Assembly (NCBI GenBank): GCA_964630685.1
Contig: CAZVVW010000001.1
Span: 94,236 to 155,843, forward strand
Direction: 5' to 3'
DNA length: 61,608 nt
Source: an uncultured Methanosarcinales archaeon
GTDB taxonomy: Archaea > Nanobdellota > Nanobdellia > Woesearchaeales > BS150m-G63
Under the pieces are notes generated by a model, which was given only the letters and a program-made list of their open reading frames with translations, was not told where the DNA came from and made no database searches. A program made the position numbers and the translations under genes. Position 1 is the stretch's first letter. Every line of letters begins with the position of its first letter. Shown here piece after piece: positions 1-61,608 of the stretch.

Positions 1-2
1 AT

Positions 3-1448
3 GATGGTAAACACGAATTACTTCAATTAATTGCTTTATCTGCAACTGTTTATGATAAAGGTATGTTGAGTGCTATAAAAATAGCAGAAGTGCATAAAAC
101 GATGATTCTTAAGAAGTTTGAGAAGTATATTGTTAGTTATGTGCTTGCAGGTAGTTTAGTGCAAGGAAGAGCTACCCCAACAAGCGATATTGATGTTTGG
201 ATAGTGATTGATGATACTGATGTCAAAAAGATGACTCGTGCTGAATTAAAAGATAAATTAAGAGCGATTATAATTGGTATGGGTATTGAAGCAGGAGAGA
301 TGACTGGTATTAAAAATAAATTAAATGTTCAGGTTTATATCTTAACTGATTTCTGGGATAGTCTAAAAGAGGCAAATCCAGTTGTATTTACATTACTTAG
401 AGACGGAATTCCATTTTATGATAGGGGAATTTTTATGCCTTGGAAACAGTTGTTAAAGATGGGTAAAATAAAACCTAGCCCAGAAGCGATTGAAATGTTT
501 ATGGGTTCTGGTGAAGAGATGTTGAAAAGGGTCCATATGAAAATAAAAGATATTGGTATGGAAGATACTTTTTGGGCGATTTTGACTCCTAGTCAGGCAG
601 CACTTATGCTTTATGGTGTACCACCACCGACACCTAAAGAAACTCCTGAACTTATGAGAGAGATTTTTGTTAAAAAAGAAAAAATGCTTGAAGAGGAGTA
701 TGTCAAAATTCTTGAAAAAAATATTAAGGTTAGAAAAGATATTGAACATGGTACTAAAAAATCTTTGACTGGAACTGAAGTCGATACTTTATTGAAGGGT
801 GCTGAGAAGTATCTTAAAAGGGTTAAAAAATTATTTGAAGAGATTCAAGAGACAAAAGAAAAAGAAGATATGGTTCACCTTTACGATACTGTTGTTACTA
901 TTATTAGAGATGTTTTAAAATTAGAAGGTATTGAGAAAGTGAGTGATTTAGAGGTCGTGAGAATTTTTGAAGATGAATTAATTAGTGCAGGAAAAATACC
1001 TGCTAAATTTTTGAGATTATTAAATGAAATTATAAAAGCTAAAAAAGATTATGATACTGGAAAATTAACAAAAGCAGAAGTGGATAAGATTAAGAAAAAG
1101 AGTGGAGAATTTATTAAATTCTTAGTAGAATATATGCAAAGAAAAAGAGGGGTAGAATTAGAGAGGGCAAGAATTAGGGTAAAACACGGAAATAGATATG
1201 GTGAAGTGTTATTGTTAGATAAAGAGGCATTTATTATACATGATATAGATCATGAAGAAAAAGGGATTAATAAAGCCAGAATTAAAACAGACGGCAGTTT
1301 AGCAGTCCCTGAGAAGAGTTCACTTGAAGAGTTAGAACAGGCTCTTGCTAATACTGAAATACCTGCTAAAAGCTTTATTAAAGAGCCCATATTTGAGGAT
1401 TTAAAGAAATTCTTTGGTAAAGATGTTGAGATATTAGTTAATTTTTAG
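3..1448 (+). CDS. Nucleotidyltransferase-domain protein with HEPN-like helical region (5' truncated by window)
   Basis: Frame is open from position 3 (DGKHELLQ...). Pol-beta-like NTase motif GSLVQGRATPTSDID, followed by a helical region. Confidence 0.7.
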   Translation, partial: DGKHELLQLIALSATVYDKGMLSAIKIAEVHKTMILKKFEKYIVSYVLAGSLVQGRATPTSDIDVWIVIDDTDVKKMTRAELKDKLRAIIIGMGIEAGEMTGIKNKLNVQVYILTDFWDSLKEANPVVFTLLRDGIPFYDRGIFMPWKQLLKMGKIKPSPEAIEMFMGSGEEMLKRVHMKIKDIGMEDTFWAILTPSQAALMLYGVPPPTPKETPELMREIFVKKEKMLEEEYVKILEKNIKVRKDIEHGTKKSLTGTEVDTLLKGAEKYLKRVKKLFEEIQETKEKEDMVHLYDTVVTIIRDVLKLEGIEKVSDLEVVRIFEDELISAGKIPAKFLRLLNEIIKAKKDYDTGKLTKAEVDKIKKKSGEFIKFLVEYMQRKRGVELERARIRVKHGNRYGEVLLLDKEAFIIHDIDHEEKGINKARIKTDGSLAVPEKSSLEELEQALANTEIPAKSFIKEPIFEDLKKFFGKDVEILVNF

Positions 1449-1501
1449 AAAACCTTTAATATTACTTTTACTTTCTTATGTTTGGGGGTAATATTTTGAA
1501 A

Positions 1502-2050
1502 ATGAAAACAAATATTAAGGTTTTAGATGCTATGACTACTAATCCTGTAACTATTGAAATGGGGAGTAGTTTGCAAGATTGTGCTAAAATCATGGCTGAA
1601 AAACATATTGGAGGAATTATTGTTGTTAAAGAAGGTGTTCTTGCAGGAATTTTAACTGAACAAGATATTGTTAGAAAAGTTGTTGCACAAGGAAATGATG
1701 CTTTAAAGATGAAAGTAGAAGATATTATGGAGACTAAACTTCATAAAATTTCTCCAGCTAAAGATGTTTATGATGCTATCATTAAAATGGGTGAAGTAAA
1801 TATAAGACATCTTCCAGTTGTTGATGGGGATGAGTTTTTTGGTTTGATAACTATGAAAGATGTATTGAAGATAGAACCTCAACTTTTTGACTTTATTGTT
1901 TCTAAATTTGAATTAAAAGAAGAGACTAAGAAACCTATATTTGGTGGAAATAGTAAAGATGGCGTATGTGAATTATGTGGAAGATTTACAACTGAGATAT
2001 TAAATATTGGTAGTAGCAAAGTTTGTGAAAGTTGTAAGGAATTTGTATAA
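1502..2050 (+). CDS. CBS-pair protein with C-terminal Zn ribbon
   Basis: Two CBS motifs (GILTEQDI; RHLPVVD...GLITMKD), then CELC...CESC. The ORF track starts at 1478; ATG 1502 is more likely. Confidence 0.85.
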   Translation: MKTNIKVLDAMTTNPVTIEMGSSLQDCAKIMAEKHIGGIIVVKEGVLAGILTEQDIVRKVVAQGNDALKMKVEDIMETKLHKISPAKDVYDAIIKMGEVNIRHLPVVDGDEFFGLITMKDVLKIEPQLFDFIVSKFELKEETKKPIFGGNSKDGVCELCGRFTTEILNIGSSKVCESCKEFV

Positions 2051-2150
2051 TTCTAACTTTTAAAAAAAGTTGGGTCAAAAGAAGTATGACGCACTAAAAC
2101 TAGCGTTTTAGATGTCATACCAGCTTTTTCGCTTTCGCTCAATTGGGTAT
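2051..2150. repeat. Intergenic palindromic element (terminator/REP/MITE-like)
   Basis: AACTTT-N5-AAAGTT at 2055-2071. Nested hairpin GTATGAC..CTAAAAC-TAGC-GTTTTAG..GTCATAC at 2084-2120. Confidence 0.45.
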
Positions 2151-2227
2151 TTTTCTGAATTATTTGAGTTTTTTGAAAAGGAAATTTTTAGAAAATTTTA
2201 TATATTTATTAATTAATAAAAATATAA

Positions 2228-3088
2228 ATGACAAATATTTTTTCAAAAAGTTGGGGGATAGTTAAATTAAGTTGAGGTGTAATAAAAAAAGATAAAGAGC
2301 TATTATGGTTTCCAATTTTAGCAGGAATTTTTTCTTTAATATTTATTACAATTATGATTTTTCCATCAATTATAATTTCTTTAATTAAAGGAACCTCTTT
2401 AGAATTGGGTGTTCTTTTTTATGTTCTTCTTTTTTTAATTTATTTAGGATTATCATTTATTGCTACTTTTTTTAATGTTTGTGTTGTTTATACAACCAAA
2501 AGAAGGTTTGAGGGTGGAGATGCTAAATTTATGGAAAGTATAAAATTTGCATTTTCTAAAGTACATTTGATATTTTCTTGGAGTGTTATATCTGCAAGTG
2601 TTGGAATTATCCTTGCTTTTATTGAAAAAATAGCGGAAAAGTTAGGCGGTATAGGTGAAATTATATTGAGAATTGTTCGTTCTTTATTGGGGATGGCATG
2701 GGCAGTCATAACTCTTTTTGTGATTCCTGCCATGGTATATCATAATTTAGGGCCAAAGGCAGCTATAAAGAAATCAGTTGAAGTATTAAAGAAAACCTGG
2801 GGGGAGAGTTTAATTAGGCATTTTGGATTAGGAGTAATACAGTTTCTTTTTTTGGTAATTTGGATAGTGGTAGTATTCTTTTTATTTCAAATATTTGTAA
2901 ATTTACCCATCATTGCAGGTATATTTGTAGTTCTTTTATTTATTGGAGGAATATCCATTTTTAGTTTATTGAATATTATATTTAATACAGCGTTATATGT
3001 TTATGCAGATACAGGAAAAATAATTGAAGGGTATGATAAAGAGACAATGGATAATGCATTTATGTTGAAAAAAAGAAAAGGTTTTTAA
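2228..3088 (+). pseudogene. DUF6159-like membrane protein with in-frame TGA at codon 16
   Basis: ATG 2228 is in frame with ORF 2354. It reads MTNIFSKSWGIVKLS*GVIKKDKELLWFP with TGA at 2273-2275. Downstream motif AIKKSVEVLKKTWGE. Confidence 0.6.
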
Positions 3089-3118
3089 ATAAATTAGTTC
3101 TGTTTTGAGTTAGTTAAC

Positions 3119-3204
3119 GCGAGGGTAGCGAAGTCTGGTCAAACGCGCAGGACTTAAGATCCTGTCTCTTAGTGAGTCCGAGGGTTCGAATCCCTCCCCT
3201 CGCA
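3119..3204 (+). tRNA. tRNA-Leu(TAA)
   Basis: GCGAGGG/CCCTCGC acceptor stem; anticodon arm CAGGA-CTTAAGA-TCCTG; long variable arm; GTTCGAATC; no encoded CCA. Confidence 0.95.
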
Positions 3205-3250
3205 TTTATTTTCATTTTTGGAAATATTTATTTTATTTTTATTATTTTAT

Positions 3251-3322
3251 GCCTCCGTAGCATAGTAGTATTGCGCGACATTGGTAATGTCGAGGTCGTG
3301 GGTGCAACTCCCACCGGAGGCT
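3251..3322 (+). tRNA. tRNA-Thr(GGT)
   Basis: GCCTCCG/CGGAGGC acceptor stem; CGACA-TTGGTAA-TGTCG anticodon arm; atypical T-loop TGCAACT. Confidence 0.9.
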
Positions 3323-3370
3323 TATGCCATTTTTGTACCATTTTAAAGGGAAATTACCGAATAATTAGAA

Positions 3371-3553
3371 ATGAAAGATATATTCAATAAATTTAAAGAT
3401 CCAATTAAATTATTTTCATTAGCTTTAATTATTCTATTAATTGTTTTTCTTACTTTTTTTGTTTTGAAGAAAATAAGTTCTTTAATATTTTGGTTTTTTA
3501 TTGCTTTAGCTTCTTTATTTGCTAATGTGGTTTTACCTAAACTTAAAAAATAA
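3371..3553 (+). CDS. Small 2-TM membrane protein
   Basis: 60 aa with two hydrophobic segments. Confidence 0.6.
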   Translation: MKDIFNKFKDPIKLFSLALIILLIVFLTFFVLKKISSLIFWFFIALASLFANVVLPKLKK

Positions 3554-4042
3554 TTATTTGAAATATTTTATAAGAACAATTACTAATAATAAAGAAGTGT
3601 TGAATATGAACCAAGGTTCTTTGTAAATTTTTAAGCTTCTCGGACGCCAAGCTCCTTTAAATTTATATTTGATACGTAAAAAAGGCCAAAGCCATTTTAC
3701 TCCTTCTTGATCTATGGAATCCAAAATTAAATGAACCATCATCCCTAAGAACATTGATTCTGCGTAAATTATATTTTGGGTGAATAAAAATACAACATAA
3801 GAAATTAATAATGCACCCCAAAGTGAATGAAATGGACTTCTGTCATGGTATAATAAATTTTTAATCCAAAGATTCTTTTTTTCTTCTTTGGTTAATTTTC
3901 CCCTGAATTTTCTATAAACAAAACTTAAAGTGTGATCTAAATCTAAAATAACACATCCTATTAGAAAATAAAAGGCATTCATTTTAGTTAAAAAGAAAAT
4001 ATAAAATAACATTCCAATTAAATAGTGTGCTATAACATCCAT
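3554..4042 (-). CDS. Membrane-bound metal-dependent hydrolase (YdjM/DUF457-like)
   Basis: N-terminal H, DLDH, RSPFHS, HLILD, GVKWLWP motifs. Confidence 0.8.
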   Translation of the reverse strand: MDVIAHYLIGMLFYIFFLTKMNAFYFLIGCVILDLDHTLSFVYRKFRGKLTKEEKKNLWIKNLLYHDRSPFHSLWGALLISYVVFLFTQNIIYAESMFLGMMVHLILDSIDQEGVKWLWPFLRIKYKFKGAWRPRSLKIYKEPWFIFNTSLLLVIVLIKYFK

Positions 4043-4043
4043 T

Positions 4044-4466
4044 TTAGACGTCTAATACACATTGTGATTTATATGTTTTTCCTTCTTGCCATACTTTTAA
4101 TCCAGAATAAGTCGCTGCTTTTACTTCTATTTTAGTGTTATGTTTTTTTTGATCAAGAGGTTCTCCATACGCTTTTCCTTTTAGATTGAATTGGTTGTTT
4201 TTTTTTGTTATTTTTAATTCAAATTTAGAAAAAGTAAAGTCATTTATGTCTTGTTGAGCTAAGAGTTCATTTAACCATTCTATAAAGAGGTTTTCAAGTG
4301 TTTCTGCTTTGCAGTTAATATCTATGGGTTTAGTAGGATTGACTTTGTTTAAATCAACCATTACTTCAAACATGGCTTTGGCACCTTCACTAAAGGATTC
4401 TTCTATTGTTTTTCCTTCAGCAAGTATGCCAACATCTGCTTGATGTTCTAAGAATTTATAACTCAT
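4044..4466 (-). CDS. Archease (RtcB cofactor)
   Basis: YKFLEHQAD, EVKAATYS and terminal LDV motifs. Confidence 0.95.
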   Translation of the reverse strand: MSYKFLEHQADVGILAEGKTIEESFSEGAKAMFEVMVDLNKVNPTKPIDINCKAETLENLFIEWLNELLAQQDINDFTFSKFELKITKKNNQFNLKGKAYGEPLDQKKHNTKIEVKAATYSGLKVWQEGKTYKSQCVLDV

Positions 4467-4757
4467 TTATCCTTGTGTTCCTGGTGGTGCTTGTTGGTTT
4501 TGTAAGCAAGCTACATCAAAAAATTGTTTAGTTAAGTTTCCAATATTAATTGTTGCTGGCTGACAATTGTCTGTTTGTTGGTATAATGAAACAATAGCAT
4601 CTTGAACACCTTTATTGTATCCACCTTGATATGTAGCGAGTAATTGTTGTTCTCTTGATGTTGTGTATTTATCTATTGCTATATAACCAACACTTAAAAC
4701 AAGTAAAATAGCCAAGATAATTATTGTTCTTCTAAATTTTTTATTATCATTATGCAT
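4467..4757 (-). CDS. Hypothetical membrane-anchored protein
   Basis: N-terminal TM helix, then YQGGYNKG and two Cys. Confidence 0.65.
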   Translation of the reverse strand: MHNDNKKFRRTIIILAILLVLSVGYIAIDKYTTSREQQLLATYQGGYNKGVQDAIVSLYQQTDNCQPATINIGNLTKQFFDVACLQNQQAPPGTQG

Positions 4758-4863
4758 TTATCAACACCCCCGTTGTGTATTTTATTTTTGGAGATGTTAA
4801 ATTATATAAACTTTTTGGAAAAGTTTATTAATATATTAATATATTTTTATCTAAAAGGGGAAA

Positions 4864-6150
4864 ATGGTTTCTAAAAAAGCATGGATAGTTGCAGTGGATA
4901 TGGGGTATGGCCATCAAAGAGCGGCGTATCCCCTCAAGGATATTGTTTATGATAGAATTATTACCGCTAATAGTGATAAACTTATAATCTCTAAAGAAAA
5001 AAAAAGATGGGCAAGAGCAAAATGGTTTTATGAAGGTATTTCTAGGTTTAGTTCATTTCCTTTAATTGGAAAATTATTTTTTGCAATTTATGATTTATTT
5101 CAACACATACCAAGATTTTATCCATTCAGAGATCTATCTATTCCTAATTATGCTACTCTTTATGTTGATGCTTTAATTAAAAATGATTTAGGGAAAAGTG
5201 TTTGTGATTATGTTAAAACTAAAAAAATACCTTTTGTTTCTACTTTTTTTATTCCAGCTATTGCTGCAACACACCAAGGAGTAAAAAGGGTGTATTGCGT
5301 TACAACTGATAGTGATATTAATAGGGCATGGGTACCTAAAAATCCTAAAACAAAAATAAAATATTTTGCTTCTTGTGAAAGGGTTGTAAAAAGACTTAAG
5401 GAATATGGGGTACCTAAAAAAAATATATTTCTTACGGGATTTCCCTTACCTAAAGAAAATTTAGGTGGAAGAGGATTAAAAATATTAAAAAAAGATTTGG
5501 GAATTAGGTTATTAAAATTAGACCCAAATAAAATTTATCTTTCAAGATATAAAGAACACATTAAAAGACATCTTGGTAAAAAAAATTTTAAGAGTAAATG
5601 TGATAGACCTTTGACTATTACTTTTGCTGTTGGTGGAGCTGGGGCACAAAGAAAAACCGTTAAATTGATGTTACAAAGTCTTAAAAGAAAAATATTAAAA
5701 AAACAAATTGCGATTAATCTTGTTGCAGGAATTCGTTTAGAGGTCAAATCTTATTTTGAAAAAACAATTAGAGAGTTAGGGTTAGAAAGAGAGTTAGGTA
5801 AAAGAATTACTATTTTAACCGGAGTAAATAAAAAAGATTATTTTAAGAAATTTAATGAATGCTTACATTGTACTGATATTCTTTGGACCAAACCTAGTGA
5901 ATTAGTGTTTTATACTGCTTTAGGTATCCCTATAATTATGACACCACCTCTCGGAGCTCATGAGTATTATAATCAAAGATGGATAGAACAGATGGGGGGT
6001 GGATTTACTCAAATGGATCCAAGATATGTGAATGAATGGTTATTTGATTGGATAAACAAAGGTGTTTTGGCAGAATCTGCTTGGGAAGGATTCATGGAAG
6101 CCCCTAAATTCGGAACTTATGAGATAGAGAAAATCCTGTTTAAATCTTAG
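4864..6150 (+). CDS. GT-B glycosyltransferase-like protein (MGDG synthase/UgtP-related)
   Basis: DMGYGHQRAA, TGFP, DILWTKPSE and HEYYN motifs. Confidence 0.7.
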   Translation: MVSKKAWIVAVDMGYGHQRAAYPLKDIVYDRIITANSDKLIISKEKKRWARAKWFYEGISRFSSFPLIGKLFFAIYDLFQHIPRFYPFRDLSIPNYATLYVDALIKNDLGKSVCDYVKTKKIPFVSTFFIPAIAATHQGVKRVYCVTTDSDINRAWVPKNPKTKIKYFASCERVVKRLKEYGVPKKNIFLTGFPLPKENLGGRGLKILKKDLGIRLLKLDPNKIYLSRYKEHIKRHLGKKNFKSKCDRPLTITFAVGGAGAQRKTVKLMLQSLKRKILKKQIAINLVAGIRLEVKSYFEKTIRELGLERELGKRITILTGVNKKDYFKKFNECLHCTDILWTKPSELVFYTALGIPIIMTPPLGAHEYYNQRWIEQMGGGFTQMDPRYVNEWLFDWINKGVLAESAWEGFMEAPKFGTYEIEKILFKS

Positions 6151-6206
6151 AAAAGTTTATAAAAAGACATCTTTTGAAAGTTATATGTGAGGTGTGGAGG
6201 AATAAA

Positions 6207-6434
6207 ATGGCAAAAGTTAATCTTGAGTCAATAATTAGCATGCACAAACCTACAAGAGAAAAAAGCAAAGAATTTGTAGTTGAGATGCTTGATAAGTATC
6301 AAAAAGGAGAAGTAGAACCCAATGTTGTTGAAGGATACTTTTCAGTATTAAGCAAGTGGGGATATAGATTCCAAAAATATAGAGAAAAATTCTACAAAAT
6401 AAGTATGGATAACCATTATAGTTTAGTTCATTAA
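6207..6434 (+). CDS. Hypothetical protein
   Basis: ATG 6207 preceded by GGAGG; the ORF track extends it to 6174. Confidence 0.6.
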   Translation: MAKVNLESIISMHKPTREKSKEFVVEMLDKYQKGEVEPNVVEGYFSVLSKWGYRFQKYREKFYKISMDNHYSLVH

Positions 6435-6453
6435 ATTATTATTAGAGGATTTT

Positions 6454-7911
6454 ATGGAAAAGATTGATGTAAAGCAGATTAGCCCATATATTTGGGAAGT
6501 ACCTAAAAAAAGGGATATGTTAGTTCCAGGAAGAGTTTATGCAGATAAAGAAATAATGGAACACCTTCTTGAAGATGTTAAGGCTGGTAAAGAGTGGAAT
6601 GCGCTAAAACAAGTAGTTAATGTTGCATGTTTACCTGGTATACAGAAAGCTAGTATGGCTATGAGTGATGTGCACCCAGGGTATGGTTTTCCTATCGGTG
6701 GGGTAGGCGCATTTGATGTTGAGAATGGTGTTATTAGTGTTGCTGGAGTTGGATTTGATATTAATTGTGGTGTAAGAACACTTAAAACTAATTTAACTAA
6801 AGGAGATGTTGAAGTTAAAAAAGAAGAATTAGCTGAAGCATTGTTTAAGATAATTCCTGCAGGTCTTGGAAGTAAAGGGGACATAAATCTTACTATGGAT
6901 GAGATTGATGAAGTGCTTGTTAAAGGTGCTAAATTTGCTGTTGAAAGAGGTTATGGGTTTAAAGAAGATTTAGAATTTATTGAAGAAAACGGATGTATTA
7001 ATGGAGCAAAACCTGAAAATGTTAGTGATAAAGCAAAGCAAAGACAATTTAGGCAGATAGGTACTCTTGGTTCTGGAAATCATTATTTAGAAGTGCAATA
7101 TGTTGATAAGGTTTATGACGAAAAAGTTGCTGAAGCTTATGGTTTAAAGATGGGACAGATTTTAGTTTCTATTCATTGTGGAAGTAGAGCGCTTGGGCAC
7201 CAGATTGGTACTGATTATTTGAAGATTTTAGATAAAGCAAGTAGAAAGTATGGAATACCTATTAGGGAAAAAGAGCTTGTTTGCGCGCCTTTTAACAGCG
7301 AAGAAGGGAAGAAATACCTTAGTGCTGTAAATTGTGGTATTAATTGTGCTTTTGCGAACAGACAGGCGTTGACACATCTTACTCGGAAAGCGTTTAATTC
7401 TGTGTTTGGGATTGATGGAAAAGAAGTTGAAACTTTTTATGAAATAGGACATAACACTTGTAAGTTGGAAAAACATGAAGTTGATGGTAAAATGGCGGAA
7501 TTGATAGTTCATAGAAAAGGAGCTACACGTGCTTTTGGTCCTGGACGAGAAGAGGTTCCTGAAAAGTATAGGGCTGTTGGTCAACCTGTTTTGGTTGGTG
7601 GTACAATGGGTACTTGTTCTTTTATTTTACATGGAACTGAAAAAGGAATGAAAGATACTTTTGGTTCTGCTATTCATGGAGCGGGTAGAAAAATGTCAAG
7701 ACATCAAGCAAAAAGAGAGTGGAAAGGGGTTAATCTTGTTGAAGAGCTGGCTAAAAAAGGAATTATTATTAAAGGTCATAGTATTAGTGGTGTTGCTGAA
7801 GAAGCACCTGGAGCATATAAAGATGCTGAAGAAGTTGTTGATGTGATGCATTTTAGCGGTATTGCTAAGAAAGTCGTTAAGGTGAAACCACTTATTTCAG
7901 TTAAAGGTTGA
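6454..7911 (+). CDS. rtcB: RtcB RNA ligase (tRNA-splicing ligase)
   Basis: DVHPGYGFPIG, GFDINCG, GTLGSGNHY, HRKGAT, HGAGR and EEAPGAYKD motifs. Confidence 0.97.
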   Translation: MEKIDVKQISPYIWEVPKKRDMLVPGRVYADKEIMEHLLEDVKAGKEWNALKQVVNVACLPGIQKASMAMSDVHPGYGFPIGGVGAFDVENGVISVAGVGFDINCGVRTLKTNLTKGDVEVKKEELAEALFKIIPAGLGSKGDINLTMDEIDEVLVKGAKFAVERGYGFKEDLEFIEENGCINGAKPENVSDKAKQRQFRQIGTLGSGNHYLEVQYVDKVYDEKVAEAYGLKMGQILVSIHCGSRALGHQIGTDYLKILDKASRKYGIPIREKELVCAPFNSEEGKKYLSAVNCGINCAFANRQALTHLTRKAFNSVFGIDGKEVETFYEIGHNTCKLEKHEVDGKMAELIVHRKGATRAFGPGREEVPEKYRAVGQPVLVGGTMGTCSFILHGTEKGMKDTFGSAIHGAGRKMSRHQAKREWKGVNLVEELAKKGIIIKGHSISGVAEEAPGAYKDAEEVVDVMHFSGIAKKVVKVKPLISVKG

Positions 7912-8243
7912 TGTTACTTAAAAAATAAAAATGAGACAATAAGAGTAAAACCAAAAGACTAAAAAAGTCTTCAGGGTTTCATAAAAAATGAAACCACTCT
8001 TAAAGCCTCATTTTTTAAAGATTAACAAAGAGAATGTTACTTAAAAAATAAAAATGAGACAATAAGAGTAAAACCAAAAGACTAAAAANNNNNNNNNNNN
8101 NNNNNNNNNNNNNNNNNNNNNNNNNNNNNNNNNNNNNNNNNNNNNNNNNNNNNNNNNNNNNNNNNNNNNNNNNNNNNNNNNNNNNNNNCACTCTTAAAGC
8201 CTCATTTTTTAAAGATTAACAAAGAGAATGTTACTTAAAAAAT
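7911..8243. repeat. 123-bp tandem repeat spanning a 100-N gap (8089-8188)
   Basis: Unit 7911-8033 restarts at 8034, and the unit end recurs from 8189. The unit contains two inverted repeats with A5 spacers. Confidence 0.75.
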
Positions 8244-8745
8244 GAGAAATCGAGTAGTGGGAATGTTAATAATTGGAGTGTCTGTGTTAATGGGAATTAT
8301 CATTCTTTCTTTTAATGAAGCACTGAAAAAGATAGTTAGTACTGCATGCGATCATGGGCCAACATGTCCTATGTGGGGAACTCTTGAATTACAGACAAAT
8401 ATTAGTGTAGGGGTAATGAGTTTTGTTGTACTTATTGGAATTTACTTAATCTTTTTTGGAGAAGATGGTAAGTTTTATCTTAAATCAAAAAAACAATCTC
8501 ATAAACCACGAAAAGTTATTAAAGCAGATTATGGTAGAGTTATGAATGAATTGAATGTTGACGAGAAAAAAGTTCTTCAAGGAGTTATTAGTGCTGATGG
8601 TACAATATTTCAATCTGAATTGGTTGAAAAAATTGGTTTTACAAAAGTGAAAGTAACAAGAATTCTTGATAAATTAGAAGGTAAAGGAGTTTTGGAAAGA
8701 AGAAGACGTGGAATGAGTAATGTGGTTATTCTGAAACATAAATAG
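8242..8745 (+). CDS. Membrane-anchored winged-HTH regulator, putative copper sensor
   Basis: Two TM helices flanking CDHGPTC; C-terminal wHTH (QSELVEKIGFTKVKVTRILDKLEGKG); heads the copper locus. Confidence 0.75.
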   Translation: MRNRVVGMLIIGVSVLMGIIILSFNEALKKIVSTACDHGPTCPMWGTLELQTNISVGVMSFVVLIGIYLIFFGEDGKFYLKSKKQSHKPRKVIKADYGRVMNELNVDEKKVLQGVISADGTIFQSELVEKIGFTKVKVTRILDKLEGKGVLERRRRGMSNVVILKHK

Positions 8746-8768
8746 TAATAGTCAAATAGGGGTGTAAA

Positions 8769-9047
8769 GTGAAAAATCAATTAAAAGCAATAATTACAGG
8801 GGTTGGAGGCATTATATCTGCTGGATTAGGTGTTCTTGGAAGTATGAGTATTTGTTTTTGCACTTTTTCTGTTTTTAGTATGATTTTGGCCGGAATGGGG
8901 ATCACATCTTTTTTTCTAACTAAATATAATATTCTATTTTTAGGTATGGGTGTTGGTTTAATTTCTTTAAGTGTATTTTATTTTGCAAAGTATGGAAATA
9001 AAAAAACATGTAAGTTGCATAAAAGAAAACATAAAAGGAAAAAGTAA
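8769..9047 (+). CDS. Small Cys-containing membrane protein (MerT/MerC-like)
   Basis: 3 hydrophobic segments with ICFC; located in the copper locus. Confidence 0.55.
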   Translation: MKNQLKAIITGVGGIISAGLGVLGSMSICFCTFSVFSMILAGMGITSFFLTKYNILFLGMGVGLISLSVFYFAKYGNKKTCKLHKRKHKRKK

Positions 9048-9064
9048 ATATTTCTAAATATAAT

Positions 9065-9082
9065 TATGAAACTAGTTTCATA
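9065..9082. promoter_or_regulatory. Perfect 18-bp palindrome, putative operator of the copper operon
   Basis: TATGAAACTAGTTTCATA upstream of the chaperone gene. Confidence 0.5.
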
Positions 9083-9163
9083 CAATGGATTATAAGGTGT
9101 TTCACTTATTAGTTCTTTAAAATTAATCAAATCAATTTAATTAATTGTGTTTTGGAGGAAATT

Positions 9164-9406
9164 ATGATGAAACAAATTATATTGGGGGTTAAAGGAATGC
9201 ACTGCAGAAGTTGTGAAGTGCTTATTGAAGATGCATTAGGGGAGCTAGATGGAGTTGAGAGTGTTAATATTTCTCATCAAGAAGGTATTGTTAAAGTAGA
9301 GTTTGATGAATTAAAAACAAGTTTAAGTGAAGTTGAAAAAATAATTGTGAATGAAGGATATAAAGTAAAAGATAGAGCTGTTATGAATTTAGGGGGGGCG
9401 AAATGA
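9164..9406 (+). CDS. copZ: Copper chaperone, HMA domain
   Basis: GMHCRSC motif; GGAGG upstream of ATG 9164/9167. Confidence 0.85.
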   Translation: MMKQIILGVKGMHCRSCEVLIEDALGELDGVESVNISHQEGIVKVEFDELKTSLSEVEKIIVNEGYKVKDRAVMNLGGAK

Positions 9407-10878
9407 TTTTGAAAAAAGGATTTATTGCAGAAGGGACAACTTGTGAAAGTTGTGCTAAGATAATCAAGAATCAGGCACTGAAAGTTGAAGGTGTTGAAGA
9501 TGTAGAGTTTGATTATGCTACTGAAACTGGTTATGTTAGTTTTGATGATGAAAAGACAAATATTGATGAAATTTTATATAAAGTAGAAGAAAAAAATTAT
9601 ACTTGTTATATTCTTGATGAAAAAAACCCTAAATCGGAATCTAAAAAACTGTGGGGATGGATTTTTGGAATTGCAGGGGTGCTGATTGTCGCATATTTCT
9701 TATTTGGTTTTGTGGAAGGGATAGAAATGCCCAAAATAAGCCAAAATATGGGATATGGTTTGTTGTTTTTAGTTGGATTGTTGACAGGATTTCATTGTGT
9801 TGCAATGTGTGGGGGGTTTATTATTAGCTATACTGCTAAAGATGCCCAAGAAGGTAGAAAAAATCATAAATCTCATTTAATGTATGGTATAGGAAAAACA
9901 TTATCTTACACAGTTATTGGAGCGATATTTGGGTTGATTGGATCTATAATCGCTTTTACACCGATGATGAGGGGTGTTGCAGGATTATTGGCAGGTGGTT
10001 TTTTAATATTATTTGGGCTTAAAATGCTTAATATTTTTCCAATATTAAGAAAGATCCAATTTAGAACTCCTAAGTTTCTTGCTAAAATTATTGGGAAAAA
10101 ATCTAGCGAGAGTTCAAGTCCTTTGATTATTGGATTGCTTAATGGGCTTTTTATTGCATGTGGGCCTTTGCAGGCAATGTATGTTATGGCTGCGGGAACT
10201 GGAAGCATGATTGAAGGGGCTAAGATATTGTTCTTTTTTGGAATAGGAACTTTGCCTGTTTTATTGGGTTTTGGTTATTTTGCAAGTTTAGTGTCAAGTA
10301 AAATGACTCATAAGATACTGAAAATATCTGGGGCTTTGGTTATTTTGTTGGGTTTGGTTATGGTGAATAACGGATTGATACTTACTGGAAATGGATATGA
10401 TTTTGGTTCTCTAGTGAGTTCTGTTGGAGGTACTGATAGTGCTGTAACTGGCAGTGTTATTGCTGAATTGGGCAATGTTGCTGTATTGAAAGAGGGTTAT
10501 CAGGAGATAAGAATGGATGTTGTAAGTTCTGGATGGTCTCCAGATAAATTTGTGTTACAGAAGGATGTTCCTGTTAAATGGATTGTTAATGGGAAAGAGA
10601 TAACTGGTTGCAATAGTGCGATTCAAGTGCCAAAATATGGGTTAGAATTCGATGTTATTGAAGGTGAACAAGTTATTGAGTTTACTCCAACAGAAGAAGG
10701 TACTGTTAGGTGGAGTTGTTGGATGGGAATGATACCTGGAACCTTTATTGTTGTTGATGATTTGGGAAGTTCAGATGTTCAGAAAGAGTTAAATAATGTG
10801 GAAATACCTAAAGGAAGTACTTGTGGAGCAGGTAGCAGTTGTGGTGGCGGAAGTGGCTGTGGTTGCGGAGGAAAATAA
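9403..10878 (+). CDS. HMA + DsbD_2/TauE-like membrane domain + cupredoxin protein
   Basis: TTCESC; HCVAMCGG; CGPLQAM; cupredoxin SCWMGM; Cys/Gly-rich tail. Confidence 0.85.
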   Translation: MILKKGFIAEGTTCESCAKIIKNQALKVEGVEDVEFDYATETGYVSFDDEKTNIDEILYKVEEKNYTCYILDEKNPKSESKKLWGWIFGIAGVLIVAYFLFGFVEGIEMPKISQNMGYGLLFLVGLLTGFHCVAMCGGFIISYTAKDAQEGRKNHKSHLMYGIGKTLSYTVIGAIFGLIGSIIAFTPMMRGVAGLLAGGFLILFGLKMLNIFPILRKIQFRTPKFLAKIIGKKSSESSSPLIIGLLNGLFIACGPLQAMYVMAAGTGSMIEGAKILFFFGIGTLPVLLGFGYFASLVSSKMTHKILKISGALVILLGLVMVNNGLILTGNGYDFGSLVSSVGGTDSAVTGSVIAELGNVAVLKEGYQEIRMDVVSSGWSPDKFVLQKDVPVKWIVNGKEITGCNSAIQVPKYGLEFDVIEGEQVIEFTPTEEGTVRWSCWMGMIPGTFIVVDDLGSSDVQKELNNVEIPKGSTCGAGSSCGGGSGCGCGGK

Positions 10879-10879
10879 A

Positions 10880-11236
10880 ATGAAGTTGAGTTATTTTGTA
10901 TTTTTTATGATGATTTCAGTATTTTTAGTGTCTTTGACTGGATGTACTGGGTCATATCAAGTGGAAGATGGTAAATATGATGCGTTTGCACAATGTTTAA
11001 CAGAAAAAGAAGTTGTTATGTATGGTACTGATTGGTGTTCTCATTGTCAGAATCAAAAAGCAATGTTTGGAAGTTCTTTTGAATATGTAGATTTTGTTGA
11101 TTGTGAAATTTCAAATCTTGTTTGTTCAAATGCAGGTATAAAAGGTTATCCAACTTGGAATATTGAGGGAAATAATTATCCAGGAGAACAATCTTTTAAT
11201 AGATTATCTGAATTAAGTGGGTGTAAATTAGTATAA
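10880..11236 (+). CDS. Exported thioredoxin/glutaredoxin-like protein
   Basis: Signal/lipobox LTGC; WCSHC; GYPTW. True start is probably ATG 10880. Confidence 0.8.
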   Translation: MKLSYFVFFMMISVFLVSLTGCTGSYQVEDGKYDAFAQCLTEKEVVMYGTDWCSHCQNQKAMFGSSFEYVDFVDCEISNLVCSNAGIKGYPTWNIEGNNYPGEQSFNRLSELSGCKLV

Positions 11237-11240
11237 TAAT

Positions 11241-13451
11241 ATGAAAAAGACAACTAAAGCAACTAAATTAACTAACACAACTAAAGCAATTCTCAGTATT
11301 AATGGAATGCATTGTGCAAGCTGTGCACTTTTAGTGGATAAATCTTTGAAAAAGATGGATGGTGTTAAGACGTGTAATGTTAATTTTTCTACAGCAAAAG
11401 CAGATATTGAATATAATAATAAATCTGTCAAGGTAGGGGAATTTGTTAATAAAATAAAAAAATTAGGTTATTCTGCAAAAGTTTATGTCGGAAGTGTTGA
11501 ACAAGAGAGGGCAAAAAGAAAAGAGTTGAGAGAATTAAAGATGAAATTGGGAATTTCATTTCTTTTTGCTATCCCTGCTTTTGTGTTGGGTATGTTTTTT
11601 ATGAAAAACCCTATTCCTTATCAAGATTTTATAATGTGGGCTTTGGCTACCCCTATTCAATTTTACGTTGGTGCAAGATTTTATTCTGGTGCTTGGAGTG
11701 CATTAAAGAATAAATATTCTAATATGGATACACTGATTGCGTTAGGTACTAGCGCTGCTTATTTTTACAGTGTTTATATTGTGATAGTTGGTGGAGGACA
11801 CCAGTATTTTGAAGCATCTGCTGTTTTGATAAGTTTAGTTATGCTTGGAAAATATTTTGAAGCTGTTGCAGGGGGTAAAACTTCGGATGCAATTAAAAAA
11901 TTAATGCATTTAGCACCGAAAAAAGCGATTGTGGTTCGCAGAGGAAAAGAGATCACAATTTCTGTTTCCGAGATCAAGGTTGGAGATGTTGTGTTGGTAA
12001 AACCTGGAGCTAATATACCTGTTGATGGAATAATTGTTTCTGGAAATTCTGCTGTGAACGAGGGTATGGTTACTGGTGAAAGCATTCCTGTTGAAAAAAA
12101 GAAAGGAGATAGTGTTATTGGGGCTACAATCAATAAACATGGAAGTTTTAGATTTAAGGCTTTGAAGATTGGAGGAGACACTGTTTTATCACAGATAATT
12201 AAACTTATTGAAGAGGCTCAGGGTAGAAAAGCACCCATACAAAGATTTGCTGATAAAGTTGCAGGGTTTTTTGTGCCTGCAGTGTTGATTATTGCGGTTG
12301 TTACTTTTTTGAGTTGGTATTTTTTGTTTGGAGCTGAGTTTTCATTTGCGCTTATTGCAGCTGTTGCTGTGTTGGTTATCGCATGTCCTTGTGCGCTTGG
12401 TTTGGCTACACCCACTGCCATAATGGTTGGAACTGGGATGGGTGCTCAAAAAGGGGTTTTGATAAAAGGAGGAGATGCTTTGGAAACAGCACATAAGCTG
12501 AGGCATGTTATATTTGATAAAACTGGAACTATCACTAAAGGAACTCCTGAAGTTGTTGAGATTGCTGGTTTTGGTAAAAGTGAAGATGATGTTTTAAGAA
12601 TTAGTGCTAGTATTGAAAAAGAATCTGAACATCCTTTGGCAGAAGCTATTGTTGAAAGGGCTAAACAGAAAAAAGTTAAATTTAGGGGTGTTAAAGGGTT
12701 TAAAGCAATACCTGGTCATGGTGTGACTGCTAAATTAGGCACTAAGAAATATTGGTTTGGTAATGTTAAATTGATGAAAGATAAAGGTGTTAATATTTCT
12801 AAAGTTAAACAAGAAGTTTATGATTTGGGGGAGAAAGGACAAACAGTTATGTTGTTGGCTGAAGGTAGAAAGTTGATAGGGTTAGTAAGTGTTGCTGATG
12901 CTATGAAAGAGAGTTCTCCTTTGGCTGTTATGAAGTTGAGGAAATTAGGTGTTAAAGTTTATATGATTACAGGGGATAATCAAAGAACAGCTAAAGCAAT
13001 AGCTAGAAAAGCCGGAATTAAAAATGTTTTTGCTGAAGTTTTACCAGAAGATAAAGCTAATTATGTTAAGAAATTACAGCGAAAAGGAAAAGTTGGAATG
13101 GTTGGAGATGGCATTAATGATGCTCCTGCCCTAGCACAAGCAGATATTGGAATTGCAATGGGTTCTGGCACTGATGTTGCTATGGAAACTGGAAATGTTG
13201 TGTTGATGAAAAATGATTTACTTGATGTTGCTAAAGCGATTAAGTTGAGCAGAATCACTATGTCAAAGATCAGACAAAACATGTTCTGGGCATTGTTTTA
13301 TAATTCTTTAGGTATTCCTATTGCTGCTGGAGTACTTTATCCTTTAACTGGATGGCTTTTGAGTCCTATGATTGCAGGTGGTGCGATGGCTATGAGTTCT
13401 GTATCTGTTGTTGTGAATTCTTTATTGATGAAACATTATAAGAGTATGTAG
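11241..13451 (+). CDS. copA: Cu(I)-exporting P1B ATPase
   Basis: GMHCASC, TGES, CPC, DKTGT, SEHP, GDGINDAP, YN..P and MxxSS motifs. Confidence 0.97.
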   Translation: MKKTTKATKLTNTTKAILSINGMHCASCALLVDKSLKKMDGVKTCNVNFSTAKADIEYNNKSVKVGEFVNKIKKLGYSAKVYVGSVEQERAKRKELRELKMKLGISFLFAIPAFVLGMFFMKNPIPYQDFIMWALATPIQFYVGARFYSGAWSALKNKYSNMDTLIALGTSAAYFYSVYIVIVGGGHQYFEASAVLISLVMLGKYFEAVAGGKTSDAIKKLMHLAPKKAIVVRRGKEITISVSEIKVGDVVLVKPGANIPVDGIIVSGNSAVNEGMVTGESIPVEKKKGDSVIGATINKHGSFRFKALKIGGDTVLSQIIKLIEEAQGRKAPIQRFADKVAGFFVPAVLIIAVVTFLSWYFLFGAEFSFALIAAVAVLVIACPCALGLATPTAIMVGTGMGAQKGVLIKGGDALETAHKLRHVIFDKTGTITKGTPEVVEIAGFGKSEDDVLRISASIEKESEHPLAEAIVERAKQKKVKFRGVKGFKAIPGHGVTAKLGTKKYWFGNVKLMKDKGVNISKVKQEVYDLGEKGQTVMLLAEGRKLIGLVSVADAMKESSPLAVMKLRKLGVKVYMITGDNQRTAKAIARKAGIKNVFAEVLPEDKANYVKKLQRKGKVGMVGDGINDAPALAQADIGIAMGSGTDVAMETGNVVLMKNDLLDVAKAIKLSRITMSKIRQNMFWALFYNSLGIPIAAGVLYPLTGWLLSPMIAGGAMAMSSVSVVVNSLLMKHYKSM

Positions 13452-13514
13452 TGGTTAACTTTTTTTGTTTTTTATGTGTTATTGACGACAAATGTAGTGG
13501 TTAACTTATTTATG

Positions 13515-13766
13515 TTAGTTACTTATTTTTTTTATATTTTTTCTATGTCCAATAAGTGTTATGATTATGGTTTGATTATCAATATCTGCACAGATTCTAT
13601 AATCTCAAATCCTTAATTTGTAATCTTTTCCGGATTTTAAGCGTTCAAAGTAACGAAAAGGATTTGATTTAGTTGATAATATCTTGTTGAATATTCTTAA
13701 CCTTGTCTCTTTAGGTAGTTTTTCCAAGAAATCTATCACATTAAGATCAAATATTATTTCGTGCAT
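13515..13766 (-). pseudogene. RelE/ParE-family toxin with in-frame TGA
   Basis: Manual translation MHEIIFDLNVIDFLEKLPKETRLRIFNKI...YKLRI*DYRICADIDNQTIIITLIGHRKNI. TGA at 13605-13607. TAATG coupling to the antitoxin. Confidence 0.85.
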
Positions 13767-14005
13767 TACAAACCTAATCTATTCCTATCTTTTTTTTCAG
13801 TGAGAAAGTCTCCTTTTATGATTCTTTCTCTGGCTTTTTCTATTGCCTTTACTGTTTCTTTACTAAGCTCAGGTTGAGTTTTACAGGTTTTAGCAACAAA
13901 TAACATCTTTTTAATCACTCCATCATAACTCTCATTTTTGTATTCTCTAAATAAATCCAATTCTTGCTTTGTTCCTTCATGAATCTTGATTGTTGTTGCA
14001 GTCAT
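13766..14005 (-). CDS. Antitoxin (RHH-like N-terminus) of a type II TA pair
   Basis: TTIKIHEGTKQEL...ESYDGVI; stop overlaps the toxin start. Confidence 0.8.
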   Translation of the reverse strand: MTATTIKIHEGTKQELDLFREYKNESYDGVIKKMLFVAKTCKTQPELSKETVKAIEKARERIIKGDFLTEKKDRNRLGL

Positions 14006-14007
14006 AT

Positions 14008-14025
14008 TAGTATACTATGGTATAC
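14008..14025. promoter_or_regulatory. Putative TA autoregulatory operator
   Basis: GTATAC-TATG-GTATAC directly upstream of the antitoxin ATG. Confidence 0.4.
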
Positions 14026-14201
14026 AAAACTTTCGCTTAGTAAATAGAAGGTACTTTTCAAGATTGATAAATCTAAATTAACGAAATCCGTAAATAACAT
14101 TAGAACTCTGGAAGAACTTTCAATAAAATTGAATCTTATTCACATTATATTAACGAAAGTTTTTTAAATTGGTATTTATCTTTATTCTTTTATTATAATT
14201 C

Positions 14202-14275
14202 GGGCCCATAGTCTAGCGGTTTATGACGTTGCCCTTACAAGGCGGAGGTCCCCGGTTCGAATCCGGGTGGGCCCA
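14202..14275 (+). tRNA. tRNA-Val(TAC)
   Basis: GGGCCCA/TGGGCCC acceptor stem; TTGCC-CTTACAA-GGCGG; GTTCGAATC. Confidence 0.95.
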
Positions 14276-14321
14276 TTCCAAAAACTTTTAATACTTTAAA
14301 GCTTTTTAATGTAAAATAGGG

Positions 14322-15416
14322 GTGAATAAAATAAAAAAGGTGAAAAAACATTTTCCACTATTGTTATTTCTTTTTATATTAGTGTTATCTTTTTTTATAG
14401 TTAAACCTTTTATTATTTCAATATTGACTGCTTTTGTTTTTGCATATTTATTTTTCCCATTATATAATTTACTTAATAAAAAAATAAAAAGAAAAAATCT
14501 TTCTGCGACAATAACTCTTTTTGTTATGGTTTTAGTGCTTATAATTCCTAGCGCATTTATTACAACTACTTTAGCTAAAGAATCATATGTGGCTTATTTA
14601 ACTACAAAACAAAAAATAGGTGGGAGTCTTAATTTAGAATGTAAAGAAGGGATTTTTTGTGAATGGTTACATAAATTTGAAACAGATGTTCTTGGTAAAG
14701 ATATTAAAACTTATTTGAAAGAAAATCTTGAGAAATTTATAGGTACTTTGATTAGTAAAATATCTGGTTTTGTTATGGGTATTGCAGGAAAAATAATAAA
14801 TATATTTATTTTCTTATTCTTGACTTTCTTTTTGCTTAGAGACGGAAGAAAGTTAAGTAAATCACTAGGTTCTCTATTGGCGTTAGATCAAAAAACTAAA
14901 AAGAAAGTGTTAAAGGAAATGAATGATTTAATTTATGCTGTTGTATTTGGAACAATCATTCTTGCTTTAATTCAGGGATTATTTGCTATAGGTGGTTATT
15001 ATCTTTTTGGGATTAATTCTCCTTTAATGTGGGGAATCATTACTTCTTTAGCTGCATTAATTCCTTTTATTGGAACTGGACTTATTTGGCTTCCATTAAG
15101 TTTGTCTTTGATAATTAGCGGTATAATTACACCGGAAACGGCACTTATTGGAAAAGGAATTGGGCTTATATTATATGGGGCTTTAGTTATTGGAAGTATT
15201 GATAATTTTTTAAGACCCAAAATAATTGGGGATAGATCTGTTTTACATCCAGCATTAGTTCTATTAGGTGTTGCTGGAGGAGTGTTTATGTTGGGATTTA
15301 TTGGAGTAATCATTGGACCAGTTATACTTGCGTTATTAGTGATTGCTTTAAGGATGCAAGACGATTCCCTTTTGAAACCTACATTATCTGATTTTAAAAT
15401 AAAATTGAAGAAATGA
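14322..15416 (+). CDS. AI-2E family transporter
   Basis: FFLLRDG, IPFIG, IDNFLRP and GVIIGP motifs; multiple TM helices. Confidence 0.9.
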   Translation: MNKIKKVKKHFPLLLFLFILVLSFFIVKPFIISILTAFVFAYLFFPLYNLLNKKIKRKNLSATITLFVMVLVLIIPSAFITTTLAKESYVAYLTTKQKIGGSLNLECKEGIFCEWLHKFETDVLGKDIKTYLKENLEKFIGTLISKISGFVMGIAGKIINIFIFLFLTFFLLRDGRKLSKSLGSLLALDQKTKKKVLKEMNDLIYAVVFGTIILALIQGLFAIGGYYLFGINSPLMWGIITSLAALIPFIGTGLIWLPLSLSLIISGIITPETALIGKGIGLILYGALVIGSIDNFLRPKIIGDRSVLHPALVLLGVAGGVFMLGFIGVIIGPVILALLVIALRMQDDSLLKPTLSDFKIKLKK

Positions 15417-16909
15417 AATTTTTAGTTCGCGACATGGATATAGCAACTGGTGGGCCCCTTATTGCTATACTTAATTTTAAAGATGCAGAGGAATTAGACT
15501 TACATAGCGGGGATAGAGTTAGACTTTCTTGTGGAAGAAAAAAAGCAATAGCTATTGTGGATTTTGCTGAATCTAAAAAAACACTTCCAAGAGGAAAAAT
15601 TGGGTTTTTTGAAGAATTATTTAAAAAATTAAATGTGAAAAATAATACTCAAATTTCCTTAAAACTCGTAAAAAAACCAAAATCAATACACTATATCAGA
15701 AAAACATTGGATGGAGAAAAATTAAATCCAAAAGAGATTGAAACAATTGTAGATGATATTGTTAATAATAGATTGAGTGAAGCTGAGCTTGCTTATTTTG
15801 TTGCTGCGTCTTATACACATGTCATGCATATTGATGAAACTGTTGCTTTAACTAAAGCGATGATTAATACAGGCGATGTATTGAAACTAAAACAAAGAAA
15901 TGTTGTAGATAAACACTGTATTGGAGGTGTTGTAGGTAATAGGACAACAATGATAGTTGTGCCAATAGTTGCTGCGGTAGGTATAACAATACCTAAAACA
16001 AGTTCTAGGTCTATAACAAGTCCTGCAGGTACTGCTGATACTATGGAAGTGCTTACTAATGTTTCTCATTCTTTGAAAGATATTAAAAAGATTATTAAGA
16101 AAACTAATGGTTGTTTGGTTTGGGGTGGTGCTTTAAATTTAGCTCCTGCTGATGATACAATAATTAGGGTTGAACATCCACTTAATTTAGATGCTAGGAG
16201 TCAGTTACTTGCAAGCATTTTAGCTAAAAAAGCATCTGTTTCTGCTAAACATGTTTTAGTTGATATTCCTGTTGGGAAAGGGGCAAAAATACATTCTAAA
16301 AAAAGGGCATTAACACTAAAAAAACAGTTTGAATCAATCGGAAAAAAACTAGGAATGCATATACATGTTATCCTCACAGATGGTTCTGAACCTGTAGGTA
16401 ATGGTTTGGGTCCTGTTTTGGAAGCAAGAGATGTTTTATACGTGTTAAAAGGAGATAAAAGAATGCCTTTAGATTTAAAGAAAAAAAGCATTAAACTAGC
16501 AGGATTAATGCTTGAAATGGGTAAAAAAGCCAAAAAAGGGGAAGGAGAAAAACTCGCTAAAGAAATCTTAGAATCTGGAAAAGCTTATAGTAAATTTATT
16601 GGAATAATCAAAGCTCAAGGGGGAAAAGAGATATCTCCAGATAAATTAAAATTAGCTAAATATAAAAGAAACATTAAAGCAGAAAAAAGAGGAAAGATTA
16701 TGCATATTGATAATTCAGCTATTGCCAAAGTGGCAAGAATAGCTGGTGCTCCTGTAGATAAAGAAGCTGGAATATATCTTCATGTGAGAAAAAATATGAA
16801 AGTGAAAAAAGGTGAATTATTGTTTACTATTTATTCTAACAGTAAAGCAAAATTAAGATTTGCTGTAAATACTTTTAAAGAAATTGGAGGGGTTGTCATT
16901 AAAAATTAA
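15413..16909 (+). CDS. AMP phosphorylase (archaeal thymidine phosphorylase family)
   Basis: N-terminal barrel extension; DKHCIGGV, PKTSSRSITSPAGTAD and ARIAGAP motifs. Confidence 0.92.
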   Translation: MKFLVRDMDIATGGPLIAILNFKDAEELDLHSGDRVRLSCGRKKAIAIVDFAESKKTLPRGKIGFFEELFKKLNVKNNTQISLKLVKKPKSIHYIRKTLDGEKLNPKEIETIVDDIVNNRLSEAELAYFVAASYTHVMHIDETVALTKAMINTGDVLKLKQRNVVDKHCIGGVVGNRTTMIVVPIVAAVGITIPKTSSRSITSPAGTADTMEVLTNVSHSLKDIKKIIKKTNGCLVWGGALNLAPADDTIIRVEHPLNLDARSQLLASILAKKASVSAKHVLVDIPVGKGAKIHSKKRALTLKKQFESIGKKLGMHIHVILTDGSEPVGNGLGPVLEARDVLYVLKGDKRMPLDLKKKSIKLAGLMLEMGKKAKKGEGEKLAKEILESGKAYSKFIGIIKAQGGKEISPDKLKLAKYKRNIKAEKRGKIMHIDNSAIAKVARIAGAPVDKEAGIYLHVRKNMKVKKGELLFTIYSNSKAKLRFAVNTFKEIGGVVIKN

Positions 16910-17452
16910 TTATTGAAGTAATTTAATCCATTTTTCAAACTTTTTTGCTTTTTGTTCACCAAATTGAGAAAGCCATTCTTTTATCTCTTTTAAAGTTCTT
17001 TCATTTTCAAAATGTTCCGGAGTTTTAGAAAAAAATCTATCAGCAAAACAAATAATCTTTTCTTCTATAGAAATAGGCACCATATCTCTTAATGGTAAAG
17101 GTAGCTTATGTTTTATCACATCTTGTTTTGTTAAGCCAACTCCAAGATGTCTTTCACATACCAAAGCGTGTTTTGGAAAACCTTCTTTATCTAAAATTTC
17201 CCTACCGAGATAGCCGTGGCAAATGTATGGTTTATCTCCCTGACAACCAATTCTTGGTGCATCTGTAAGAAATATTCCAATATCATGAAGAATTGCAGCT
17301 TCTTTGATGAACTTTAAATTAGGATTTAAGTGTTTTACTTTTTTTGCTATTTTTAGTGCCTTTTCAGCTACTTTTTTTCCATGTCCAACTAGTAATTCAT
17401 AAGATTTAGAACCTGGTTTGTAATATTTTTTAATTATTTTTAATGGGTTCAT
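16910..17452 (-). CDS. HD-domain phosphohydrolase
   Basis: H...LHDIG...H...ERHLG...EKIICFAD. Confidence 0.88.
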   Translation of the reverse strand: MNPLKIIKKYYKPGSKSYELLVGHGKKVAEKALKIAKKVKHLNPNLKFIKEAAILHDIGIFLTDAPRIGCQGDKPYICHGYLGREILDKEGFPKHALVCERHLGVGLTKQDVIKHKLPLPLRDMVPISIEEKIICFADRFFSKTPEHFENERTLKEIKEWLSQFGEQKAKKFEKWIKLLQ

Positions 17453-17521
17453 GTTAAGAGATTTTAAAACAAGTAGATTTTATCTACGAGCTTTTTAAAA
17501 ATTTGTGGAATTTTTTAAAAA

Positions 17522-17592
17522 TGCGCCGGCCGGGATTTGAACCCGGATCGCAGCCTTGGCAAGGCTGAATTCTACCATTTAACTACCGGCGC
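17522..17592 (-). tRNA. tRNA-Gly(GCC)
   Basis: Reverse complement GCGCCGG...CAGCC-TTGCCAA-GGCTG...GTTCAAATC...CCGGCGCA. Confidence 0.95.
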
Positions 17593-17644
17593 ATATGAAA
17601 TGAATTTGATGAATTTATGTTATAATTGTGAATGTGGTGAATTA

Positions 17645-17731
17645 CCGGTAGGTTTGGCTTTTAAGCCAAAACCGGCTCTTGCGTGTCGGTCTGCGCGTAA
17701 TCAGACGATTTTACCATTTAACTACTGGCGC
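17645..17731 (-). other. tRNA-Gly 5'-derived fragment fused to GC-rich hairpins (pseudo-tRNA or ncRNA)
   Basis: 17708-17731 matches the tRNA-Gly 5' end at 22/24 nt. It is followed by a GTCTG/CAGAC stem and a CCGGT-TTTGGCTT/AAGCCAAA-ACCGG hairpin. Confidence 0.5.
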
Positions 17732-17746
17732 AGTTATGTGTTTTGA

Positions 17747-17819
17747 TGGGCCTGGCCGGAATCGAACCGGCGACCTCCACCATGTCGAGGTGGCGTCATA
17801 GCCGCTAGACTACAGGCCC
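17747..17819 (-). tRNA. tRNA-Val(GAC)
   Basis: Reverse complement GGGCCTG...CCACC-TCGACAT-GGTGG...GTTCGATTC...CAGGCCCA. Confidence 0.93.
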
Positions 17820-17875
17820 AATAAATGACGCCAACAACAGCAATAAAATAAAGTAGTGCTTTAAAAAAGTTTTGT

Positions 17876-19062
17876 TTAATTTTTTATAATAACTTTATCT
17901 CCTACTTCAACATCACTATAAAGTTTGATAATTTCATCATTTTTTAATCTTATACAACCTTTAGAAATAAATCTATTTTCTTGATTTAATAAATATGCTA
18001 AACTATCGGGAGTTCCATGTAATCCATAATGAGTTTTTGTGCCATCTATGCTATATAATCCAATATATGCTGGACCAAACACATTATTTTTATCTATAGA
18101 ATAGAGGGTTTCGTTTTTCTTTTTAGTTGGGTCTAATATTTTAAATCCTACAAAAAATTCACCCAGAGGTGTACATGTTTGTTCATCTACTTTTTTACCT
18201 ACTCCTACATCATATACTTTTTTCTTTTTTCCGTTTTCATAAATTTCTAACACTTGTTCTGAAGTGTCCACACAAAATAATTTATTTTCATACATTTTAT
18301 CTATTTTTAATACAAAATCTTCAAAACTCATTTCTCTAGTTACTTGTATTCTTGGTATTTTATTTAGATTAGTTATTGTACCGTTTTCATATACTGTAAA
18401 TAAAGCTTTATAACCTGCATCTTTTGCCGCGTTTATTGTTCTTTGATTGTATGAACCGCCTGGCCATATTAACCCAAGCACTTCTTTGTTTAGTTTTTTT
18501 TCTAAAATCTTTTTAGACCCTTCTAATTCATATTTTAATTTTTTATCACAGAGTTCTGTCATTTTTGGTTTGTATAAAGGAGAAGTTACTGTATGGGATT
18601 GAACATCGACTAGATTTTTGTTTTCCCAAACAATTAATTCTTCATAAGAAAACCTATTATTAGATTTTTTTTCTACTATATCTGAAGTGATTAAAGAAAG
18701 TGTAGCAGTATAACCATTTTTTTCCATTAAAGGGAGTACATTATATTTTACGCTCTTGTAATAATTGTCATCAAAAATGAGCATGATTGATTTTTCAGGA
18801 ATATTTGTTTTATTTTCTATATGGTCTACAAGCTGATCAACAGTAATTGTCTGGAAATCGTTTTTTTTAACCAATCTATTTGTTTCTCAAGTAAATCTGG
18901 TTTGATAGTTAGGTAACCATGGGGGTTATTAGAAATACAATGATACATTGTTGCTACTGCTTTTGGCTTTTGTTTTACTTCTGATTTTATGCTTTCTGCA
19001 GGCGAAAGTAATGCTCCTATTAAAGCAGTCAAGGTAACTAACTTTTTGAATTTATTTTTCAT
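17876..19062 (-). CDS. Secreted polysaccharide deacetylase + L,D-transpeptidase (YkuD) fusion, split by a frameshift in an A8 tract
   Basis: Upstream ORF has a signal peptide and MYHCI. Downstream ORF has LIFDD, QSHT, WPGG, then TPLG, LHGT and ISKGCIRL. One extra A at 18861-18868 joins the frames as IDWLKKNDFQTIT. Confidence 0.8.
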
Positions 19063-19250
19063 TTTAATATGCTGTGGAAAGGAATAAGAAGATATTTAAA
19101 TCTTTTGTTTGTAACTACTTTAAAGGTATAATTTTAGCTAAAAACAGTAAATTTGTGCTTAAATTGGGCAAAAGTTTATAAAGAATAGGGAAGAATAAAG
19201 GTAAATAACTTAAAATATGTTCATTTAATGAACAATGGAGGAAAATAAAA

Positions 19251-19397
19251 ATGGTAGAAGGATATTGTGTTAAATGTAAAGCAAAAAGAGAAATGGCAGA
19301 AGCTGCTGAAGTTACAATGAAAAACGGTAGAAAAGCAATGAAAGGTAAATGCCCAAATTGCGGTACCGGAATGTATAGAATTATGGGAAATAAGTAA
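19251..19397 (+). CDS. Small Zn-ribbon protein (DUF5679-like)
   Basis: MVEGYCVKCKAKREM...MKNGRKAMKGKCPNCGTGMYRIMGNK; GGAGG RBS; below the ORF-track cutoff. Confidence 0.9.
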   Translation: MVEGYCVKCKAKREMAEAAEVTMKNGRKAMKGKCPNCGTGMYRIMGNK

Positions 19398-19439
19398 TTT
19401 CCCTATTTTTTTCTTTTTTTCTTTTGATTTTTTATTAAA

Positions 19440-19976
19440 ATGGCATTATATTTTTTAACAGGTAATTCTGGAAAATTCAAAGAAGTCAAAAAAATTCTCC
19501 CTGAAGTTGAACAATTAGAATTGGACTTATTGGAAATCCAAGAATTAGACTCTAAAAAAGTTATTGAAGAAAAGCTAAATGAAGCTGTAAAACAGCATGA
19601 TGGAGAGTTCTTTGTGGGTGATAATTCTATTCATCTTGAATGTCTAAATGGTTTTCCTGGACCTTTGATTAAATGGTTAATGAAAGCTATAGGAAATAAA
19701 GGAATTTATGAGATGGTTAGTAAGTATGATGATAATAGAGTTACTGCTAAATGTATTTATGGTTATACTAACAGAAAAGAGGTAAAGTTCTTTGAAGGAG
19801 AAATAAAAGGAAGAATAGTTGCTCCAAAAGGAGATAATGGTTTTGGATGGGATCCTATTTTTCAGCCAGAAGGGCATGATAAAACATTTGGGGAGATGAA
19901 TTTGGATGAGAAAAATATGCTTAGTATGCGAATGAAAGCAGTTATTAAGATGAAAGAATATTTTGAGAGTAAATAA
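19440..19976 (+). CDS. rdgB: Non-canonical purine NTP pyrophosphatase (Ham1/RdgB)
   Basis: TGNSGK, LNGFPGP and GFGWDPIF motifs; SMR in place of SHR. Confidence 0.9.
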
Positions 19977-20807
19977 TTAAATCTTTTCATAATACTTTTT
20001 CATCAATAAAGCATCTTTTTCTATGATTGGGCTTTCAGAAATAACAACTCCGGCTGTTTTAAACTCTTTTAGTACTTTTAATAGATCTTTATAATTCATA
20101 TCGCTTTCTTTTAATGGAAGGTGATGCCTTTCCCCTTTTTCAGTGTAATGGATACCTGATATGTGAATATGCATATTTTTTAGACCTTCTTTACCCAGAG
20201 TATTTTCTACTTGAGTTAACATCTCCCTAAATTCAGGCGTTGTGTTGTTTTTTCCTGCTGTTCTTGCATGCATGTGGGCAAAATCAATGCAAGGCATAAC
20301 TCCTTGTGTTTCTTGGCTGATCTTGAGGATATCTCTTAATCCTGAAAATTGGGTTTGTTTTCCTGTTGTTTCTGGCCTTAACCAGACATCAATTCCATTT
20401 TCATCCATTATTTTCCGAATATATTGGACTTGTTTTTTTATTCTTTCATACACTTTTTCTGGTTCTTGTTTGAGATAGAATCCTGCGTGAAATGTGGTGC
20501 TATAACCGCCACAAAGATGAGTTATTTTAGCAGAATTAATAATCCTGTTTATGCTTGCGTGCAGTTTAGGTTTTTCAATTGCATTTAGATTGATAAAGTA
20601 AGGTGCATGAGAAGTGAGGATTATATTGTGTTTTTTTGCTGTTTTTTTCACTTCAGGTGCTTTTTCTGCTGTAATGTTAATAGAACGCACAAATTCAAGT
20701 TCCATTGCTGATAAATTGAGCTCTTTTACTCTACTTATACCATTTAATGTAGTGCGATTTAGGGTGCTTATTGGGATTCCTGCTGTGCCGAATAATAGTT
20801 TTTTCAT
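19977..20807 (-). CDS. nfo: Endonuclease IV (archaeal type)
   Basis: HAPYFINL, ETTGK, IDFAH, HIHISG, GERHH and ISESP motifs. Confidence 0.9.
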   Translation of the reverse strand: MKKLLFGTAGIPISTLNRTTLNGISRVKELNLSAMELEFVRSINITAEKAPEVKKTAKKHNIILTSHAPYFINLNAIEKPKLHASINRIINSAKITHLCGGYSTTFHAGFYLKQEPEKVYERIKKQVQYIRKIMDENGIDVWLRPETTGKQTQFSGLRDILKISQETQGVMPCIDFAHMHARTAGKNNTTPEFREMLTQVENTLGKEGLKNMHIHISGIHYTEKGERHHLPLKESDMNYKDLLKVLKEFKTAGVVISESPIIEKDALLMKKYYEKI

Positions 20808-20865
20808 GTATTTTCTAAAAATCTTTTAGTATTTATTACTTTTTAATAATTTAAAAAAGTCTAAA

Positions 20866-20884
20866 GGGGGCAGGGTTTGCCCCC
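20866..20884 (-). terminator. GC hairpin followed by T-rich tract on the minus strand
   Basis: GGGGGCA-N5-TGCCCCC, followed by TTTAGACTTTTTT on the minus strand, downstream of the 34-aa ORF. Confidence 0.5.
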
Positions 20885-20900
20885 AAGAGAAAACACAGGA

Positions 20901-21005
20901 TTAAACACACGTGGAGGGCTTTTTGTTGTGTTCTTTGATAAGGTTAAAGAAAGTATAGGATAAATCAGTTACATCCTCTTTTGTCCAGTTTTTGTCTTTA
21001 TTCAT
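20901..21005 (-). CDS. Putative 34-aa small protein
   Basis: MNKDKNWTKEDVTDLSYTFFNLIKEHNKKPSTCV, with a GAGGTGA RBS upstream and a terminator-like hairpin downstream. Confidence 0.6.
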   Translation of the reverse strand: MNKDKNWTKEDVTDLSYTFFNLIKEHNKKPSTCV

Positions 21006-21098
21006 AATTATCACCTCTTTGATGCTTTTTTTATTATTTTAAGGGTTTATATATCTCACGCGAGAGGATGTCCAGTGCATATGGTGTTTTGTCCAGTG

Positions 21099-21139
21099 CT
21101 CAGTGGATCCAATGGACAAAGAGGGAAAAAGTTTAAAAA
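21099..21139 (+). repeat. Duplicated promoter block, copy 1 (copy 2 at 21999-22039)
   Basis: Exact 25-bp GACAAAGAGGGAAAAAGTTTAAAAA at 21115 and 22015; contains a BRE/TATA-like element. Confidence 0.75.
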
Positions 21140-21160
21140 GGAGATACAATAAATTTTATT

Positions 21161-21961
21161 ATGGAGAAAAATTTAGTTGATTTTAGTGGGGAAAAACCTA
21201 ATCTGAATTATTCTAAATTTTATATAGATACCAATATTTTCTTTCCACCATCTGAAGGTAAAAAACATCAAAAAAATTTTAAGTGTTGGAATGTCAATAG
21301 TTTCAGAAGATATTGGGGTCTTGAGAATTTAAATAGAAAAGAAATATTGCGTTCTTTTGCTGATTATAATCTTAATTATATGGATGGATTAGAAAATTTA
21401 ATTTTATCTGATGGTAGGATTAATATAATTAGCGATGTTAAAGAAGAGTTAAGGGAAATGAAACATTGCCATAATATGAGGGGTAAAATCATTAAAAATT
21501 TTAAATATAAATATTTTAATAAAAAGGCGTATAGGTGTTTTACAAAATCTTTTGAAAAGATATATCTAATATTGGATTATTTGGAGGAAAATGAAAAAAT
21601 CCAAAATATAGATGAATTGAAAAAAGATTCAACATTTAATTTATTTTTGATTATAGCTAAAAAAGAAAAAAATAATGGAGTTATTAATAAAAAAAATTTT
21701 ACAGATGAATTAATTATTGCAACAGCTTTATATGATTCATTTTATAATAATACTCCTGTAGGTATTTTAACCAGGGATTGTGGATTAATGGCGGCACTAA
21801 ATAAATCTAAACAAAAAATATCTAAAATGAATTACCCTTATCTTAATGTTGTTACTTTTGATTTAAATTATAATCATCTATTTTTAACAAAATATAATAA
21901 TCGGTATAATCATGAATATAATGATACTCATAAAATTAATATTCAAAAAAAAAGTGATTGA
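21161..21961 (+). CDS. PIN-domain-like protein
   Basis: YIDTN, E in VKEE, FTDELII and LTRD acidic motifs. Confidence 0.6.
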   Translation: MEKNLVDFSGEKPNLNYSKFYIDTNIFFPPSEGKKHQKNFKCWNVNSFRRYWGLENLNRKEILRSFADYNLNYMDGLENLILSDGRINIISDVKEELREMKHCHNMRGKIIKNFKYKYFNKKAYRCFTKSFEKIYLILDYLEENEKIQNIDELKKDSTFNLFLIIAKKEKNNGVINKKNFTDELIIATALYDSFYNNTPVGILTRDCGLMAALNKSKQKISKMNYPYLNVVTFDLNYNHLFLTKYNNRYNHEYNDTHKINIQKKSD

Positions 21962-22061
21962 GGTAAATTAATTTAATTAATCAAGTGATTATTTAATTCT
22001 CACTGGACACAGTAGACAAAGAGGGAAAAAGTTTAAAAACTAGATAGATTAATTTCTTAAG

Positions 22062-22847
22062 ATGGCAAAAAGAATACAAAGTCCAAGTTCAATAAATACA
22101 TACAGGCAGTGTCCGAGAAAGTATTATTATAGTTATATTGAGAAAATTAAAACTCTCCCCAATATTCATCTTTTAAGGGGTAGTGCTTTACATAAAGTGT
22201 TGGAAGATTTTTTTAAAATAGATATTAATAATATTTCTAAAGCTAATTATGAGTTTGAGTTAGGAATTATTGCACATGAATCTTTTAAAAAAGAGTGGGA
22301 AAAAAGAAGGGAAGAATTATCTAGGTTAGGATTACAAGATGCTCAATTGGCTTTTTATTATAAAGAATCAAAAGATATGTTGGATAATTGGCTTAAACGA
22401 TTTTTTGATAAATTACGAAAAGAGGACGAATTTGTTAATGGATTTGAAAGAATAAAACCTTTAACTGAAGTTTATTTTAAGTCAGAAGAGCATGGTTTAC
22501 AAGGGTATATAGATGCAATTGAGGATATTGAAGGTAAAATAAGTTTAATTGATTATAAAACTTCTAAAAGAGATCATATGAATGAAGATTATAAGCTACA
22601 GCTTGCTATTTATGCTTTGATGTATTATGAAAAATATGATAAATTAGTGGATAAAGTTGGAATTGATTTCTTAAGACATGGTGAAAGGTATCTCGATGTT
22701 GATGAAGAATTACTTGAGTTTGCCAGACAAGAAGCCAAAATGATTCATGAGAACACTATTAGCGATGATAAAGCTGATTATCCTATAAAAGAGTCTGTTT
22801 TATGTGGTTGGTGTGATTTTGAGAATATGTGTGGGCGAAAAGGTTAA
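22062..22847 (+). CDS. Solo Cas4/RecB-like PD-(D/E)xK nuclease with Fe-S cysteines
   Basis: SPSS...CPRK; GYID, IDYKT, QLAIY; CGWCDFENMC. Confidence 0.88.
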   Translation: MAKRIQSPSSINTYRQCPRKYYYSYIEKIKTLPNIHLLRGSALHKVLEDFFKIDINNISKANYEFELGIIAHESFKKEWEKRREELSRLGLQDAQLAFYYKESKDMLDNWLKRFFDKLRKEDEFVNGFERIKPLTEVYFKSEEHGLQGYIDAIEDIEGKISLIDYKTSKRDHMNEDYKLQLAIYALMYYEKYDKLVDKVGIDFLRHGERYLDVDEELLEFARQEAKMIHENTISDDKADYPIKESVLCGWCDFENMCGRKG

Positions 22848-23314
22848 TCTAAAGTTTTAACTTCATGACTTACTAATTTTTCTAAGCCTTCTGTAAAATA
22901 GAATTTGCCTTCAAAGTTTTTTTGTTTGAGCATTAAAGGAAGCCAATATTTATCATCTTCCCACATTTGGTCAAAAGGAAGTTTAGTCTCATCCATCCAT
23001 TTTAATTTTCCTTCTCTATAATCTTGTTTTAGCTCTCCTGAATATTTTTCTGTTTCAAAAACATGAACTAGCCAGATAGGGTCTTTTTGTTCTGGTGTGT
23101 GGAATATTAATGTTCCCCTGTTTATTGGGTTGTAGATAGTTAAACCTGTTTCTTCATTAATTTCTCTGATTACTCCTTGTTCAGATGTTTCTCCTTCTGC
23201 TATTTTTCCACCTGGAGCGTTCCATCTATCTCCACCAAACAGTTTTTTTGCTTTTTTTTGGAGAAGTATCTTTCCATTGTTTTTGATGTAACATAATGTT
23301 CCGTAGATTGTCAT
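22844..23314 (-). CDS. Nudix hydrolase (MutT/MTH1-like)
   Basis: GGKIAEGETSEQGVIREINEETGL; MWEDDKYW. Confidence 0.9.
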   Translation of the reverse strand: MTIYGTLCYIKNNGKILLQKKAKKLFGGDRWNAPGGKIAEGETSEQGVIREINEETGLTIYNPINRGTLIFHTPEQKDPIWLVHVFETEKYSGELKQDYREGKLKWMDETKLPFDQMWEDDKYWLPLMLKQKNFEGKFYFTEGLEKLVSHEVKTLD

Positions 23315-23382
23315 TTTATAATTTTTGTTTTATTTAAGATAGATTTGATTGATTTAAATAAGTTTCTTTATAGAGTATATAT

Positions 23383-24045
23383 CTAAATTTTATATTCCTT
23401 AAACAATCTATCAAATCGTCTGTTTATTTTTCTTTTAGCAGGCCCATCAAACAAGAGTTGTGGCTGACAAGGATAAGTTTTAACACCTATTCTTTTATAA
23501 TCCATTAATGTTGGCATATAATCTTTTTCATTAATTTTTTTTGCAAATATGTTATCTGGACTAATATTAAAAAAACCTATATCATTTTGGATAAAGAAAC
23601 ATTCTAAAGCAAGGAGTTGATCCCAAAATAGTTCACTTTTTATTTTCCCCCTTTGATCTAAAGACAAAGATAACCTTCCATCGTAATCTTTAATCAATTT
23701 TTGAAATAAAAGACTTTTATCGTCTTTTTTGGTTAATCCAATTATTGGTGTAAAATTAGCAGATAGCTCTCGTGGAATTTTTTGTTTTAGTTTTTCATAT
23801 TCTTTAAATTCAAGCTCATTGAAGTCAGATACCCAGAATTTTAACTTAGTGTATAATTTACTTGGAAAATTTAATGAAAATAATCCATAATCTTGTGTTC
23901 TGTATTTTTTAGGGGTTTTTACACATACATCATCATTGATTTTATAGACCTCCCTATATGCGCCTTCACCAATCTTATAACTAAAAGATATGTCTTCTAA
24001 TAGCTTATTTAAACTATAATTTTTCATACTGCGCTCAATAAGCAT
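23383..24045 (-). CDS. Kinase-fold protein (YrbL-like)
   Basis: IGEGAYREVY, VCVKT, NISPDNI and MDY motifs. Confidence 0.6.
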   Translation of the reverse strand: MLIERSMKNYSLNKLLEDISFSYKIGEGAYREVYKINDDVCVKTPKKYRTQDYGLFSLNFPSKLYTKLKFWVSDFNELEFKEYEKLKQKIPRELSANFTPIIGLTKKDDKSLLFQKLIKDYDGRLSLSLDQRGKIKSELFWDQLLALECFFIQNDIGFFNISPDNIFAKKINEKDYMPTLMDYKRIGVKTYPCQPQLLFDGPAKRKINRRFDRLFKEYKI

Positions 24046-24091
24046 GTTATTTATAAGTTTTACTACTAAAAAAGAATATTTAAGAGGATAT

Positions 24092-24637
24092 TTACTTATA
24101 CAGATTCCTGATTAGGTCTGCTTTTGTTATAATTCCAACAATTTTTCCTTTATCATTTACAATTACAATAGGAAAAGAATGAAGAAGGTCTGTGATTATT
24201 CTTATAGATGTGTTGATTGAGATTGATGGGGGGGATTCTAACATAATTTCTTTGACTATTTTAGCATTTTGGTTTCCTAAAATGTTATTTAATATTGACG
24301 ATTCTGAAATTGTTCCTATAGGGGTGTTGTTTTGAATGACTGGGAGCTGAGATATTTCGTGTTTTTTCATCAAAGAGATGGTTTTTTTAATTTCTTGGTC
24401 TGGTGTAACTGAAATTATGTTTTTTTCCATTATATCTTTTGCTGTAAGTTCTTTTTCTTTAGAAATATTGTTTAATGCATTGAAAATCTTAATCGCATTA
24501 GAATATGTGGGTTCAAGATGTCCAGATTCAATTTTAGCTATCATTGATTGGGAAACTCCTGATCTTTGAGCTAATTCTATCTGGGTAAGATTGAATTTTT
24601 TTCTTATTTTTTTAATATCTTTTAGTTCAAGTGGCAT
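24092..24637 (-). CDS. XRE-HTH + CBS transcriptional regulator
   Basis: LTQIELAQRSGVSQSMIAKIESG, then a CBS pair (ISQLPVI, GIITKADL). Confidence 0.92.
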   Translation of the reverse strand: MPLELKDIKKIRKKFNLTQIELAQRSGVSQSMIAKIESGHLEPTYSNAIKIFNALNNISKEKELTAKDIMEKNIISVTPDQEIKKTISLMKKHEISQLPVIQNNTPIGTISESSILNNILGNQNAKIVKEIMLESPPSISINTSIRIITDLLHSFPIVIVNDKGKIVGIITKADLIRNLYK

Positions 24638-24720
24638 ATTCTTATATGAATAATTTGTGTTTATTTGTTTTAAAATAGGTAAATTTATTTATAATTTAGG
24701 TATAAATGCTCATTATTTAT

Positions 24721-24742
24721 AAATATTCCTATAAGAATATTT
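24721..24742. promoter_or_regulatory. Inverted repeat, putative operator upstream of metK
   Basis: AAATATTC-N6-GAATATTT; a second TATTC-N6-GAATA lies at about 24637-24652. Confidence 0.5.
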
Positions 24743-24802
24743 TTATCAGTAAACTTTAAATAGTATTAGCGAAGATATTGGGATAATTGGAGGTCGTTAT
24801 TT

Positions 24803-26011
24803 ATGAAAGGAAAATATTTATTTACAAGTGAAAGTGTGACTGAAGGTCACCCAGATAAAGTATGTGATAAAATTTCTGATGCTTTTTTAGATGAATGTTT
24901 AAGACAAGATAAAAACAGTAGAGTTGCTGTTGAAATTTTTACTACTACTGGTTTAGTTGTGTTGGGTGGAGAGGTTACAACTAAGGGATATGTAGATGCA
25001 CAAAAAATAGTTAGAAATGTATTAAAAGAGATTGGATATGATGAATCTGTTTCTGGATTTTGTTATAAAGATGTTGGTGTAATGAGTTCTATTCATGAAC
25101 AAAGTCCTGACATAAGTCAAGGAGTTACTGTAGGCGAAGGAGACGATAAAGAACAGGGTGCTGGAGATCAAGGAATGATGTTTGGTTACGCAACTAATGA
25201 AACAAAAGAATATATGCCTATGCCCCTTGTGTTTGCACATAAATTAACTATGAAACTTACTGAAGTAAGAAAAAAAGGAGAACTTGATTATCTTAAACCT
25301 GATGGAAAAAGTCAAGTTACGGTTGAATATGAAAATGGAACTCCAAAAAGAGTTGATGCAGTTGTTGTTGCATCACATCATGATAAAGATGTAGGTATAG
25401 AACAACTTAGAAAAGATATTAAAGAAAAAGTTATAGAACCTGTTTGTGGAGATTATTTAGATGAAAATACTAAATATTTCATAAATGCCACAGGAAAGTT
25501 TGTTTTGGGTGGTCCTCCAGCAGATACTGGGTTGACAGGTAGAAAAATAATCGTAGATACTTATGGCGGACACGGAAGTCACGGTGGAGGAGCTTTTAGT
25601 GGTAAGGATCCAAGTAAAGTAGATAGAAGCGCAAGTTATGCTGCAAGATATATCGCCAAAAATGTTGTTGCTGCAGGATTAGCTGACAAATGTGAAGTCC
25701 AAATAGCTTATTCTATTGGAGTTTCTGAGCCAGTTTCATTGTTAGTGCATACTTTTAGGACTAATAAGATTTCTGAAGAAAAGATAACTGAATTAGTTAA
25801 GAAACATTTCCCATTAAAACCTGCTGATATTGTTAAGGAATTAGATTTACTTAGGCCTATTTATCAAAAAACAGCTGCTTATGGGCATTTTGGAAGAGAT
25901 GATGCTGATTTCACTTGGGAAAAACTCGATAAGGTTGATGTGTTGAAGAAAGAGGCTGGAGAGTTAGGTGAATCTGAGATAAATGGCAAAGACGAAATGA
26001 TCGATGAGTAA
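24803..26011 (+). CDS. metK: S-adenosylmethionine synthetase, bacterial/eukaryotic type
   Basis: [26 protein letters not shown] and AAYGHFG motifs. Confidence 0.97.
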
Positions 26012-26081
26012 ATTTAGATTTTCTTTTATTTTTTTCTTTTTTCGTAAGGTTTAAAAATAACCTTTTATTTCTTTTTTTATT

Positions 26082-26483
26082 ATGGATTATAAAAAATACA
26101 AAAATAGGAGAATAAGACATTGGGTTATTGCACCTTTTTTATGGTTAAATTTATTTCCCATACTTCTTTTAGATTTTTTTACTGAATTATACCATAGAAT
26201 TACTTTTCCGATATATGGGCTTCCACTTGTTAAAAGGTCTGATTATATCAAAATAGATAGACCTAAACTAAAATATCTGTCTTTATTTGATAAACTTAGT
26301 TGTGGTTATTGTGGGTATGCTAATGGGGTGTTACCTTATGCTGCTGAAATTGCTGCTGTTACAGAGAAATATTGGTGCGGAATTAAACATGCACAATACA
26401 AAGAGTTTAAAGAGCCAAAACACCATAAAAAATTTATAAGTTATGGAGACACTAAAAAGTATGAAGAAATATGTAATAAATAA
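26082..26483 (+). CDS. Hypothetical Cys-rich membrane protein
   Basis: TM segment; CGYCGYANG; EKYWCGIKH. Confidence 0.7.
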   Translation: MDYKKYKNRRIRHWVIAPFLWLNLFPILLLDFFTELYHRITFPIYGLPLVKRSDYIKIDRPKLKYLSLFDKLSCGYCGYANGVLPYAAEIAAVTEKYWCGIKHAQYKEFKEPKHHKKFISYGDTKKYEEICNK

Positions 26484-26485
26484 TA

Positions 26486-27349
26486 TTATTCAGTTGGATT
26501 AAATTTGTAAGTTATATTTTTTAGGAATTTGAAGATTTCTTTATTAACTTGTTTTGAGTTTTGAATTGGAGTATCGTGTGTTGCGTTCTTTATTAACACA
26601 AATTTAGAGTCTTTGATTTTTTTAGCCATATCCCTTACATCTTTTACAGCTGTTTTAGTGTCTTGGTCACCTTCAAGCACTAATGTAGGGATATCTATTT
26701 TTGATAGGGTTCTTTTTTTATTGAATTTAATCATTTTTTGAAGGCATATTAACACACTCTTAGGGGGAGTTGTTTTTGCTCCGGTTACCCAATAATAAAA
26801 ATCATCCCTATTTTCTAATTTTGAAAAATCAATATAAGGAAATTGTTTCTCTTGGATTTGTTGATTTTTCATTATGTAATCAAACATAAATTTAGAGAAT
26901 CTTGTTAATCTTGTGTATTCTTTTATTTTTTTATATTCTAATTCATCTGTATGTTTTAAGGGGTTTTCATAGATAGTGTCTATCAGAATTAATGCGCTTG
27001 GTTTTTCTGGAAAGAATGAGAAATAAGATAAAGCAATCATTCCACCAAAAGAGTGCCCTACTAACACAAATTCAGTGACTTTTTCTTTTTTGATTATTGA
27101 TTCTATGTCTTTTGCGAATTTGTTAAATGTGTAACTTTTTGGACTGTTTGGTTTAGATGATTTTCCATGACCCCTTAAATCAATAGCGATAGTAGAATAT
27201 TTCTTTTTTTCAAAATATTTTAACTCTTTAAGCCACATAGTATGGTTTAATGGCCACCCATGTAGAAATATTAGAAAAGGTCCCCCTTTTTTCTCGATTC
27301 TATAATATATCCTGTTGTTTCCAGCAGTTTTGGCGTATTTATTTGCCAT
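26486..27349 (-). CDS. Alpha/beta hydrolase
   Basis: LHGW, DLRGHG, GHSFG, GDQD and ATH motifs. Confidence 0.92.
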   Translation of the reverse strand: MANKYAKTAGNNRIYYRIEKKGGPFLIFLHGWPLNHTMWLKELKYFEKKKYSTIAIDLRGHGKSSKPNSPKSYTFNKFAKDIESIIKKEKVTEFVLVGHSFGGMIALSYFSFFPEKPSALILIDTIYENPLKHTDELEYKKIKEYTRLTRFSKFMFDYIMKNQQIQEKQFPYIDFSKLENRDDFYYWVTGAKTTPPKSVLICLQKMIKFNKKRTLSKIDIPTLVLEGDQDTKTAVKDVRDMAKKIKDSKFVLIKNATHDTPIQNSKQVNKEIFKFLKNITYKFNPTE

Positions 27350-27446
27350 TGTTCTCTTGATGAGTGTTTTGGGTATTTAAAATTATCCTGTCTTTGGATG
27401 TATTAAATCACTAGTTTTATATAGCTTTTTCTTTTTTCAGCTTGGT

Positions 27447-27764
27447 ATGAGAGATACAAGAGTAGCTAAAAGGACTTACTATAATGAGTATTTAGAGAAA
27501 AGAATAACTGAATATGTTTTAATTAGTGGAAGAACTCCTTCTGTAGCAACTCAATCTATGAATGATTTTGCAAAATATGTGGCTTCGATGGTTAAAACCG
27601 GACGTCCCGATTATGGATATTCATTATCTGCTTTTAATGGGGACGGATATATTTATTTAGGTTTTGAAGAAAACGAAAAAATAGATTTAGAATATAGAGT
27701 AAGAAACATAAGAAAAAATAGTAAAAAAGAAGCTAAAAAAATAAAACCTAATTATTCTTTTTGA
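27447..27764 (+). CDS. Hypothetical protein
   Basis: 105-aa ORF with an upstream TATA-like element. Confidence 0.55.
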   Translation: MRDTRVAKRTYYNEYLEKRITEYVLISGRTPSVATQSMNDFAKYVASMVKTGRPDYGYSLSAFNGDGYIYLGFEENEKIDLEYRVRNIRKNSKKEAKKIKPNYSF

Positions 27765-28024
27765 TTATCATCATAGCGTTTTTTTATCCATTGATAATTA
27801 CTTTCTTCAAACTTTTTTAATGGACTTTGATAATCAGAATCTTTGTTAAAATAATAAGTTACTGCTAAACCAGCCCCTGCAAGTGCAGAAAATAAGGGAT
27901 TTGAACTTATTTCATTATTCATTAAATAAGTTGTTCCGTATTGAATTGCTTCTGCGCAAGCGCTGAATCCTACAAATACTGCTGTTTTTTCAGCTATATT
28001 CATTAATTTATCATCTAATGCCAT
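27752..28024 (-). CDS. Hypothetical membrane protein
   Basis: Two hydrophobic segments; last gene of a tightly spaced run. Confidence 0.6.
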   Translation of the reverse strand: MALDDKLMNIAEKTAVFVGFSACAEAIQYGTTYLMNNEISSNPLFSALAGAGLAVTYYFNKDSDYQSPLKKFEESNYQWIKKRYDDNQKE

Positions 28025-28025
28025 T

Positions 28026-28334
28026 TTACCAATAACTCACCATTCCTTCTAGTCCTTCTTTATGAAGTGTTTTAGTGATATCTTCTCTTAGTTCTTTTGG
28101 TATTTTAGATACTTCTGAAAAATATATTCCATCTTTTTGTTTGTATTTATATTGTTCAACAAATCCAGGAACTAAAATCAATGGTTCTTCAGTAAATTTT
28201 ATCTGTTTTTGAACCGCAATAACTTTTTTATTATCATATTTTACTAGTTTTTCATAGAATTCATAATCTTCCCAATTAATGCTATTTATCATAGATTCCA
28301 TGGGCATTAATTCTTTTAAATGTGTGTATTCAGC
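28026..28334 (-). CDS. Hypothetical protein
   Basis: MAEYTH start preceded by GGAGG; the ORF track extends it to 28352. Confidence 0.6.
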   Translation of the reverse strand, partial: AEYTHLKELMPMESMINSINWEDYEFYEKLVKYDNKKVIAVQKQIKFTEEPLILVPGFVEQYKYKQKDGIYFSEVSKIPKELREDITKTLHKEGLEGMVSYW

Positions 28335-28353
28335 CATTTTATTTCCCTCCAAT

Positions 28354-28626
28354 TTATGAATATTCTTTTTCTTTAATAAAATTTTCTAATTTTTCTGCTA
28401 TTGTTATTCTACAATAACAATCAGAGTTTGTTTTACAGGGTTTTTCCTTTAATTTTGAAATTACTTCTGAAGGCTTTTCTGCTAAAAAGTTGAGGTCATA
28501 TTCCATTCTCATTGTTATGGTATGATAATTAGAACATCCATTTAGCTCTTGTTTTCTGGCATTAATTCTATAGCCATATTCGTTTTTGGAAATTTCGACC
28601 TCTAAATCAAAATTATCTTTTGTCAT
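28354..28626 (-). CDS. Hypothetical protein with Cys cluster
   Basis: 90-aa ORF with CKTNSDCYC. Confidence 0.55.
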   Translation of the reverse strand: MTKDNFDLEVEISKNEYGYRINARKQELNGCSNYHTITMRMEYDLNFLAEKPSEVISKLKEKPCKTNSDCYCRITIAEKLENFIKEKEYS

Positions 28627-28642
28627 TTGGATTGTTTTTGAT

Positions 28643-29344
28643 TTATGCTTTCTTTTTAAGTTTATCGGAATTTTTTAATTCTTCAACTCTTTCCATCTTT
28701 GTTTGATAATTTTTAGTTAAAAGAGATTTGTATCCATTTAAAAGATTGATTAAATTTTCATTTTTTAATTTACCCACATCATTAAGACTATGGATTCCTA
28801 TATCCCAACTATCTAAACCTTCTTTGAAAGGAATATATTTTTTATTCCAAAAAAGATGAGTTTCGTTTTTATAATGAGTAGGACTAAAGGTTGGATTAAT
28901 AATAATTGAAGAATCTCCTAAATATACTTTTCCTAAAACATGCCCCATTATATTGGCCTCTCTTGATTGTTTATCCAATACATAATCTTCGTGAAATGTT
29001 TCTAAATATGATGTTGGAACTCCTTGTGCTATCATTAATCCTCTAAAAAGAATCCCTATATCTGAACAAGTTGGAAAATAACCTTCTTTTAGTATTTGAT
29101 GTAGGTCTCTTTGTCTGAATATGCTCTTTTTTAATCTCATATTATATTCTCTTTCCTTAGAAGTTTCTGGATTTGGAGTATATCCTTTAATTTTATCTAA
29201 TTTATAAATATATTGACAGGTTTGATGAATTAAACTCCCTCTTAGATTTTTTTTAATGTCGGTTCTAATTTTATCAACATGTTCATAGACTAAATCTGTA
29301 AGTTTGGTCTGTTCTCCTTGTTTTAGATAATCTTTTTGTGCCAT
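28643..29344 (-). CDS. Transglutaminase-like (papain-fold) protein
   Basis: TCSDIGILFRGLMIAQGVP, GHV and INPT fit the C/H/D(N) triad pattern. Confidence 0.6.
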   Translation of the reverse strand: MAQKDYLKQGEQTKLTDLVYEHVDKIRTDIKKNLRGSLIHQTCQYIYKLDKIKGYTPNPETSKEREYNMRLKKSIFRQRDLHQILKEGYFPTCSDIGILFRGLMIAQGVPTSYLETFHEDYVLDKQSREANIMGHVLGKVYLGDSSIIINPTFSPTHYKNETHLFWNKKYIPFKEGLDSWDIGIHSLNDVGKLKNENLINLLNGYKSLLTKNYQTKMERVEELKNSDKLKKKA

Positions 29345-29455
29345 ATTTCTTAAATTAATGTTTTTATTTTATAAAGGTTTTTATTATTTAACCACTAAAG
29401 AGTGATTAACTTATTTATGATAAATTTTAAATAATTTAAAATCTTTTTAGTTATT

Positions 29456-29908
29456 ATGGAATTAAAAGAATTTCTTGCTAAAGCACATAAAAATATGTAT
29501 GCTAAAGACGGTGAAGCTAATGAAAATTTGCTTAAAGATGGTGCTAAAGAATTAGTTTATGAAAAAGAAGGGTACAAATGTAGGGATAGATATTTTGGTT
29601 TTGATCCTTTTATAGGTGAAGAAGTTGTTTGGAAAGAAGGGAAAATTATTTGGGGTATGAATTATTATGGAAAAGTGATTGCAAAAGAAGTTTCTGCCAA
29701 AAAAGTTTATGGGTTTCTAAAAAAAGCTATGAGCAAAGTTGAAAAAGATAGGCCTTTTAGGGGCCCTGATAATTTTAAGGATGGAGATTTTGAATATACA
29801 GATGAAAATGCTGGAGATGTTGATGACTTTTTTGGTGTTGAGAAAATTTACTATAAAACCATACAAGTTTATAGATTAAATTACCATGGTGGTAATGTGA
29901 AAAAATAA
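29456..29908 (+). CDS. DUF5680-like protein
   Basis: DRYFG...GEEVV...WGMNYYG...PFRGP...YHGG. Confidence 0.75.
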   Translation: MELKEFLAKAHKNMYAKDGEANENLLKDGAKELVYEKEGYKCRDRYFGFDPFIGEEVVWKEGKIIWGMNYYGKVIAKEVSAKKVYGFLKKAMSKVEKDRPFRGPDNFKDGDFEYTDENAGDVDDFFGVEKIYYKTIQVYRLNYHGGNVKK

Positions 29909-29918
29909 GTTTTTGTGT

Positions 29919-30065
29919 CTATTTCTTCTTTTTTGACTCTTTTTTATTTAATCTTTCAATTCTTTTTTGACAATCATCACAGTAATAAGTTTTTCTCTCT
30001 CCACTAAGAATAACATACCTCTTTTTACATAATCTGCAATATTGAACTGTTTTGTAACTAACCAT
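29919..30065 (-). CDS. Small basic Zn-ribbon protein
   Basis: MVSYKTVQYCRLCKKRYVILSGERKTYYCDDCQKRIERLNKKESKKKK; below the ORF-track cutoff. Confidence 0.7.
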   Translation of the reverse strand: MVSYKTVQYCRLCKKRYVILSGERKTYYCDDCQKRIERLNKKESKKKK

Positions 30066-30232
30066 TAAATAAAGTTAATGTAAGGTTCTTTTTAAAACCT
30101 CTGGTTAAATTTTACAAGAAATCCGGGAGTAAAGACTATGTTGTTCTGTAAAACAAAAAGTTTTACAAAAGCCATTATCGGCATTTACTAAAACCGATAA
30201 AACTTAAAAAATGTCTTGAATGTTTAATAATT

Positions 30233-30565
30233 TTAATTTATGTAATAAAGTTGCATTATAAAATCAAGAATATATGGCTTTTTTTTGTATGTTTTTAGTG
30301 CTTCTTGTTCTGTTTCTTGTTCATATTGAGTTATATCTTTGATGTATTGGGTTTTTGAATAATAAACATCATCTCTTGCGTGAACAAATTCATGTAAAAT
30401 AGTTATATCCTCATCAGATTTAGATTCTATTGCTGGAGTGTAAATGAAAACTTCTAAAGAATTAGGATCATATTCACCTTTGAATCCATTGGGACTTGGC
30501 TGTTTCTTAAAGTGCATATTAACCCCTTCTTCATACACTTTAACTAACTGATTAATAGTTAACAT
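30233..30565 (-). CDS. Small HEXXH zincin-like metallopeptidase
   Basis: TILHEFVH with downstream E residues. Confidence 0.65.
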   Translation of the reverse strand: MLTINQLVKVYEEGVNMHFKKQPSPNGFKGEYDPNSLEVFIYTPAIESKSDEDITILHEFVHARDDVYYSKTQYIKDITQYEQETEQEALKTYKKKPYILDFIMQLYYIN

Positions 30566-30679
30566 TAATATATTATATAGGGTTTTATAATTTATATATT
30601 TTTTGGAAAATGTGTTTTTGTAGAATTTCCGAATTTAATTAATTAATTTTATAAAGAAGTTCTGATTTATCCAAGAGTT

Positions 30680-31861
30680 ATGGCCTTAACATATAAAGCT
30701 AATTTGTGGAAAATATATTTGTTTGCGTTTTTAACAGGTTTGCATTTTATCGGTGGAGTGTTAGTTCCATTCTACACTCAATGGGGAGGAATAACTTTTG
30801 GCCAAATAATGATCTTACAATCATTTTTCATGCTTTCTGTGTTTTTGTTAGAGATACCTACTGGAACAATAGCAGATCATATGGGGAGAAAACAGAGTTT
30901 ATTATTTGGGACAATTGTTTCTGCAATTGGTGCTTTAGTGTATGCTAGTACTCCTAATTTCTTTGTGTTTTTATTGGGTGAATTTTTGTTAGCTGTTGCT
31001 GTGGCATTATTCTCTGGTGCTAAAGAGGCTTTTGTGTATGATACTTTAAAGAAAATTAAGAGTGAAAAACAGTCAAAAAAGATATTTGGACGACTTCATA
31101 GCATTCATTTATCTGCTATAATGATTGGAGCTCCAATAGGGAGTGTTATAGGTGCTAAATTTGGTTTAAATGTGCCTATGGCTTTATTTGCTTTTCCTAC
31201 ACTTATTGCGTTTTTTGTTGGATTGAGTTTTAAAGAACCTATAACTAGGAAAAAACAAGAATCAACTCGTTATTTGAAGATTTTAAAAGAAGGAGTTCGT
31301 TTCTTTTATAAGAATAAAATCCTAAAAATATTGGCTTTTGATATGATTTCAATATCTGCCATTGCTTATTTTATGATTTGGCTTTACCAGCCAATGTTGA
31401 TGAGATCTAATGTAGATGTAGCTTATTTTGGTATTGTACATGCAGGTTTTGTGTTAAGTCAAATATTGATAGCTAATAATTATGTGTTTTTGGAGAAGTT
31501 ATTTGGTTCAAAAAAAGGATTAATATTCTGGAGCTCAATGATTTTAGGAATTATGTTTGTGGTTAGTGGTTTAACTAGTTATCTTCCAGTGATATTGTTA
31601 GTGATTATTCTGGGTGGAGGTTTTGGACTAACAAGAGTGCCTTTGTTCAGCAGTTATATGAACAAATATATTCCTTCAGATAAAAGGGCAACTGTGTTGT
31701 CATCAGTTTCTATGTTAAGAAAGTTTGTGTTAGTTATATTCAATCCTTTTGTGGGTTTTTTAGTAGATTGGTCTTTAAATTACACTTTAATTATGCTTGG
31801 TGTTTTAGCGATTGTGTTTGCTTTTGTATCTCGCGTAGAAGAAAAACATTTACTAGAGTAA
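30680..31861 (+). CDS. MFS transporter
   Basis: EIPTGTIADHMGRK motif A; about 12 TM helices. Confidence 0.92.
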   Translation: MALTYKANLWKIYLFAFLTGLHFIGGVLVPFYTQWGGITFGQIMILQSFFMLSVFLLEIPTGTIADHMGRKQSLLFGTIVSAIGALVYASTPNFFVFLLGEFLLAVAVALFSGAKEAFVYDTLKKIKSEKQSKKIFGRLHSIHLSAIMIGAPIGSVIGAKFGLNVPMALFAFPTLIAFFVGLSFKEPITRKKQESTRYLKILKEGVRFFYKNKILKILAFDMISISAIAYFMIWLYQPMLMRSNVDVAYFGIVHAGFVLSQILIANNYVFLEKLFGSKKGLIFWSSMILGIMFVVSGLTSYLPVILLVIILGGGFGLTRVPLFSSYMNKYIPSDKRATVLSSVSMLRKFVLVIFNPFVGFLVDWSLNYTLIMLGVLAIVFAFVSRVEEKHLLE

Positions 31862-31951
31862 ATCTTTTTCTTCTCCATTTTAAATTGGGATTTAAAACGT
31901 AAAAGAAAAACACCTAATTGATTAATTAATTTTTAATATTTTAAATGATGT

Positions 31952-32470
31952 TTAGAAATTTGGAATCCAGCTAAACCTCATCTCACCCCTTATTTTTTTA
32001 TAGTGATATAATTTTTTAAAATCATATAAATGTCCATATTTTTCAGCAACTACTCTAGCCACTTGTCTGTCGCACCAGAGAAACATGTAAGGATTAAGGA
32101 ATCTCTTATCGAATCCTTGTTTTTTTACAACTTCTTCTAGCCTTTTCTTTTTATCAAAACTTTCTTTTCCTACAGCAACCATGGCTAATCCACCTGCCGC
32201 AATTCCATATGAAAGTACATCATTGATGAAGTTATCTGATTGATGTAGTCTATATGCGCCTACAAAATTAATTGCTGCTATTGTTTCAAATAATGCAGCT
32301 GTTTTGTAAAATTCTTTTGCTTTCCAATAGATTTTTTTTGAGCTTTTTTTGAAATATTCTTTAGTCTCTGGACTTGGTTTTAGTTTTTCTTCTAATTTTG
32401 AGTAATACTTAGGCATCTCGGCAACTTTTTCTTTTACATAATTTTTTAATTCTGGATTTATTTTAGTCAT
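31952..32470 (-). CDS. Hypothetical membrane protein
   Basis: Two hydrophobic helices; ATGA overlap with the upstream gene. Confidence 0.65.
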   Translation of the reverse strand: MTKINPELKNYVKEKVAEMPKYYSKLEEKLKPSPETKEYFKKSSKKIYWKAKEFYKTAALFETIAAINFVGAYRLHQSDNFINDVLSYGIAAGGLAMVAVGKESFDKKKRLEEVVKKQGFDKRFLNPYMFLWCDRQVARVVAEKYGHLYDFKKLYHYKKIRGEMRFSWIPNF

Positions 32471-32985
32471 TTTACTAATTCTCTTTCTAAAATAGTTTGT
32501 TTGTAAGCTTGAAGTATTGCTTTTGATTTTATGTCTTCTGGAGTTATGTACATTGTGTGTGTTTTATAGAATAAATGAATATCTGCTTTTTTGTCTAATT
32601 GTTCAAGACATTGTTCTAAACTCTGATAAAAAATTGAACTCACAAAATCAGGATCTGTTGCACCTAAAGGGGTGTCTTCTTTAGATAATTTAACAACTAA
32701 TGTATCCTTATCTTTAGTTATTCTTTCTATATCATAACCTAAAAAGCCAATTTTTCTTTCAACTTTAGAGAGTTTTTCAGATAATTTATCAGCTCTTTGC
32801 TGGTCTTTATGGTCTCGATAATTTTTCCAAGAATCAAATCCTTTTTCTTTTAAGCTGGTATGACCATAAACTGTGTTGTAATGAATCCCTGTCTTTCTAG
32901 CTATGTCTGCAATAGTTTTTCCTTGTGAACGAAGTCTGCCTATCTTGGCTATTTTATTTTTAGGTAATTTATTCATATTCTCCAT
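32467..32985 (-). CDS. N-terminal HTH protein
   Basis: LRSQGKTIADIARKTGIHYNTVY. Confidence 0.65.
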   Translation of the reverse strand: MENMNKLPKNKIAKIGRLRSQGKTIADIARKTGIHYNTVYGHTSLKEKGFDSWKNYRDHKDQQRADKLSEKLSKVERKIGFLGYDIERITKDKDTLVVKLSKEDTPLGATDPDFVSSIFYQSLEQCLEQLDKKADIHLFYKTHTMYITPEDIKSKAILQAYKQTILERELVK

Positions 32986-33241
32986 GAATTAGGTTATGCC
33001 CAAATAAATATCTATCTTTTTCTTGCTTTAATTCTTTTTTGCTTCTTTCTTGTTCTCTAATGTTGTCTTCTTGATTTGATAGGTATTCTGAATAATTCTT
33101 TTTTGAGTACCTTCTGTTATTGCCTAATTCATCAAGAATCTCTTCTACTAAAAAAGGGTCTGTTTTTGAGCTAAATCCTTCTTCAGCTAAATCTGTTATC
33201 TTCATTACCTCTAATGCTTGTTCTAATCTACTTTTTACCAT
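32969..33241 (-). CDS. Hypothetical protein
   Basis: Overlaps both neighbours in the operon. Confidence 0.6.
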   Translation of the reverse strand: MVKSRLEQALEVMKITDLAEEGFSSKTDPFLVEEILDELGNNRRYSKKNYSEYLSNQEDNIREQERSKKELKQEKDRYLFGHNLIHGEYE

Positions 33242-33756
33242 ATTGATCCTCCGAAAACAGAATATCCATTTTCAAAAAGAAGTTTGGTTAGTTTTAAGTT
33301 TCTTTTCATTTGTTTGAATATTCTTGATTTTTCTTCTTTTGAATGTGCGTTCGGAATATATTTTATTCTTTCTTTTGAATAATAAATTCTTTCATTTGAT
33401 GGAAAAGTATAATTTGCTGTGGGATCCATTTCTGAAATATTTTCTAGATTTTGTATATTTTCTTTCAACATTTCGGGGCAATCTCCCTTTGAAATAGATT
33501 GTTCTAAACAACCAACCCACCTTTTTAAATTTTTAGTTGAATCTTTTATCTCAATTAAATAATGTTTTTCGTCGACTTTTATTGTTTCAGAGTAAAATTC
33601 CTCCATTAATGTATTCAGTTCTAATTCTTTATTCATTCTTTCTGTTCTATAGGTGTTTATGATGTTATCATAATCTTGGAAATTAGATTCTATGGAACTG
33701 AGTTCATTGATTTTTTTTCGTAGTTCTTTTACTTTTAATCTTTTTTCTAAATCCAT
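33235..33756 (-). CDS. Hypothetical protein with N-terminal coiled coil
   Basis: 173-aa ORF in the operon. Confidence 0.6.
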   Translation of the reverse strand: MDLEKRLKVKELRKKINELSSIESNFQDYDNIINTYRTERMNKELELNTLMEEFYSETIKVDEKHYLIEIKDSTKNLKRWVGCLEQSISKGDCPEMLKENIQNLENISEMDPTANYTFPSNERIYYSKERIKYIPNAHSKEEKSRIFKQMKRNLKLTKLLFENGYSVFGGSIW

Positions 33757-33799
33757 TTTATTAAATTGATTTTATTTTTGTGTTTCATTTGGTTTTATT

Positions 33800-34570
33800 T
33801 TATTCTTTTCCTAACAACATTTCTTTAAAATTCTTTTTTACATACATTTTTCCATTACTAAATTTAGATAGTTTATTTTTATTAAAAATCCTGCTTATAT
33901 TTTCCCTACTTGCACCTATAAATCTTGATAATTCTAATTGAGGCAATCTATCTATCTGAAAATATTCTGAACCATGGTTAAGCATTTTAGAGTTAAGTTG
34001 ATTTGAGAGAAAATCCAATAAATAATATATTTTTTGGTGTTGATTTAATTTATTATATCTCATTTTGCTTACATCTGTTAATCTATTAATTTTTTCTTTT
34101 TTGAGGTGTTTTAGGTTTTCTTGTATTTGTGAATTATAAGGATTTCCTATTGCTTTTGTATTCTGCATTTTTTCTATTAATTCTGCCTGTTTTCTTGGAG
34201 GTATTACTAAAATAGTAGAATCTTTTAGAGATTCCCAATAATTTGAAGGACCATAAGTTAAAAATTCTTCTCCAAATATTTGATCTTGAGTAATTAAATC
34301 TTGATTTAGTGTAAGAAACTTGTCAGGTAAAGAAACATCGCATTTTTCTAGATAAACCCCCTCAATAACATAATAAAGGTTTTCTTGGTAATTTTTTGGG
34401 TATCTAACACTTTCTTTAAGATTTACTTGAGTTCCTTTTTGAGTATATCTAATATTACATCCAGAGAGAATTTTTTTTAATTTTTCTTTATTTTGTTGAT
34501 TAAATCCATAACTTAGTGAGTTTTGCCCAATCACTTTTTCTAAATCCTCTGCTTTTGATGAGTATTTCAT
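33800..34570 (-). CDS. CRP/FNR-like regulator (divergent cNMP-binding fold + CRP HTH)
   Basis: LYYVIEG and IFGE (cNMP barrel); QLELSRFIGASRENISRIFN (CRP HTH). Confidence 0.75.
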   Translation of the reverse strand: MKYSSKAEDLEKVIGQNSLSYGFNQQNKEKLKKILSGCNIRYTQKGTQVNLKESVRYPKNYQENLYYVIEGVYLEKCDVSLPDKFLTLNQDLITQDQIFGEEFLTYGPSNYWESLKDSTILVIPPRKQAELIEKMQNTKAIGNPYNSQIQENLKHLKKEKINRLTDVSKMRYNKLNQHQKIYYLLDFLSNQLNSKMLNHGSEYFQIDRLPQLELSRFIGASRENISRIFNKNKLSKFSNGKMYVKKNFKEMLLGKE

Positions 34571-34698
34571 CTTTTTAGGAACCTCTTGATTGCTTCTTCT
34601 ATGAAATGTGATTTATTTCTAAAAGGGCTTTCTCTAACATGTTCTCTTATCTGTTGTACGAGCTCTTCGTCTATGGATGCTGTTAATATCTGTTTCAT
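34567..34698 (-). CDS. Ribbon-helix-helix protein (43 aa)
   Basis: MKQILTASIDEELVQQIREHVRESPFRNKSHFIEEAIKRFLKR; ATGA overlap with the CRP-like gene; below the ORF-track cutoff. Confidence 0.8.
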   Translation of the reverse strand: MKQILTASIDEELVQQIREHVRESPFRNKSHFIEEAIKRFLKR

Positions 34699-34739
34699 TT
34701 TAGTTTTTTATTAAATTAAATTAAATTAAATTAAAAGAA

Positions 34740-35705
34740 TTAATCTAAACGTTCAAAACCTTTTAATCCTATTTTTAAACTTGGTTTTATATATTCTTGT
34801 TTAAGATCTTTCATTCTTTCACTAATTCCTGGAATAGATACATAAGTTGTTCCTGATTTGATTATTGGTTGATAGAACTCTTTTATTTTTTCATCCAAAT
34901 CAAAACCATCTCTAAGTAAAATCAATTCTCCAGTTGTTTTTGTAACTCTTTTTCCTTCTTTAGTTAACGCGTTAAAGATTTTTGCATAACTAGGATTATT
35001 AATTGTGTTTGCTGATAATTCAAAACGGTTCCCTTCTATATTCATCTGTATTTTTTTAAGTTTATTTGGGAGATTATCTTTATTGTAAGGTATTTGTTCT
35101 TTTAATTTATCTTGAAAGGGTTTAACTATCTTCTTTTTTAAATCGTTTAATATATGTTTAGAATCTGTATAAAGAATTGCCCCATATTCATTTAATTGAT
35201 TGTAAGGTTCATCAGGTAACATAACCCCATGACTAAATTCTTCTTCGCCTTCATGTGAATATGTGATTGTTTGTTTAATATTTTCTTCTGATACTTCTTC
35301 CTTAAATTCGCTGATTTTTTGAATTAAATTATCTAACGTAGTGTAAGGTGTTTCATCCATTGTAAACACATTTTTTCTTTTTATACCTTCATTATAATCT
35401 CTTTCTAGAAATTTAAAATAATCAGTTATATTTTTGAATATCTCTGAAGATTTTGGTTTTTTTTGTCTTATTTCATTACATACTTTAAAATGGTATTTTC
35501 CTAAATCAAATTCAGAATCAATTTTCTTTCTAGGTAAATTTTCATTATCATAATGGGTTTCTTTTTTTAATTGAGATTCAAAAGGATTAATAATATAATG
35601 TTCTAAAAGATCTATCCCCCTTTTTGCTTTAAAATAATTGTTTGTATTTTCTGCATCAAGATTTGTGAATTCAGGTAAGATTTTTACAAGATTAGGGTTT
35701 TCCAT
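34740..35705 (-). CDS. Hypothetical protein with internal two-fold repeat
   Basis: IINPFESQLKKETHYDNENLP versus IVKPFQDKLKEQIPYNKDNLP. Confidence 0.7.
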   Translation of the reverse strand: MENPNLVKILPEFTNLDAENTNNYFKAKRGIDLLEHYIINPFESQLKKETHYDNENLPRKKIDSEFDLGKYHFKVCNEIRQKKPKSSEIFKNITDYFKFLERDYNEGIKRKNVFTMDETPYTTLDNLIQKISEFKEEVSEENIKQTITYSHEGEEEFSHGVMLPDEPYNQLNEYGAILYTDSKHILNDLKKKIVKPFQDKLKEQIPYNKDNLPNKLKKIQMNIEGNRFELSANTINNPSYAKIFNALTKEGKRVTKTTGELILLRDGFDLDEKIKEFYQPIIKSGTTYVSIPGISERMKDLKQEYIKPSLKIGLKGFERLD

Positions 35706-35791
35706 TTTATTTTCTCCATCACCACTTAATAATTCTTATTAATTTTTATTAAGTATTTATAAGTTTTTGCTTTTTTACTACTGAAAAGTTA

Positions 35792-36724
35792 TCAAGAAAG
35801 ATTCAGAAGAGTTTTGAGCTCTTTTAGGTTTTTTGTTTTAGATATATTTTCTCTTAATGTTCTTCCACCTATCGAGCCTTTAGTAAAGTGCATTGCATGA
35901 GTTCTTATTACTGAAAATTTGATGTTGAACTCTCTTAAGTATTTGAGATATTTTGAAAAAGCTTTGAGTTTATCTTTATTTGTGTAAGTTTTGTAGGTTC
36001 CTTTTGTGAGGTAATCATTAATTTGTTTGAAGATGAATGGGTTTCCTTGCGCTGCTCTTCCTATCATTATGTAATCACAACCTGTTTGAGATAGCATTTC
36101 CTTGGCTTTTTCAGGTGTTGTTATGTCTCCATTACCTACTATTGGAAGCTTTACTGATTGTTTTAACTCTTTTATTAGACTCCAATCAGATGTGCCTGAA
36201 TACCTTTGTTTTATGGTCCTAGGGTGTAGTGTGAGTAGAGATACGCCTGCTTTTTCTGCTATTTTAGCTATTTTTAAGAATAAATATCTGTTTTTTTGAT
36301 TTACACCTGCACGCATCTTTAGAGTTATTGGTTTTTTTACTGAATTTACAAGTGTCTTGAGGATTTTTTCAGTTAATTCTGGTTTTTGTAACAGTGCTGC
36401 TCCTGCCATGTTTTTGGTTATTGTTGGAGATGGGCATCCCATGTTGTAATCTATTATGTCAAAAAAAGGTTCAACTAATTGTGCTGCTTTTTTTAGAAGT
36501 TTTACATCTGAGCCAAATAACTGAATAGCTTTAGGTGATTCTTTTTTTGAGAATTGAATAAATTCTTTTAAGTCTTTTTCTCTTGCTGTTACTGCATGAA
36601 TACTTGTTAATTCTGTTGTGGTTAAAGCAGCGCCATATTCTTGGCAAAGCAATCTAAAAGCAGGATCTGTTATTCCCGCCATTGGTGCGAGAAATGTTCT
36701 TGATTTGAATTTTGGGAGTTTCAT
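35792..36724 (-). CDS. tRNA-dihydrouridine synthase
   Basis: LAPMAGITD, QLFG, NMGCP, HPRT, GNGDI and MIGRAA motifs. Confidence 0.93.
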   Translation of the reverse strand: MKLPKFKSRTFLAPMAGITDPAFRLLCQEYGAALTTTELTSIHAVTAREKDLKEFIQFSKKESPKAIQLFGSDVKLLKKAAQLVEPFFDIIDYNMGCPSPTITKNMAGAALLQKPELTEKILKTLVNSVKKPITLKMRAGVNQKNRYLFLKIAKIAEKAGVSLLTLHPRTIKQRYSGTSDWSLIKELKQSVKLPIVGNGDITTPEKAKEMLSQTGCDYIMIGRAAQGNPFIFKQINDYLTKGTYKTYTNKDKLKAFSKYLKYLREFNIKFSVIRTHAMHFTKGSIGGRTLRENISKTKNLKELKTLLNLS

Positions 36725-37257
36725 GGTAATATGAAATTTTTAATAATTGATTCATTTCTGACTTCTGGATGAAATATTATGCCATAAAATGGTTTGTGTT
36801 TGTGTTTTATTGCTTGGATTGAATCATTTTCTGATATAGCTAAAATATCAAATTTATTGATGTTGGTTAGTGAATTTTGATGTAAATTATAAGCTTCAAA
36901 CTCTTTTGAAAATAATTTATTTAGGTTTTTTGTAATTACTTTTGTCATTCCTATTTCTTTTTGTTTGATTAATTTTGCATTAAATGTTAAGGCAATTATT
37001 TGCATGCCAGAACAGATTCCAAGTACTTCTTTTTCTGTGTTTTTCAGCCAGGAGAATTTTGTTAAATAGTTTAAGTATTCATTATCTTTTAATGCTGTTC
37101 CACAAATTATTATTTTTTCATAATCATCAACATAACCAATATCTTTGTAATATTTAATTTTATATTCTTTTTTTGAATTTTTGACTATATTAACTATTGG
37201 TTTTACGAATTCTTCTTCACTGAGCTTGTTTTGGCATGTGCTGATTATGAGTATCAT
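36721..37257 (-). CDS. Class I glutamine amidotransferase (GuaA-like small subunit)
   Basis: LGICSGMQ and FHPE motifs. Confidence 0.85.
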   Translation of the reverse strand: MILIISTCQNKLSEEEFVKPIVNIVKNSKKEYKIKYYKDIGYVDDYEKIIICGTALKDNEYLNYLTKFSWLKNTEKEVLGICSGMQIIALTFNAKLIKQKEIGMTKVITKNLNKLFSKEFEAYNLHQNSLTNINKFDILAISENDSIQAIKHKHKPFYGIIFHPEVRNESIIKNFILP

Positions 37258-37339
37258 TTTATAGAATAATCTTGGAAGGGTTTATAAAATTAATCTTAAA
37301 TTGCATAAGCTTATAAACTGACGTTATTCTTCTTCATTT

Positions 37340-37720
37340 ATGGTAAGAGCTGAACGTCCATCAAGTTTTGAAGAATTTGCTAAGAGTGGTAAGAGCACTG
37401 ACAAAAGATCTAGTCGTAGTAGAGGTCCTAGTAAAGGGTATGGTAGAAGTTCTAGTCGCGGATCTAGTAGAGGTGGCCGTCCTAGTAGTGGAAGACGAGA
37501 TGGAAGAGACTTTAAGAAAAAAGATTTCCAAAGAACTAAAGTTACTTGTTCTTCTTGTAGTAAAGAATGTGAAGTCCCATTTAAACCTGATTTTTCTAAA
37601 CCAGTGTATTGTGATGATTGTTTTGTAAAAAAAGGTGGTTCAGGTAAAATTTCTAAAGAAGATTTGGATTCTATTAATGAAAAACTAGATAAAATCATCA
37701 AACATTTAAAGATTAAGTGA
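37340..37720 (+). CDS. CxxC-x17-CxxC protein with RG/RS-rich N-terminus
   Basis: CSSCSKECEVPFKP...PVYCDDCF. Confidence 0.85.
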   Translation: MVRAERPSSFEEFAKSGKSTDKRSSRSRGPSKGYGRSSSRGSSRGGRPSSGRRDGRDFKKKDFQRTKVTCSSCSKECEVPFKPDFSKPVYCDDCFVKKGGSGKISKEDLDSINEKLDKIIKHLKIK

Positions 37721-37733
37721 TTGTTTATGAGTT

Positions 37734-38105
37734 TTATTTATTCTCCTTTTCTTTTGCTTTAGCTATAAACCATAATCTTTCTTCATCTTCTAAAGATACT
37801 TTTTCTCCTGTGAAAATCCATGGTTTTCTTCGTTTTATTTTTTCAATAGCGCCTTCTATTACTTCTTTAGCTGTGAAAAGTTTTTTTTCTTCTGCTACAA
37901 CCATTAAAAACATCAAGTCCCAAAGAGAATCTCCCATTTCTTCTTTTAAATTTTCAGTATCATTGTTTTGTATTGCTAATTTTATCTCTTCTACTTCTTT
38001 GACTAACTCTACATGTCTTTTTTCAAAAGTATCTTTTTTAGACCAAGGAGATACTTCTCTGTCCAGTTTTAATATTTTAAATAATTCTTCAAATCTTTCT
38101 TTCAT
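37734..38105 (-). CDS. MazG-like nucleotide pyrophosphohydrolase
   Basis: PWSKK, EVEE, EEMGD, RRKPWIF and W..AK motifs. Confidence 0.88.
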   Translation of the reverse strand: MKERFEELFKILKLDREVSPWSKKDTFEKRHVELVKEVEEIKLAIQNNDTENLKEEMGDSLWDLMFLMVVAEEKKLFTAKEVIEGAIEKIKRRKPWIFTGEKVSLEDEERLWFIAKAKEKENK

Positions 38106-38201
38106 GTTTTTTTGAAAGAAATGCTTTAAGGTTTTTTACCTTATTGTCTTTCTTTCATGTTTTTTTGAAAGAAATGCTTTAAGGTTTTTTACCTTATTGT
38201 C
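38094..38201. repeat. 53-bp tandem duplication abutting the N gap (38202-38301)
   Basis: Unit starts at 38094 and again at 38147; may be an assembly artefact. Confidence 0.6.
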
Positions 38202-38312
38202 NNNNNNNNNNNNNNNNNNNNNNNNNNNNNNNNNNNNNNNNNNNNNNNNNNNNNNNNNNNNNNNNNNNNNNNNNNNNNNNNNNNNNNNNNNNNNNNNNNN
38301 NTTTCTTTCATT

Positions 38313-38960
38313 TTATCTAAACCTATCTACATTTATTTTTTTACAATATTTATTTATTGGACATTCGCTACATTTAGGCGATATTGGTTTGCAAATTGTC
38401 TGTCCAAATTGTACAAAAACATGATTAAATTCCTTCCAGTGTTTTTTAGGTAATTCTTTTTCTAACTCCTTTTCTGTCTGTTCAGGAGTTTTTGTTTTAA
38501 TCCACCCTATCCTGTTTGGGATTCTGTGACAGTGAGTATCAATAGGTAATGCATATTGGTCAAACGCAAATGCTAAAACTATATTTGCTGTTTTAGGGCC
38601 TACACCTTTTATGCTTAATAATTGTTCTTTGGTGTTGGGTGTTTTATTATTAAATCTCGTTAAAATTTCTTTTGAAACGTGTTTTAATATTCGTGCTTTC
38701 TTTTTGTAGTGTCCTGAAGAAAATATTAATTGTTCTAATTTTTTATCTGAAAGAGCTATTATTGCTTTAGGTGTATCTGCAACTGCAAATAGTCTTTCTG
38801 AAGCGATTTTTGTGTTTTTATCTTGAGTTCTCAAAGAAAGTAAGCAAGAAATAAGTATTTTAAAAGAGTCTGGTTTTCCCCTCATGCTGTTTAAGGTGGT
38901 TAGATTTAGGTCTGGAAATTTTTCTAAGAGTGCTTTCATTATTTCTTTTACATGTTTCAT
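38313..38960 (-). CDS. nth: Endonuclease III
   Basis: HhH motif IKGVGPKTA; IDTH; CKPISPKCSECPINKYC Fe-S cluster motif. Confidence 0.95.
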   Translation of the reverse strand: MKHVKEIMKALLEKFPDLNLTTLNSMRGKPDSFKILISCLLSLRTQDKNTKIASERLFAVADTPKAIIALSDKKLEQLIFSSGHYKKKARILKHVSKEILTRFNNKTPNTKEQLLSIKGVGPKTANIVLAFAFDQYALPIDTHCHRIPNRIGWIKTKTPEQTEKELEKELPKKHWKEFNHVFVQFGQTICKPISPKCSECPINKYCKKINVDRFR

Positions 38961-39649
38961 ATCTCTGCCTCTTTGATTAATAAAATCCCTGCGTTTTTTT
39001 CATATTCTATTTCAGATTCTTTTATTTTGATTTTTTTCTTAAACATTGGCCCATCTATTACAAAAGTTTCCAGTTCTCCTCCTTCGCCAGCAGGATTAAT
39101 TTTGTATTTTTTGTTTAGTGATACTAGTTTTTTTATCATATCTGAATCAATAGTTTTTCCCAAGTAAGAATCATCTAAAGGGTAACCGAATACACCCACA
39201 ATAACTGTTTCAAATTTGTTTTCTTCTAATTCTTTTAGAAGTTCTACTTGGTCCATCTGCCAAAGAGGGTTAAAACACCAAAGATTTAGCTCTGAACAGA
39301 TTTTTTGTACTCTTTCTGCTTGATAGACAGATGCTAAAGCACCTGTTACAACACCTTGTATATTGTATTTTTCGATTGCTGTTTTTATGAGAATTTTAAG
39401 ATCTTTTAGTTCTATCTCTTTTTCTCCTTCTGTGATTTTTGTGATTAATGGAAGATCTATTGCTTTTGCTTGAAGTTTTGTTAGTTCAATGTTTGGGGTG
39501 TGAAACATATAGCTTTCTGGATTTTTTGATAGCACTGAAAGTAGACAAGCTATTTCATGCTCTTTGCTCGCTTTGTACATTGCATAGCAGGAGTCTTTTC
39601 CACCTGAAAATAATACACTTAATCTCATTCGTGATTCTATTGGTTTCAT
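38957..39649 (-). CDS. Diphthine-ammonia ligase (Dph6)
   Basis: FSGGKDS, SYMFH and GEGGELET motifs. Confidence 0.92.
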   Translation of the reverse strand: MKPIESRMRLSVLFSGGKDSCYAMYKASKEHEIACLLSVLSKNPESYMFHTPNIELTKLQAKAIDLPLITKITEGEKEIELKDLKILIKTAIEKYNIQGVVTGALASVYQAERVQKICSELNLWCFNPLWQMDQVELLKELEENKFETVIVGVFGYPLDDSYLGKTIDSDMIKKLVSLNKKYKINPAGEGGELETFVIDGPMFKKKIKIKESEIEYEKNAGILLIKEAEI

Positions 39650-39747
39650 AATGTGAACCTTGTAAGTATTATTTGCTTTTTTCTTTAGTACTTATAAAAT
39701 TTATGTAGAAAACTATTTAAAGAATTCACTTTAAAGATTATAAAATA

Positions 39748-40590
39748 ATGTATAATTCAGAGAAATATAGAAGTTTGGATATCTATTTGAAAGAATTATC
39801 TAGTTCAAAATATGATCCATTGGACCCTTATGAAGAAATAGAATTAATACAAGAATATCGTGCTGGAAGCAAGAAAGCATTTGATAAATTAGTTACATCT
39901 AATCTGAAATTTGTGATTAGTGTTGCGAAAAAATCCAAAAGCAATCTTAATTTAGAAGATAAAATAGGTTTTGGAACTATGGGGTTAATGAGGGCTATTG
40001 AAAAATTTGATGAAACTAAGGGTTTTAAATTAATTTCTTATGCAGTTCATTGGATTAACCGATCGATTAATCAGGCTAATATAAATTATTCACGAATGGT
40101 TAGGATTCCTTCAAATGTGATTATTAATTTTGGGAAAATCAATAATTTTAAAGAAATATATCAACAAGAAAATGATGGTGCAAATCCTTCTGATGAAGTT
40201 CTTGAAAGAGAATTTAAAAATAAGGATAGTTTTTTGAAATCCACAAAAAAAGTTAAAAGAGAGTTATCTTTGGATAGTTCTTTTGATAAGGAATCTGATT
40301 ATGGTCTTTATAATGTTTTGATAGATGAAACGTTTAATGCTCCTGATTATGATGTTCTTAATAAGGATTTGAAAAAAGAGATATATCATATTATGGATAA
40401 AAGGTTAGATGATAGAGAAAAATTTATAGTTACAAGATTTATGGGTTTGGAAGGAGATTTTCCTTTGACTTTGAATAATTTAAGTGAGAGATTAGGTATT
40501 GGTAAGGAAAGAGTAAGACAAATTAAAGATAAAGCTATAAGGAAATTGATGAGAAGTCAAGACTTAAATTATTTAAGAAGTTATTTATGA
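39748..40590 (+). CDS. Bacterial-type sigma-70 factor (RpoD/RpoS-like, regions 1.2-4)
   Basis: NLKFVISVAKK; GLMRAIEKFDETKGFKLISYAVHWI; VRIP; SLD; TLNNLSERLGIGKERVRQI. Confidence 0.92.
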   Translation: MYNSEKYRSLDIYLKELSSSKYDPLDPYEEIELIQEYRAGSKKAFDKLVTSNLKFVISVAKKSKSNLNLEDKIGFGTMGLMRAIEKFDETKGFKLISYAVHWINRSINQANINYSRMVRIPSNVIINFGKINNFKEIYQQENDGANPSDEVLEREFKNKDSFLKSTKKVKRELSLDSSFDKESDYGLYNVLIDETFNAPDYDVLNKDLKKEIYHIMDKRLDDREKFIVTRFMGLEGDFPLTLNNLSERLGIGKERVRQIKDKAIRKLMRSQDLNYLRSYL

Positions 40591-40635
40591 ACCCTTACCC
40601 AAATGTTTATAAATTAATGATTTATAGGTGCTAAA

Positions 40636-40959
40636 ATGGAAGATTTAGTTGATATATTTAAGAGAAATGATTGTGGGAGAATATCCATCTTTGAAGAGAT
40701 AGAAGCAGAAGAAAAAAACAAACGTATTGCTCCAAAACACATCTCAAATACTGATTTTCTTGATGAAATGCTAGATTATAATGAAGATAATTTAAGCAAT
40801 GATCCTTTTATAGAAAGTTACAACATTGTTCATGGCGAAGATGAATATTTAGATAATATTTATGAAAGACTCAATGGAAGAACAATAGAAGAATCTTCTT
40901 CTGCACATACAAAATATTGTGACCATGTCCGTTGCGGATATATTGGCCATAGAGATTAA
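40636..40959 (+). CDS. Acidic hypothetical protein
   Basis: AGGTG RBS; D/E-rich; C-terminal H/C cluster (HTKYCDHVRCGYIGH). Confidence 0.6.
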   Translation: MEDLVDIFKRNDCGRISIFEEIEAEEKNKRIAPKHISNTDFLDEMLDYNEDNLSNDPFIESYNIVHGEDEYLDNIYERLNGRTIEESSSAHTKYCDHVRCGYIGHRD

Positions 40960-40963
40960 ATTT

Positions 40964-41575
40964 TTATTCTCCCTTTCCTTTATATCTTCCTCTAGATTCT
41001 ACTTTTTCGAATCTTAGGAGGATTTCTTTGTAATCTTGTGCTTTTTTGTAGCCAATTAGAATTGATTTAAAACCATCTTCCCATATTCTGTGATGTTTGC
41101 TTTCTAAAGCCTGTCTTAATAAGTGCAGGTCAACTGCTTTATCTTCTAATCTTTTTGAAAAAAAGCTCAATCCAAAGTCAATAAAATATAATTTATCTGG
41201 AGACCCATCTGTCAAAAGCATGTTTGATGTAGTGAGATCACCATGAATTATGTCATTGTTATGCAATAGGGCGATTTTTTCTCCGATTTCTTTGCATAAT
41301 TTTTTATGATCTTTTTTTTCTAAAACATCTCTTAATCTTGGTGCATTGATATAACTCATCACTATCTTCATCTCTTTATCGTCTATTTCTATTAGTTTTG
41401 GTGCTGGAAAACCTATTTCCTGTAATTTTTTTAGTATTTTAGATTCTCTTCTTGTTCTGAATTTTCTTAGTTTTACATCTATGTCTTTATGTCTGTAGGA
41501 TTTTTCAATTCTGTGCTTTATTACATCTTTATCTAAGTAAATGATTGCTTCTGCACCATCGCCTATTTGTTTCAT
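40964..41575 (-). CDS. bud32: KEOPS kinase Bud32
   Basis: GAEA, KSYRH, RTRRE, HGDLTTSN, IDFGL, AVDL and RGRY motifs. Confidence 0.93.
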   Translation of the reverse strand: MKQIGDGAEAIIYLDKDVIKHRIEKSYRHKDIDVKLRKFRTRRESKILKKLQEIGFPAPKLIEIDDKEMKIVMSYINAPRLRDVLEKKDHKKLCKEIGEKIALLHNNDIIHGDLTTSNMLLTDGSPDKLYFIDFGLSFFSKRLEDKAVDLHLLRQALESKHHRIWEDGFKSILIGYKKAQDYKEILLRFEKVESRGRYKGKGE

Positions 41576-41611
41576 AAGGAATAAGGTTTTGATATTGGTA
41601 TTTAAAAGTTA

Positions 41612-42012
41612 TTATAATCTCCTTTCTAAATACACAACATCCTCGCCCTTATAATATTCTTTAAATCCATATTTATTCAACAAATATAATGCGTGGTTGT
41701 TCTTTTCTCCAGTCTTAACAAACCATCTATCATAATTAGTTTGTTCTTCAAGCAGATTAAACATTTTAGAACCCATACCATTTCCTGGTTTTTTCATTGC
41801 CCCTAACCATAAGTACAAATCCCCACACACTTCATAAGACACTATTAATCCTTGTACTTTTTCTTTATCTAAAGCAACTTGGATATAATGTTTGTTTGTG
41901 CTTAATCTTTCGATTATTTCTTCTTGAGTTATGTCTGCTTTTTTTGGGATACTAACTTTAATCAAATCAAATTTGCTATCACATCTTCTAAGGTTCCTTT
42001 TATAATCTCCAT
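41612..42012 (-). pseudogene. GNAT acetyltransferase, frameshifted
   Basis: Start ATG at 42012 (MEIIKGTLEDV). A 5-bp duplication ATCAA-ATCAA at 41961-41970 breaks the frame. GNAT motifs GNGMG and KYGF. Confidence 0.7.
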
Positions 42013-42999
42013 TTTGTCACCCTATAAGCTAGTTTAGCTAATTCTGTATAAGATCCAACTGCAACTCTAACATACTCTTAATTTTCAATTCCCTTAATTT
42101 TGTCTAAATCCACTATTTTTACATTCAAGTGATTCATCAATTCTTTTAATGGATAATTACTATTTCTGGCCATCAAGAAATTAGTTTGACTATCGACTAT
42201 CTCATCAGCACAATAACTAATAATATTTTTAAGAATATTTCTTCTATAAATAATGTCTTTTCTTACTGTTTCTTTGTTATTGGCATTGAGTTTTGTCTTG
42301 GCTAACAAGATAGCATTTCTACTAGGTTCTGGTGTATCTAATTGGTCTAGGATTTCCCTAGAAGCAACTATATACCCTATTTTATCCTTAGTCATCCCAT
42401 AAAATTTAGACAAAGTCTTAATCACAACTAAATATGAATTATCATTTACTAAATGTGCAATAGAATGCTTTTCTCTAATTAATTCAATGTATGCTTCATC
42501 AACTATCAATAGTTGTTGATTTTTTTTAGTGTATTCAATCAAACCACTAAGTTCATTATGCGTTCCTGTTGGATTATTTGGATTAGATAACAAAATAGCA
42601 TCTAAATTACTGTTAATAGCTGGAATACTATAATCTTTATTTCTTGGAATAATTTCATATTCCTTGCACATCCCAATATACTCGAAATAATCTGGAACTA
42701 ATAACCCTACTTTTCCTTTAACTATTTTATTGAGAACTTCTTTAAGCAGAGTAAGTGAACTATTGCTAACTTTAATGTTGCTTTCTACTGTGCTACATTG
42801 CCGACTTATAATGTCTTCTAAACTGCTTGAAGATTGTTTTCCTTTGGTACATAATTCAACATTGGTTTTGATTGTATCTAAGTCTATTTCGCTTAAACGG
42901 GCACTGCGGATAATGAATTTGTAATCTTGGGATTACTGATAACCCATTGCCCGCTAAGGATCCATAATGATTTATTTTTTCTATATTTGTGATTTCCAT
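42000..42999 (-). pseudogene. PLP aminotransferase class I/II (HisC/CobD-like), disrupted
   Basis: SNPNNPTG, VDEAY and TLSKFYG motifs. Premature TAA at 42078-42080 precedes the conserved YVRVAVG. The ATG at 42999 (GGAGGT RBS) is out of frame with the body. Confidence 0.75.
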
Positions 43000-43293
43000 T
43001 GTTTTATACCTCCAATTGGTTGATTTTTGAATTATAAATAAAAAAATTAGTTTGATGCATTATTATTGTAAGTCAATTTTCATCCTTTAATATTCAAGAA
43101 GTTTAGCTTCAAAAAATTATAAAGAGTTATTATGACTCTAACAATATTAATAGAAAGGGCTAAAGCTAAAAGAAAGTGTTTTTCTTTTTCCTATAACTTT
43201 AGTATTTACCATATTCTATTCAAAAACAGAGATTTGTATAAAAAGCTTTCGATTAATTGTCCGGAAGATTTTCGAATTTTAATGGACATTATT

Positions 43294-44254
43294 TTAGAAT
43301 AAACTCATCAATTTTCCAATATAGAAAATATAAAACAATAAAAGTAACCACCCTTCCCATCTTGTTATTTCTTTATTTTGAGTCATAAAGAAATATAAAA
43401 ATGTTGCAATTAAAACCATTGGAATTCCAAACGTAATCATTATTGGAGGTATGATTAAAGGACTAATTAAGGCTGAAATCCCCATAACTGCAAAAGAATT
43501 AAAGATACATGAGCCTAATACATTTCCAACTGCAATTTCTGCTTTTCCTTTTCTTGCGACATTTACACTTACAACAAATTCAGGTAAAGATGTTCCCAAA
43601 GCTATTGCTCCTGCTGCGATTATTTCTTTTCCAATATTTAGAATTGTTGATAATGCTATAACTGATTCAATTGTATATCTTGCACCCACATAAATAAACA
43701 ATGAACTTATGGTTAATGTGATTAATGTCGTCCAATTGAATTTTTTTGTTTTTAATGTTGTTCTCATTTCTTTTTCTGCCATTAAATCTGGGTGTTTTTT
43801 TTTCGGTTTTTACAGTATAAGTCAAATAAATTATAATACCTAGGATACACAACAACGCTTCAGGTAATGTAAATATTCCATCATAAATGGTTATTGCCAA
43901 TAAAAATGTAGAACCAATTAACATTGGAAGATCTACTCTTATAATCTCAAAACCAATCTTTAATCTTTTTCCAACTATTGCAGATACACCTAAAACAAGA
44001 AAAATATTAGTAATATTAGAACCAATTACATCACTTACAACTATCTCCGAAGCATTATTTAAAACAGCAAAAATAGAAGTAATTAATTCTGGAAGCGATG
44101 TTCCAATAGATACGATTGTTACACCAATTAAGAATGCTGGAAGCCCAAAAAATATACCTATTTTTTCAGCAGAATCTGTAAAGTAATCTGATGCTTTAAT
44201 TAACACAAACATACTTATTATAAAAATTATTATCCAAGTGAATAATCCAAACAT
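43294..44254 (-). pseudogene. Ca2+/Na+ antiporter (CaCA, YrbG-like) frameshifted at an A9 tract
   Basis: The two GTSLPE alpha-repeats lie in separate frames. Removing one T from 43795-43803 fuses them (EKKHPDLMAEK). Confidence 0.8.
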
Positions 44255-44300
44255 AATTAATTAATTTATAATGTTGTTTAAATACTTTTGTTTTTATTTT

Positions 44301-44331
44301 TGTGTGTGTGTTTGTGTGTGTGTTTGTGTGT
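44301..44331. repeat. TG dinucleotide microsatellite
   Basis: TGTGTGTGTGTTTGTGTGTGTGTTTGTGTGT in a divergent intergenic region. Confidence 0.7.
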
Positions 44332-44351
44332 ATATATCCTTAATAATTTCT

Positions 44352-44373
44352 TTGTTGTATCATTTACTACAGC
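44352..44373 (+). promoter_or_regulatory. Cluster operator copy 1 (TTGTTGTA-N8-TACAGC)
   Basis: The same motif recurs at 46835 and 47327, each upstream of a TATA-like element. Confidence 0.65.
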
Positions 44374-44422
44374 ACATCTTTATTAATTCTTTAGGCTTTG
44401 AGAAATATAACAAAATAAAAAT

Positions 44423-44899
44423 TTGGAGATAAAATTGGATAATAAAGAACTGCAATTCCTTTCGCATTTAAGGGAAAATGCCCGTGTAAGTTTAACTAAA
44501 ATAGCCAAACAGACAGGGGTGCCAATAAGCACTTTATTTGATAGGTTGAAAAGGTATGAGAAAGGATTTATCTTAAAACACACTGCATTGCTAGATTTTA
44601 ATAAATTAGGATTTGGTGTTATGGTAAAAAGTTTATTGAAAGTACCAAAAAATGAAAAAGAAAAAATCGTAGAATATTTACAAAATAATCCTCATGTGAA
44701 TGCTATATCAACTGTAACTAATGGATATAGTTTATTGATTGAAACAATATTTGGTGATTTGAAAGGAATGGAAGAATTTACAGAACAACTTGAAAGATTT
44801 AAAATTGAAAAAAAAGAGGACTTTTTTGTTATTGAAGATATCAAAAGAGAAGGTTTTCTTAGTCAACCAGAACTTATAGGTTTGGTTAAGGGGGTTTAA
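44423..44899 (+). CDS. Lrp/AsnC family regulator
   Basis: LRENARVSLTKIAKQTGVPISTLFDRLKR; LDFNKLG; TNGYSL. Confidence 0.9.
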   Translation: MEIKLDNKELQFLSHLRENARVSLTKIAKQTGVPISTLFDRLKRYEKGFILKHTALLDFNKLGFGVMVKSLLKVPKNEKEKIVEYLQNNPHVNAISTVTNGYSLLIETIFGDLKGMEEFTEQLERFKIEKKEDFFVIEDIKREGFLSQPELIGLVKGV

Positions 44900-44903
44900 T
44901 AAG

Positions 44904-45407
44904 ATGGAAGAAAAAGAAATAAAAAATATTAATGGAGCGGTTGAAAAACCACAGAAGAAATATTCAAATAAAGCAGGAATTTGGAAAACAGTGATTGCTG
45001 GAACACTTATTGCATCTGCGCTTTATGTTGGGGATAAAACCGATATTTCTGATAAAATTTCTGGAAGTTATAATTCTGCTAAAGAATCAACTATTGACGC
45101 ATTTACTACAGATGTTGGAGAATCATCACAAGAATTAATCTATAAAATTATTGAAGAAGAAGACATTTCTAAATATTCAAAAGATCTTGCAAAAGTAATG
45201 TATGCTGCTTCAGATGCTATTCCTGATAGTGTTGCTAAAATTGTGATAAATCAAAGGGTGGGTGAAATGGATTCGAAATCTCAATTAGATATTTTGAAAA
45301 ATACTACTGAATCATTTCTTGAAAAAAATAAAAATGGATTAGAAATATTGATGAAAGAATTTTATAGAGATATAAAAGATAAAATCTATGAAATGAGAGG
45401 TAAATAA
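44904..45407 (+). CDS. Hypothetical single-TM protein
   Basis: TM segment WKTVIAGTLIASALYV, then a helical domain. Confidence 0.7.
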   Translation: MEEKEIKNINGAVEKPQKKYSNKAGIWKTVIAGTLIASALYVGDKTDISDKISGSYNSAKESTIDAFTTDVGESSQELIYKIIEEEDISKYSKDLAKVMYAASDAIPDSVAKIVINQRVGEMDSKSQLDILKNTTESFLEKNKNGLEILMKEFYRDIKDKIYEMRGK

Positions 45408-45408
45408 A

Positions 45409-45642
45409 ATGAGTTTAGAAAAATTAACAAAAGGTGCAGTTAAGAAGGTTAAAGATGTGACTATAGGATATCAAGCAAGTAGATATAATCTAGAAAAAAA
45501 TAAAACGCGAGCTTTGTATGGTGCTGTAGCACTTGGTGCATTATACCTCATTCCTGGAGATCAGCCACTATTAAGCACAATTGCAGTGGGTTACACTGTT
45601 TTGAAAGGATATCATTCAATAAGAGATTGGGCAGGAAAATAA
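45409..45642 (+). CDS. Small membrane protein
   Basis: Hydrophobic hairpin around IPG; 1-bp spacing to neighbours. Confidence 0.7.
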   Translation: MSLEKLTKGAVKKVKDVTIGYQASRYNLEKNKTRALYGAVALGALYLIPGDQPLLSTIAVGYTVLKGYHSIRDWAGK

Positions 45643-45643
45643 A

Positions 45644-46303
45644 ATGGGAAAAAAATATGGATCAGGAAGACTTGGTGGATTATGGAGTGGTGCATTAGCT
45701 TTAAAGGGATCAGTTGCTATTGGATTACTTGGAGCTTTTTTAGCATATACAAATATTAGTACAATAAAAGAAGCAGAATATAATTTATTAGATAAAAATC
45801 AAAAGGTAGAATCAGGATATTTTCAAGACCCACCAGGATTAGAAACAATATGGAATTCAAATGAGGCAGGAAATGTTGAAACCTTTTTACAATATAAAAA
45901 AGGAAAAAATTTAGTAACTAAAGTTGAAATTATGGAAGATATGCTTCCTAAAAATGAAACTATGGTTGAAGGGTTAAAAGAAAGATATCAAGAAGGAAAT
46001 GTTGAGGGTAATTTTAGTGATGATTGTTTTGGATTGTTCAAATCTGCATGTTTATCTGAATATACTGGACTTGATTCAGTAGTTAATAACCTGACTTTTA
46101 GTGTAACAACTAATGGGATTGGAAAAAATGAATTGTATTTTAATTACAATAATGGGGAGAAGGTTTATAGTAAAAAAGTTGGTGTTGAACTTTTCAAAGA
46201 TTACAACCAAAAGGAAGGATTAGTTACTGAACCAAAAGAAGATCAAAAAACATCAATTATTGAGATGTTTAATTTTTTAGATGGCTTATATGGGGAAAAA
46301 TAA
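45644..46303 (+). CDS. Hypothetical membrane-anchored protein
   Basis: Gly-rich N-terminal TM; possible internal repeat (NEAGNVETFLQY versus NGIGKNELYFNY). Confidence 0.7.
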   Translation: MGKKYGSGRLGGLWSGALALKGSVAIGLLGAFLAYTNISTIKEAEYNLLDKNQKVESGYFQDPPGLETIWNSNEAGNVETFLQYKKGKNLVTKVEIMEDMLPKNETMVEGLKERYQEGNVEGNFSDDCFGLFKSACLSEYTGLDSVVNNLTFSVTTNGIGKNELYFNYNNGEKVYSKKVGVELFKDYNQKEGLVTEPKEDQKTSIIEMFNFLDGLYGEK

Positions 46304-46306
46304 AAA

Positions 46307-46831
46307 ATGACTAAACTAACGCCTGAAAAAGAAAAGGGAACAAGGTTTGAGATTTTCTTAGAGCAGATTTTAAAACAAAGCGGTTATCAAAATGTTTTGA
46401 GAAATGTTGAATACCGTAAAGAAAGATATGTATTCAGACAAGCAGATGTTAGTTATAATTTAATTAAAGATGGGCAACTGAAATTAGTTGTTGTTGAAGC
46501 AAAATATTCTTCTAATTTTGATATAAGTTATGAATTAAGGGGTGGAGAAAAGGAAAAGAATGGCCAAGTAATTGAAAAAATTAACAATGTTGTTGATGAA
46601 ACTTATGAAAGATGTAAATTTATTGGAGCTGATATTTCTGTATTGGTTACAAATAAAAGTTTTGATGATCAGATTATAAGTGCAGCAAGTGAAAGAAATA
46701 TCAAACTTCTTGATGGGGAAGATTTATTGAATATTTACAATAAATTAGGTAAAAAAGGTACGATTGATACTGCAATAGATAATATTAATTTAGAAAAATA
46801 TAATCTGAATAAAAATATGATTTACATATAA
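46307..46831 (+). CDS. Mrr-like PD-(D/E)xK endonuclease
   Basis: KGTRFE...GY, QADV, VVEAK, VLVTN..F and IKLLDG motifs. Confidence 0.8.
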   Translation: MTKLTPEKEKGTRFEIFLEQILKQSGYQNVLRNVEYRKERYVFRQADVSYNLIKDGQLKLVVVEAKYSSNFDISYELRGGEKEKNGQVIEKINNVVDETYERCKFIGADISVLVTNKSFDDQIISAASERNIKLLDGEDLLNIYNKLGKKGTIDTAIDNINLEKYNLNKNMIYI

Positions 46832-46834
46832 TGC

Positions 46835-46872
46835 TTGTTGTATTAAACACTACAGCTCAAGTTTATATAAAA
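46835..46872 (+). promoter_or_regulatory. Cluster operator copy 2 + TATA
   Basis: TTGTTGTATTAAACACTACAGCTCAAGTTTATATAAAA. Confidence 0.7.
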
Positions 46873-46990
46873 GATTATATTATTATAATATAGGATTTCC
46901 GTAAGGAATATCTTACTAATTAACTAAAAACAAAATTAATTGATGTAGCTTTAGCTATATCATGGATGTATTCATCCAGAGGATTCGTAA

Positions 46991-47326
46991 ATGGGAGCAA
47001 TAAAAACATTGGCATATACTGCCTTACTTGCTGGAGGAATTGCTGGAGGTTATCATTTTGGAGCTAACAGTTGTTCTGCAGATCAGGAATATAACATAAA
47101 TAGAGAAAACAAAATAGTAAGTTTAGAGTCAAAGACACTAGGAACATCATACGAACTAAAACAGATTGGTGGAGATTTCTACTTAGGAGATTCAAATCAT
47201 AATCTGAAAGGAGTTCAAGCATTATCTATGTATGAAACAGAAAAGAAAGTTGAATCAAAGATAAATGGTTTAGAAAGTAAATTAGATTCTTTAGAAACTA
47301 AACTTAATTTTCAAAAAGGAGATTGA
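46991..47326 (+). CDS. Small exported/membrane protein with C-terminal coiled coil
   Basis: N-terminal hydrophobic segment; heptads VESKINGLESKLDSLETKL. Confidence 0.7.
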   Translation: MGAIKTLAYTALLAGGIAGGYHFGANSCSADQEYNINRENKIVSLESKTLGTSYELKQIGGDFYLGDSNHNLKGVQALSMYETEKKVESKINGLESKLDSLETKLNFQKGD

Positions 47327-47364
47327 TTGTTGTATAAGACACTACAGCTCAAGTTTATATAAAA
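47327..47364 (+). promoter_or_regulatory. Cluster operator copy 3 + TATA
   Basis: TTGTTGTATAAGACACTACAGCTCAAGTTTATATAAAA; 36/38 identical to copy 2. Confidence 0.7.
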
Positions 47365-47424
47365 AGTAAGCTTAAGCTGTGATATAAATGAATGGGAGGT
47401 ATTTGCTCCCTGGAGGCAATAAAA

Positions 47425-48540
47425 ATGGGAGAATTTGATTTTGATGAAGAAAATGGGGGAAATTTTGATACTATAAATCAAGATATAGATCTAGAAAAAA
47501 CAATCTCTGAAACAGAAGTGGATGAAAGGGCAAGAAAAGTAGCGAGACTTGAAAATATGAAAAGAGAGCGGATGGAGTCCTTAAAAAAAGTAGATGATAC
47601 TGTAAAAAGATATTCTGGAGAACGTGTTTCGGTTACTCAAATATGGAATAACGCACTTGAAGATGTAGTTAAAAGTTATGGAATTGGACAAAATGTAAAT
47701 GGATTAAGAAAAAAAGTATACGACACCCTTAGAAAAGTTGGAATAGATATGTATAAAAGAGATGCAAATAAATTTTTAGATTCTGCTCAAGGAAGGGCAG
47801 AAAAATTAGAAGACACTCTTGAATATTTGAATAAAAGATTAAACAATGATGTTGGAAAACAAAAAGGAATTAAGATAAGATTAGAAGAAGATACTGAAAC
47901 TGCTACTGCAATAGCTGACGCAATTGTTCAATCAAAAACCATAAAAGAAGAATATCAAATAGAGATTAAAAACAAAGAGAAAGAAGTTAGGCAGTTATAC
48001 CAAGATGCTAGAGATAATTCTGATATGGACTATAGGGATGACATTGCTTATGTAAAAGATGAAGTTAAAAAATTAAAAAAAGAGTCTACTGGAGTAGATA
48101 CTGATCTTAGAAACTTAAGCACTAAAATGAAAAAGTTTTATGTTAGGGTTAAGGCAGAAAAAGCTATTATGGCTGGTATTGATATTGTGTATAATGGTGG
48201 ACAAGAAACCTTATCTGATTTACAAGCAGAAATAGATATTAGTAGAGAATTCATTAATAATGGAAGTCTTGTTGATGATGGATTAGGAAGAGCAATCCAA
48301 GATATTGGAGATATAACTCAAATATACACTCCTGCACTAGCTGGTATGGGTGAAACACTTGGTGGCGCTTTAGTAGAATCTATTAACAAAGTTAATGGGG
48401 ATATGGAAGCTTACAAAAGTCAAGTGAAAGATAAAAAATACTTGAAAGAGTTAGAAATCCAAACTAACGAAAACAAACAGGCACTTAATTCCAGTATGGA
48501 TGAAATGATATCTGAGTTTACTACAATGCCTTACAAATAA
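47425..48540 (+). CDS. Long alpha-helical coiled-coil protein
   Basis: GGAGG before ATG 47425; extended heptad repeats; no catalytic motifs. Confidence 0.75.
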   Translation: MGEFDFDEENGGNFDTINQDIDLEKTISETEVDERARKVARLENMKRERMESLKKVDDTVKRYSGERVSVTQIWNNALEDVVKSYGIGQNVNGLRKKVYDTLRKVGIDMYKRDANKFLDSAQGRAEKLEDTLEYLNKRLNNDVGKQKGIKIRLEEDTETATAIADAIVQSKTIKEEYQIEIKNKEKEVRQLYQDARDNSDMDYRDDIAYVKDEVKKLKKESTGVDTDLRNLSTKMKKFYVRVKAEKAIMAGIDIVYNGGQETLSDLQAEIDISREFINNGSLVDDGLGRAIQDIGDITQIYTPALAGMGETLGGALVESINKVNGDMEAYKSQVKDKKYLKELEIQTNENKQALNSSMDEMISEFTTMPYK

Positions 48541-48586
48541 TTTTTTTCTTTTATTTTTTATTTTTTTGTAGAGAACAAAAAGCAAA

Positions 48587-50149
48587 ATGAAAAACATTAA
48601 TTTAGAGGATCGTGTATTGGATAGCACTGCTTTAAGTACTAAAGAAGAGCTAAAACCATTAATAGATAATCTAAAAATAAATTTAACTAGTCGTTTTGGA
48701 AGAATTGCAGGTAGTTTTAAGGCGAGCGATTTAACTAAAAAAGTAATAGGTATGTATGGGGGGATTTACAAATCTCTCAAAAAAGAAGTATCTAAACAAA
48801 GAAAAAAAGAAGAATCGTCTGAAGATGAGTTTTTTCGTTCTTATTTAAGTTATGTTGCAAGTGAAGCTACAATCCAAATTTTAGGGAATGGAGAAGAAGG
48901 TGCTTTAGTGAGATCTTATGGGACTAGGAGACCAATCAATTTTAATCTAACACTTAATAAAACTGATCAAACAGCACTAACAGATGCTTCAAAAGGAATA
49001 TGTAATGCTGTTTTAAATTCTGGATCTTTGGATAATGTGAAATCAGAGATTAAGAGTTATCTTAGGACTATAGAAGATTATGTGTTGGAAAAAATGGATC
49101 AACCCATTCATTCTAATCTGAAAAAAAGATATAAAAATATGAATGTTAGTGGGAAAAACTTCAAAGTGAATGGAATAAAAAAACCTAAAGTATCTGATCA
49201 GAAAGAACCTGGTGTGGAAAATAATTATAAAAAAGGATTGGAAGAAGTGATACTCGACCCTGTCAGAAGGGACGATATCGTTGCAAATGAAATGGGTATT
49301 AATATTATTGAAACCGAAGTGCCTTGTTTATTACACTATGATTCTGTTGAAAAGAGAAATCCTTTTTTAGGATTCAACCAATATATTCTATTTGTTGGTG
49401 ATAAAGGAACTGGAAAAACAATGATGGCAAGATATGGTATGACTCTTGCTAAAGAAGTGGGTGAAAAAAATAATATTTCTTTATCATTAGTAAAACTAGA
49501 ATTTGAAGATAGATGGCAATATGGTCCTCTTGAGAATATTAGAAAACAATTTTCAGAGATTAGTGAAGGGACAAGACCTTATGTTATCTTTATTGATGAA
49601 ATTGATACAAAAATTCCTTCAAGAGGGAATGGATTAAAAGATGGATACAGAAAAGATGTAGTTGGAGAATTCCTTAAATTTCGTGGCGGAGGAGATTATA
49701 TCAATAAAGGTAATTATATTATTATGGCTACAACTAATGAGCCAAATAACATTGATCCTGCAATACTTAATGTGTTTAAAGTAGCAAATCTTAGAGGTCC
49801 TGAAACACCCCAAGATAAATTACAAGTGCTTTACAATAATCTACGTTCTGGAATATCTCAAGGGTATGTGCAAGTAGAAAAAGAAGAATGGGCAACAATA
49901 GGAAGGATGTTGGGTCAATATGAATTAACTGGAAGAGATTTAGTTAATATTGCTAATGGTGCTAGGGAAAAATATAGGGGCATTGCAACAAATATCCCTT
50001 TTATCGGAAGTGCAACTTCTAAAGAAAGAATGACTAAACAGATATTAAATAGAGATGGGTTAGCTTATGTTACAACAAAACAAGATATTATTGATTCTAT
50101 TACTTCGCAGATTGAAAAAGAAAAATTGATTGAGAGGTCTTATATCTAA
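48587..50149 (+). CDS. Classical-clade AAA ATPase with unknown N-terminal domain
   Basis: GDKGTGKT, IFIDEID, ATTNEPNNIDPAIL and LTGRDL motifs. Confidence 0.85.
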   Translation: MKNINLEDRVLDSTALSTKEELKPLIDNLKINLTSRFGRIAGSFKASDLTKKVIGMYGGIYKSLKKEVSKQRKKEESSEDEFFRSYLSYVASEATIQILGNGEEGALVRSYGTRRPINFNLTLNKTDQTALTDASKGICNAVLNSGSLDNVKSEIKSYLRTIEDYVLEKMDQPIHSNLKKRYKNMNVSGKNFKVNGIKKPKVSDQKEPGVENNYKKGLEEVILDPVRRDDIVANEMGINIIETEVPCLLHYDSVEKRNPFLGFNQYILFVGDKGTGKTMMARYGMTLAKEVGEKNNISLSLVKLEFEDRWQYGPLENIRKQFSEISEGTRPYVIFIDEIDTKIPSRGNGLKDGYRKDVVGEFLKFRGGGDYINKGNYIIMATTNEPNNIDPAILNVFKVANLRGPETPQDKLQVLYNNLRSGISQGYVQVEKEEWATIGRMLGQYELTGRDLVNIANGAREKYRGIATNIPFIGSATSKERMTKQILNRDGLAYVTTKQDIIDSITSQIEKEKLIERSYI

Positions 50150-50150
50150 A

Positions 50151-51806
50151 ATGCCAAAACCAAGAAATATAGATTATGAGAAAACGAGAAAAAGAATAAT
50201 AAGAGGATACAAAGATAGGGGATATAATATTGTTGATGGAAGTGGGGTGTCAGGAGAAAAACAAACGCTTCATAAGAAAGAAAAAAAGATTGATGAAAAA
50301 GAAAAACTACCAATCCAAGATATTGAAAAAAAAGAAGATGGTGGTAATGGCAAAGATAATAATTTAGAAAAAACAGTGAATCAAGAATTTAATCCTATAA
50401 TTAGAACCAAACATGTAGCAAGAAACACTTCAAGGCCATTACATAAACTTCATTCTGTGTATAAAACAATTGAAGATAAAGCATTATATTTATCTCCTGT
50501 TTTGGATGTTGATTTTTCTAATGGGAACAATCTTTCTTTAGGGGAAGGAAAAACTGAAAGTATCACTCTTGGTGGAGAAGCGTATAATTCTGTACTTCTT
50601 TACACTCTTCTTACGAGTGTTATGGATAAAGGAAAAATGTTGGTTTGTGGACCTCCTGGTTCTGGTAAGACGAGTAGTTCAAGATTTATTGGTAGTGCTG
50701 TGAATAATCTGCTTGTGGATTATATCAAACACGCTACACTCTATGGTCACCCTGAACAAACAGAAGAAAAAATGATTGCGATGTTTGATCCTATTAAAAT
50801 GATTAGGGGTGAAAGAAAACTGATTGTGAGGGATTTTTTGAAAAGCCCAATAAAAGTTATAGATGAAGTTAATAGACTGCGTCCTGAATCATTATCAATA
50901 TTGTATGAGCTATTAAATTCTGGCTCTGTAACTTATCAAGGCCAATTGATTAAAGCGCGAAAAGGACCTTTGTTTGCAACAGCAAATGCTTCGGATTCTG
51001 GAAATTATGACATACCCCCTCCATTTATGGATAGATTTAATGTTGCTGTTTTTGTAGATACAATTAACCCATATTATTTAGAGAGTTTTGAAAAACAAAG
51101 AATGGGTAATTCTAATAATTTAGAAAGTATGGTGAAGATTAATGACCCTTTAACTCCGCAAGATTTGGGGGTAATAAAAAGAGACCTCTATAATGTGAAT
51201 ATGCCTTCTGAAGAAATGGGGCGAATAGCTCATTTTTTAGCAGAATTAAGTGGGTGTGATATGGCTGGGGTAAGTATTGAAAGAAAAACTAAAGGTAACA
51301 CAACTGAAAAAAAACCTCCTGCGCTATGTAATGATTGTCATTTTTATGGAACAGAAAAATCTATCTGCTACAAAACAGAAGATGGATTATCTGCAAGAGC
51401 TCTTGAGAGTGTTGTTAATTATAGTAAGGCGCTTACTTACTGGAGAGGAAAAAACACTGTTGGAAGCGATGATGTTGCAGCTGTAGTGCCTTATGCAACA
51501 TGGTTTAGAGTAAGTCCAACAAGGGCTGCTTTTGAAAAAGAACCAAGATATGTAAATGACAGAATTGGATTAATGAAAGATCTATTTGATGTTTCTTCAC
51601 AAAGTTATGATGAAATAGTTAAAGCTATGCCAGAGTATAAACAGATAACTGCTCTTGTTTATTCAAGCACGAATGGAAATAGTTCTAGTATTAATGTGCA
51701 AAAAAATGAAATTAAAAGAATGATTGAAACTGCTGGAAAATTAGATAGTACAGCTAAATTTCCTTTGATAATATCATTGAAAAAAATGTATAATTATGCC
51801 AAATGA
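50151..51806 (+). CDS. MoxR-like AAA+ ATPase
   Basis: GPPGSGKT, IDEVNR, ATAN, FMDRF and LSARA motifs. ATG 50151 is the likely start. Confidence 0.85.
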   Translation: MPKPRNIDYEKTRKRIIRGYKDRGYNIVDGSGVSGEKQTLHKKEKKIDEKEKLPIQDIEKKEDGGNGKDNNLEKTVNQEFNPIIRTKHVARNTSRPLHKLHSVYKTIEDKALYLSPVLDVDFSNGNNLSLGEGKTESITLGGEAYNSVLLYTLLTSVMDKGKMLVCGPPGSGKTSSSRFIGSAVNNLLVDYIKHATLYGHPEQTEEKMIAMFDPIKMIRGERKLIVRDFLKSPIKVIDEVNRLRPESLSILYELLNSGSVTYQGQLIKARKGPLFATANASDSGNYDIPPPFMDRFNVAVFVDTINPYYLESFEKQRMGNSNNLESMVKINDPLTPQDLGVIKRDLYNVNMPSEEMGRIAHFLAELSGCDMAGVSIERKTKGNTTEKKPPALCNDCHFYGTEKSICYKTEDGLSARALESVVNYSKALTYWRGKNTVGSDDVAAVVPYATWFRVSPTRAAFEKEPRYVNDRIGLMKDLFDVSSQSYDEIVKAMPEYKQITALVYSSTNGNSSSINVQKNEIKRMIETAGKLDSTAKFPLIISLKKMYNYAK

Positions 51807-51850
51807 AATAAGACTTAAAGAGTCTTAAATCATTTTAAGAAAAAATTAAA

Positions 51851-53479
51851 ATGATATCAGAAAAACAGATAGACTGGACATGGAATAAAGTAAAAGAGTT
51901 TTGGACTCATGTTAATCTAGATAAACCTAAAGTGTATATGCGAGAAGAACAAGAAGGGTTGGGGGGAGAAATTGCTGCTTTTGATCAGGCAAATAAAAAA
52001 GTATATGTTGATGAAGCCAATCTAGAAAAAATACTTGGAAAAGATAAATTTGGAACTGTGTTAAATCACGAAGTTGGACATCATAAATTATGCCCTGTTA
52101 ATCTTAGAGAATATTTTAGACTTACTGCTAATGCTTACAAAGTTACAAGAAACATCAAATTATCTAAATTAGTAGAGAATCTTTTTGCAGATTTAATTGT
52201 GAATACTCATTTGTATGAAGAAGGTAATAAACAGATAGTTGATGTGTATAAAGAATTTTCAAAGCAGAATAAAACAAAGATGTGGCAATTCTATATGGCT
52301 ACTTTTGAAAATATGCTTGGAAAACCAGGAATCATCAATAATAAAGAAATGAAAGAAGAGATGAAAAAAGATGCTGCTAAACTTGGAGAAATGATGTCTA
52401 AATCTGTGTACAAACAAAGTGAATGGCCAAAATCCATCAGAGAATTAGCTAAATATGTTAAAAAGTATATGGAACAGGATGCTCAACCACAAGGAGATGG
52501 AATTTCAAAAAAGCAGAATAAAGAAAAAAATATGAAAAAACAAAAAGAAACTATGATGGATGAACAAGGAGTTAGTGATTTTCTTCCGTTCAAAAAATAT
52601 AGTAAAAACAAGGAAGTTCGTAAACAACAAGCAAAGGTTGTTGAAAAAGAGTTAAAGGGGTTATCAAAAGAAATTGGGGGAGATGATTTTAAAAAAGTGC
52701 TTAAGGGTCTTGGATTAGGAACTGACTCGCAAGCAAAAATCTGGCTTTATAGAGATTTGGCTTCTAGCTATATGTTAGACTTGCCAAAAAATATGGCAGG
52801 TGTTAAATCTAGTGTGCCTTTGGTTCCTGAAAAATGGAGAGTTTCAGACCCTGCTGAAAAATTAAATGTAGAGTATTCTCTTTCAAATTTTGGGATTTTG
52901 GTGCCTAATGTAACAACTTATCAATTTAATTCAAAAAAACACAGTTATCGGGTTGAGGGAGATGAGGCTCCTGATTTATTGATAGCTATTGATTCAAGTG
53001 GAAGCATGCCAGATCCAGACCACTACATGTCTTTTCCTGTGCTGTCTGCTATATTATCTGCACGAACAGCACTTGAATATGGGAAAAAAGTAGGGGTTGT
53101 TAATTTTTCAAATTCACATAAAAAAGTAGATTTTACTAATGACAGTCAAAAAATAGACGAAGCGCTTACTTCATATATTGGAAATGGAACAGAAATTCCT
53201 GGTAAAGTTATAAGAGATATGATTAGCAAAAACAAGTATCCTTCACATTTATTGATTATCAGCGATACTGAAATCTATAATCTAAAGCCAGAAATAATTA
53301 ATCTAGAATATGCGCTTAAGAAAGGAAAAGCGGGCGGAACTATCTTTTTAGATTGTAAACCATCTCATAACACAAAGATGCTTTCGGAGATTGGATTTGA
53401 TGTACAATTTACAAGAAATTTTTCAGATTTAGCAGATTTGAGTCTTAAAAAAACAAAGGGGTTGTATGAGAAAACATAG
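51851..53479 (+). CDS. HEXXH metallopeptidase-like + vWA protein
   Basis: HEVGH...N..AD..VN at the N-terminus; MIDAS DSSGS, GT and ISD at the C-terminus. Confidence 0.85.
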   Translation: MISEKQIDWTWNKVKEFWTHVNLDKPKVYMREEQEGLGGEIAAFDQANKKVYVDEANLEKILGKDKFGTVLNHEVGHHKLCPVNLREYFRLTANAYKVTRNIKLSKLVENLFADLIVNTHLYEEGNKQIVDVYKEFSKQNKTKMWQFYMATFENMLGKPGIINNKEMKEEMKKDAAKLGEMMSKSVYKQSEWPKSIRELAKYVKKYMEQDAQPQGDGISKKQNKEKNMKKQKETMMDEQGVSDFLPFKKYSKNKEVRKQQAKVVEKELKGLSKEIGGDDFKKVLKGLGLGTDSQAKIWLYRDLASSYMLDLPKNMAGVKSSVPLVPEKWRVSDPAEKLNVEYSLSNFGILVPNVTTYQFNSKKHSYRVEGDEAPDLLIAIDSSGSMPDPDHYMSFPVLSAILSARTALEYGKKVGVVNFSNSHKKVDFTNDSQKIDEALTSYIGNGTEIPGKVIRDMISKNKYPSHLLIISDTEIYNLKPEIINLEYALKKGKAGGTIFLDCKPSHNTKMLSEIGFDVQFTRNFSDLADLSLKKTKGLYEKT

Positions 53480-53493
53480 AAAAGGTGAAAAAA

Positions 53494-54987
53494 ATGACAC
53501 TAAACATATTAAATAAGGATTTTTTCAAGACAGATATAGGTAAAAGGCTTGCTAAGAAGTATTTTGGTTATGATTATAGTGAAAAACCAAAAAATGATAT
53601 GGGGTTTTCCCAGAGTTTTGCTAGAAAAAGTTCCATTGATGAGACTGTTCAAGAAAAAAATGAACAGGATAATAGAAATGGTGTGGGAATTATTGATGTA
53701 TCAGAATCTTTGCCTGAACAATTACCCCTATTAGAAGAAGTTGTTGAAGAACCCAACTTCAAGGAATTGTTTCCTGACTGCGGTAAACAAAAGAAAAATG
53801 TTAATCAAAAAAATAATGGTGTTGGCGCTGTTGCACCTATAAAATCTATAAAATCTATGAACAACACCTTAGAATTGAATGAATTGGTTAATTATTACAA
53901 ACATCTTGGTCTTGTTGGGGAAGAAAATATTGCGTGTGCAATGACTTTAGCTGCGATTAATGGTTCTTCATTTGGAGTTGAAGGCTATAGTGGTTCTGGG
54001 AAAACTTTTGTTGTGGATAAATTAGTGGATAATCTTTTGCCAGATGTTTATAGAATCCAACAATCAAGCAAATTGGCTATTTTTAATGATATTGATAAAA
54101 TTAATGGAAGTAAATTTATTTATATTCCTGAACTTCAAAAAGCAATGAAAGATAAGAAATCTCCAATTATTGAAGTAATTAAAGATCTTACTGAAGGAAA
54201 AGATGCTAACAGAATTGTGACAAGTAGAAAAGGGAAAGGTGTAACAGAATATTCAATTAAGAGTGGCGTTAGTGTGATATATACGCTTGCTTTGGAGAAT
54301 TATTTCAAAAAAGACGAAGAGAGTTCTAGAAGATTGATTAGGCTTAGAACTGATTCTTCCCAAGAACACTTAGATGAAATACATGAAACTAAAGCAAAAA
54401 ATAGATATTCTATTGGGAAAAGTAAGTGTGCTATGAAAAAATTAGAGCAAAAAGTTAAGGAACATGTCAGTGATTGTATTGCACTTAATGAAATAAATAT
54501 CATTGATCCTTTTTCAGAATACGTAACTGATATAATTCCAAAAACACAAAAATCAGTTGGTTATATCGACCATTATTACTCTTTGTTAGATGGGTGCGCA
54601 AAATTCCATTATAATCAAAGACAAAAAGTGGATATTGGTGGAGAAACTTATTTGATTGTAAACTTAGAAGACCATTACAATGTGTTTCAGATGTATTTTA
54701 ATGAATTCGCTCAAACGCTGAAAGATCTAGCAACAGATGAGGATAAATTAAGGGAGCTGAGTGTAGTTGATAGACCTAATTGGGAAAAATGTTTTTATGA
54801 TGGATGTGAAATAATGACTAATAGTGCTGAATTAAAAAAGCTGAGAAACCAATATCCTGGTGTGATAAAAGATTGGTATGATTCACAAGTTAACAATAAT
54901 GTTATAAATACTATTGATTACATGGATGGTAAAGACAAAATAATCGTTAATGTTAACCTTATTTTAGGTGGGGAAGATGGTAAATGA
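53494..54987 (+). CDS. P-loop ATPase (primase-associated/MCM-like AAA+)
   Basis: GLVGEE, GYSGSGKT, IYIPE, SRR and DSSQEH motifs; AGGTGA RBS before ATG 53494. Confidence 0.7.
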   Translation: MTLNILNKDFFKTDIGKRLAKKYFGYDYSEKPKNDMGFSQSFARKSSIDETVQEKNEQDNRNGVGIIDVSESLPEQLPLLEEVVEEPNFKELFPDCGKQKKNVNQKNNGVGAVAPIKSIKSMNNTLELNELVNYYKHLGLVGEENIACAMTLAAINGSSFGVEGYSGSGKTFVVDKLVDNLLPDVYRIQQSSKLAIFNDIDKINGSKFIYIPELQKAMKDKKSPIIEVIKDLTEGKDANRIVTSRKGKGVTEYSIKSGVSVIYTLALENYFKKDEESSRRLIRLRTDSSQEHLDEIHETKAKNRYSIGKSKCAMKKLEQKVKEHVSDCIALNEINIIDPFSEYVTDIIPKTQKSVGYIDHYYSLLDGCAKFHYNQRQKVDIGGETYLIVNLEDHYNVFQMYFNEFAQTLKDLATDEDKLRELSVVDRPNWEKCFYDGCEIMTNSAELKKLRNQYPGVIKDWYDSQVNNNVINTIDYMDGKDKIIVNVNLILGGEDGK

Positions 54988-57094
54988 GAAGGATTTGTGG
55001 GGACTTGTAAAAGAAAGATATTTACCAGAACATTCTAAAAGTACAAAAGAATTAAACAAGGCGCTAAAGAAACTATATGCTCTTGAACTTCAATCTGATT
55101 TCAAAAGCCTTGAAAAAATCATTGGTGGAGAAGATGTATCTTTAAATGAACTAGATTCTATTGCTGAAAGAGTGCAAGAAGCGCGTTATACTGAGAGTGA
55201 TTTTTCTTTGTTAGGGTACAGAACAGAAAATTCAGATAAAAAAACCAAACAAGTTAATATTGTTAGTAAAGGATTGGAAAATGCACTCAAAAAATTAAGT
55301 GGTAGAAAATACAACGAACTTGAGAGACTACAAAAAGATATGAAAAAGAACAAGCATAATCTTGGTATACTTTCTTCACTTAGAGCTTCTGCAAATGAAA
55401 TAAATAATCTTTTATTTGGCGAAGGAGATAAGAAAGGAGTGTATGAATTAAGTAGAAAAGATGCACCTGAATTAACTCAAAATTATCATGAACAAAAAAA
55501 AGTTATTGAAGAAGTAAATGAAAGAGTTGAGCTAATTAAAAAAAGTTATGCTAATTTTGATTTGAAATTTGATTATAAAAAAGAGCTGAAAGGGTTAAAA
55601 AAAGAAACTCGTGTTGGATGGATATTTAATGGGGATCTTGCAAAAAAATACAAAAAAGCAGGATATTATGAAGGATTAATTGAACTCAAGTGGCTTAATC
55701 GTGAAGTAAAAGATATGCTTGCGTATTCTGAAACTTATTTAGAAAACAAAGAAGAAATTAGTAGAGATATATCTGAAATAAAAAATGTTCAAAGAAAACT
55801 GTCTTCTTTGGGTGCTGATAAATTAAAGAAGACTGCTGAAGAGTATAGTGTTGGGAAATATAACGATGAAAATTCTTTTTATCTTGAAAAAGATGTTGAT
55901 GAATATGATTCGCTTGTTGAATCTTTACATAAAAAAATAGATGGGAGACTAAAAAAAGAAGTAAAAACACTTAATGAAGATTACAAAAGATTAGAATCTA
56001 TTGGAATTAGTGAGAAAAAGAAAAAACAATTAAAAGGGCTTGCTGCAAAATTTGATGTGGTTGGGGATGATGAAGGAAAGAAAAAAGCGGTTGGACTTGC
56101 GCAAAAAACTGGAAAAAAACTAGACGATATGTGTAATGCAGAGGATATGGATTTTAAGTATACTATTTCTGATAAGGTTTTGTATAGAGCAAGAAATGAT
56201 ATGATCTATGATGTTAGGGATTTTATACAACCAGATAATCCAATATTGAAAGAAGTTGTTGAAAAAGAAGGGTTAAATGATGGCTCTCTTGATGATGTTG
56301 CATATAACTGCATGAAATGGGTGCAGAGAAACATAAAATATACTCCAGACCCTCAATTTACTGAAGAAGATGAAGAATGGCTTATGCCTACTGAAACTAT
56401 ACAGACAGGTAAAGGTGACTGTGAAGACGGCACTAATTTGATTGTTTCTTTGATGAGAAATTCAGGAGTTCCTGCTTATCGTGTTAAAAATGCTTGTGGA
56501 GAAGTTGATGAAGGTGGACATAGTTGGCCCATCTATCTTCGTGAAAAAGATAATGAATGGGTGATTATGGATTGGTGTTATAAACCTAATTCAAGAAAAG
56601 TTGAAAATCGTGGACTATCAAAGAATAATAAGGATTATAATTCTATAGATTTTACGTTTAATGACGAACATTCGTGGGCAGATACTGCGATTGATATTGA
56701 TGGAAAAGTTGCTAGTCGTGGGAAAAAAGATGTTGTTAGTGCGCCAAAAGTGATTATTGATGAAAATGTATTGGGTGATGTTGGAGAAGGAAATTTTTCT
56801 CTTCCTTTGTATGTTACTGGGATGGGTTTGCCTGATAATTTTAGATATATTGGTTTGAAAAAAATCTTAGAAGGTAGAAATGGCGAAAAAAACTGGAGTG
56901 AAAGATTTGATAACTTTTGTAATGAATTAAATAATGTTAAAATTGAAAGTGAAAATGACTATATGTATCTTTCTGGAATTTTAAATGGATTAAAAAAATC
57001 AATAGAATATCCAGATAGATTCTTAGATGTAAAAGGGGCTGAGAAAGCATATAACAGCATAGATAAAATTGTTAAGGGGTATGGTGTTAGTTAG
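54977..57094 (+). CDS. Coiled-coil protein with transglutaminase-like cysteine protease domain
   Basis: WVQRNIKY..D, W..P.ET, GDCEDG, GHSW and MDW motifs; about 390-aa helical N-terminus. Confidence 0.82.
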   Translation: MVNEKDLWGLVKERYLPEHSKSTKELNKALKKLYALELQSDFKSLEKIIGGEDVSLNELDSIAERVQEARYTESDFSLLGYRTENSDKKTKQVNIVSKGLENALKKLSGRKYNELERLQKDMKKNKHNLGILSSLRASANEINNLLFGEGDKKGVYELSRKDAPELTQNYHEQKKVIEEVNERVELIKKSYANFDLKFDYKKELKGLKKETRVGWIFNGDLAKKYKKAGYYEGLIELKWLNREVKDMLAYSETYLENKEEISRDISEIKNVQRKLSSLGADKLKKTAEEYSVGKYNDENSFYLEKDVDEYDSLVESLHKKIDGRLKKEVKTLNEDYKRLESIGISEKKKKQLKGLAAKFDVVGDDEGKKKAVGLAQKTGKKLDDMCNAEDMDFKYTISDKVLYRARNDMIYDVRDFIQPDNPILKEVVEKEGLNDGSLDDVAYNCMKWVQRNIKYTPDPQFTEEDEEWLMPTETIQTGKGDCEDGTNLIVSLMRNSGVPAYRVKNACGEVDEGGHSWPIYLREKDNEWVIMDWCYKPNSRKVENRGLSKNNKDYNSIDFTFNDEHSWADTAIDIDGKVASRGKKDVVSAPKVIIDENVLGDVGEGNFSLPLYVTGMGLPDNFRYIGLKKILEGRNGEKNWSERFDNFCNELNNVKIESENDYMYLSGILNGLKKSIEYPDRFLDVKGAEKAYNSIDKIVKGYGVS

Positions 57095-57112
57095 ATTGGT
57101 TAGATTGATTGA

Positions 57113-57832
57113 CTATTTAGCAGATTCCCACAATAAAGAAAAGTATTTCTTATAAGATTCTGCTATAGCTTTATTTTTTATTTGGATATTTAATAATGGT
57201 TTAGTCCAAAGAGTTAAGAAAACTTCTTCTCCACAAACAACTGTAGATACTTGAGAGTCAAATCTTTCTGGAAGATATTTTGCAGAAGTTAATGCTATTT
57301 TATTTAAGAAAGTGATTCTTTCTTTAGCATCATGATTGTAAATGTGTTTCATAGGTATTTTTTGGGTTATTCTTTCTTTATGGAAATGAGGGATTTGTGT
57401 TTTTACTATTTCTGGTGCTGTTGGAGGAATTCCATAAGCGATTATTTCTTCTTTATATTTAAGTAATCCATATAAAAGATTCATAAATGATTGTACTCCT
57501 TCAAAAATATGCGCTTCCCCCCTTGATTGGGCTAATTTTTTGCTCATCATTAATTGTGGAAGAATTTCTTTAATTTTATTTTCTTTATCTTTAATAATTC
57601 TAAGTAAAGCTTTTGGATTTGTTGCTTCATATAATGTTGTATTGTCTCTTTGTATATATGCAGTAAGTCCTTTATCTGTTAATTTTTTTAGAGAATCATA
57701 AACATTTGCTCTGTGTAATTTACATTTATTAGATATAGAAGTCACTGTGCTTAATCCCAATCCCAAGAGTGTTGTGTAAATTTTAGCTTCATTAGGACTT
57801 AATCCGATTTCTTCTAAAATATCTTCATTCAT
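57113..57832 (-). CDS. TrmB-family transcriptional regulator
   Basis: LEEIGLSPNEAKIY...HRANVYDSLKKL..KG; C-terminal effector domain ending FSLLW. Confidence 0.9.
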   Translation of the reverse strand: MNEDILEEIGLSPNEAKIYTTLLGLGLSTVTSISNKCKLHRANVYDSLKKLTDKGLTAYIQRDNTTLYEATNPKALLRIIKDKENKIKEILPQLMMSKKLAQSRGEAHIFEGVQSFMNLLYGLLKYKEEIIAYGIPPTAPEIVKTQIPHFHKERITQKIPMKHIYNHDAKERITFLNKIALTSAKYLPERFDSQVSTVVCGEEVFLTLWTKPLLNIQIKNKAIAESYKKYFSLLWESAK

Positions 57833-57841
57833 TTTGATTTA

Positions 57842-57856
57842 ACGGAATATTTCCGT
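57842..57856. promoter_or_regulatory. Palindrome upstream of TrmB
   Basis: ACGGAA-TAT-TTCCGT in the divergent intergenic region. Confidence 0.45.
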
Positions 57857-57950
57857 ATTTCCTATAAAAATATATATAAAACAGAAAACTATATAAATAT
57901 TGTGATTAATATTACTAATTAGTAGTGAAATTAATTTTAAGGTTATAAAA

Positions 57951-60302
57951 ATGGTCCAAAGAGATATTATGGGAAGATATCTGCAAGGTTTGCATAGAAG
58001 AGACCGACTCCATCAAAGAGGGGGGGATCCTGATAAAAAATATAATATTATGTTCTATGGTGCAGGTAATGTTGCTGAAGAATCAATAAAAGCTCTTATT
58101 GGAGCAAATCTTCCTATTAATGAAATATATCTTGTGGGAAGGGAGAAAGAAAGCACAATCTACAATCTAGAAAGAATAACAAAAGAATTAAACAAATCTT
58201 TTGGTGATTGTAACACTAAAGTTATTGGTAAGTTTACTACAGAAACTGGTGAATTGTTGCCACAGACAGATTTATTTTTCTTTACAGCAGATGCAAATGA
58301 CCCTAATGAAACTGATAGGGTAAATATGATTAAAAATAATAAACCAATCGTAGAAGAAGTTGCACAATATTTTAATCAAGATTTTAAAGGGATTATTAAT
58401 TTTACTTCTAATCTTCCAGAAGTGCTTGCACATTATGCTGCGACAAAATTTGATATTCCGGATGTGAGGCAAATAACTGCACATGTGCCTTTAGATTTGA
58501 TGAGATATGAACATATTGTTAGAAATAATATTTTGCTTGAAGAAAGTTATGAAAGTTTAGATTTAGTTGTTGTGGGATATCATGATTTACCTTATGCGGT
58601 AGCAAGTGGTTCCAAAGTAATTAAAAGAATATTTATTGAAAAAGGATCATATGGGAGAGAGGAAATCAATATAACTAGAAAATTAGAAAAACACAAAGGA
58701 TTATTGCAATCTATTTTAGGAAATTATGCAATAGAACAATTTAATCTCCAAAAAGGGGAACTCCAATCAAAAGATTTAGATAGGAGAGAAGGTCCAACTA
58801 TAATCAGCACAGGTATGGCTGTTGCTAATTTTATTGATGCTGTTGTAAATAGGGGTGAAACAAATACTGCAATTCCTTATGAAGTAAAGGGTAATCAATT
58901 CTTTGTTAATTTGCCTGTGACTTTCTTGAGAGGGTATCCTCAATTAGATATGGAGAAATTCGAAAGATTAACAGAAGAAGATTTAACTCATTTACATGAT
59001 AGAATAAAGGGTCCAGATAGCGCTGTTAAGTATAAACCCTTATCTCAAATAATTAATGAAACCATTGGCAGTGATTGTAATTTTAAAGTTCCTATAAACT
59101 CAAAGAGATTAAATAAAATTTTTAATCCTGATGGTAAAAAAATCAAATTAGAAAAAAAAGTTATTGAAATAAGACAAGATAATACTGAATTCGAAAAAGA
59201 AATTGAAACATTACAAGATGAAATAACAAAACTTAAACAATCTGGAGATTATTCTCGGGAGACTCAAAAATTAGAAAAAAGAGTAGGTAAATTAGAAAAA
59301 GAAAAAGAAAAAATTAGTAAATTAAAAAATGAACTTGTTGATTCATTGGATGCTAAACTTTATCTCCCAATTTCAAATAATAACTTAAAAATCATTAGAT
59401 ATAATTTGAATCATAATCTAATGCCTACCACCACCAAATATAATATTAATTTAAGAGGGGTTGTAAAAAAAGGATTGTCTTATGAACATTCAAAAATGAG
59501 TGTATTGGATTATCAAATTTCTGGAGGTAAATTTTATGCCTTAGTTGATAGAAGCCATGATAATAAACAAAAGGAATATAGGCTATTTATATTTGATGAG
59601 GAGACTGGAGAGAGAGAATTTGTTAGTGAACCTATTGTGGGCGACCATTTATTTGATATTGGGACTATGAATGTAAAAAATAATAGGGTGCTTTTTTCAA
59701 AAAAAGGAAAAGAAGGAACACATCTTTGCGAATATTCTATAAAAAATAATACCTTGACCCCTGTTCAAAAAACAAGTGGTTTGGTTGATTTGATTATGCC
59801 TTATAATGATAAAGAAGCTTTACTTATTAATGATCAAATTAATATAGGCAATAAATTAATACACCAAACCAAGACCCATTGTAATGGATTTTATAAGATA
59901 TTAGAAAGTCAGGATTTATTATTTTATAGCACTGATGATAATCTTTATGTTTATGATATTGCACAAGATTTTGACCTTGTATCTTTTCCATCTCAAGGTT
60001 ATTTAAATGACATAATTGAAACTTCGCAAGGATTACAAATGATAACTGCGGGAAATGTTGGCGAATTAATTATTTCAAATTATGTATCTAAAAAAGATTT
60101 ATTTGAAAATAAAGGAGAAGTGAGTTTATTAAAAAATAGTTCTTTGAATGAATTAACGAGGATATATACTCAAGATCAACATATTATTTATGGTGCAAAA
60201 GATCCTGATAAATTTTTTGCACTTTATCATAAAATGAGTGATGTTTATATTGAACCAATAAATATTTCTGGATTTAAGAGTCTGGAGGGGGAATTAAAAT
60301 GA
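57951..60302 (+). CDS. LDH/MDH-like domain + coiled coil + beta-rich (propeller-like) C-terminus
   Basis: FYGAGNVA, DR...NN, TSNLPE, LDLMRY and VVGYHD motifs; heptads at about aa 400-465; beta-rich tail. Confidence 0.7.
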   Translation: MVQRDIMGRYLQGLHRRDRLHQRGGDPDKKYNIMFYGAGNVAEESIKALIGANLPINEIYLVGREKESTIYNLERITKELNKSFGDCNTKVIGKFTTETGELLPQTDLFFFTADANDPNETDRVNMIKNNKPIVEEVAQYFNQDFKGIINFTSNLPEVLAHYAATKFDIPDVRQITAHVPLDLMRYEHIVRNNILLEESYESLDLVVVGYHDLPYAVASGSKVIKRIFIEKGSYGREEINITRKLEKHKGLLQSILGNYAIEQFNLQKGELQSKDLDRREGPTIISTGMAVANFIDAVVNRGETNTAIPYEVKGNQFFVNLPVTFLRGYPQLDMEKFERLTEEDLTHLHDRIKGPDSAVKYKPLSQIINETIGSDCNFKVPINSKRLNKIFNPDGKKIKLEKKVIEIRQDNTEFEKEIETLQDEITKLKQSGDYSRETQKLEKRVGKLEKEKEKISKLKNELVDSLDAKLYLPISNNNLKIIRYNLNHNLMPTTTKYNINLRGVVKKGLSYEHSKMSVLDYQISGGKFYALVDRSHDNKQKEYRLFIFDEETGEREFVSEPIVGDHLFDIGTMNVKNNRVLFSKKGKEGTHLCEYSIKNNTLTPVQKTSGLVDLIMPYNDKEALLINDQINIGNKLIHQTKTHCNGFYKILESQDLLFYSTDDNLYVYDIAQDFDLVSFPSQGYLNDIIETSQGLQMITAGNVGELIISNYVSKKDLFENKGEVSLLKNSSLNELTRIYTQDQHIIYGAKDPDKFFALYHKMSDVYIEPINISGFKSLEGELK

Positions 60303-61234
60303 AATATAATATTGTAAATGCTAGTGTTAAAGGTAAAATACATGAAGAAGAAGGAGATGTGAATCAGGATTTTTTAAAAATAGATCGATTGAGAAATATT
60401 TTATTGTTATCTGATGGTATGGGAGGTCATAAGGCAGGTGAAGAAGCGAGTAAAACTGTTGTGGGGAAAGTTTATGATCAAATGGTGGAAATGTATAGGG
60501 GGTTGATTGATGAAGATTATAATCAAGAGGATATTTCAAAGATGATGAGGGATCAAATAATTCCTTATGCAAATAATTTTGTTTATGCTGCTGGAAGTTT
60601 GCCTGGGAAAGTGATAAAAACTTATGAAAATTTAAAAAATATTCAATCCCAATATGGAGATTTAGATGGTTTGGTTTCAAAAACATTAAGAGAGATTGGG
60701 CCTGTGGATAACAAACTGAAAGAGTATAGGGACGATGTAGATAGGATGGGGGCTACTCTTGATGCAGGCATAATTTATAATGATGTTGCATATATTGGCC
60801 ATGTTGGAAATGGTAGAGTTTATCATATTAGCAAACATGGTAACATAAAAAAATTAACCAAAGAACATGTAGATTATGGTGATTTGGATTTGCCTCGACT
60901 TGATGAAACCGTTATTGAGATGGGCCTTGGATTAACTAATTATATTGGCCAAGAAAGTAATATCCCTATAGACATGTATCAAATTCCATTAAGCATTGGA
61001 GATAGATTATTAATAGTTACAGACGGATTATCTCATAGTGTATCTGAAAGCGAAATGCTTGTAGCATCGAGGGAAACAGATAAAGCTGTGTTTAATTTAC
61101 TTGATCTTGCAGAAAATCCTGGATGGGTGGCTGAAGCTTACTCAAGGATAAGAAATGTTCCAATTGATGAAGCACAAAAACATTTGGGATTAAGAGATGA
61201 TACATCATTTATTTTAGCTAAGAGGTTAGAATGA
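60299..61234 (+). CDS. PP2C-family Ser/Thr phosphatase
   Basis: NQD, SDGMGGH, MGAT, HVGNGR, TDGL and DDTS motifs. Confidence 0.9.
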   Translation: MKYNIVNASVKGKIHEEEGDVNQDFLKIDRLRNILLLSDGMGGHKAGEEASKTVVGKVYDQMVEMYRGLIDEDYNQEDISKMMRDQIIPYANNFVYAAGSLPGKVIKTYENLKNIQSQYGDLDGLVSKTLREIGPVDNKLKEYRDDVDRMGATLDAGIIYNDVAYIGHVGNGRVYHISKHGNIKKLTKEHVDYGDLDLPRLDETVIEMGLGLTNYIGQESNIPIDMYQIPLSIGDRLLIVTDGLSHSVSESEMLVASRETDKAVFNLLDLAENPGWVAEAYSRIRNVPIDEAQKHLGLRDDTSFILAKRLE

Positions 61235-61608
61235 AACTTGCAAGAAAAAAAGTAAATGCATCAAAACTTGAATCATTAATTAAAAAACAAGGATTTAAGT
61301 TTAATCTAGAAGATTTAAGAGAAGAGTTTGGCAGTGAAAATGTGATTTTAGATAAAGATAGAAGAATCCATCCCGTAGCATATAAATCAAATAACATTAA
61401 TGCTATGCTTAAGATTCCAATGGATCAAGGATCCAAAAAAACATGTGAAACTGCTTATAATATATTTAAACAAATGGATAATCCATCTAATTTGGTTAGA
61501 TTGATTGGGGATAAGCCTTTTCAATTTGGAAATAAATATGGGGTTCTTATGGAATTAGGTAGTGTGGATCTTGGTCAATGTGATACTCTTAATTACAATG
61601 AAAAAGAA
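61231..61608 (+). CDS. Putative Ser/Thr kinase (3' truncated by window)
   Basis: ATGA overlap with PP2C; frame open to the window end; AMLKI, NLVRLI and VLMELGSVDL resemble the kinase N-lobe and hinge. Confidence 0.6.
   Translation, partial: MKLARKKVNASKLESLIKKQGFKFNLEDLREEFGSENVILDKDRRIHPVAYKSNNINAMLKIPMDQGSKKTCETAYNIFKQMDNPSNLVRLIGDKPFQFGNKYGVLMELGSVDLGQCDTLNYNEKE

Follow-up and report, generated by a model that had tools for sequence, protein, structure and literature searches.

A divergent sigma-70 family protein encoded between archaeal housekeeping genes of a Woesearchaeota-type DPANN chromosome

The stretch of DNA analysed here (61,608 nucleotides, referred to as the window) carries, amid archaeal housekeeping genes, an open reading frame (ORF) for a sigma-70 family protein that is, on balance, probably a transferred and maintained sigma-like DNA-binding protein and would no longer be a canonical bacterial initiation factor, its function being predicted from sequence. 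Sigma factors define transcription initiation in Bacteria, and archaea use TBP, TFB and TFE. The gene would originate from a bacterial sigma gene acquired horizontally by a Woesearchaeota-type DPANN chromosome, with the short primary-sigma architecture (regions 1.2 to 4) of the Bacteroidota/Marinimicrobia group, and its product would add a very divergent member to the sigma-70 family known from roughly 39% of Woesearchaeota genomes. Selection is presumed to have kept it in a cell devoid of a bacterial core polymerase, the absence of bacterial polymerase subunits from the host being assumed from its archaeal identity. With the residues for beta-prime docking, the -10 wedge and -12 reading replaced, the protein may have ceased to act as a canonical initiation factor, and it would most likely be an accessory regulator operating through its DNA-binding helix-turn-helix domain. 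The occurrence of sigma-70 genes in Woesearchaeota is already published and is not new as a discovery; what is new here is a lineage-specific indel, a sigma gene with no close relative, the change of key residues, and a downstream gene (ORF2) that appears older than the sigma gene.

Gene neighbourhood and the closest relative

The sigma ORF (39748..40590, plus strand; 280 amino acids) is flanked by two minus-strand genes, each scoring above the archaeal equivalog cut-off of NCBIfam, namely the archaeal-type diphthine-ammonia ligase Dph6 (38957..39649; TIGR03679, 3.1e-84, 281.6 bits versus a cut-off of 197.3) and the KEOPS kinase Bud32 (40964..41575; TIGR03724, 1.4e-61, 207.4 bits versus 125). 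The conserved start of Dph6 is probably Met8 at 39628, where its relatives begin to match. Spacers are short, with 98 bp between Dph6 and the sigma ORF (119 bp from the conserved Dph6 start), 45 bp between the sigma ORF and ORF2, and 4 bp between ORF2 and Bud32. The initial annotation had given the sigma gene the interval 39748..40959; the ORF is real but ends at 40590, and the rest of that interval takes in ORF2 (40636-40959). AMP phosphorylase, RtcB and a TrmB-like regulator are also encoded in the window. Gene content and the relatives of Dph6 identify the host as a Woesearchaeota-type DPANN archaeon: the best 80 Dph6 loci belong to archaeal metagenome-assembled genomes by title, except two titled bacteria, and the top locus (85%) is that of a Candidatus Woesearchaeota archaeon. 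The sigma gene resembles the other genes of the window in GC content (26.9% versus a gene mean of 29.9 +/- 2.9), in GC3 (18.1% versus 19.5 +/- 3.3) and in codon usage, its distance being the 14th lowest among 52 genes, in agreement with the host-like AT content noted initially. The TATA-like element proposed upstream of it carries little weight, the octamer TTTAWAWR occurring in the 98 bp upstream twice on the minus strand and not at all on the plus strand; over the window, this octamer is found 110 times (182 +/- 14 expected).

A bacterial fragment joined to archaeal sequence by assembly or binning is an extremely improbable origin of this arrangement. The window is indeed a scaffold with two gaps of 100 N each, at 8089-8188 and 38202-38301. 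However, these are its only N runs, and the sequence is N-free from 38302 to the window end, so that the sigma, EndoIII, Dph6, ORF2 and Bud32 genes share one unbroken stretch and no N gap separates the sigma gene from its archaeal neighbours; its placement between Dph6 and Bud32, as first described, is thereby confirmed. Gene order across the gap at 38202-38301 is collinear with the locus of the closest genome found (L001), in which the neighbouring genes are 83-90% identical, and homology to L001 breaks off only a few bases from the stop codon of the sigma gene and picks up again at Dph6. In addition, 8 contigs drawn from four sources (NCBI, JGI/IMG, Logan and ENA; longest contig, 155,843 bp) encode the identical sigma protein, and two full-length variants differ from it by 1 residue each. 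Together with the host-like composition of the gene and the lack of any bacterial sigma more than 45% identical, these observations argue against the chimeric assembly that the initial annotation had named as a potential refutation, and a scaffolding artefact is excluded.

Comparison with L001 delimits a 966-bp block (39629..40594) made of the sigma ORF with 119 bp on its upstream side and 4 bp on its downstream side, which is missing in the relative. By blastn, L001 8902-9943 corresponds to window 41618-40595 and L001 10001-11325 to window 39628-38304, leaving 57 bp in L001 (9944-10000) where the window has the block. The order in L001 is Bud32 (8944-9555, plus), ORF2 (9578-9901, minus) and Dph6 (10001-10672, plus), Dph6 and Bud32 being 85.2% and 85.7% identical to their orthologues in the window. 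The block lies where L001 has a short divergent promoter region, the 99 bp that separate Dph6 from ORF2. No sigma match at E<=1e-3 was found in any of the best 80 Dph6 loci (1,163,539 bp), L001 included. Synteny of Dph6 and Bud32 is preserved in no outgroup, so that a loss from the relative is just as parsimonious as a gain in the window. A search for mobile-element signatures returned only short repeats at the level of chance in AT-rich DNA, none of them at the block ends (39629 and 40594). A second block without counterpart in L001 (41619..43290) contains an ORF of 117 residues that belongs to no known family, as well as a truncated piece of a class I/II aminotransferase, whose match to Aminotran_1_2 spans just profile positions 148-242 of the 361; in L001, an antiporter gene directly adjoins Bud32.

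ORF2 (40636..40959, plus strand) encodes a lineage-specific acidic protein of 107 residues (pI 4.58; 26 Asp or Glu, 3 Cys and 5 His), with a conserved C-terminal cluster formed by [H/C]91, C95, H97, C100 and H105, much as the initial annotation had described it. No family was matched in Pfam, NCBIfam, PHROGs or PADLOC, the best score in the protein atlas (0.83) is under the level of a lead, and the AlphaFold2 model (mean pLDDT 49.6) is unusable. The sole homologue cluster is 68% identical and is named hypothetical protein of a Candidatus Woesearchaeota archaeon. The gene has its own upstream region (40591..40635, plus strand), with the palindromic TATA box TTTATAAA at 40606-40613; these 45 bp, back to the stop codon of the sigma ORF, align with the portion of the 99-bp intergenic region of L001 nearest to ORF2. 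It had been suggested that the downstream ORF could be a partner or anti-sigma factor of the sigma protein. Adjacency on the same strand, the 45-bp spacer and a Cys/His cluster reminiscent of zinc-binding anti-sigma factors speak for such a sigma/anti-sigma pair, which nevertheless appears scarcely likely. The motif of zinc-binding anti-sigma factors is Hx3Cx2C, while the cluster of ORF2 is C-terminal and spaced [H/C]x3CxHx2C, and neither Pfam nor NCBIfam returned an anti-sigma family for it. Synteny contradicts the pairing, since ORF2 stands at the same place in L001 without any sigma gene and with its TATA box conserved, which argues against a dedicated anti-sigma role. Accounts of DPANN genomes point the same way, the text of Castelle et al. 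(PMC8204110) stating that anti-sigma factors were not found in DPANN. ORF2 thus appears to have resided here before the sigma gene and to have a promoter of its own.

Domains and relatives of the sigma protein

The protein lacks region 1.1, as does, naturally, the primary sigma of Bacteroides, and it shows the short primary-sigma architecture of the Bacteroidota/FCB type according to Pfam, NCBIfam, PDB and AlphaFold2 data. All its regions lie on the plus strand. Region 1.2 (residues 12-44; 39781..39879) aligns to SigA from residue 123 onward in PDB chains, and region 2 (residues 45-120; 39880..40107) contains the Pfam domain Sigma70_r2 over residues 48-107 (PF04542, 36.3 bits versus a cut-off of 24). 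Region 3 with the 3.2 linker (residues 121-200; 40108..40347) is defined by the RpoD_Cterm alignment and by predicted helices at 122-141, 149-155 and 159-170 (pLDDT 63-89). Region 4 (residues 201-280; 40348..40587) contains Sigma70_r4 over residues 219-267 (PF04545, 32.6 bits versus 24.1). The Pfam models of regions 1.2 and 3 gave no report at E<=0.01. In NCBIfam, RpoD_Cterm covers residues 45-280 on positions 2-237 of 238 (2.8e-46) and RpoS matches residues 8-270 (1.7e-45). Among PDB sequences, 79 distinct chains match at E<=1e-3, the best being SigA (6.4e-35), from residue 12 to 280. The AlphaFold2 model has a mean pLDDT of 88 (above 92 in region 2, 70-89 in region 3 and 92-98 in region 4), and Foldseek ranks holoenzyme-bound sigma factors first among its PDB matches, with probability 1.0. 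End-to-end alignment with RpoD, SigA and RpoS, together with this model, thus bears out the complete RpoD/RpoS-like ORF recognized at the outset.

By these profile and model comparisons, the protein is a sigma-70 at the superfamily level, with regions 1.2, 2, 3 and 4 present, and its scores place it outside the RpoD and RpoS equivalogs. The superfamily model TIGR02937 is the sole NCBIfam sigma model passed (73.5 versus 42.9), scores being well below the cut-offs for the RpoD equivalog TIGR02393 (158 bits versus 354) and the RpoS equivalog TIGR02394 (155.7 versus 378.7), and far under them for all of the 20 or more RpoD/SigA models. The pI of 8.97 is ordinary, 37 of 216 short homologues being equally or more basic. 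Matches to PADLOC and to the NCBIfam model MzaA reflect generic sigma similarity far under cut-off and were set aside. A phage origin was likewise rejected, the best match in the phage collection (32.7% identical) being lower than bacterial matches and the hit to PHROG 351 concerning a generic sigma family.

Among about 15 billion proteins, no homologue of the sigma protein exceeds about 45% identity. A word-indexed search of 5.8 billion cluster representatives gave, after the protein's own cluster, best real matches of 39-43%, and an exhaustive HMMER search of 1.84 billion representatives (67,288 matches at E<=1e-3) led to the same range. The best named relatives are RpoD/SigA proteins of Bacteroidota and Marinimicrobia (40-42% identity over 97-100% of the query), the named neighbours belonging to Prevotellaceae, Paludibacter, Cyclobacteriaceae, Flavobacteriaceae, Marinimicrobia, Saprospiraceae and Chitinophagaceae. 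Two archaeal-labelled sigmas also occur among the neighbours, P0213 (Nanoarchaeota archaeon, 280 residues) and P0143 (archaeon). P0128 is a high-ranking match with two matched stretches. P0002 was discarded as a close relative, its high score being inflated by an internal duplication.

Trees of 105 and 58 rows are largely without support, and no starred clade includes the sigma of the window. It falls in a group of 12 rows (SH-aLRT 89, not starred) that includes a Chitinophagaceae sequence, on a terminal branch of 1.73 (median 0.59). In AU tests, which involve long branches, grouping it with P0213 gave p 0.588 and a log-likelihood 4.7 better than the free tree; grouping it with P0213 and P0143, only three archaeal-labelled rows in all, gave p 0.338; the tests rejected neither grouping. 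Neither a single nor a multiple origin of archaeal sigmas can be claimed from these sequence-based tests.

Residues kept and replaced

Residue columns were scored against 263 homologues and E. coli RpoD, whose numbering is used here. Of the 58 columns conserved at >=90% in the homologues, 48 are kept in the sigma of the window (83%) and 10 deviate; the median number of deviating columns among the homologues is 2, with 10 or more in only 3 of the 263. Changes in region 2 fall at positions 394, 404, 406, 407, 409, 433, 436, 437 and 440. Within the set of docking positions 403/406/407/409, D403 is kept and Q406G, E407F and N409T are found, and L404K is a further replacement in region 2.2. In regions 2.3 and 2.4, Y430 and W434 are kept, with W433H, R436N, Q437R and T440N around them. 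The six positions 404, 407, 409, 433, 436 and 437 are all changed, when at most three of them are changed in any of the 263 homologues, which makes this protein the most extreme at docking and -10 positions among the sequences examined. The helix-turn-helix of region 4.2 retains E585, R586, R588 and Q589 and has only the change R584K among these residues, which in E. coli read the -35 element.

Functional data on other sigmas give meaning to these positions. As described in PMC8321222, positions 403, 406, 407 and 409 contact the beta-prime coiled coil and Q437/T440 interact with -12, and PMC4496690 describes the W433 wedge and Y430 in -10 opening. The replaced residues do not, as sequence changes, prove loss of core binding: PMC8321222 also presents sigmas of insect endosymbionts in which all four docking positions are replaced and which are still presumed to work, and E407 is missing in 14% of the 263 homologues. 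Among the archaeal sequences, P0213 has likewise lost E407 and has Q437R in common with the sigma of the window, whereas P0143 and P0151 (two of four other archaeal-labelled or archaeal-looking sigmas) keep the canonical residues. Alternative bacterial sigmas likewise differ at docking and -10 sites.

Possible functions and known systems

The initial annotation had offered two roles for the protein, a stand-alone DNA-binding regulator and an effector acting on the polymerase of a bacterial host. The former fits the residues, docking and melting positions being replaced and the region 4.2 helix-turn-helix being kept, and has the standing of a prediction. Maintenance by selection is deduced solely from the open frame and the kept columns, in a history much of which may predate the transfer, in an unsampled donor. 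The gene might instead be a neutral passenger, that is, a transferred fragment without function, intact by recent arrival or by chance and heading to decay. Its absence from the orthologous site of the closest relative agrees with this, as do the unusually numerous changes in conserved columns (10 of 58) on a long branch, the lack of the canonical partner polymerase in archaea, and the second block 1 kb away, whose truncated aminotransferase fragment indicates that junk insertions occur here. To that extent the lone transfer without homologues, cited initially as a possible refutation, partly holds: the gene is missing from the relative and no homologue in the collections searched exceeds about 45%. 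However, codon usage and GC3 indistinguishable from those of the host argue against a recent arrival from an ordinary bacterium, and a stop-free run of 280 codons at the base composition of the gene has a probability of 1.7e-11. Furthermore, 83% of the near-invariant columns are kept, as is the entire helix-turn-helix, all sigma domains are predicted to fold with confidence, the same protein recurs on 8 contigs, and the sigma family is present in 39% of Woesearchaeota genomes according to PMC8204110. A passenger without function is thus considered unlikely.

Two further readings keep a polymerase as partner. Through an adapted region 2.2 surface, the protein could dock on the clamp coiled coil of the archaeal polymerase, which corresponds structurally to the beta-prime clamp helices, and modulate initiation alongside TBP and TFB. 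The concentration of replacements on docking positions within a preserved fold would suit such docking, as would the loss of E407 and the presence of Q437R in P0213; Castelle et al. (PMC8204110) moreover describe the controlling mechanism as unclear and archaeal factors as coexisting with sigma. The canonical residues of P0143 and P0151 count against it, and no polymerase subunit is encoded within the window; docking on the archaeal enzyme is judged decidedly improbable. Even less probable, and to be regarded with strong doubt, is a still-canonical sigma or an effector using a bacterial core polymerase, such as that of a partner bacterium. The full sigma architecture and the retention of -35-reading residues would allow it, but replacements affect three of the four positions for beta-prime docking as well as the W433 wedge and Q437, no secretion gene adjoins the sigma gene, and the published family table (PMC8204110) lists signalP 0 and TMHMM 0; the role of effector on the polymerase of a bacterial host accordingly finds no support. 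The accessory regulator acting through its helix-turn-helix, set out at the beginning, is the preferred reading.

Sigma-70 family proteins of DPANN were described by Castelle et al. in 2021 (PMC8204110) as most prevalent in Woesearchaeota. In their supplementary Table S3, family fam00359 (K03086) has 221 members, a sequence length of 280, signalP 0 and TMHMM 0, and it occurs in 39.3% of the Woesearchaeota genomes (n = 196) and in 37.8% of both the Pacearchaeota (n = 90) and the Aenigmarchaeota (n = 37) genomes. The protein of the window resembles this family in its 280 residues and Woesearchaeota-type genome, membership being assigned by description only; it differs in having no relative above about 45% and in being missing from the nearest genome at the locus. 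It shares with the short SigA/RpoD proteins of Bacteroidota and Marinimicrobia a length of about 280-290 residues, a start at region 1.2 and the region 2.3 context I-S-Y-A-V (not S-T-Y-A-T), but it forms no supported common clade with them, scores below every RpoD equivalog cut-off, resides in an archaeal genome and differs at their near-invariant positions 394, 404, 406, 407, 409, 433, 436 and 437. The sigmas of insect endosymbionts (Hodgkinia and others; PMC8321222) are comparable in their substitutions at 403, 406, 407, 409 and 437, yet they have beside them a bacterial core polymerase with which they presumably co-evolve, a partner not expected for the sigma of the window. Divergent sigma-like genes are also found in DPANN mobile elements, PMC12647753 reporting rpoS-like genes on DPANN viruses and a DPANN prophage, in contrast to the sigma gene of the window, which is flanked by conserved housekeeping genes and not by viral ones. 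The patchy distribution of sigma genes might be due to carriage by such DPANN elements.

The locus provides a clean natural comparison, as two related genomes differ here by exactly the sigma gene, and it opens the way to concrete experiments on binding and transcription. The reason for which some two in five Woesearchaeota retain a sigma gene is a question stated explicitly in PMC8204110. The substitutions would point to activities that are dispensable (polymerase docking and -10 opening) as opposed to retained (DNA binding by the helix-turn-helix). In a bolder and doubtful version, for which the chances are put as low as for docking on the archaeal enzyme, a bacterial sigma would have been re-tooled in an archaeon by changes to its beta-prime-docking face (404, 406, 407 and 409) and its promoter-opening residues (433, 436 and 437), keeping its -35-type helix-turn-helix, docking on the archaeal clamp or recruiting TBP/TFB to specific sites, and spreading patchily in DPANN, perhaps by viruses. 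If true, it would represent a cross-domain hybrid mode of transcription control.

Identity and setting of the sigma protein

The ORF at window 39748-40590 (+) encodes 280 residues in which Sigma70_r2 and Sigma70_r4 both exceed their Pfam gathering scores. Among NCBIfam models, residues 45-280 match positions 2-237 of the 238 of RpoD_Cterm (2.8e-46) and residues 8-270 match RpoS (1.7e-45). All equivalog cut-offs are missed by at least 2-fold, which led to the rejection of an RpoD or RpoS equivalog identity, and the superfamily model alone is passed. A phmmer search of PDB sequences returned 79 matching chains, headed by SigA (6.4e-35), with an alignment running from region 1.2 (residue 12) to the final residue. 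The AlphaFold2 model (62 sequences used; mean pLDDT 88) has high confidence for the domains of regions 2 and 4 and lower confidence for region 3 and the linker, and its Foldseek matches are sigma factors in holoenzyme structures (probability 1.0). These analyses agree and bear out the complete sigma ORF claimed by the initial annotation: regions 1.2 to 4 are all present, and region 1.1 is absent. The feature had been delimited as 39748-40959; the sigma ORF within it is real, but the end coordinate takes in a separate 107-residue ORF, ORF2 (40636-40959, +).

The sigma gene lies in an archaeal setting on a sound assembly. In the window (G+C ~30%), the neighbours Dph6 (38957-39649, -) and Bud32 (40964-41575, -) both pass archaeal equivalog cut-offs (NCBIfam); EndoIII, MazG, Dus, AMP phosphorylase, RtcB, a TrmB-like regulator and five tRNAs are also present. 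A scan with Dph6, sampling one genome per species, gave 80 loci with archaeal titles except two titled bacteria, the best being L001 (JADHVD010000007.1, Candidatus Woesearchaeota archaeon; 85% identity). The two exceptions, L026 ('bacterium') and L056 ('Desulfobacterales bacterium'), encode archaeal-type Dph6 proteins (57% and 54% identity to the window Dph6) and are probably archaeal contigs that were wrongly binned in public MAGs. There are two scaffold gaps of exactly 100 N each (8089-8188 and 38202-38301) and no N between EndoIII and the window end; the join across 38202-38301 is supported because L001 is collinear with the window gene order there. The identical sigma protein occurs on 8 contigs from four sources. 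Its GC (26.9%) and GC3 (18.1%) are those of the host, and so is its codon usage, which ranks 14th of 52 genes in closeness to the window mean.

Elsewhere in the window, MetK (24803-26011, +) is another bacterial-type gene on this archaeal contig, a bacterial/eukaryotic-type S-adenosylmethionine synthetase with all three Pfam domains (TIGR01034, 581 bits). A copper-handling cluster (9152-13451, +) comprises a CopZ-like chaperone, a membrane protein with an N-terminal heavy-metal domain and a CopA-type P-type ATPase. A Cas4-like PD-(D/E)XK nuclease lies at 22062-22847 (+; TIGR00372, 79.7 bits; PDDEXK_1, 2.1e-29), and no further cas genes were seen beside it within the window. Large, mostly unannotated ORFs follow in series at 45644-61234 (+, with one gene on the - strand), including a Mrr-like nuclease, two AAA ATPases (one MoxR-like AAA_5), a weak VWA domain, DUF5906, a transglutaminase-like protein and a PP2C phosphatase; this stretch could represent a defence island or an integrated element.

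Comparison with the closest relative

Gene order in L001 is Bud32 (8944-9555, +), ORF2 (9578-9901, -), Dph6 (10001-10672, +), EndoIII and MazG, with identities to the window orthologues of 85.7, 67.3, 85.2, 89.8 and 83.2%, respectively. By blastn, window 41618-40595 aligns with L001 8902-9943 and window 39628-38304 with L001 10001-11325. The alignments stop at these ends; therefore, window 39629-40594 (966 bp) has no counterpart in L001, where 57 bp stand in its place. No flanking repeats mark the ends of the block. The 45 bp upstream of ORF2 can be aligned to L001 as far as the sigma stop codon, and this conserved stretch contains a TTTATAAA box (40606-40613). With the window sigma as phmmer query, no match was found in the six-frame ORFs of the 80 Dph6 loci (1.16 Mb). 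The sigma gene is a presence/absence difference between close relatives. Since ORF2 and Bud32 were found in L001 alone among the 80 loci, there is no outgroup to polarise the indel.

Gene-content turnover is common at this locus, as several other gene-sized differences separate the window from L001 within 20 kb. A second window-only block (41619-43290), just past Bud32, holds a 117-residue ORF without family and a truncated class I/II aminotransferase fragment whose match is confined to profile positions 148-242 of 361; this block resembles a gene remnant, and at the corresponding site in L001 the antiporter gene abuts Bud32. This calcium/sodium antiporter is a single 347-residue ORF in L001 (7857-8900) and is split into overlapping ORFs (43294-43782 and 43667-44254) in the window (43294-44254, -) by a frameshift or sequencing error. 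Conversely, 6.8 kb of L001 (968-7811) lack a window counterpart and fall between window positions 44353 and 44349.

ORF2 (pI 4.58, 26 acidic residues) conserves C95, H97, C100 and H105, and position 91 is occupied by H or C. Its single homologue cluster (68% identity) is annotated as hypothetical, from a Candidatus Woesearchaeota archaeon; no family, atlas match or usable structural model was obtained for ORF2. The proposal that it is a partner or anti-sigma factor does not fit L001, where it keeps its position, adjoining Bud32 and divergent from Dph6, with no sigma. Synteny suggests that ORF2 is lineage-specific and older than the neighbouring sigma block, and no dedicated partner of the sigma.

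Relatives and residue changes

The 90% cluster of the sigma protein has four members. Beyond it, the matches of a word-indexed search level off at 40-42% identity and are RpoD/SigA proteins of 285-288 residues, named Prevotellaceae, Paludibacter, Bacteroidaceae, Alistipes, Cyclobacteriaceae, Flavobacteriaceae and Marinimicrobia. An exhaustive search of 1.84 billion representatives yielded 67,288 matches at E<=1e-3 and no homologue above 45% identity. Names, looked up for 20 representatives and found for 7, include two archaeal ones, P0213 (Nanoarchaeota archaeon, 280 residues, 37%) and P0143 (archaeon, 279 residues, 40%), beside Neomarinimicrobiota, Chitinophagaceae and Saprospiraceae. P0213 is also isolated, with a 43-45% plateau to Marinimicrobia-type sigmas. 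The best phage-collection match is 32.7% identical; residues 4050-4305 of P0134, a predicted protein of 7,852 residues, are sigma-like and 35% identical. Resolution in the sigma trees is low: an unstarred group of 12 rows takes in the window protein and P0213, whose branches are long (1.73 and 1.87 versus a median of 0.59), and P0143 belongs to another, starred clade. The AU test rejects neither a clade of the window protein with P0213 (p 0.588) nor one of all three archaeal rows (p 0.338). For the donor, the evidence points no more finely than to the short primary-sigma group of the Bacteroidota/Marinimicrobia lineage.

Columns were compared with 263 homologues and E. coli RpoD (NC_000913.3), whose numbering is used. 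Of the 58 columns with conservation of 90% or more, the window protein keeps 48 and changes ten (R385K, Y394S, L404K, N409T, F427L, W433H, R436N, Q437R, E482V and V576L); the homologue median is two, and three of 263 deviate at ten or more. Q406G, E407F and T440N are further changes, position 407 being E in 86% of homologues. Positions 404, 407, 409, 433, 436 and 437 are all changed, as against at most three in any homologue and two or more in 21 of 263. Positions 403, 406, 407 and 409 form the contacts with the beta-prime coiled coil, and Q437 and T440 read position -12 (PMC8321222); strand separation depends on Y430, W433 and W434, with W433 as the wedge at -11A (PMC4496690). P0213 shares the loss of E407 (to T) and Q437R; P0143 and P0151, another homologue, are canonical at the positions examined. 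In region 4.2, R584 becomes K, and E585, R586, R588 and Q589 are unchanged. Docking and promoter-opening residues are systematically replaced, with the helix-turn-helix retained. As a caveat, endosymbiont sigmas, presumably functional, show erosion at the same positions (PMC8321222), and E407 is missing from 14% of the homologues.

Standing among archaeal sigmas

Archaeal sigma genes are already known, and the window adds a new and highly divergent one. Castelle et al. 2021 (PMC8204110) report sigma-70 genes (fam00359) from DPANN genomes, where Woesearchaeota carry them especially often; the authors ruled out mis-binning, found no anti-sigma factors and called the mechanism unclear. Table S3, with columns assigned by order, lists 221 sequences (length 280, signalP 0, TMHMM 0) in 39.3% of 196 Woesearchaeota, 37.8% of 90 Pacearchaeota, 37.8% of 37 Aenigmarchaeota, 16% of 25 Diapherotrites and 15.4% of 13 Micrarchaeota genomes. 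Two rpoS-like genes, one on a prophage, are described for DPANN viruses in a 2025 study (PMC12647753). No functional study of an archaeal sigma was found in the literature covered, subscription journals being outside it. New here are the clean indel relative to a close relative together with the lack of a near homologue, the host-like codon usage with a maintained frame, the systematic replacement of docking and promoter-opening residues with the helix-turn-helix retained, and the synteny argument against ORF2 as anti-sigma.

Three rivals remain, in descending order. Decay of a transferred gene carried as a neutral passenger is unlikely; the ten deviations and the neighbouring gene remnant would favour it, but a stop-free frame has a chance of only 1.7e-11. 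Adaptation to the archaeal polymerase is less probable still. Action on a bacterial polymerase is the most doubtful of the three: the full sigma architecture speaks for it, the changes at the coiled-coil contacts against it. Judged from its sequence, the protein is most likely a maintained, transferred sigma-like DNA-binding protein that would no longer be a canonical bacterial initiation factor.
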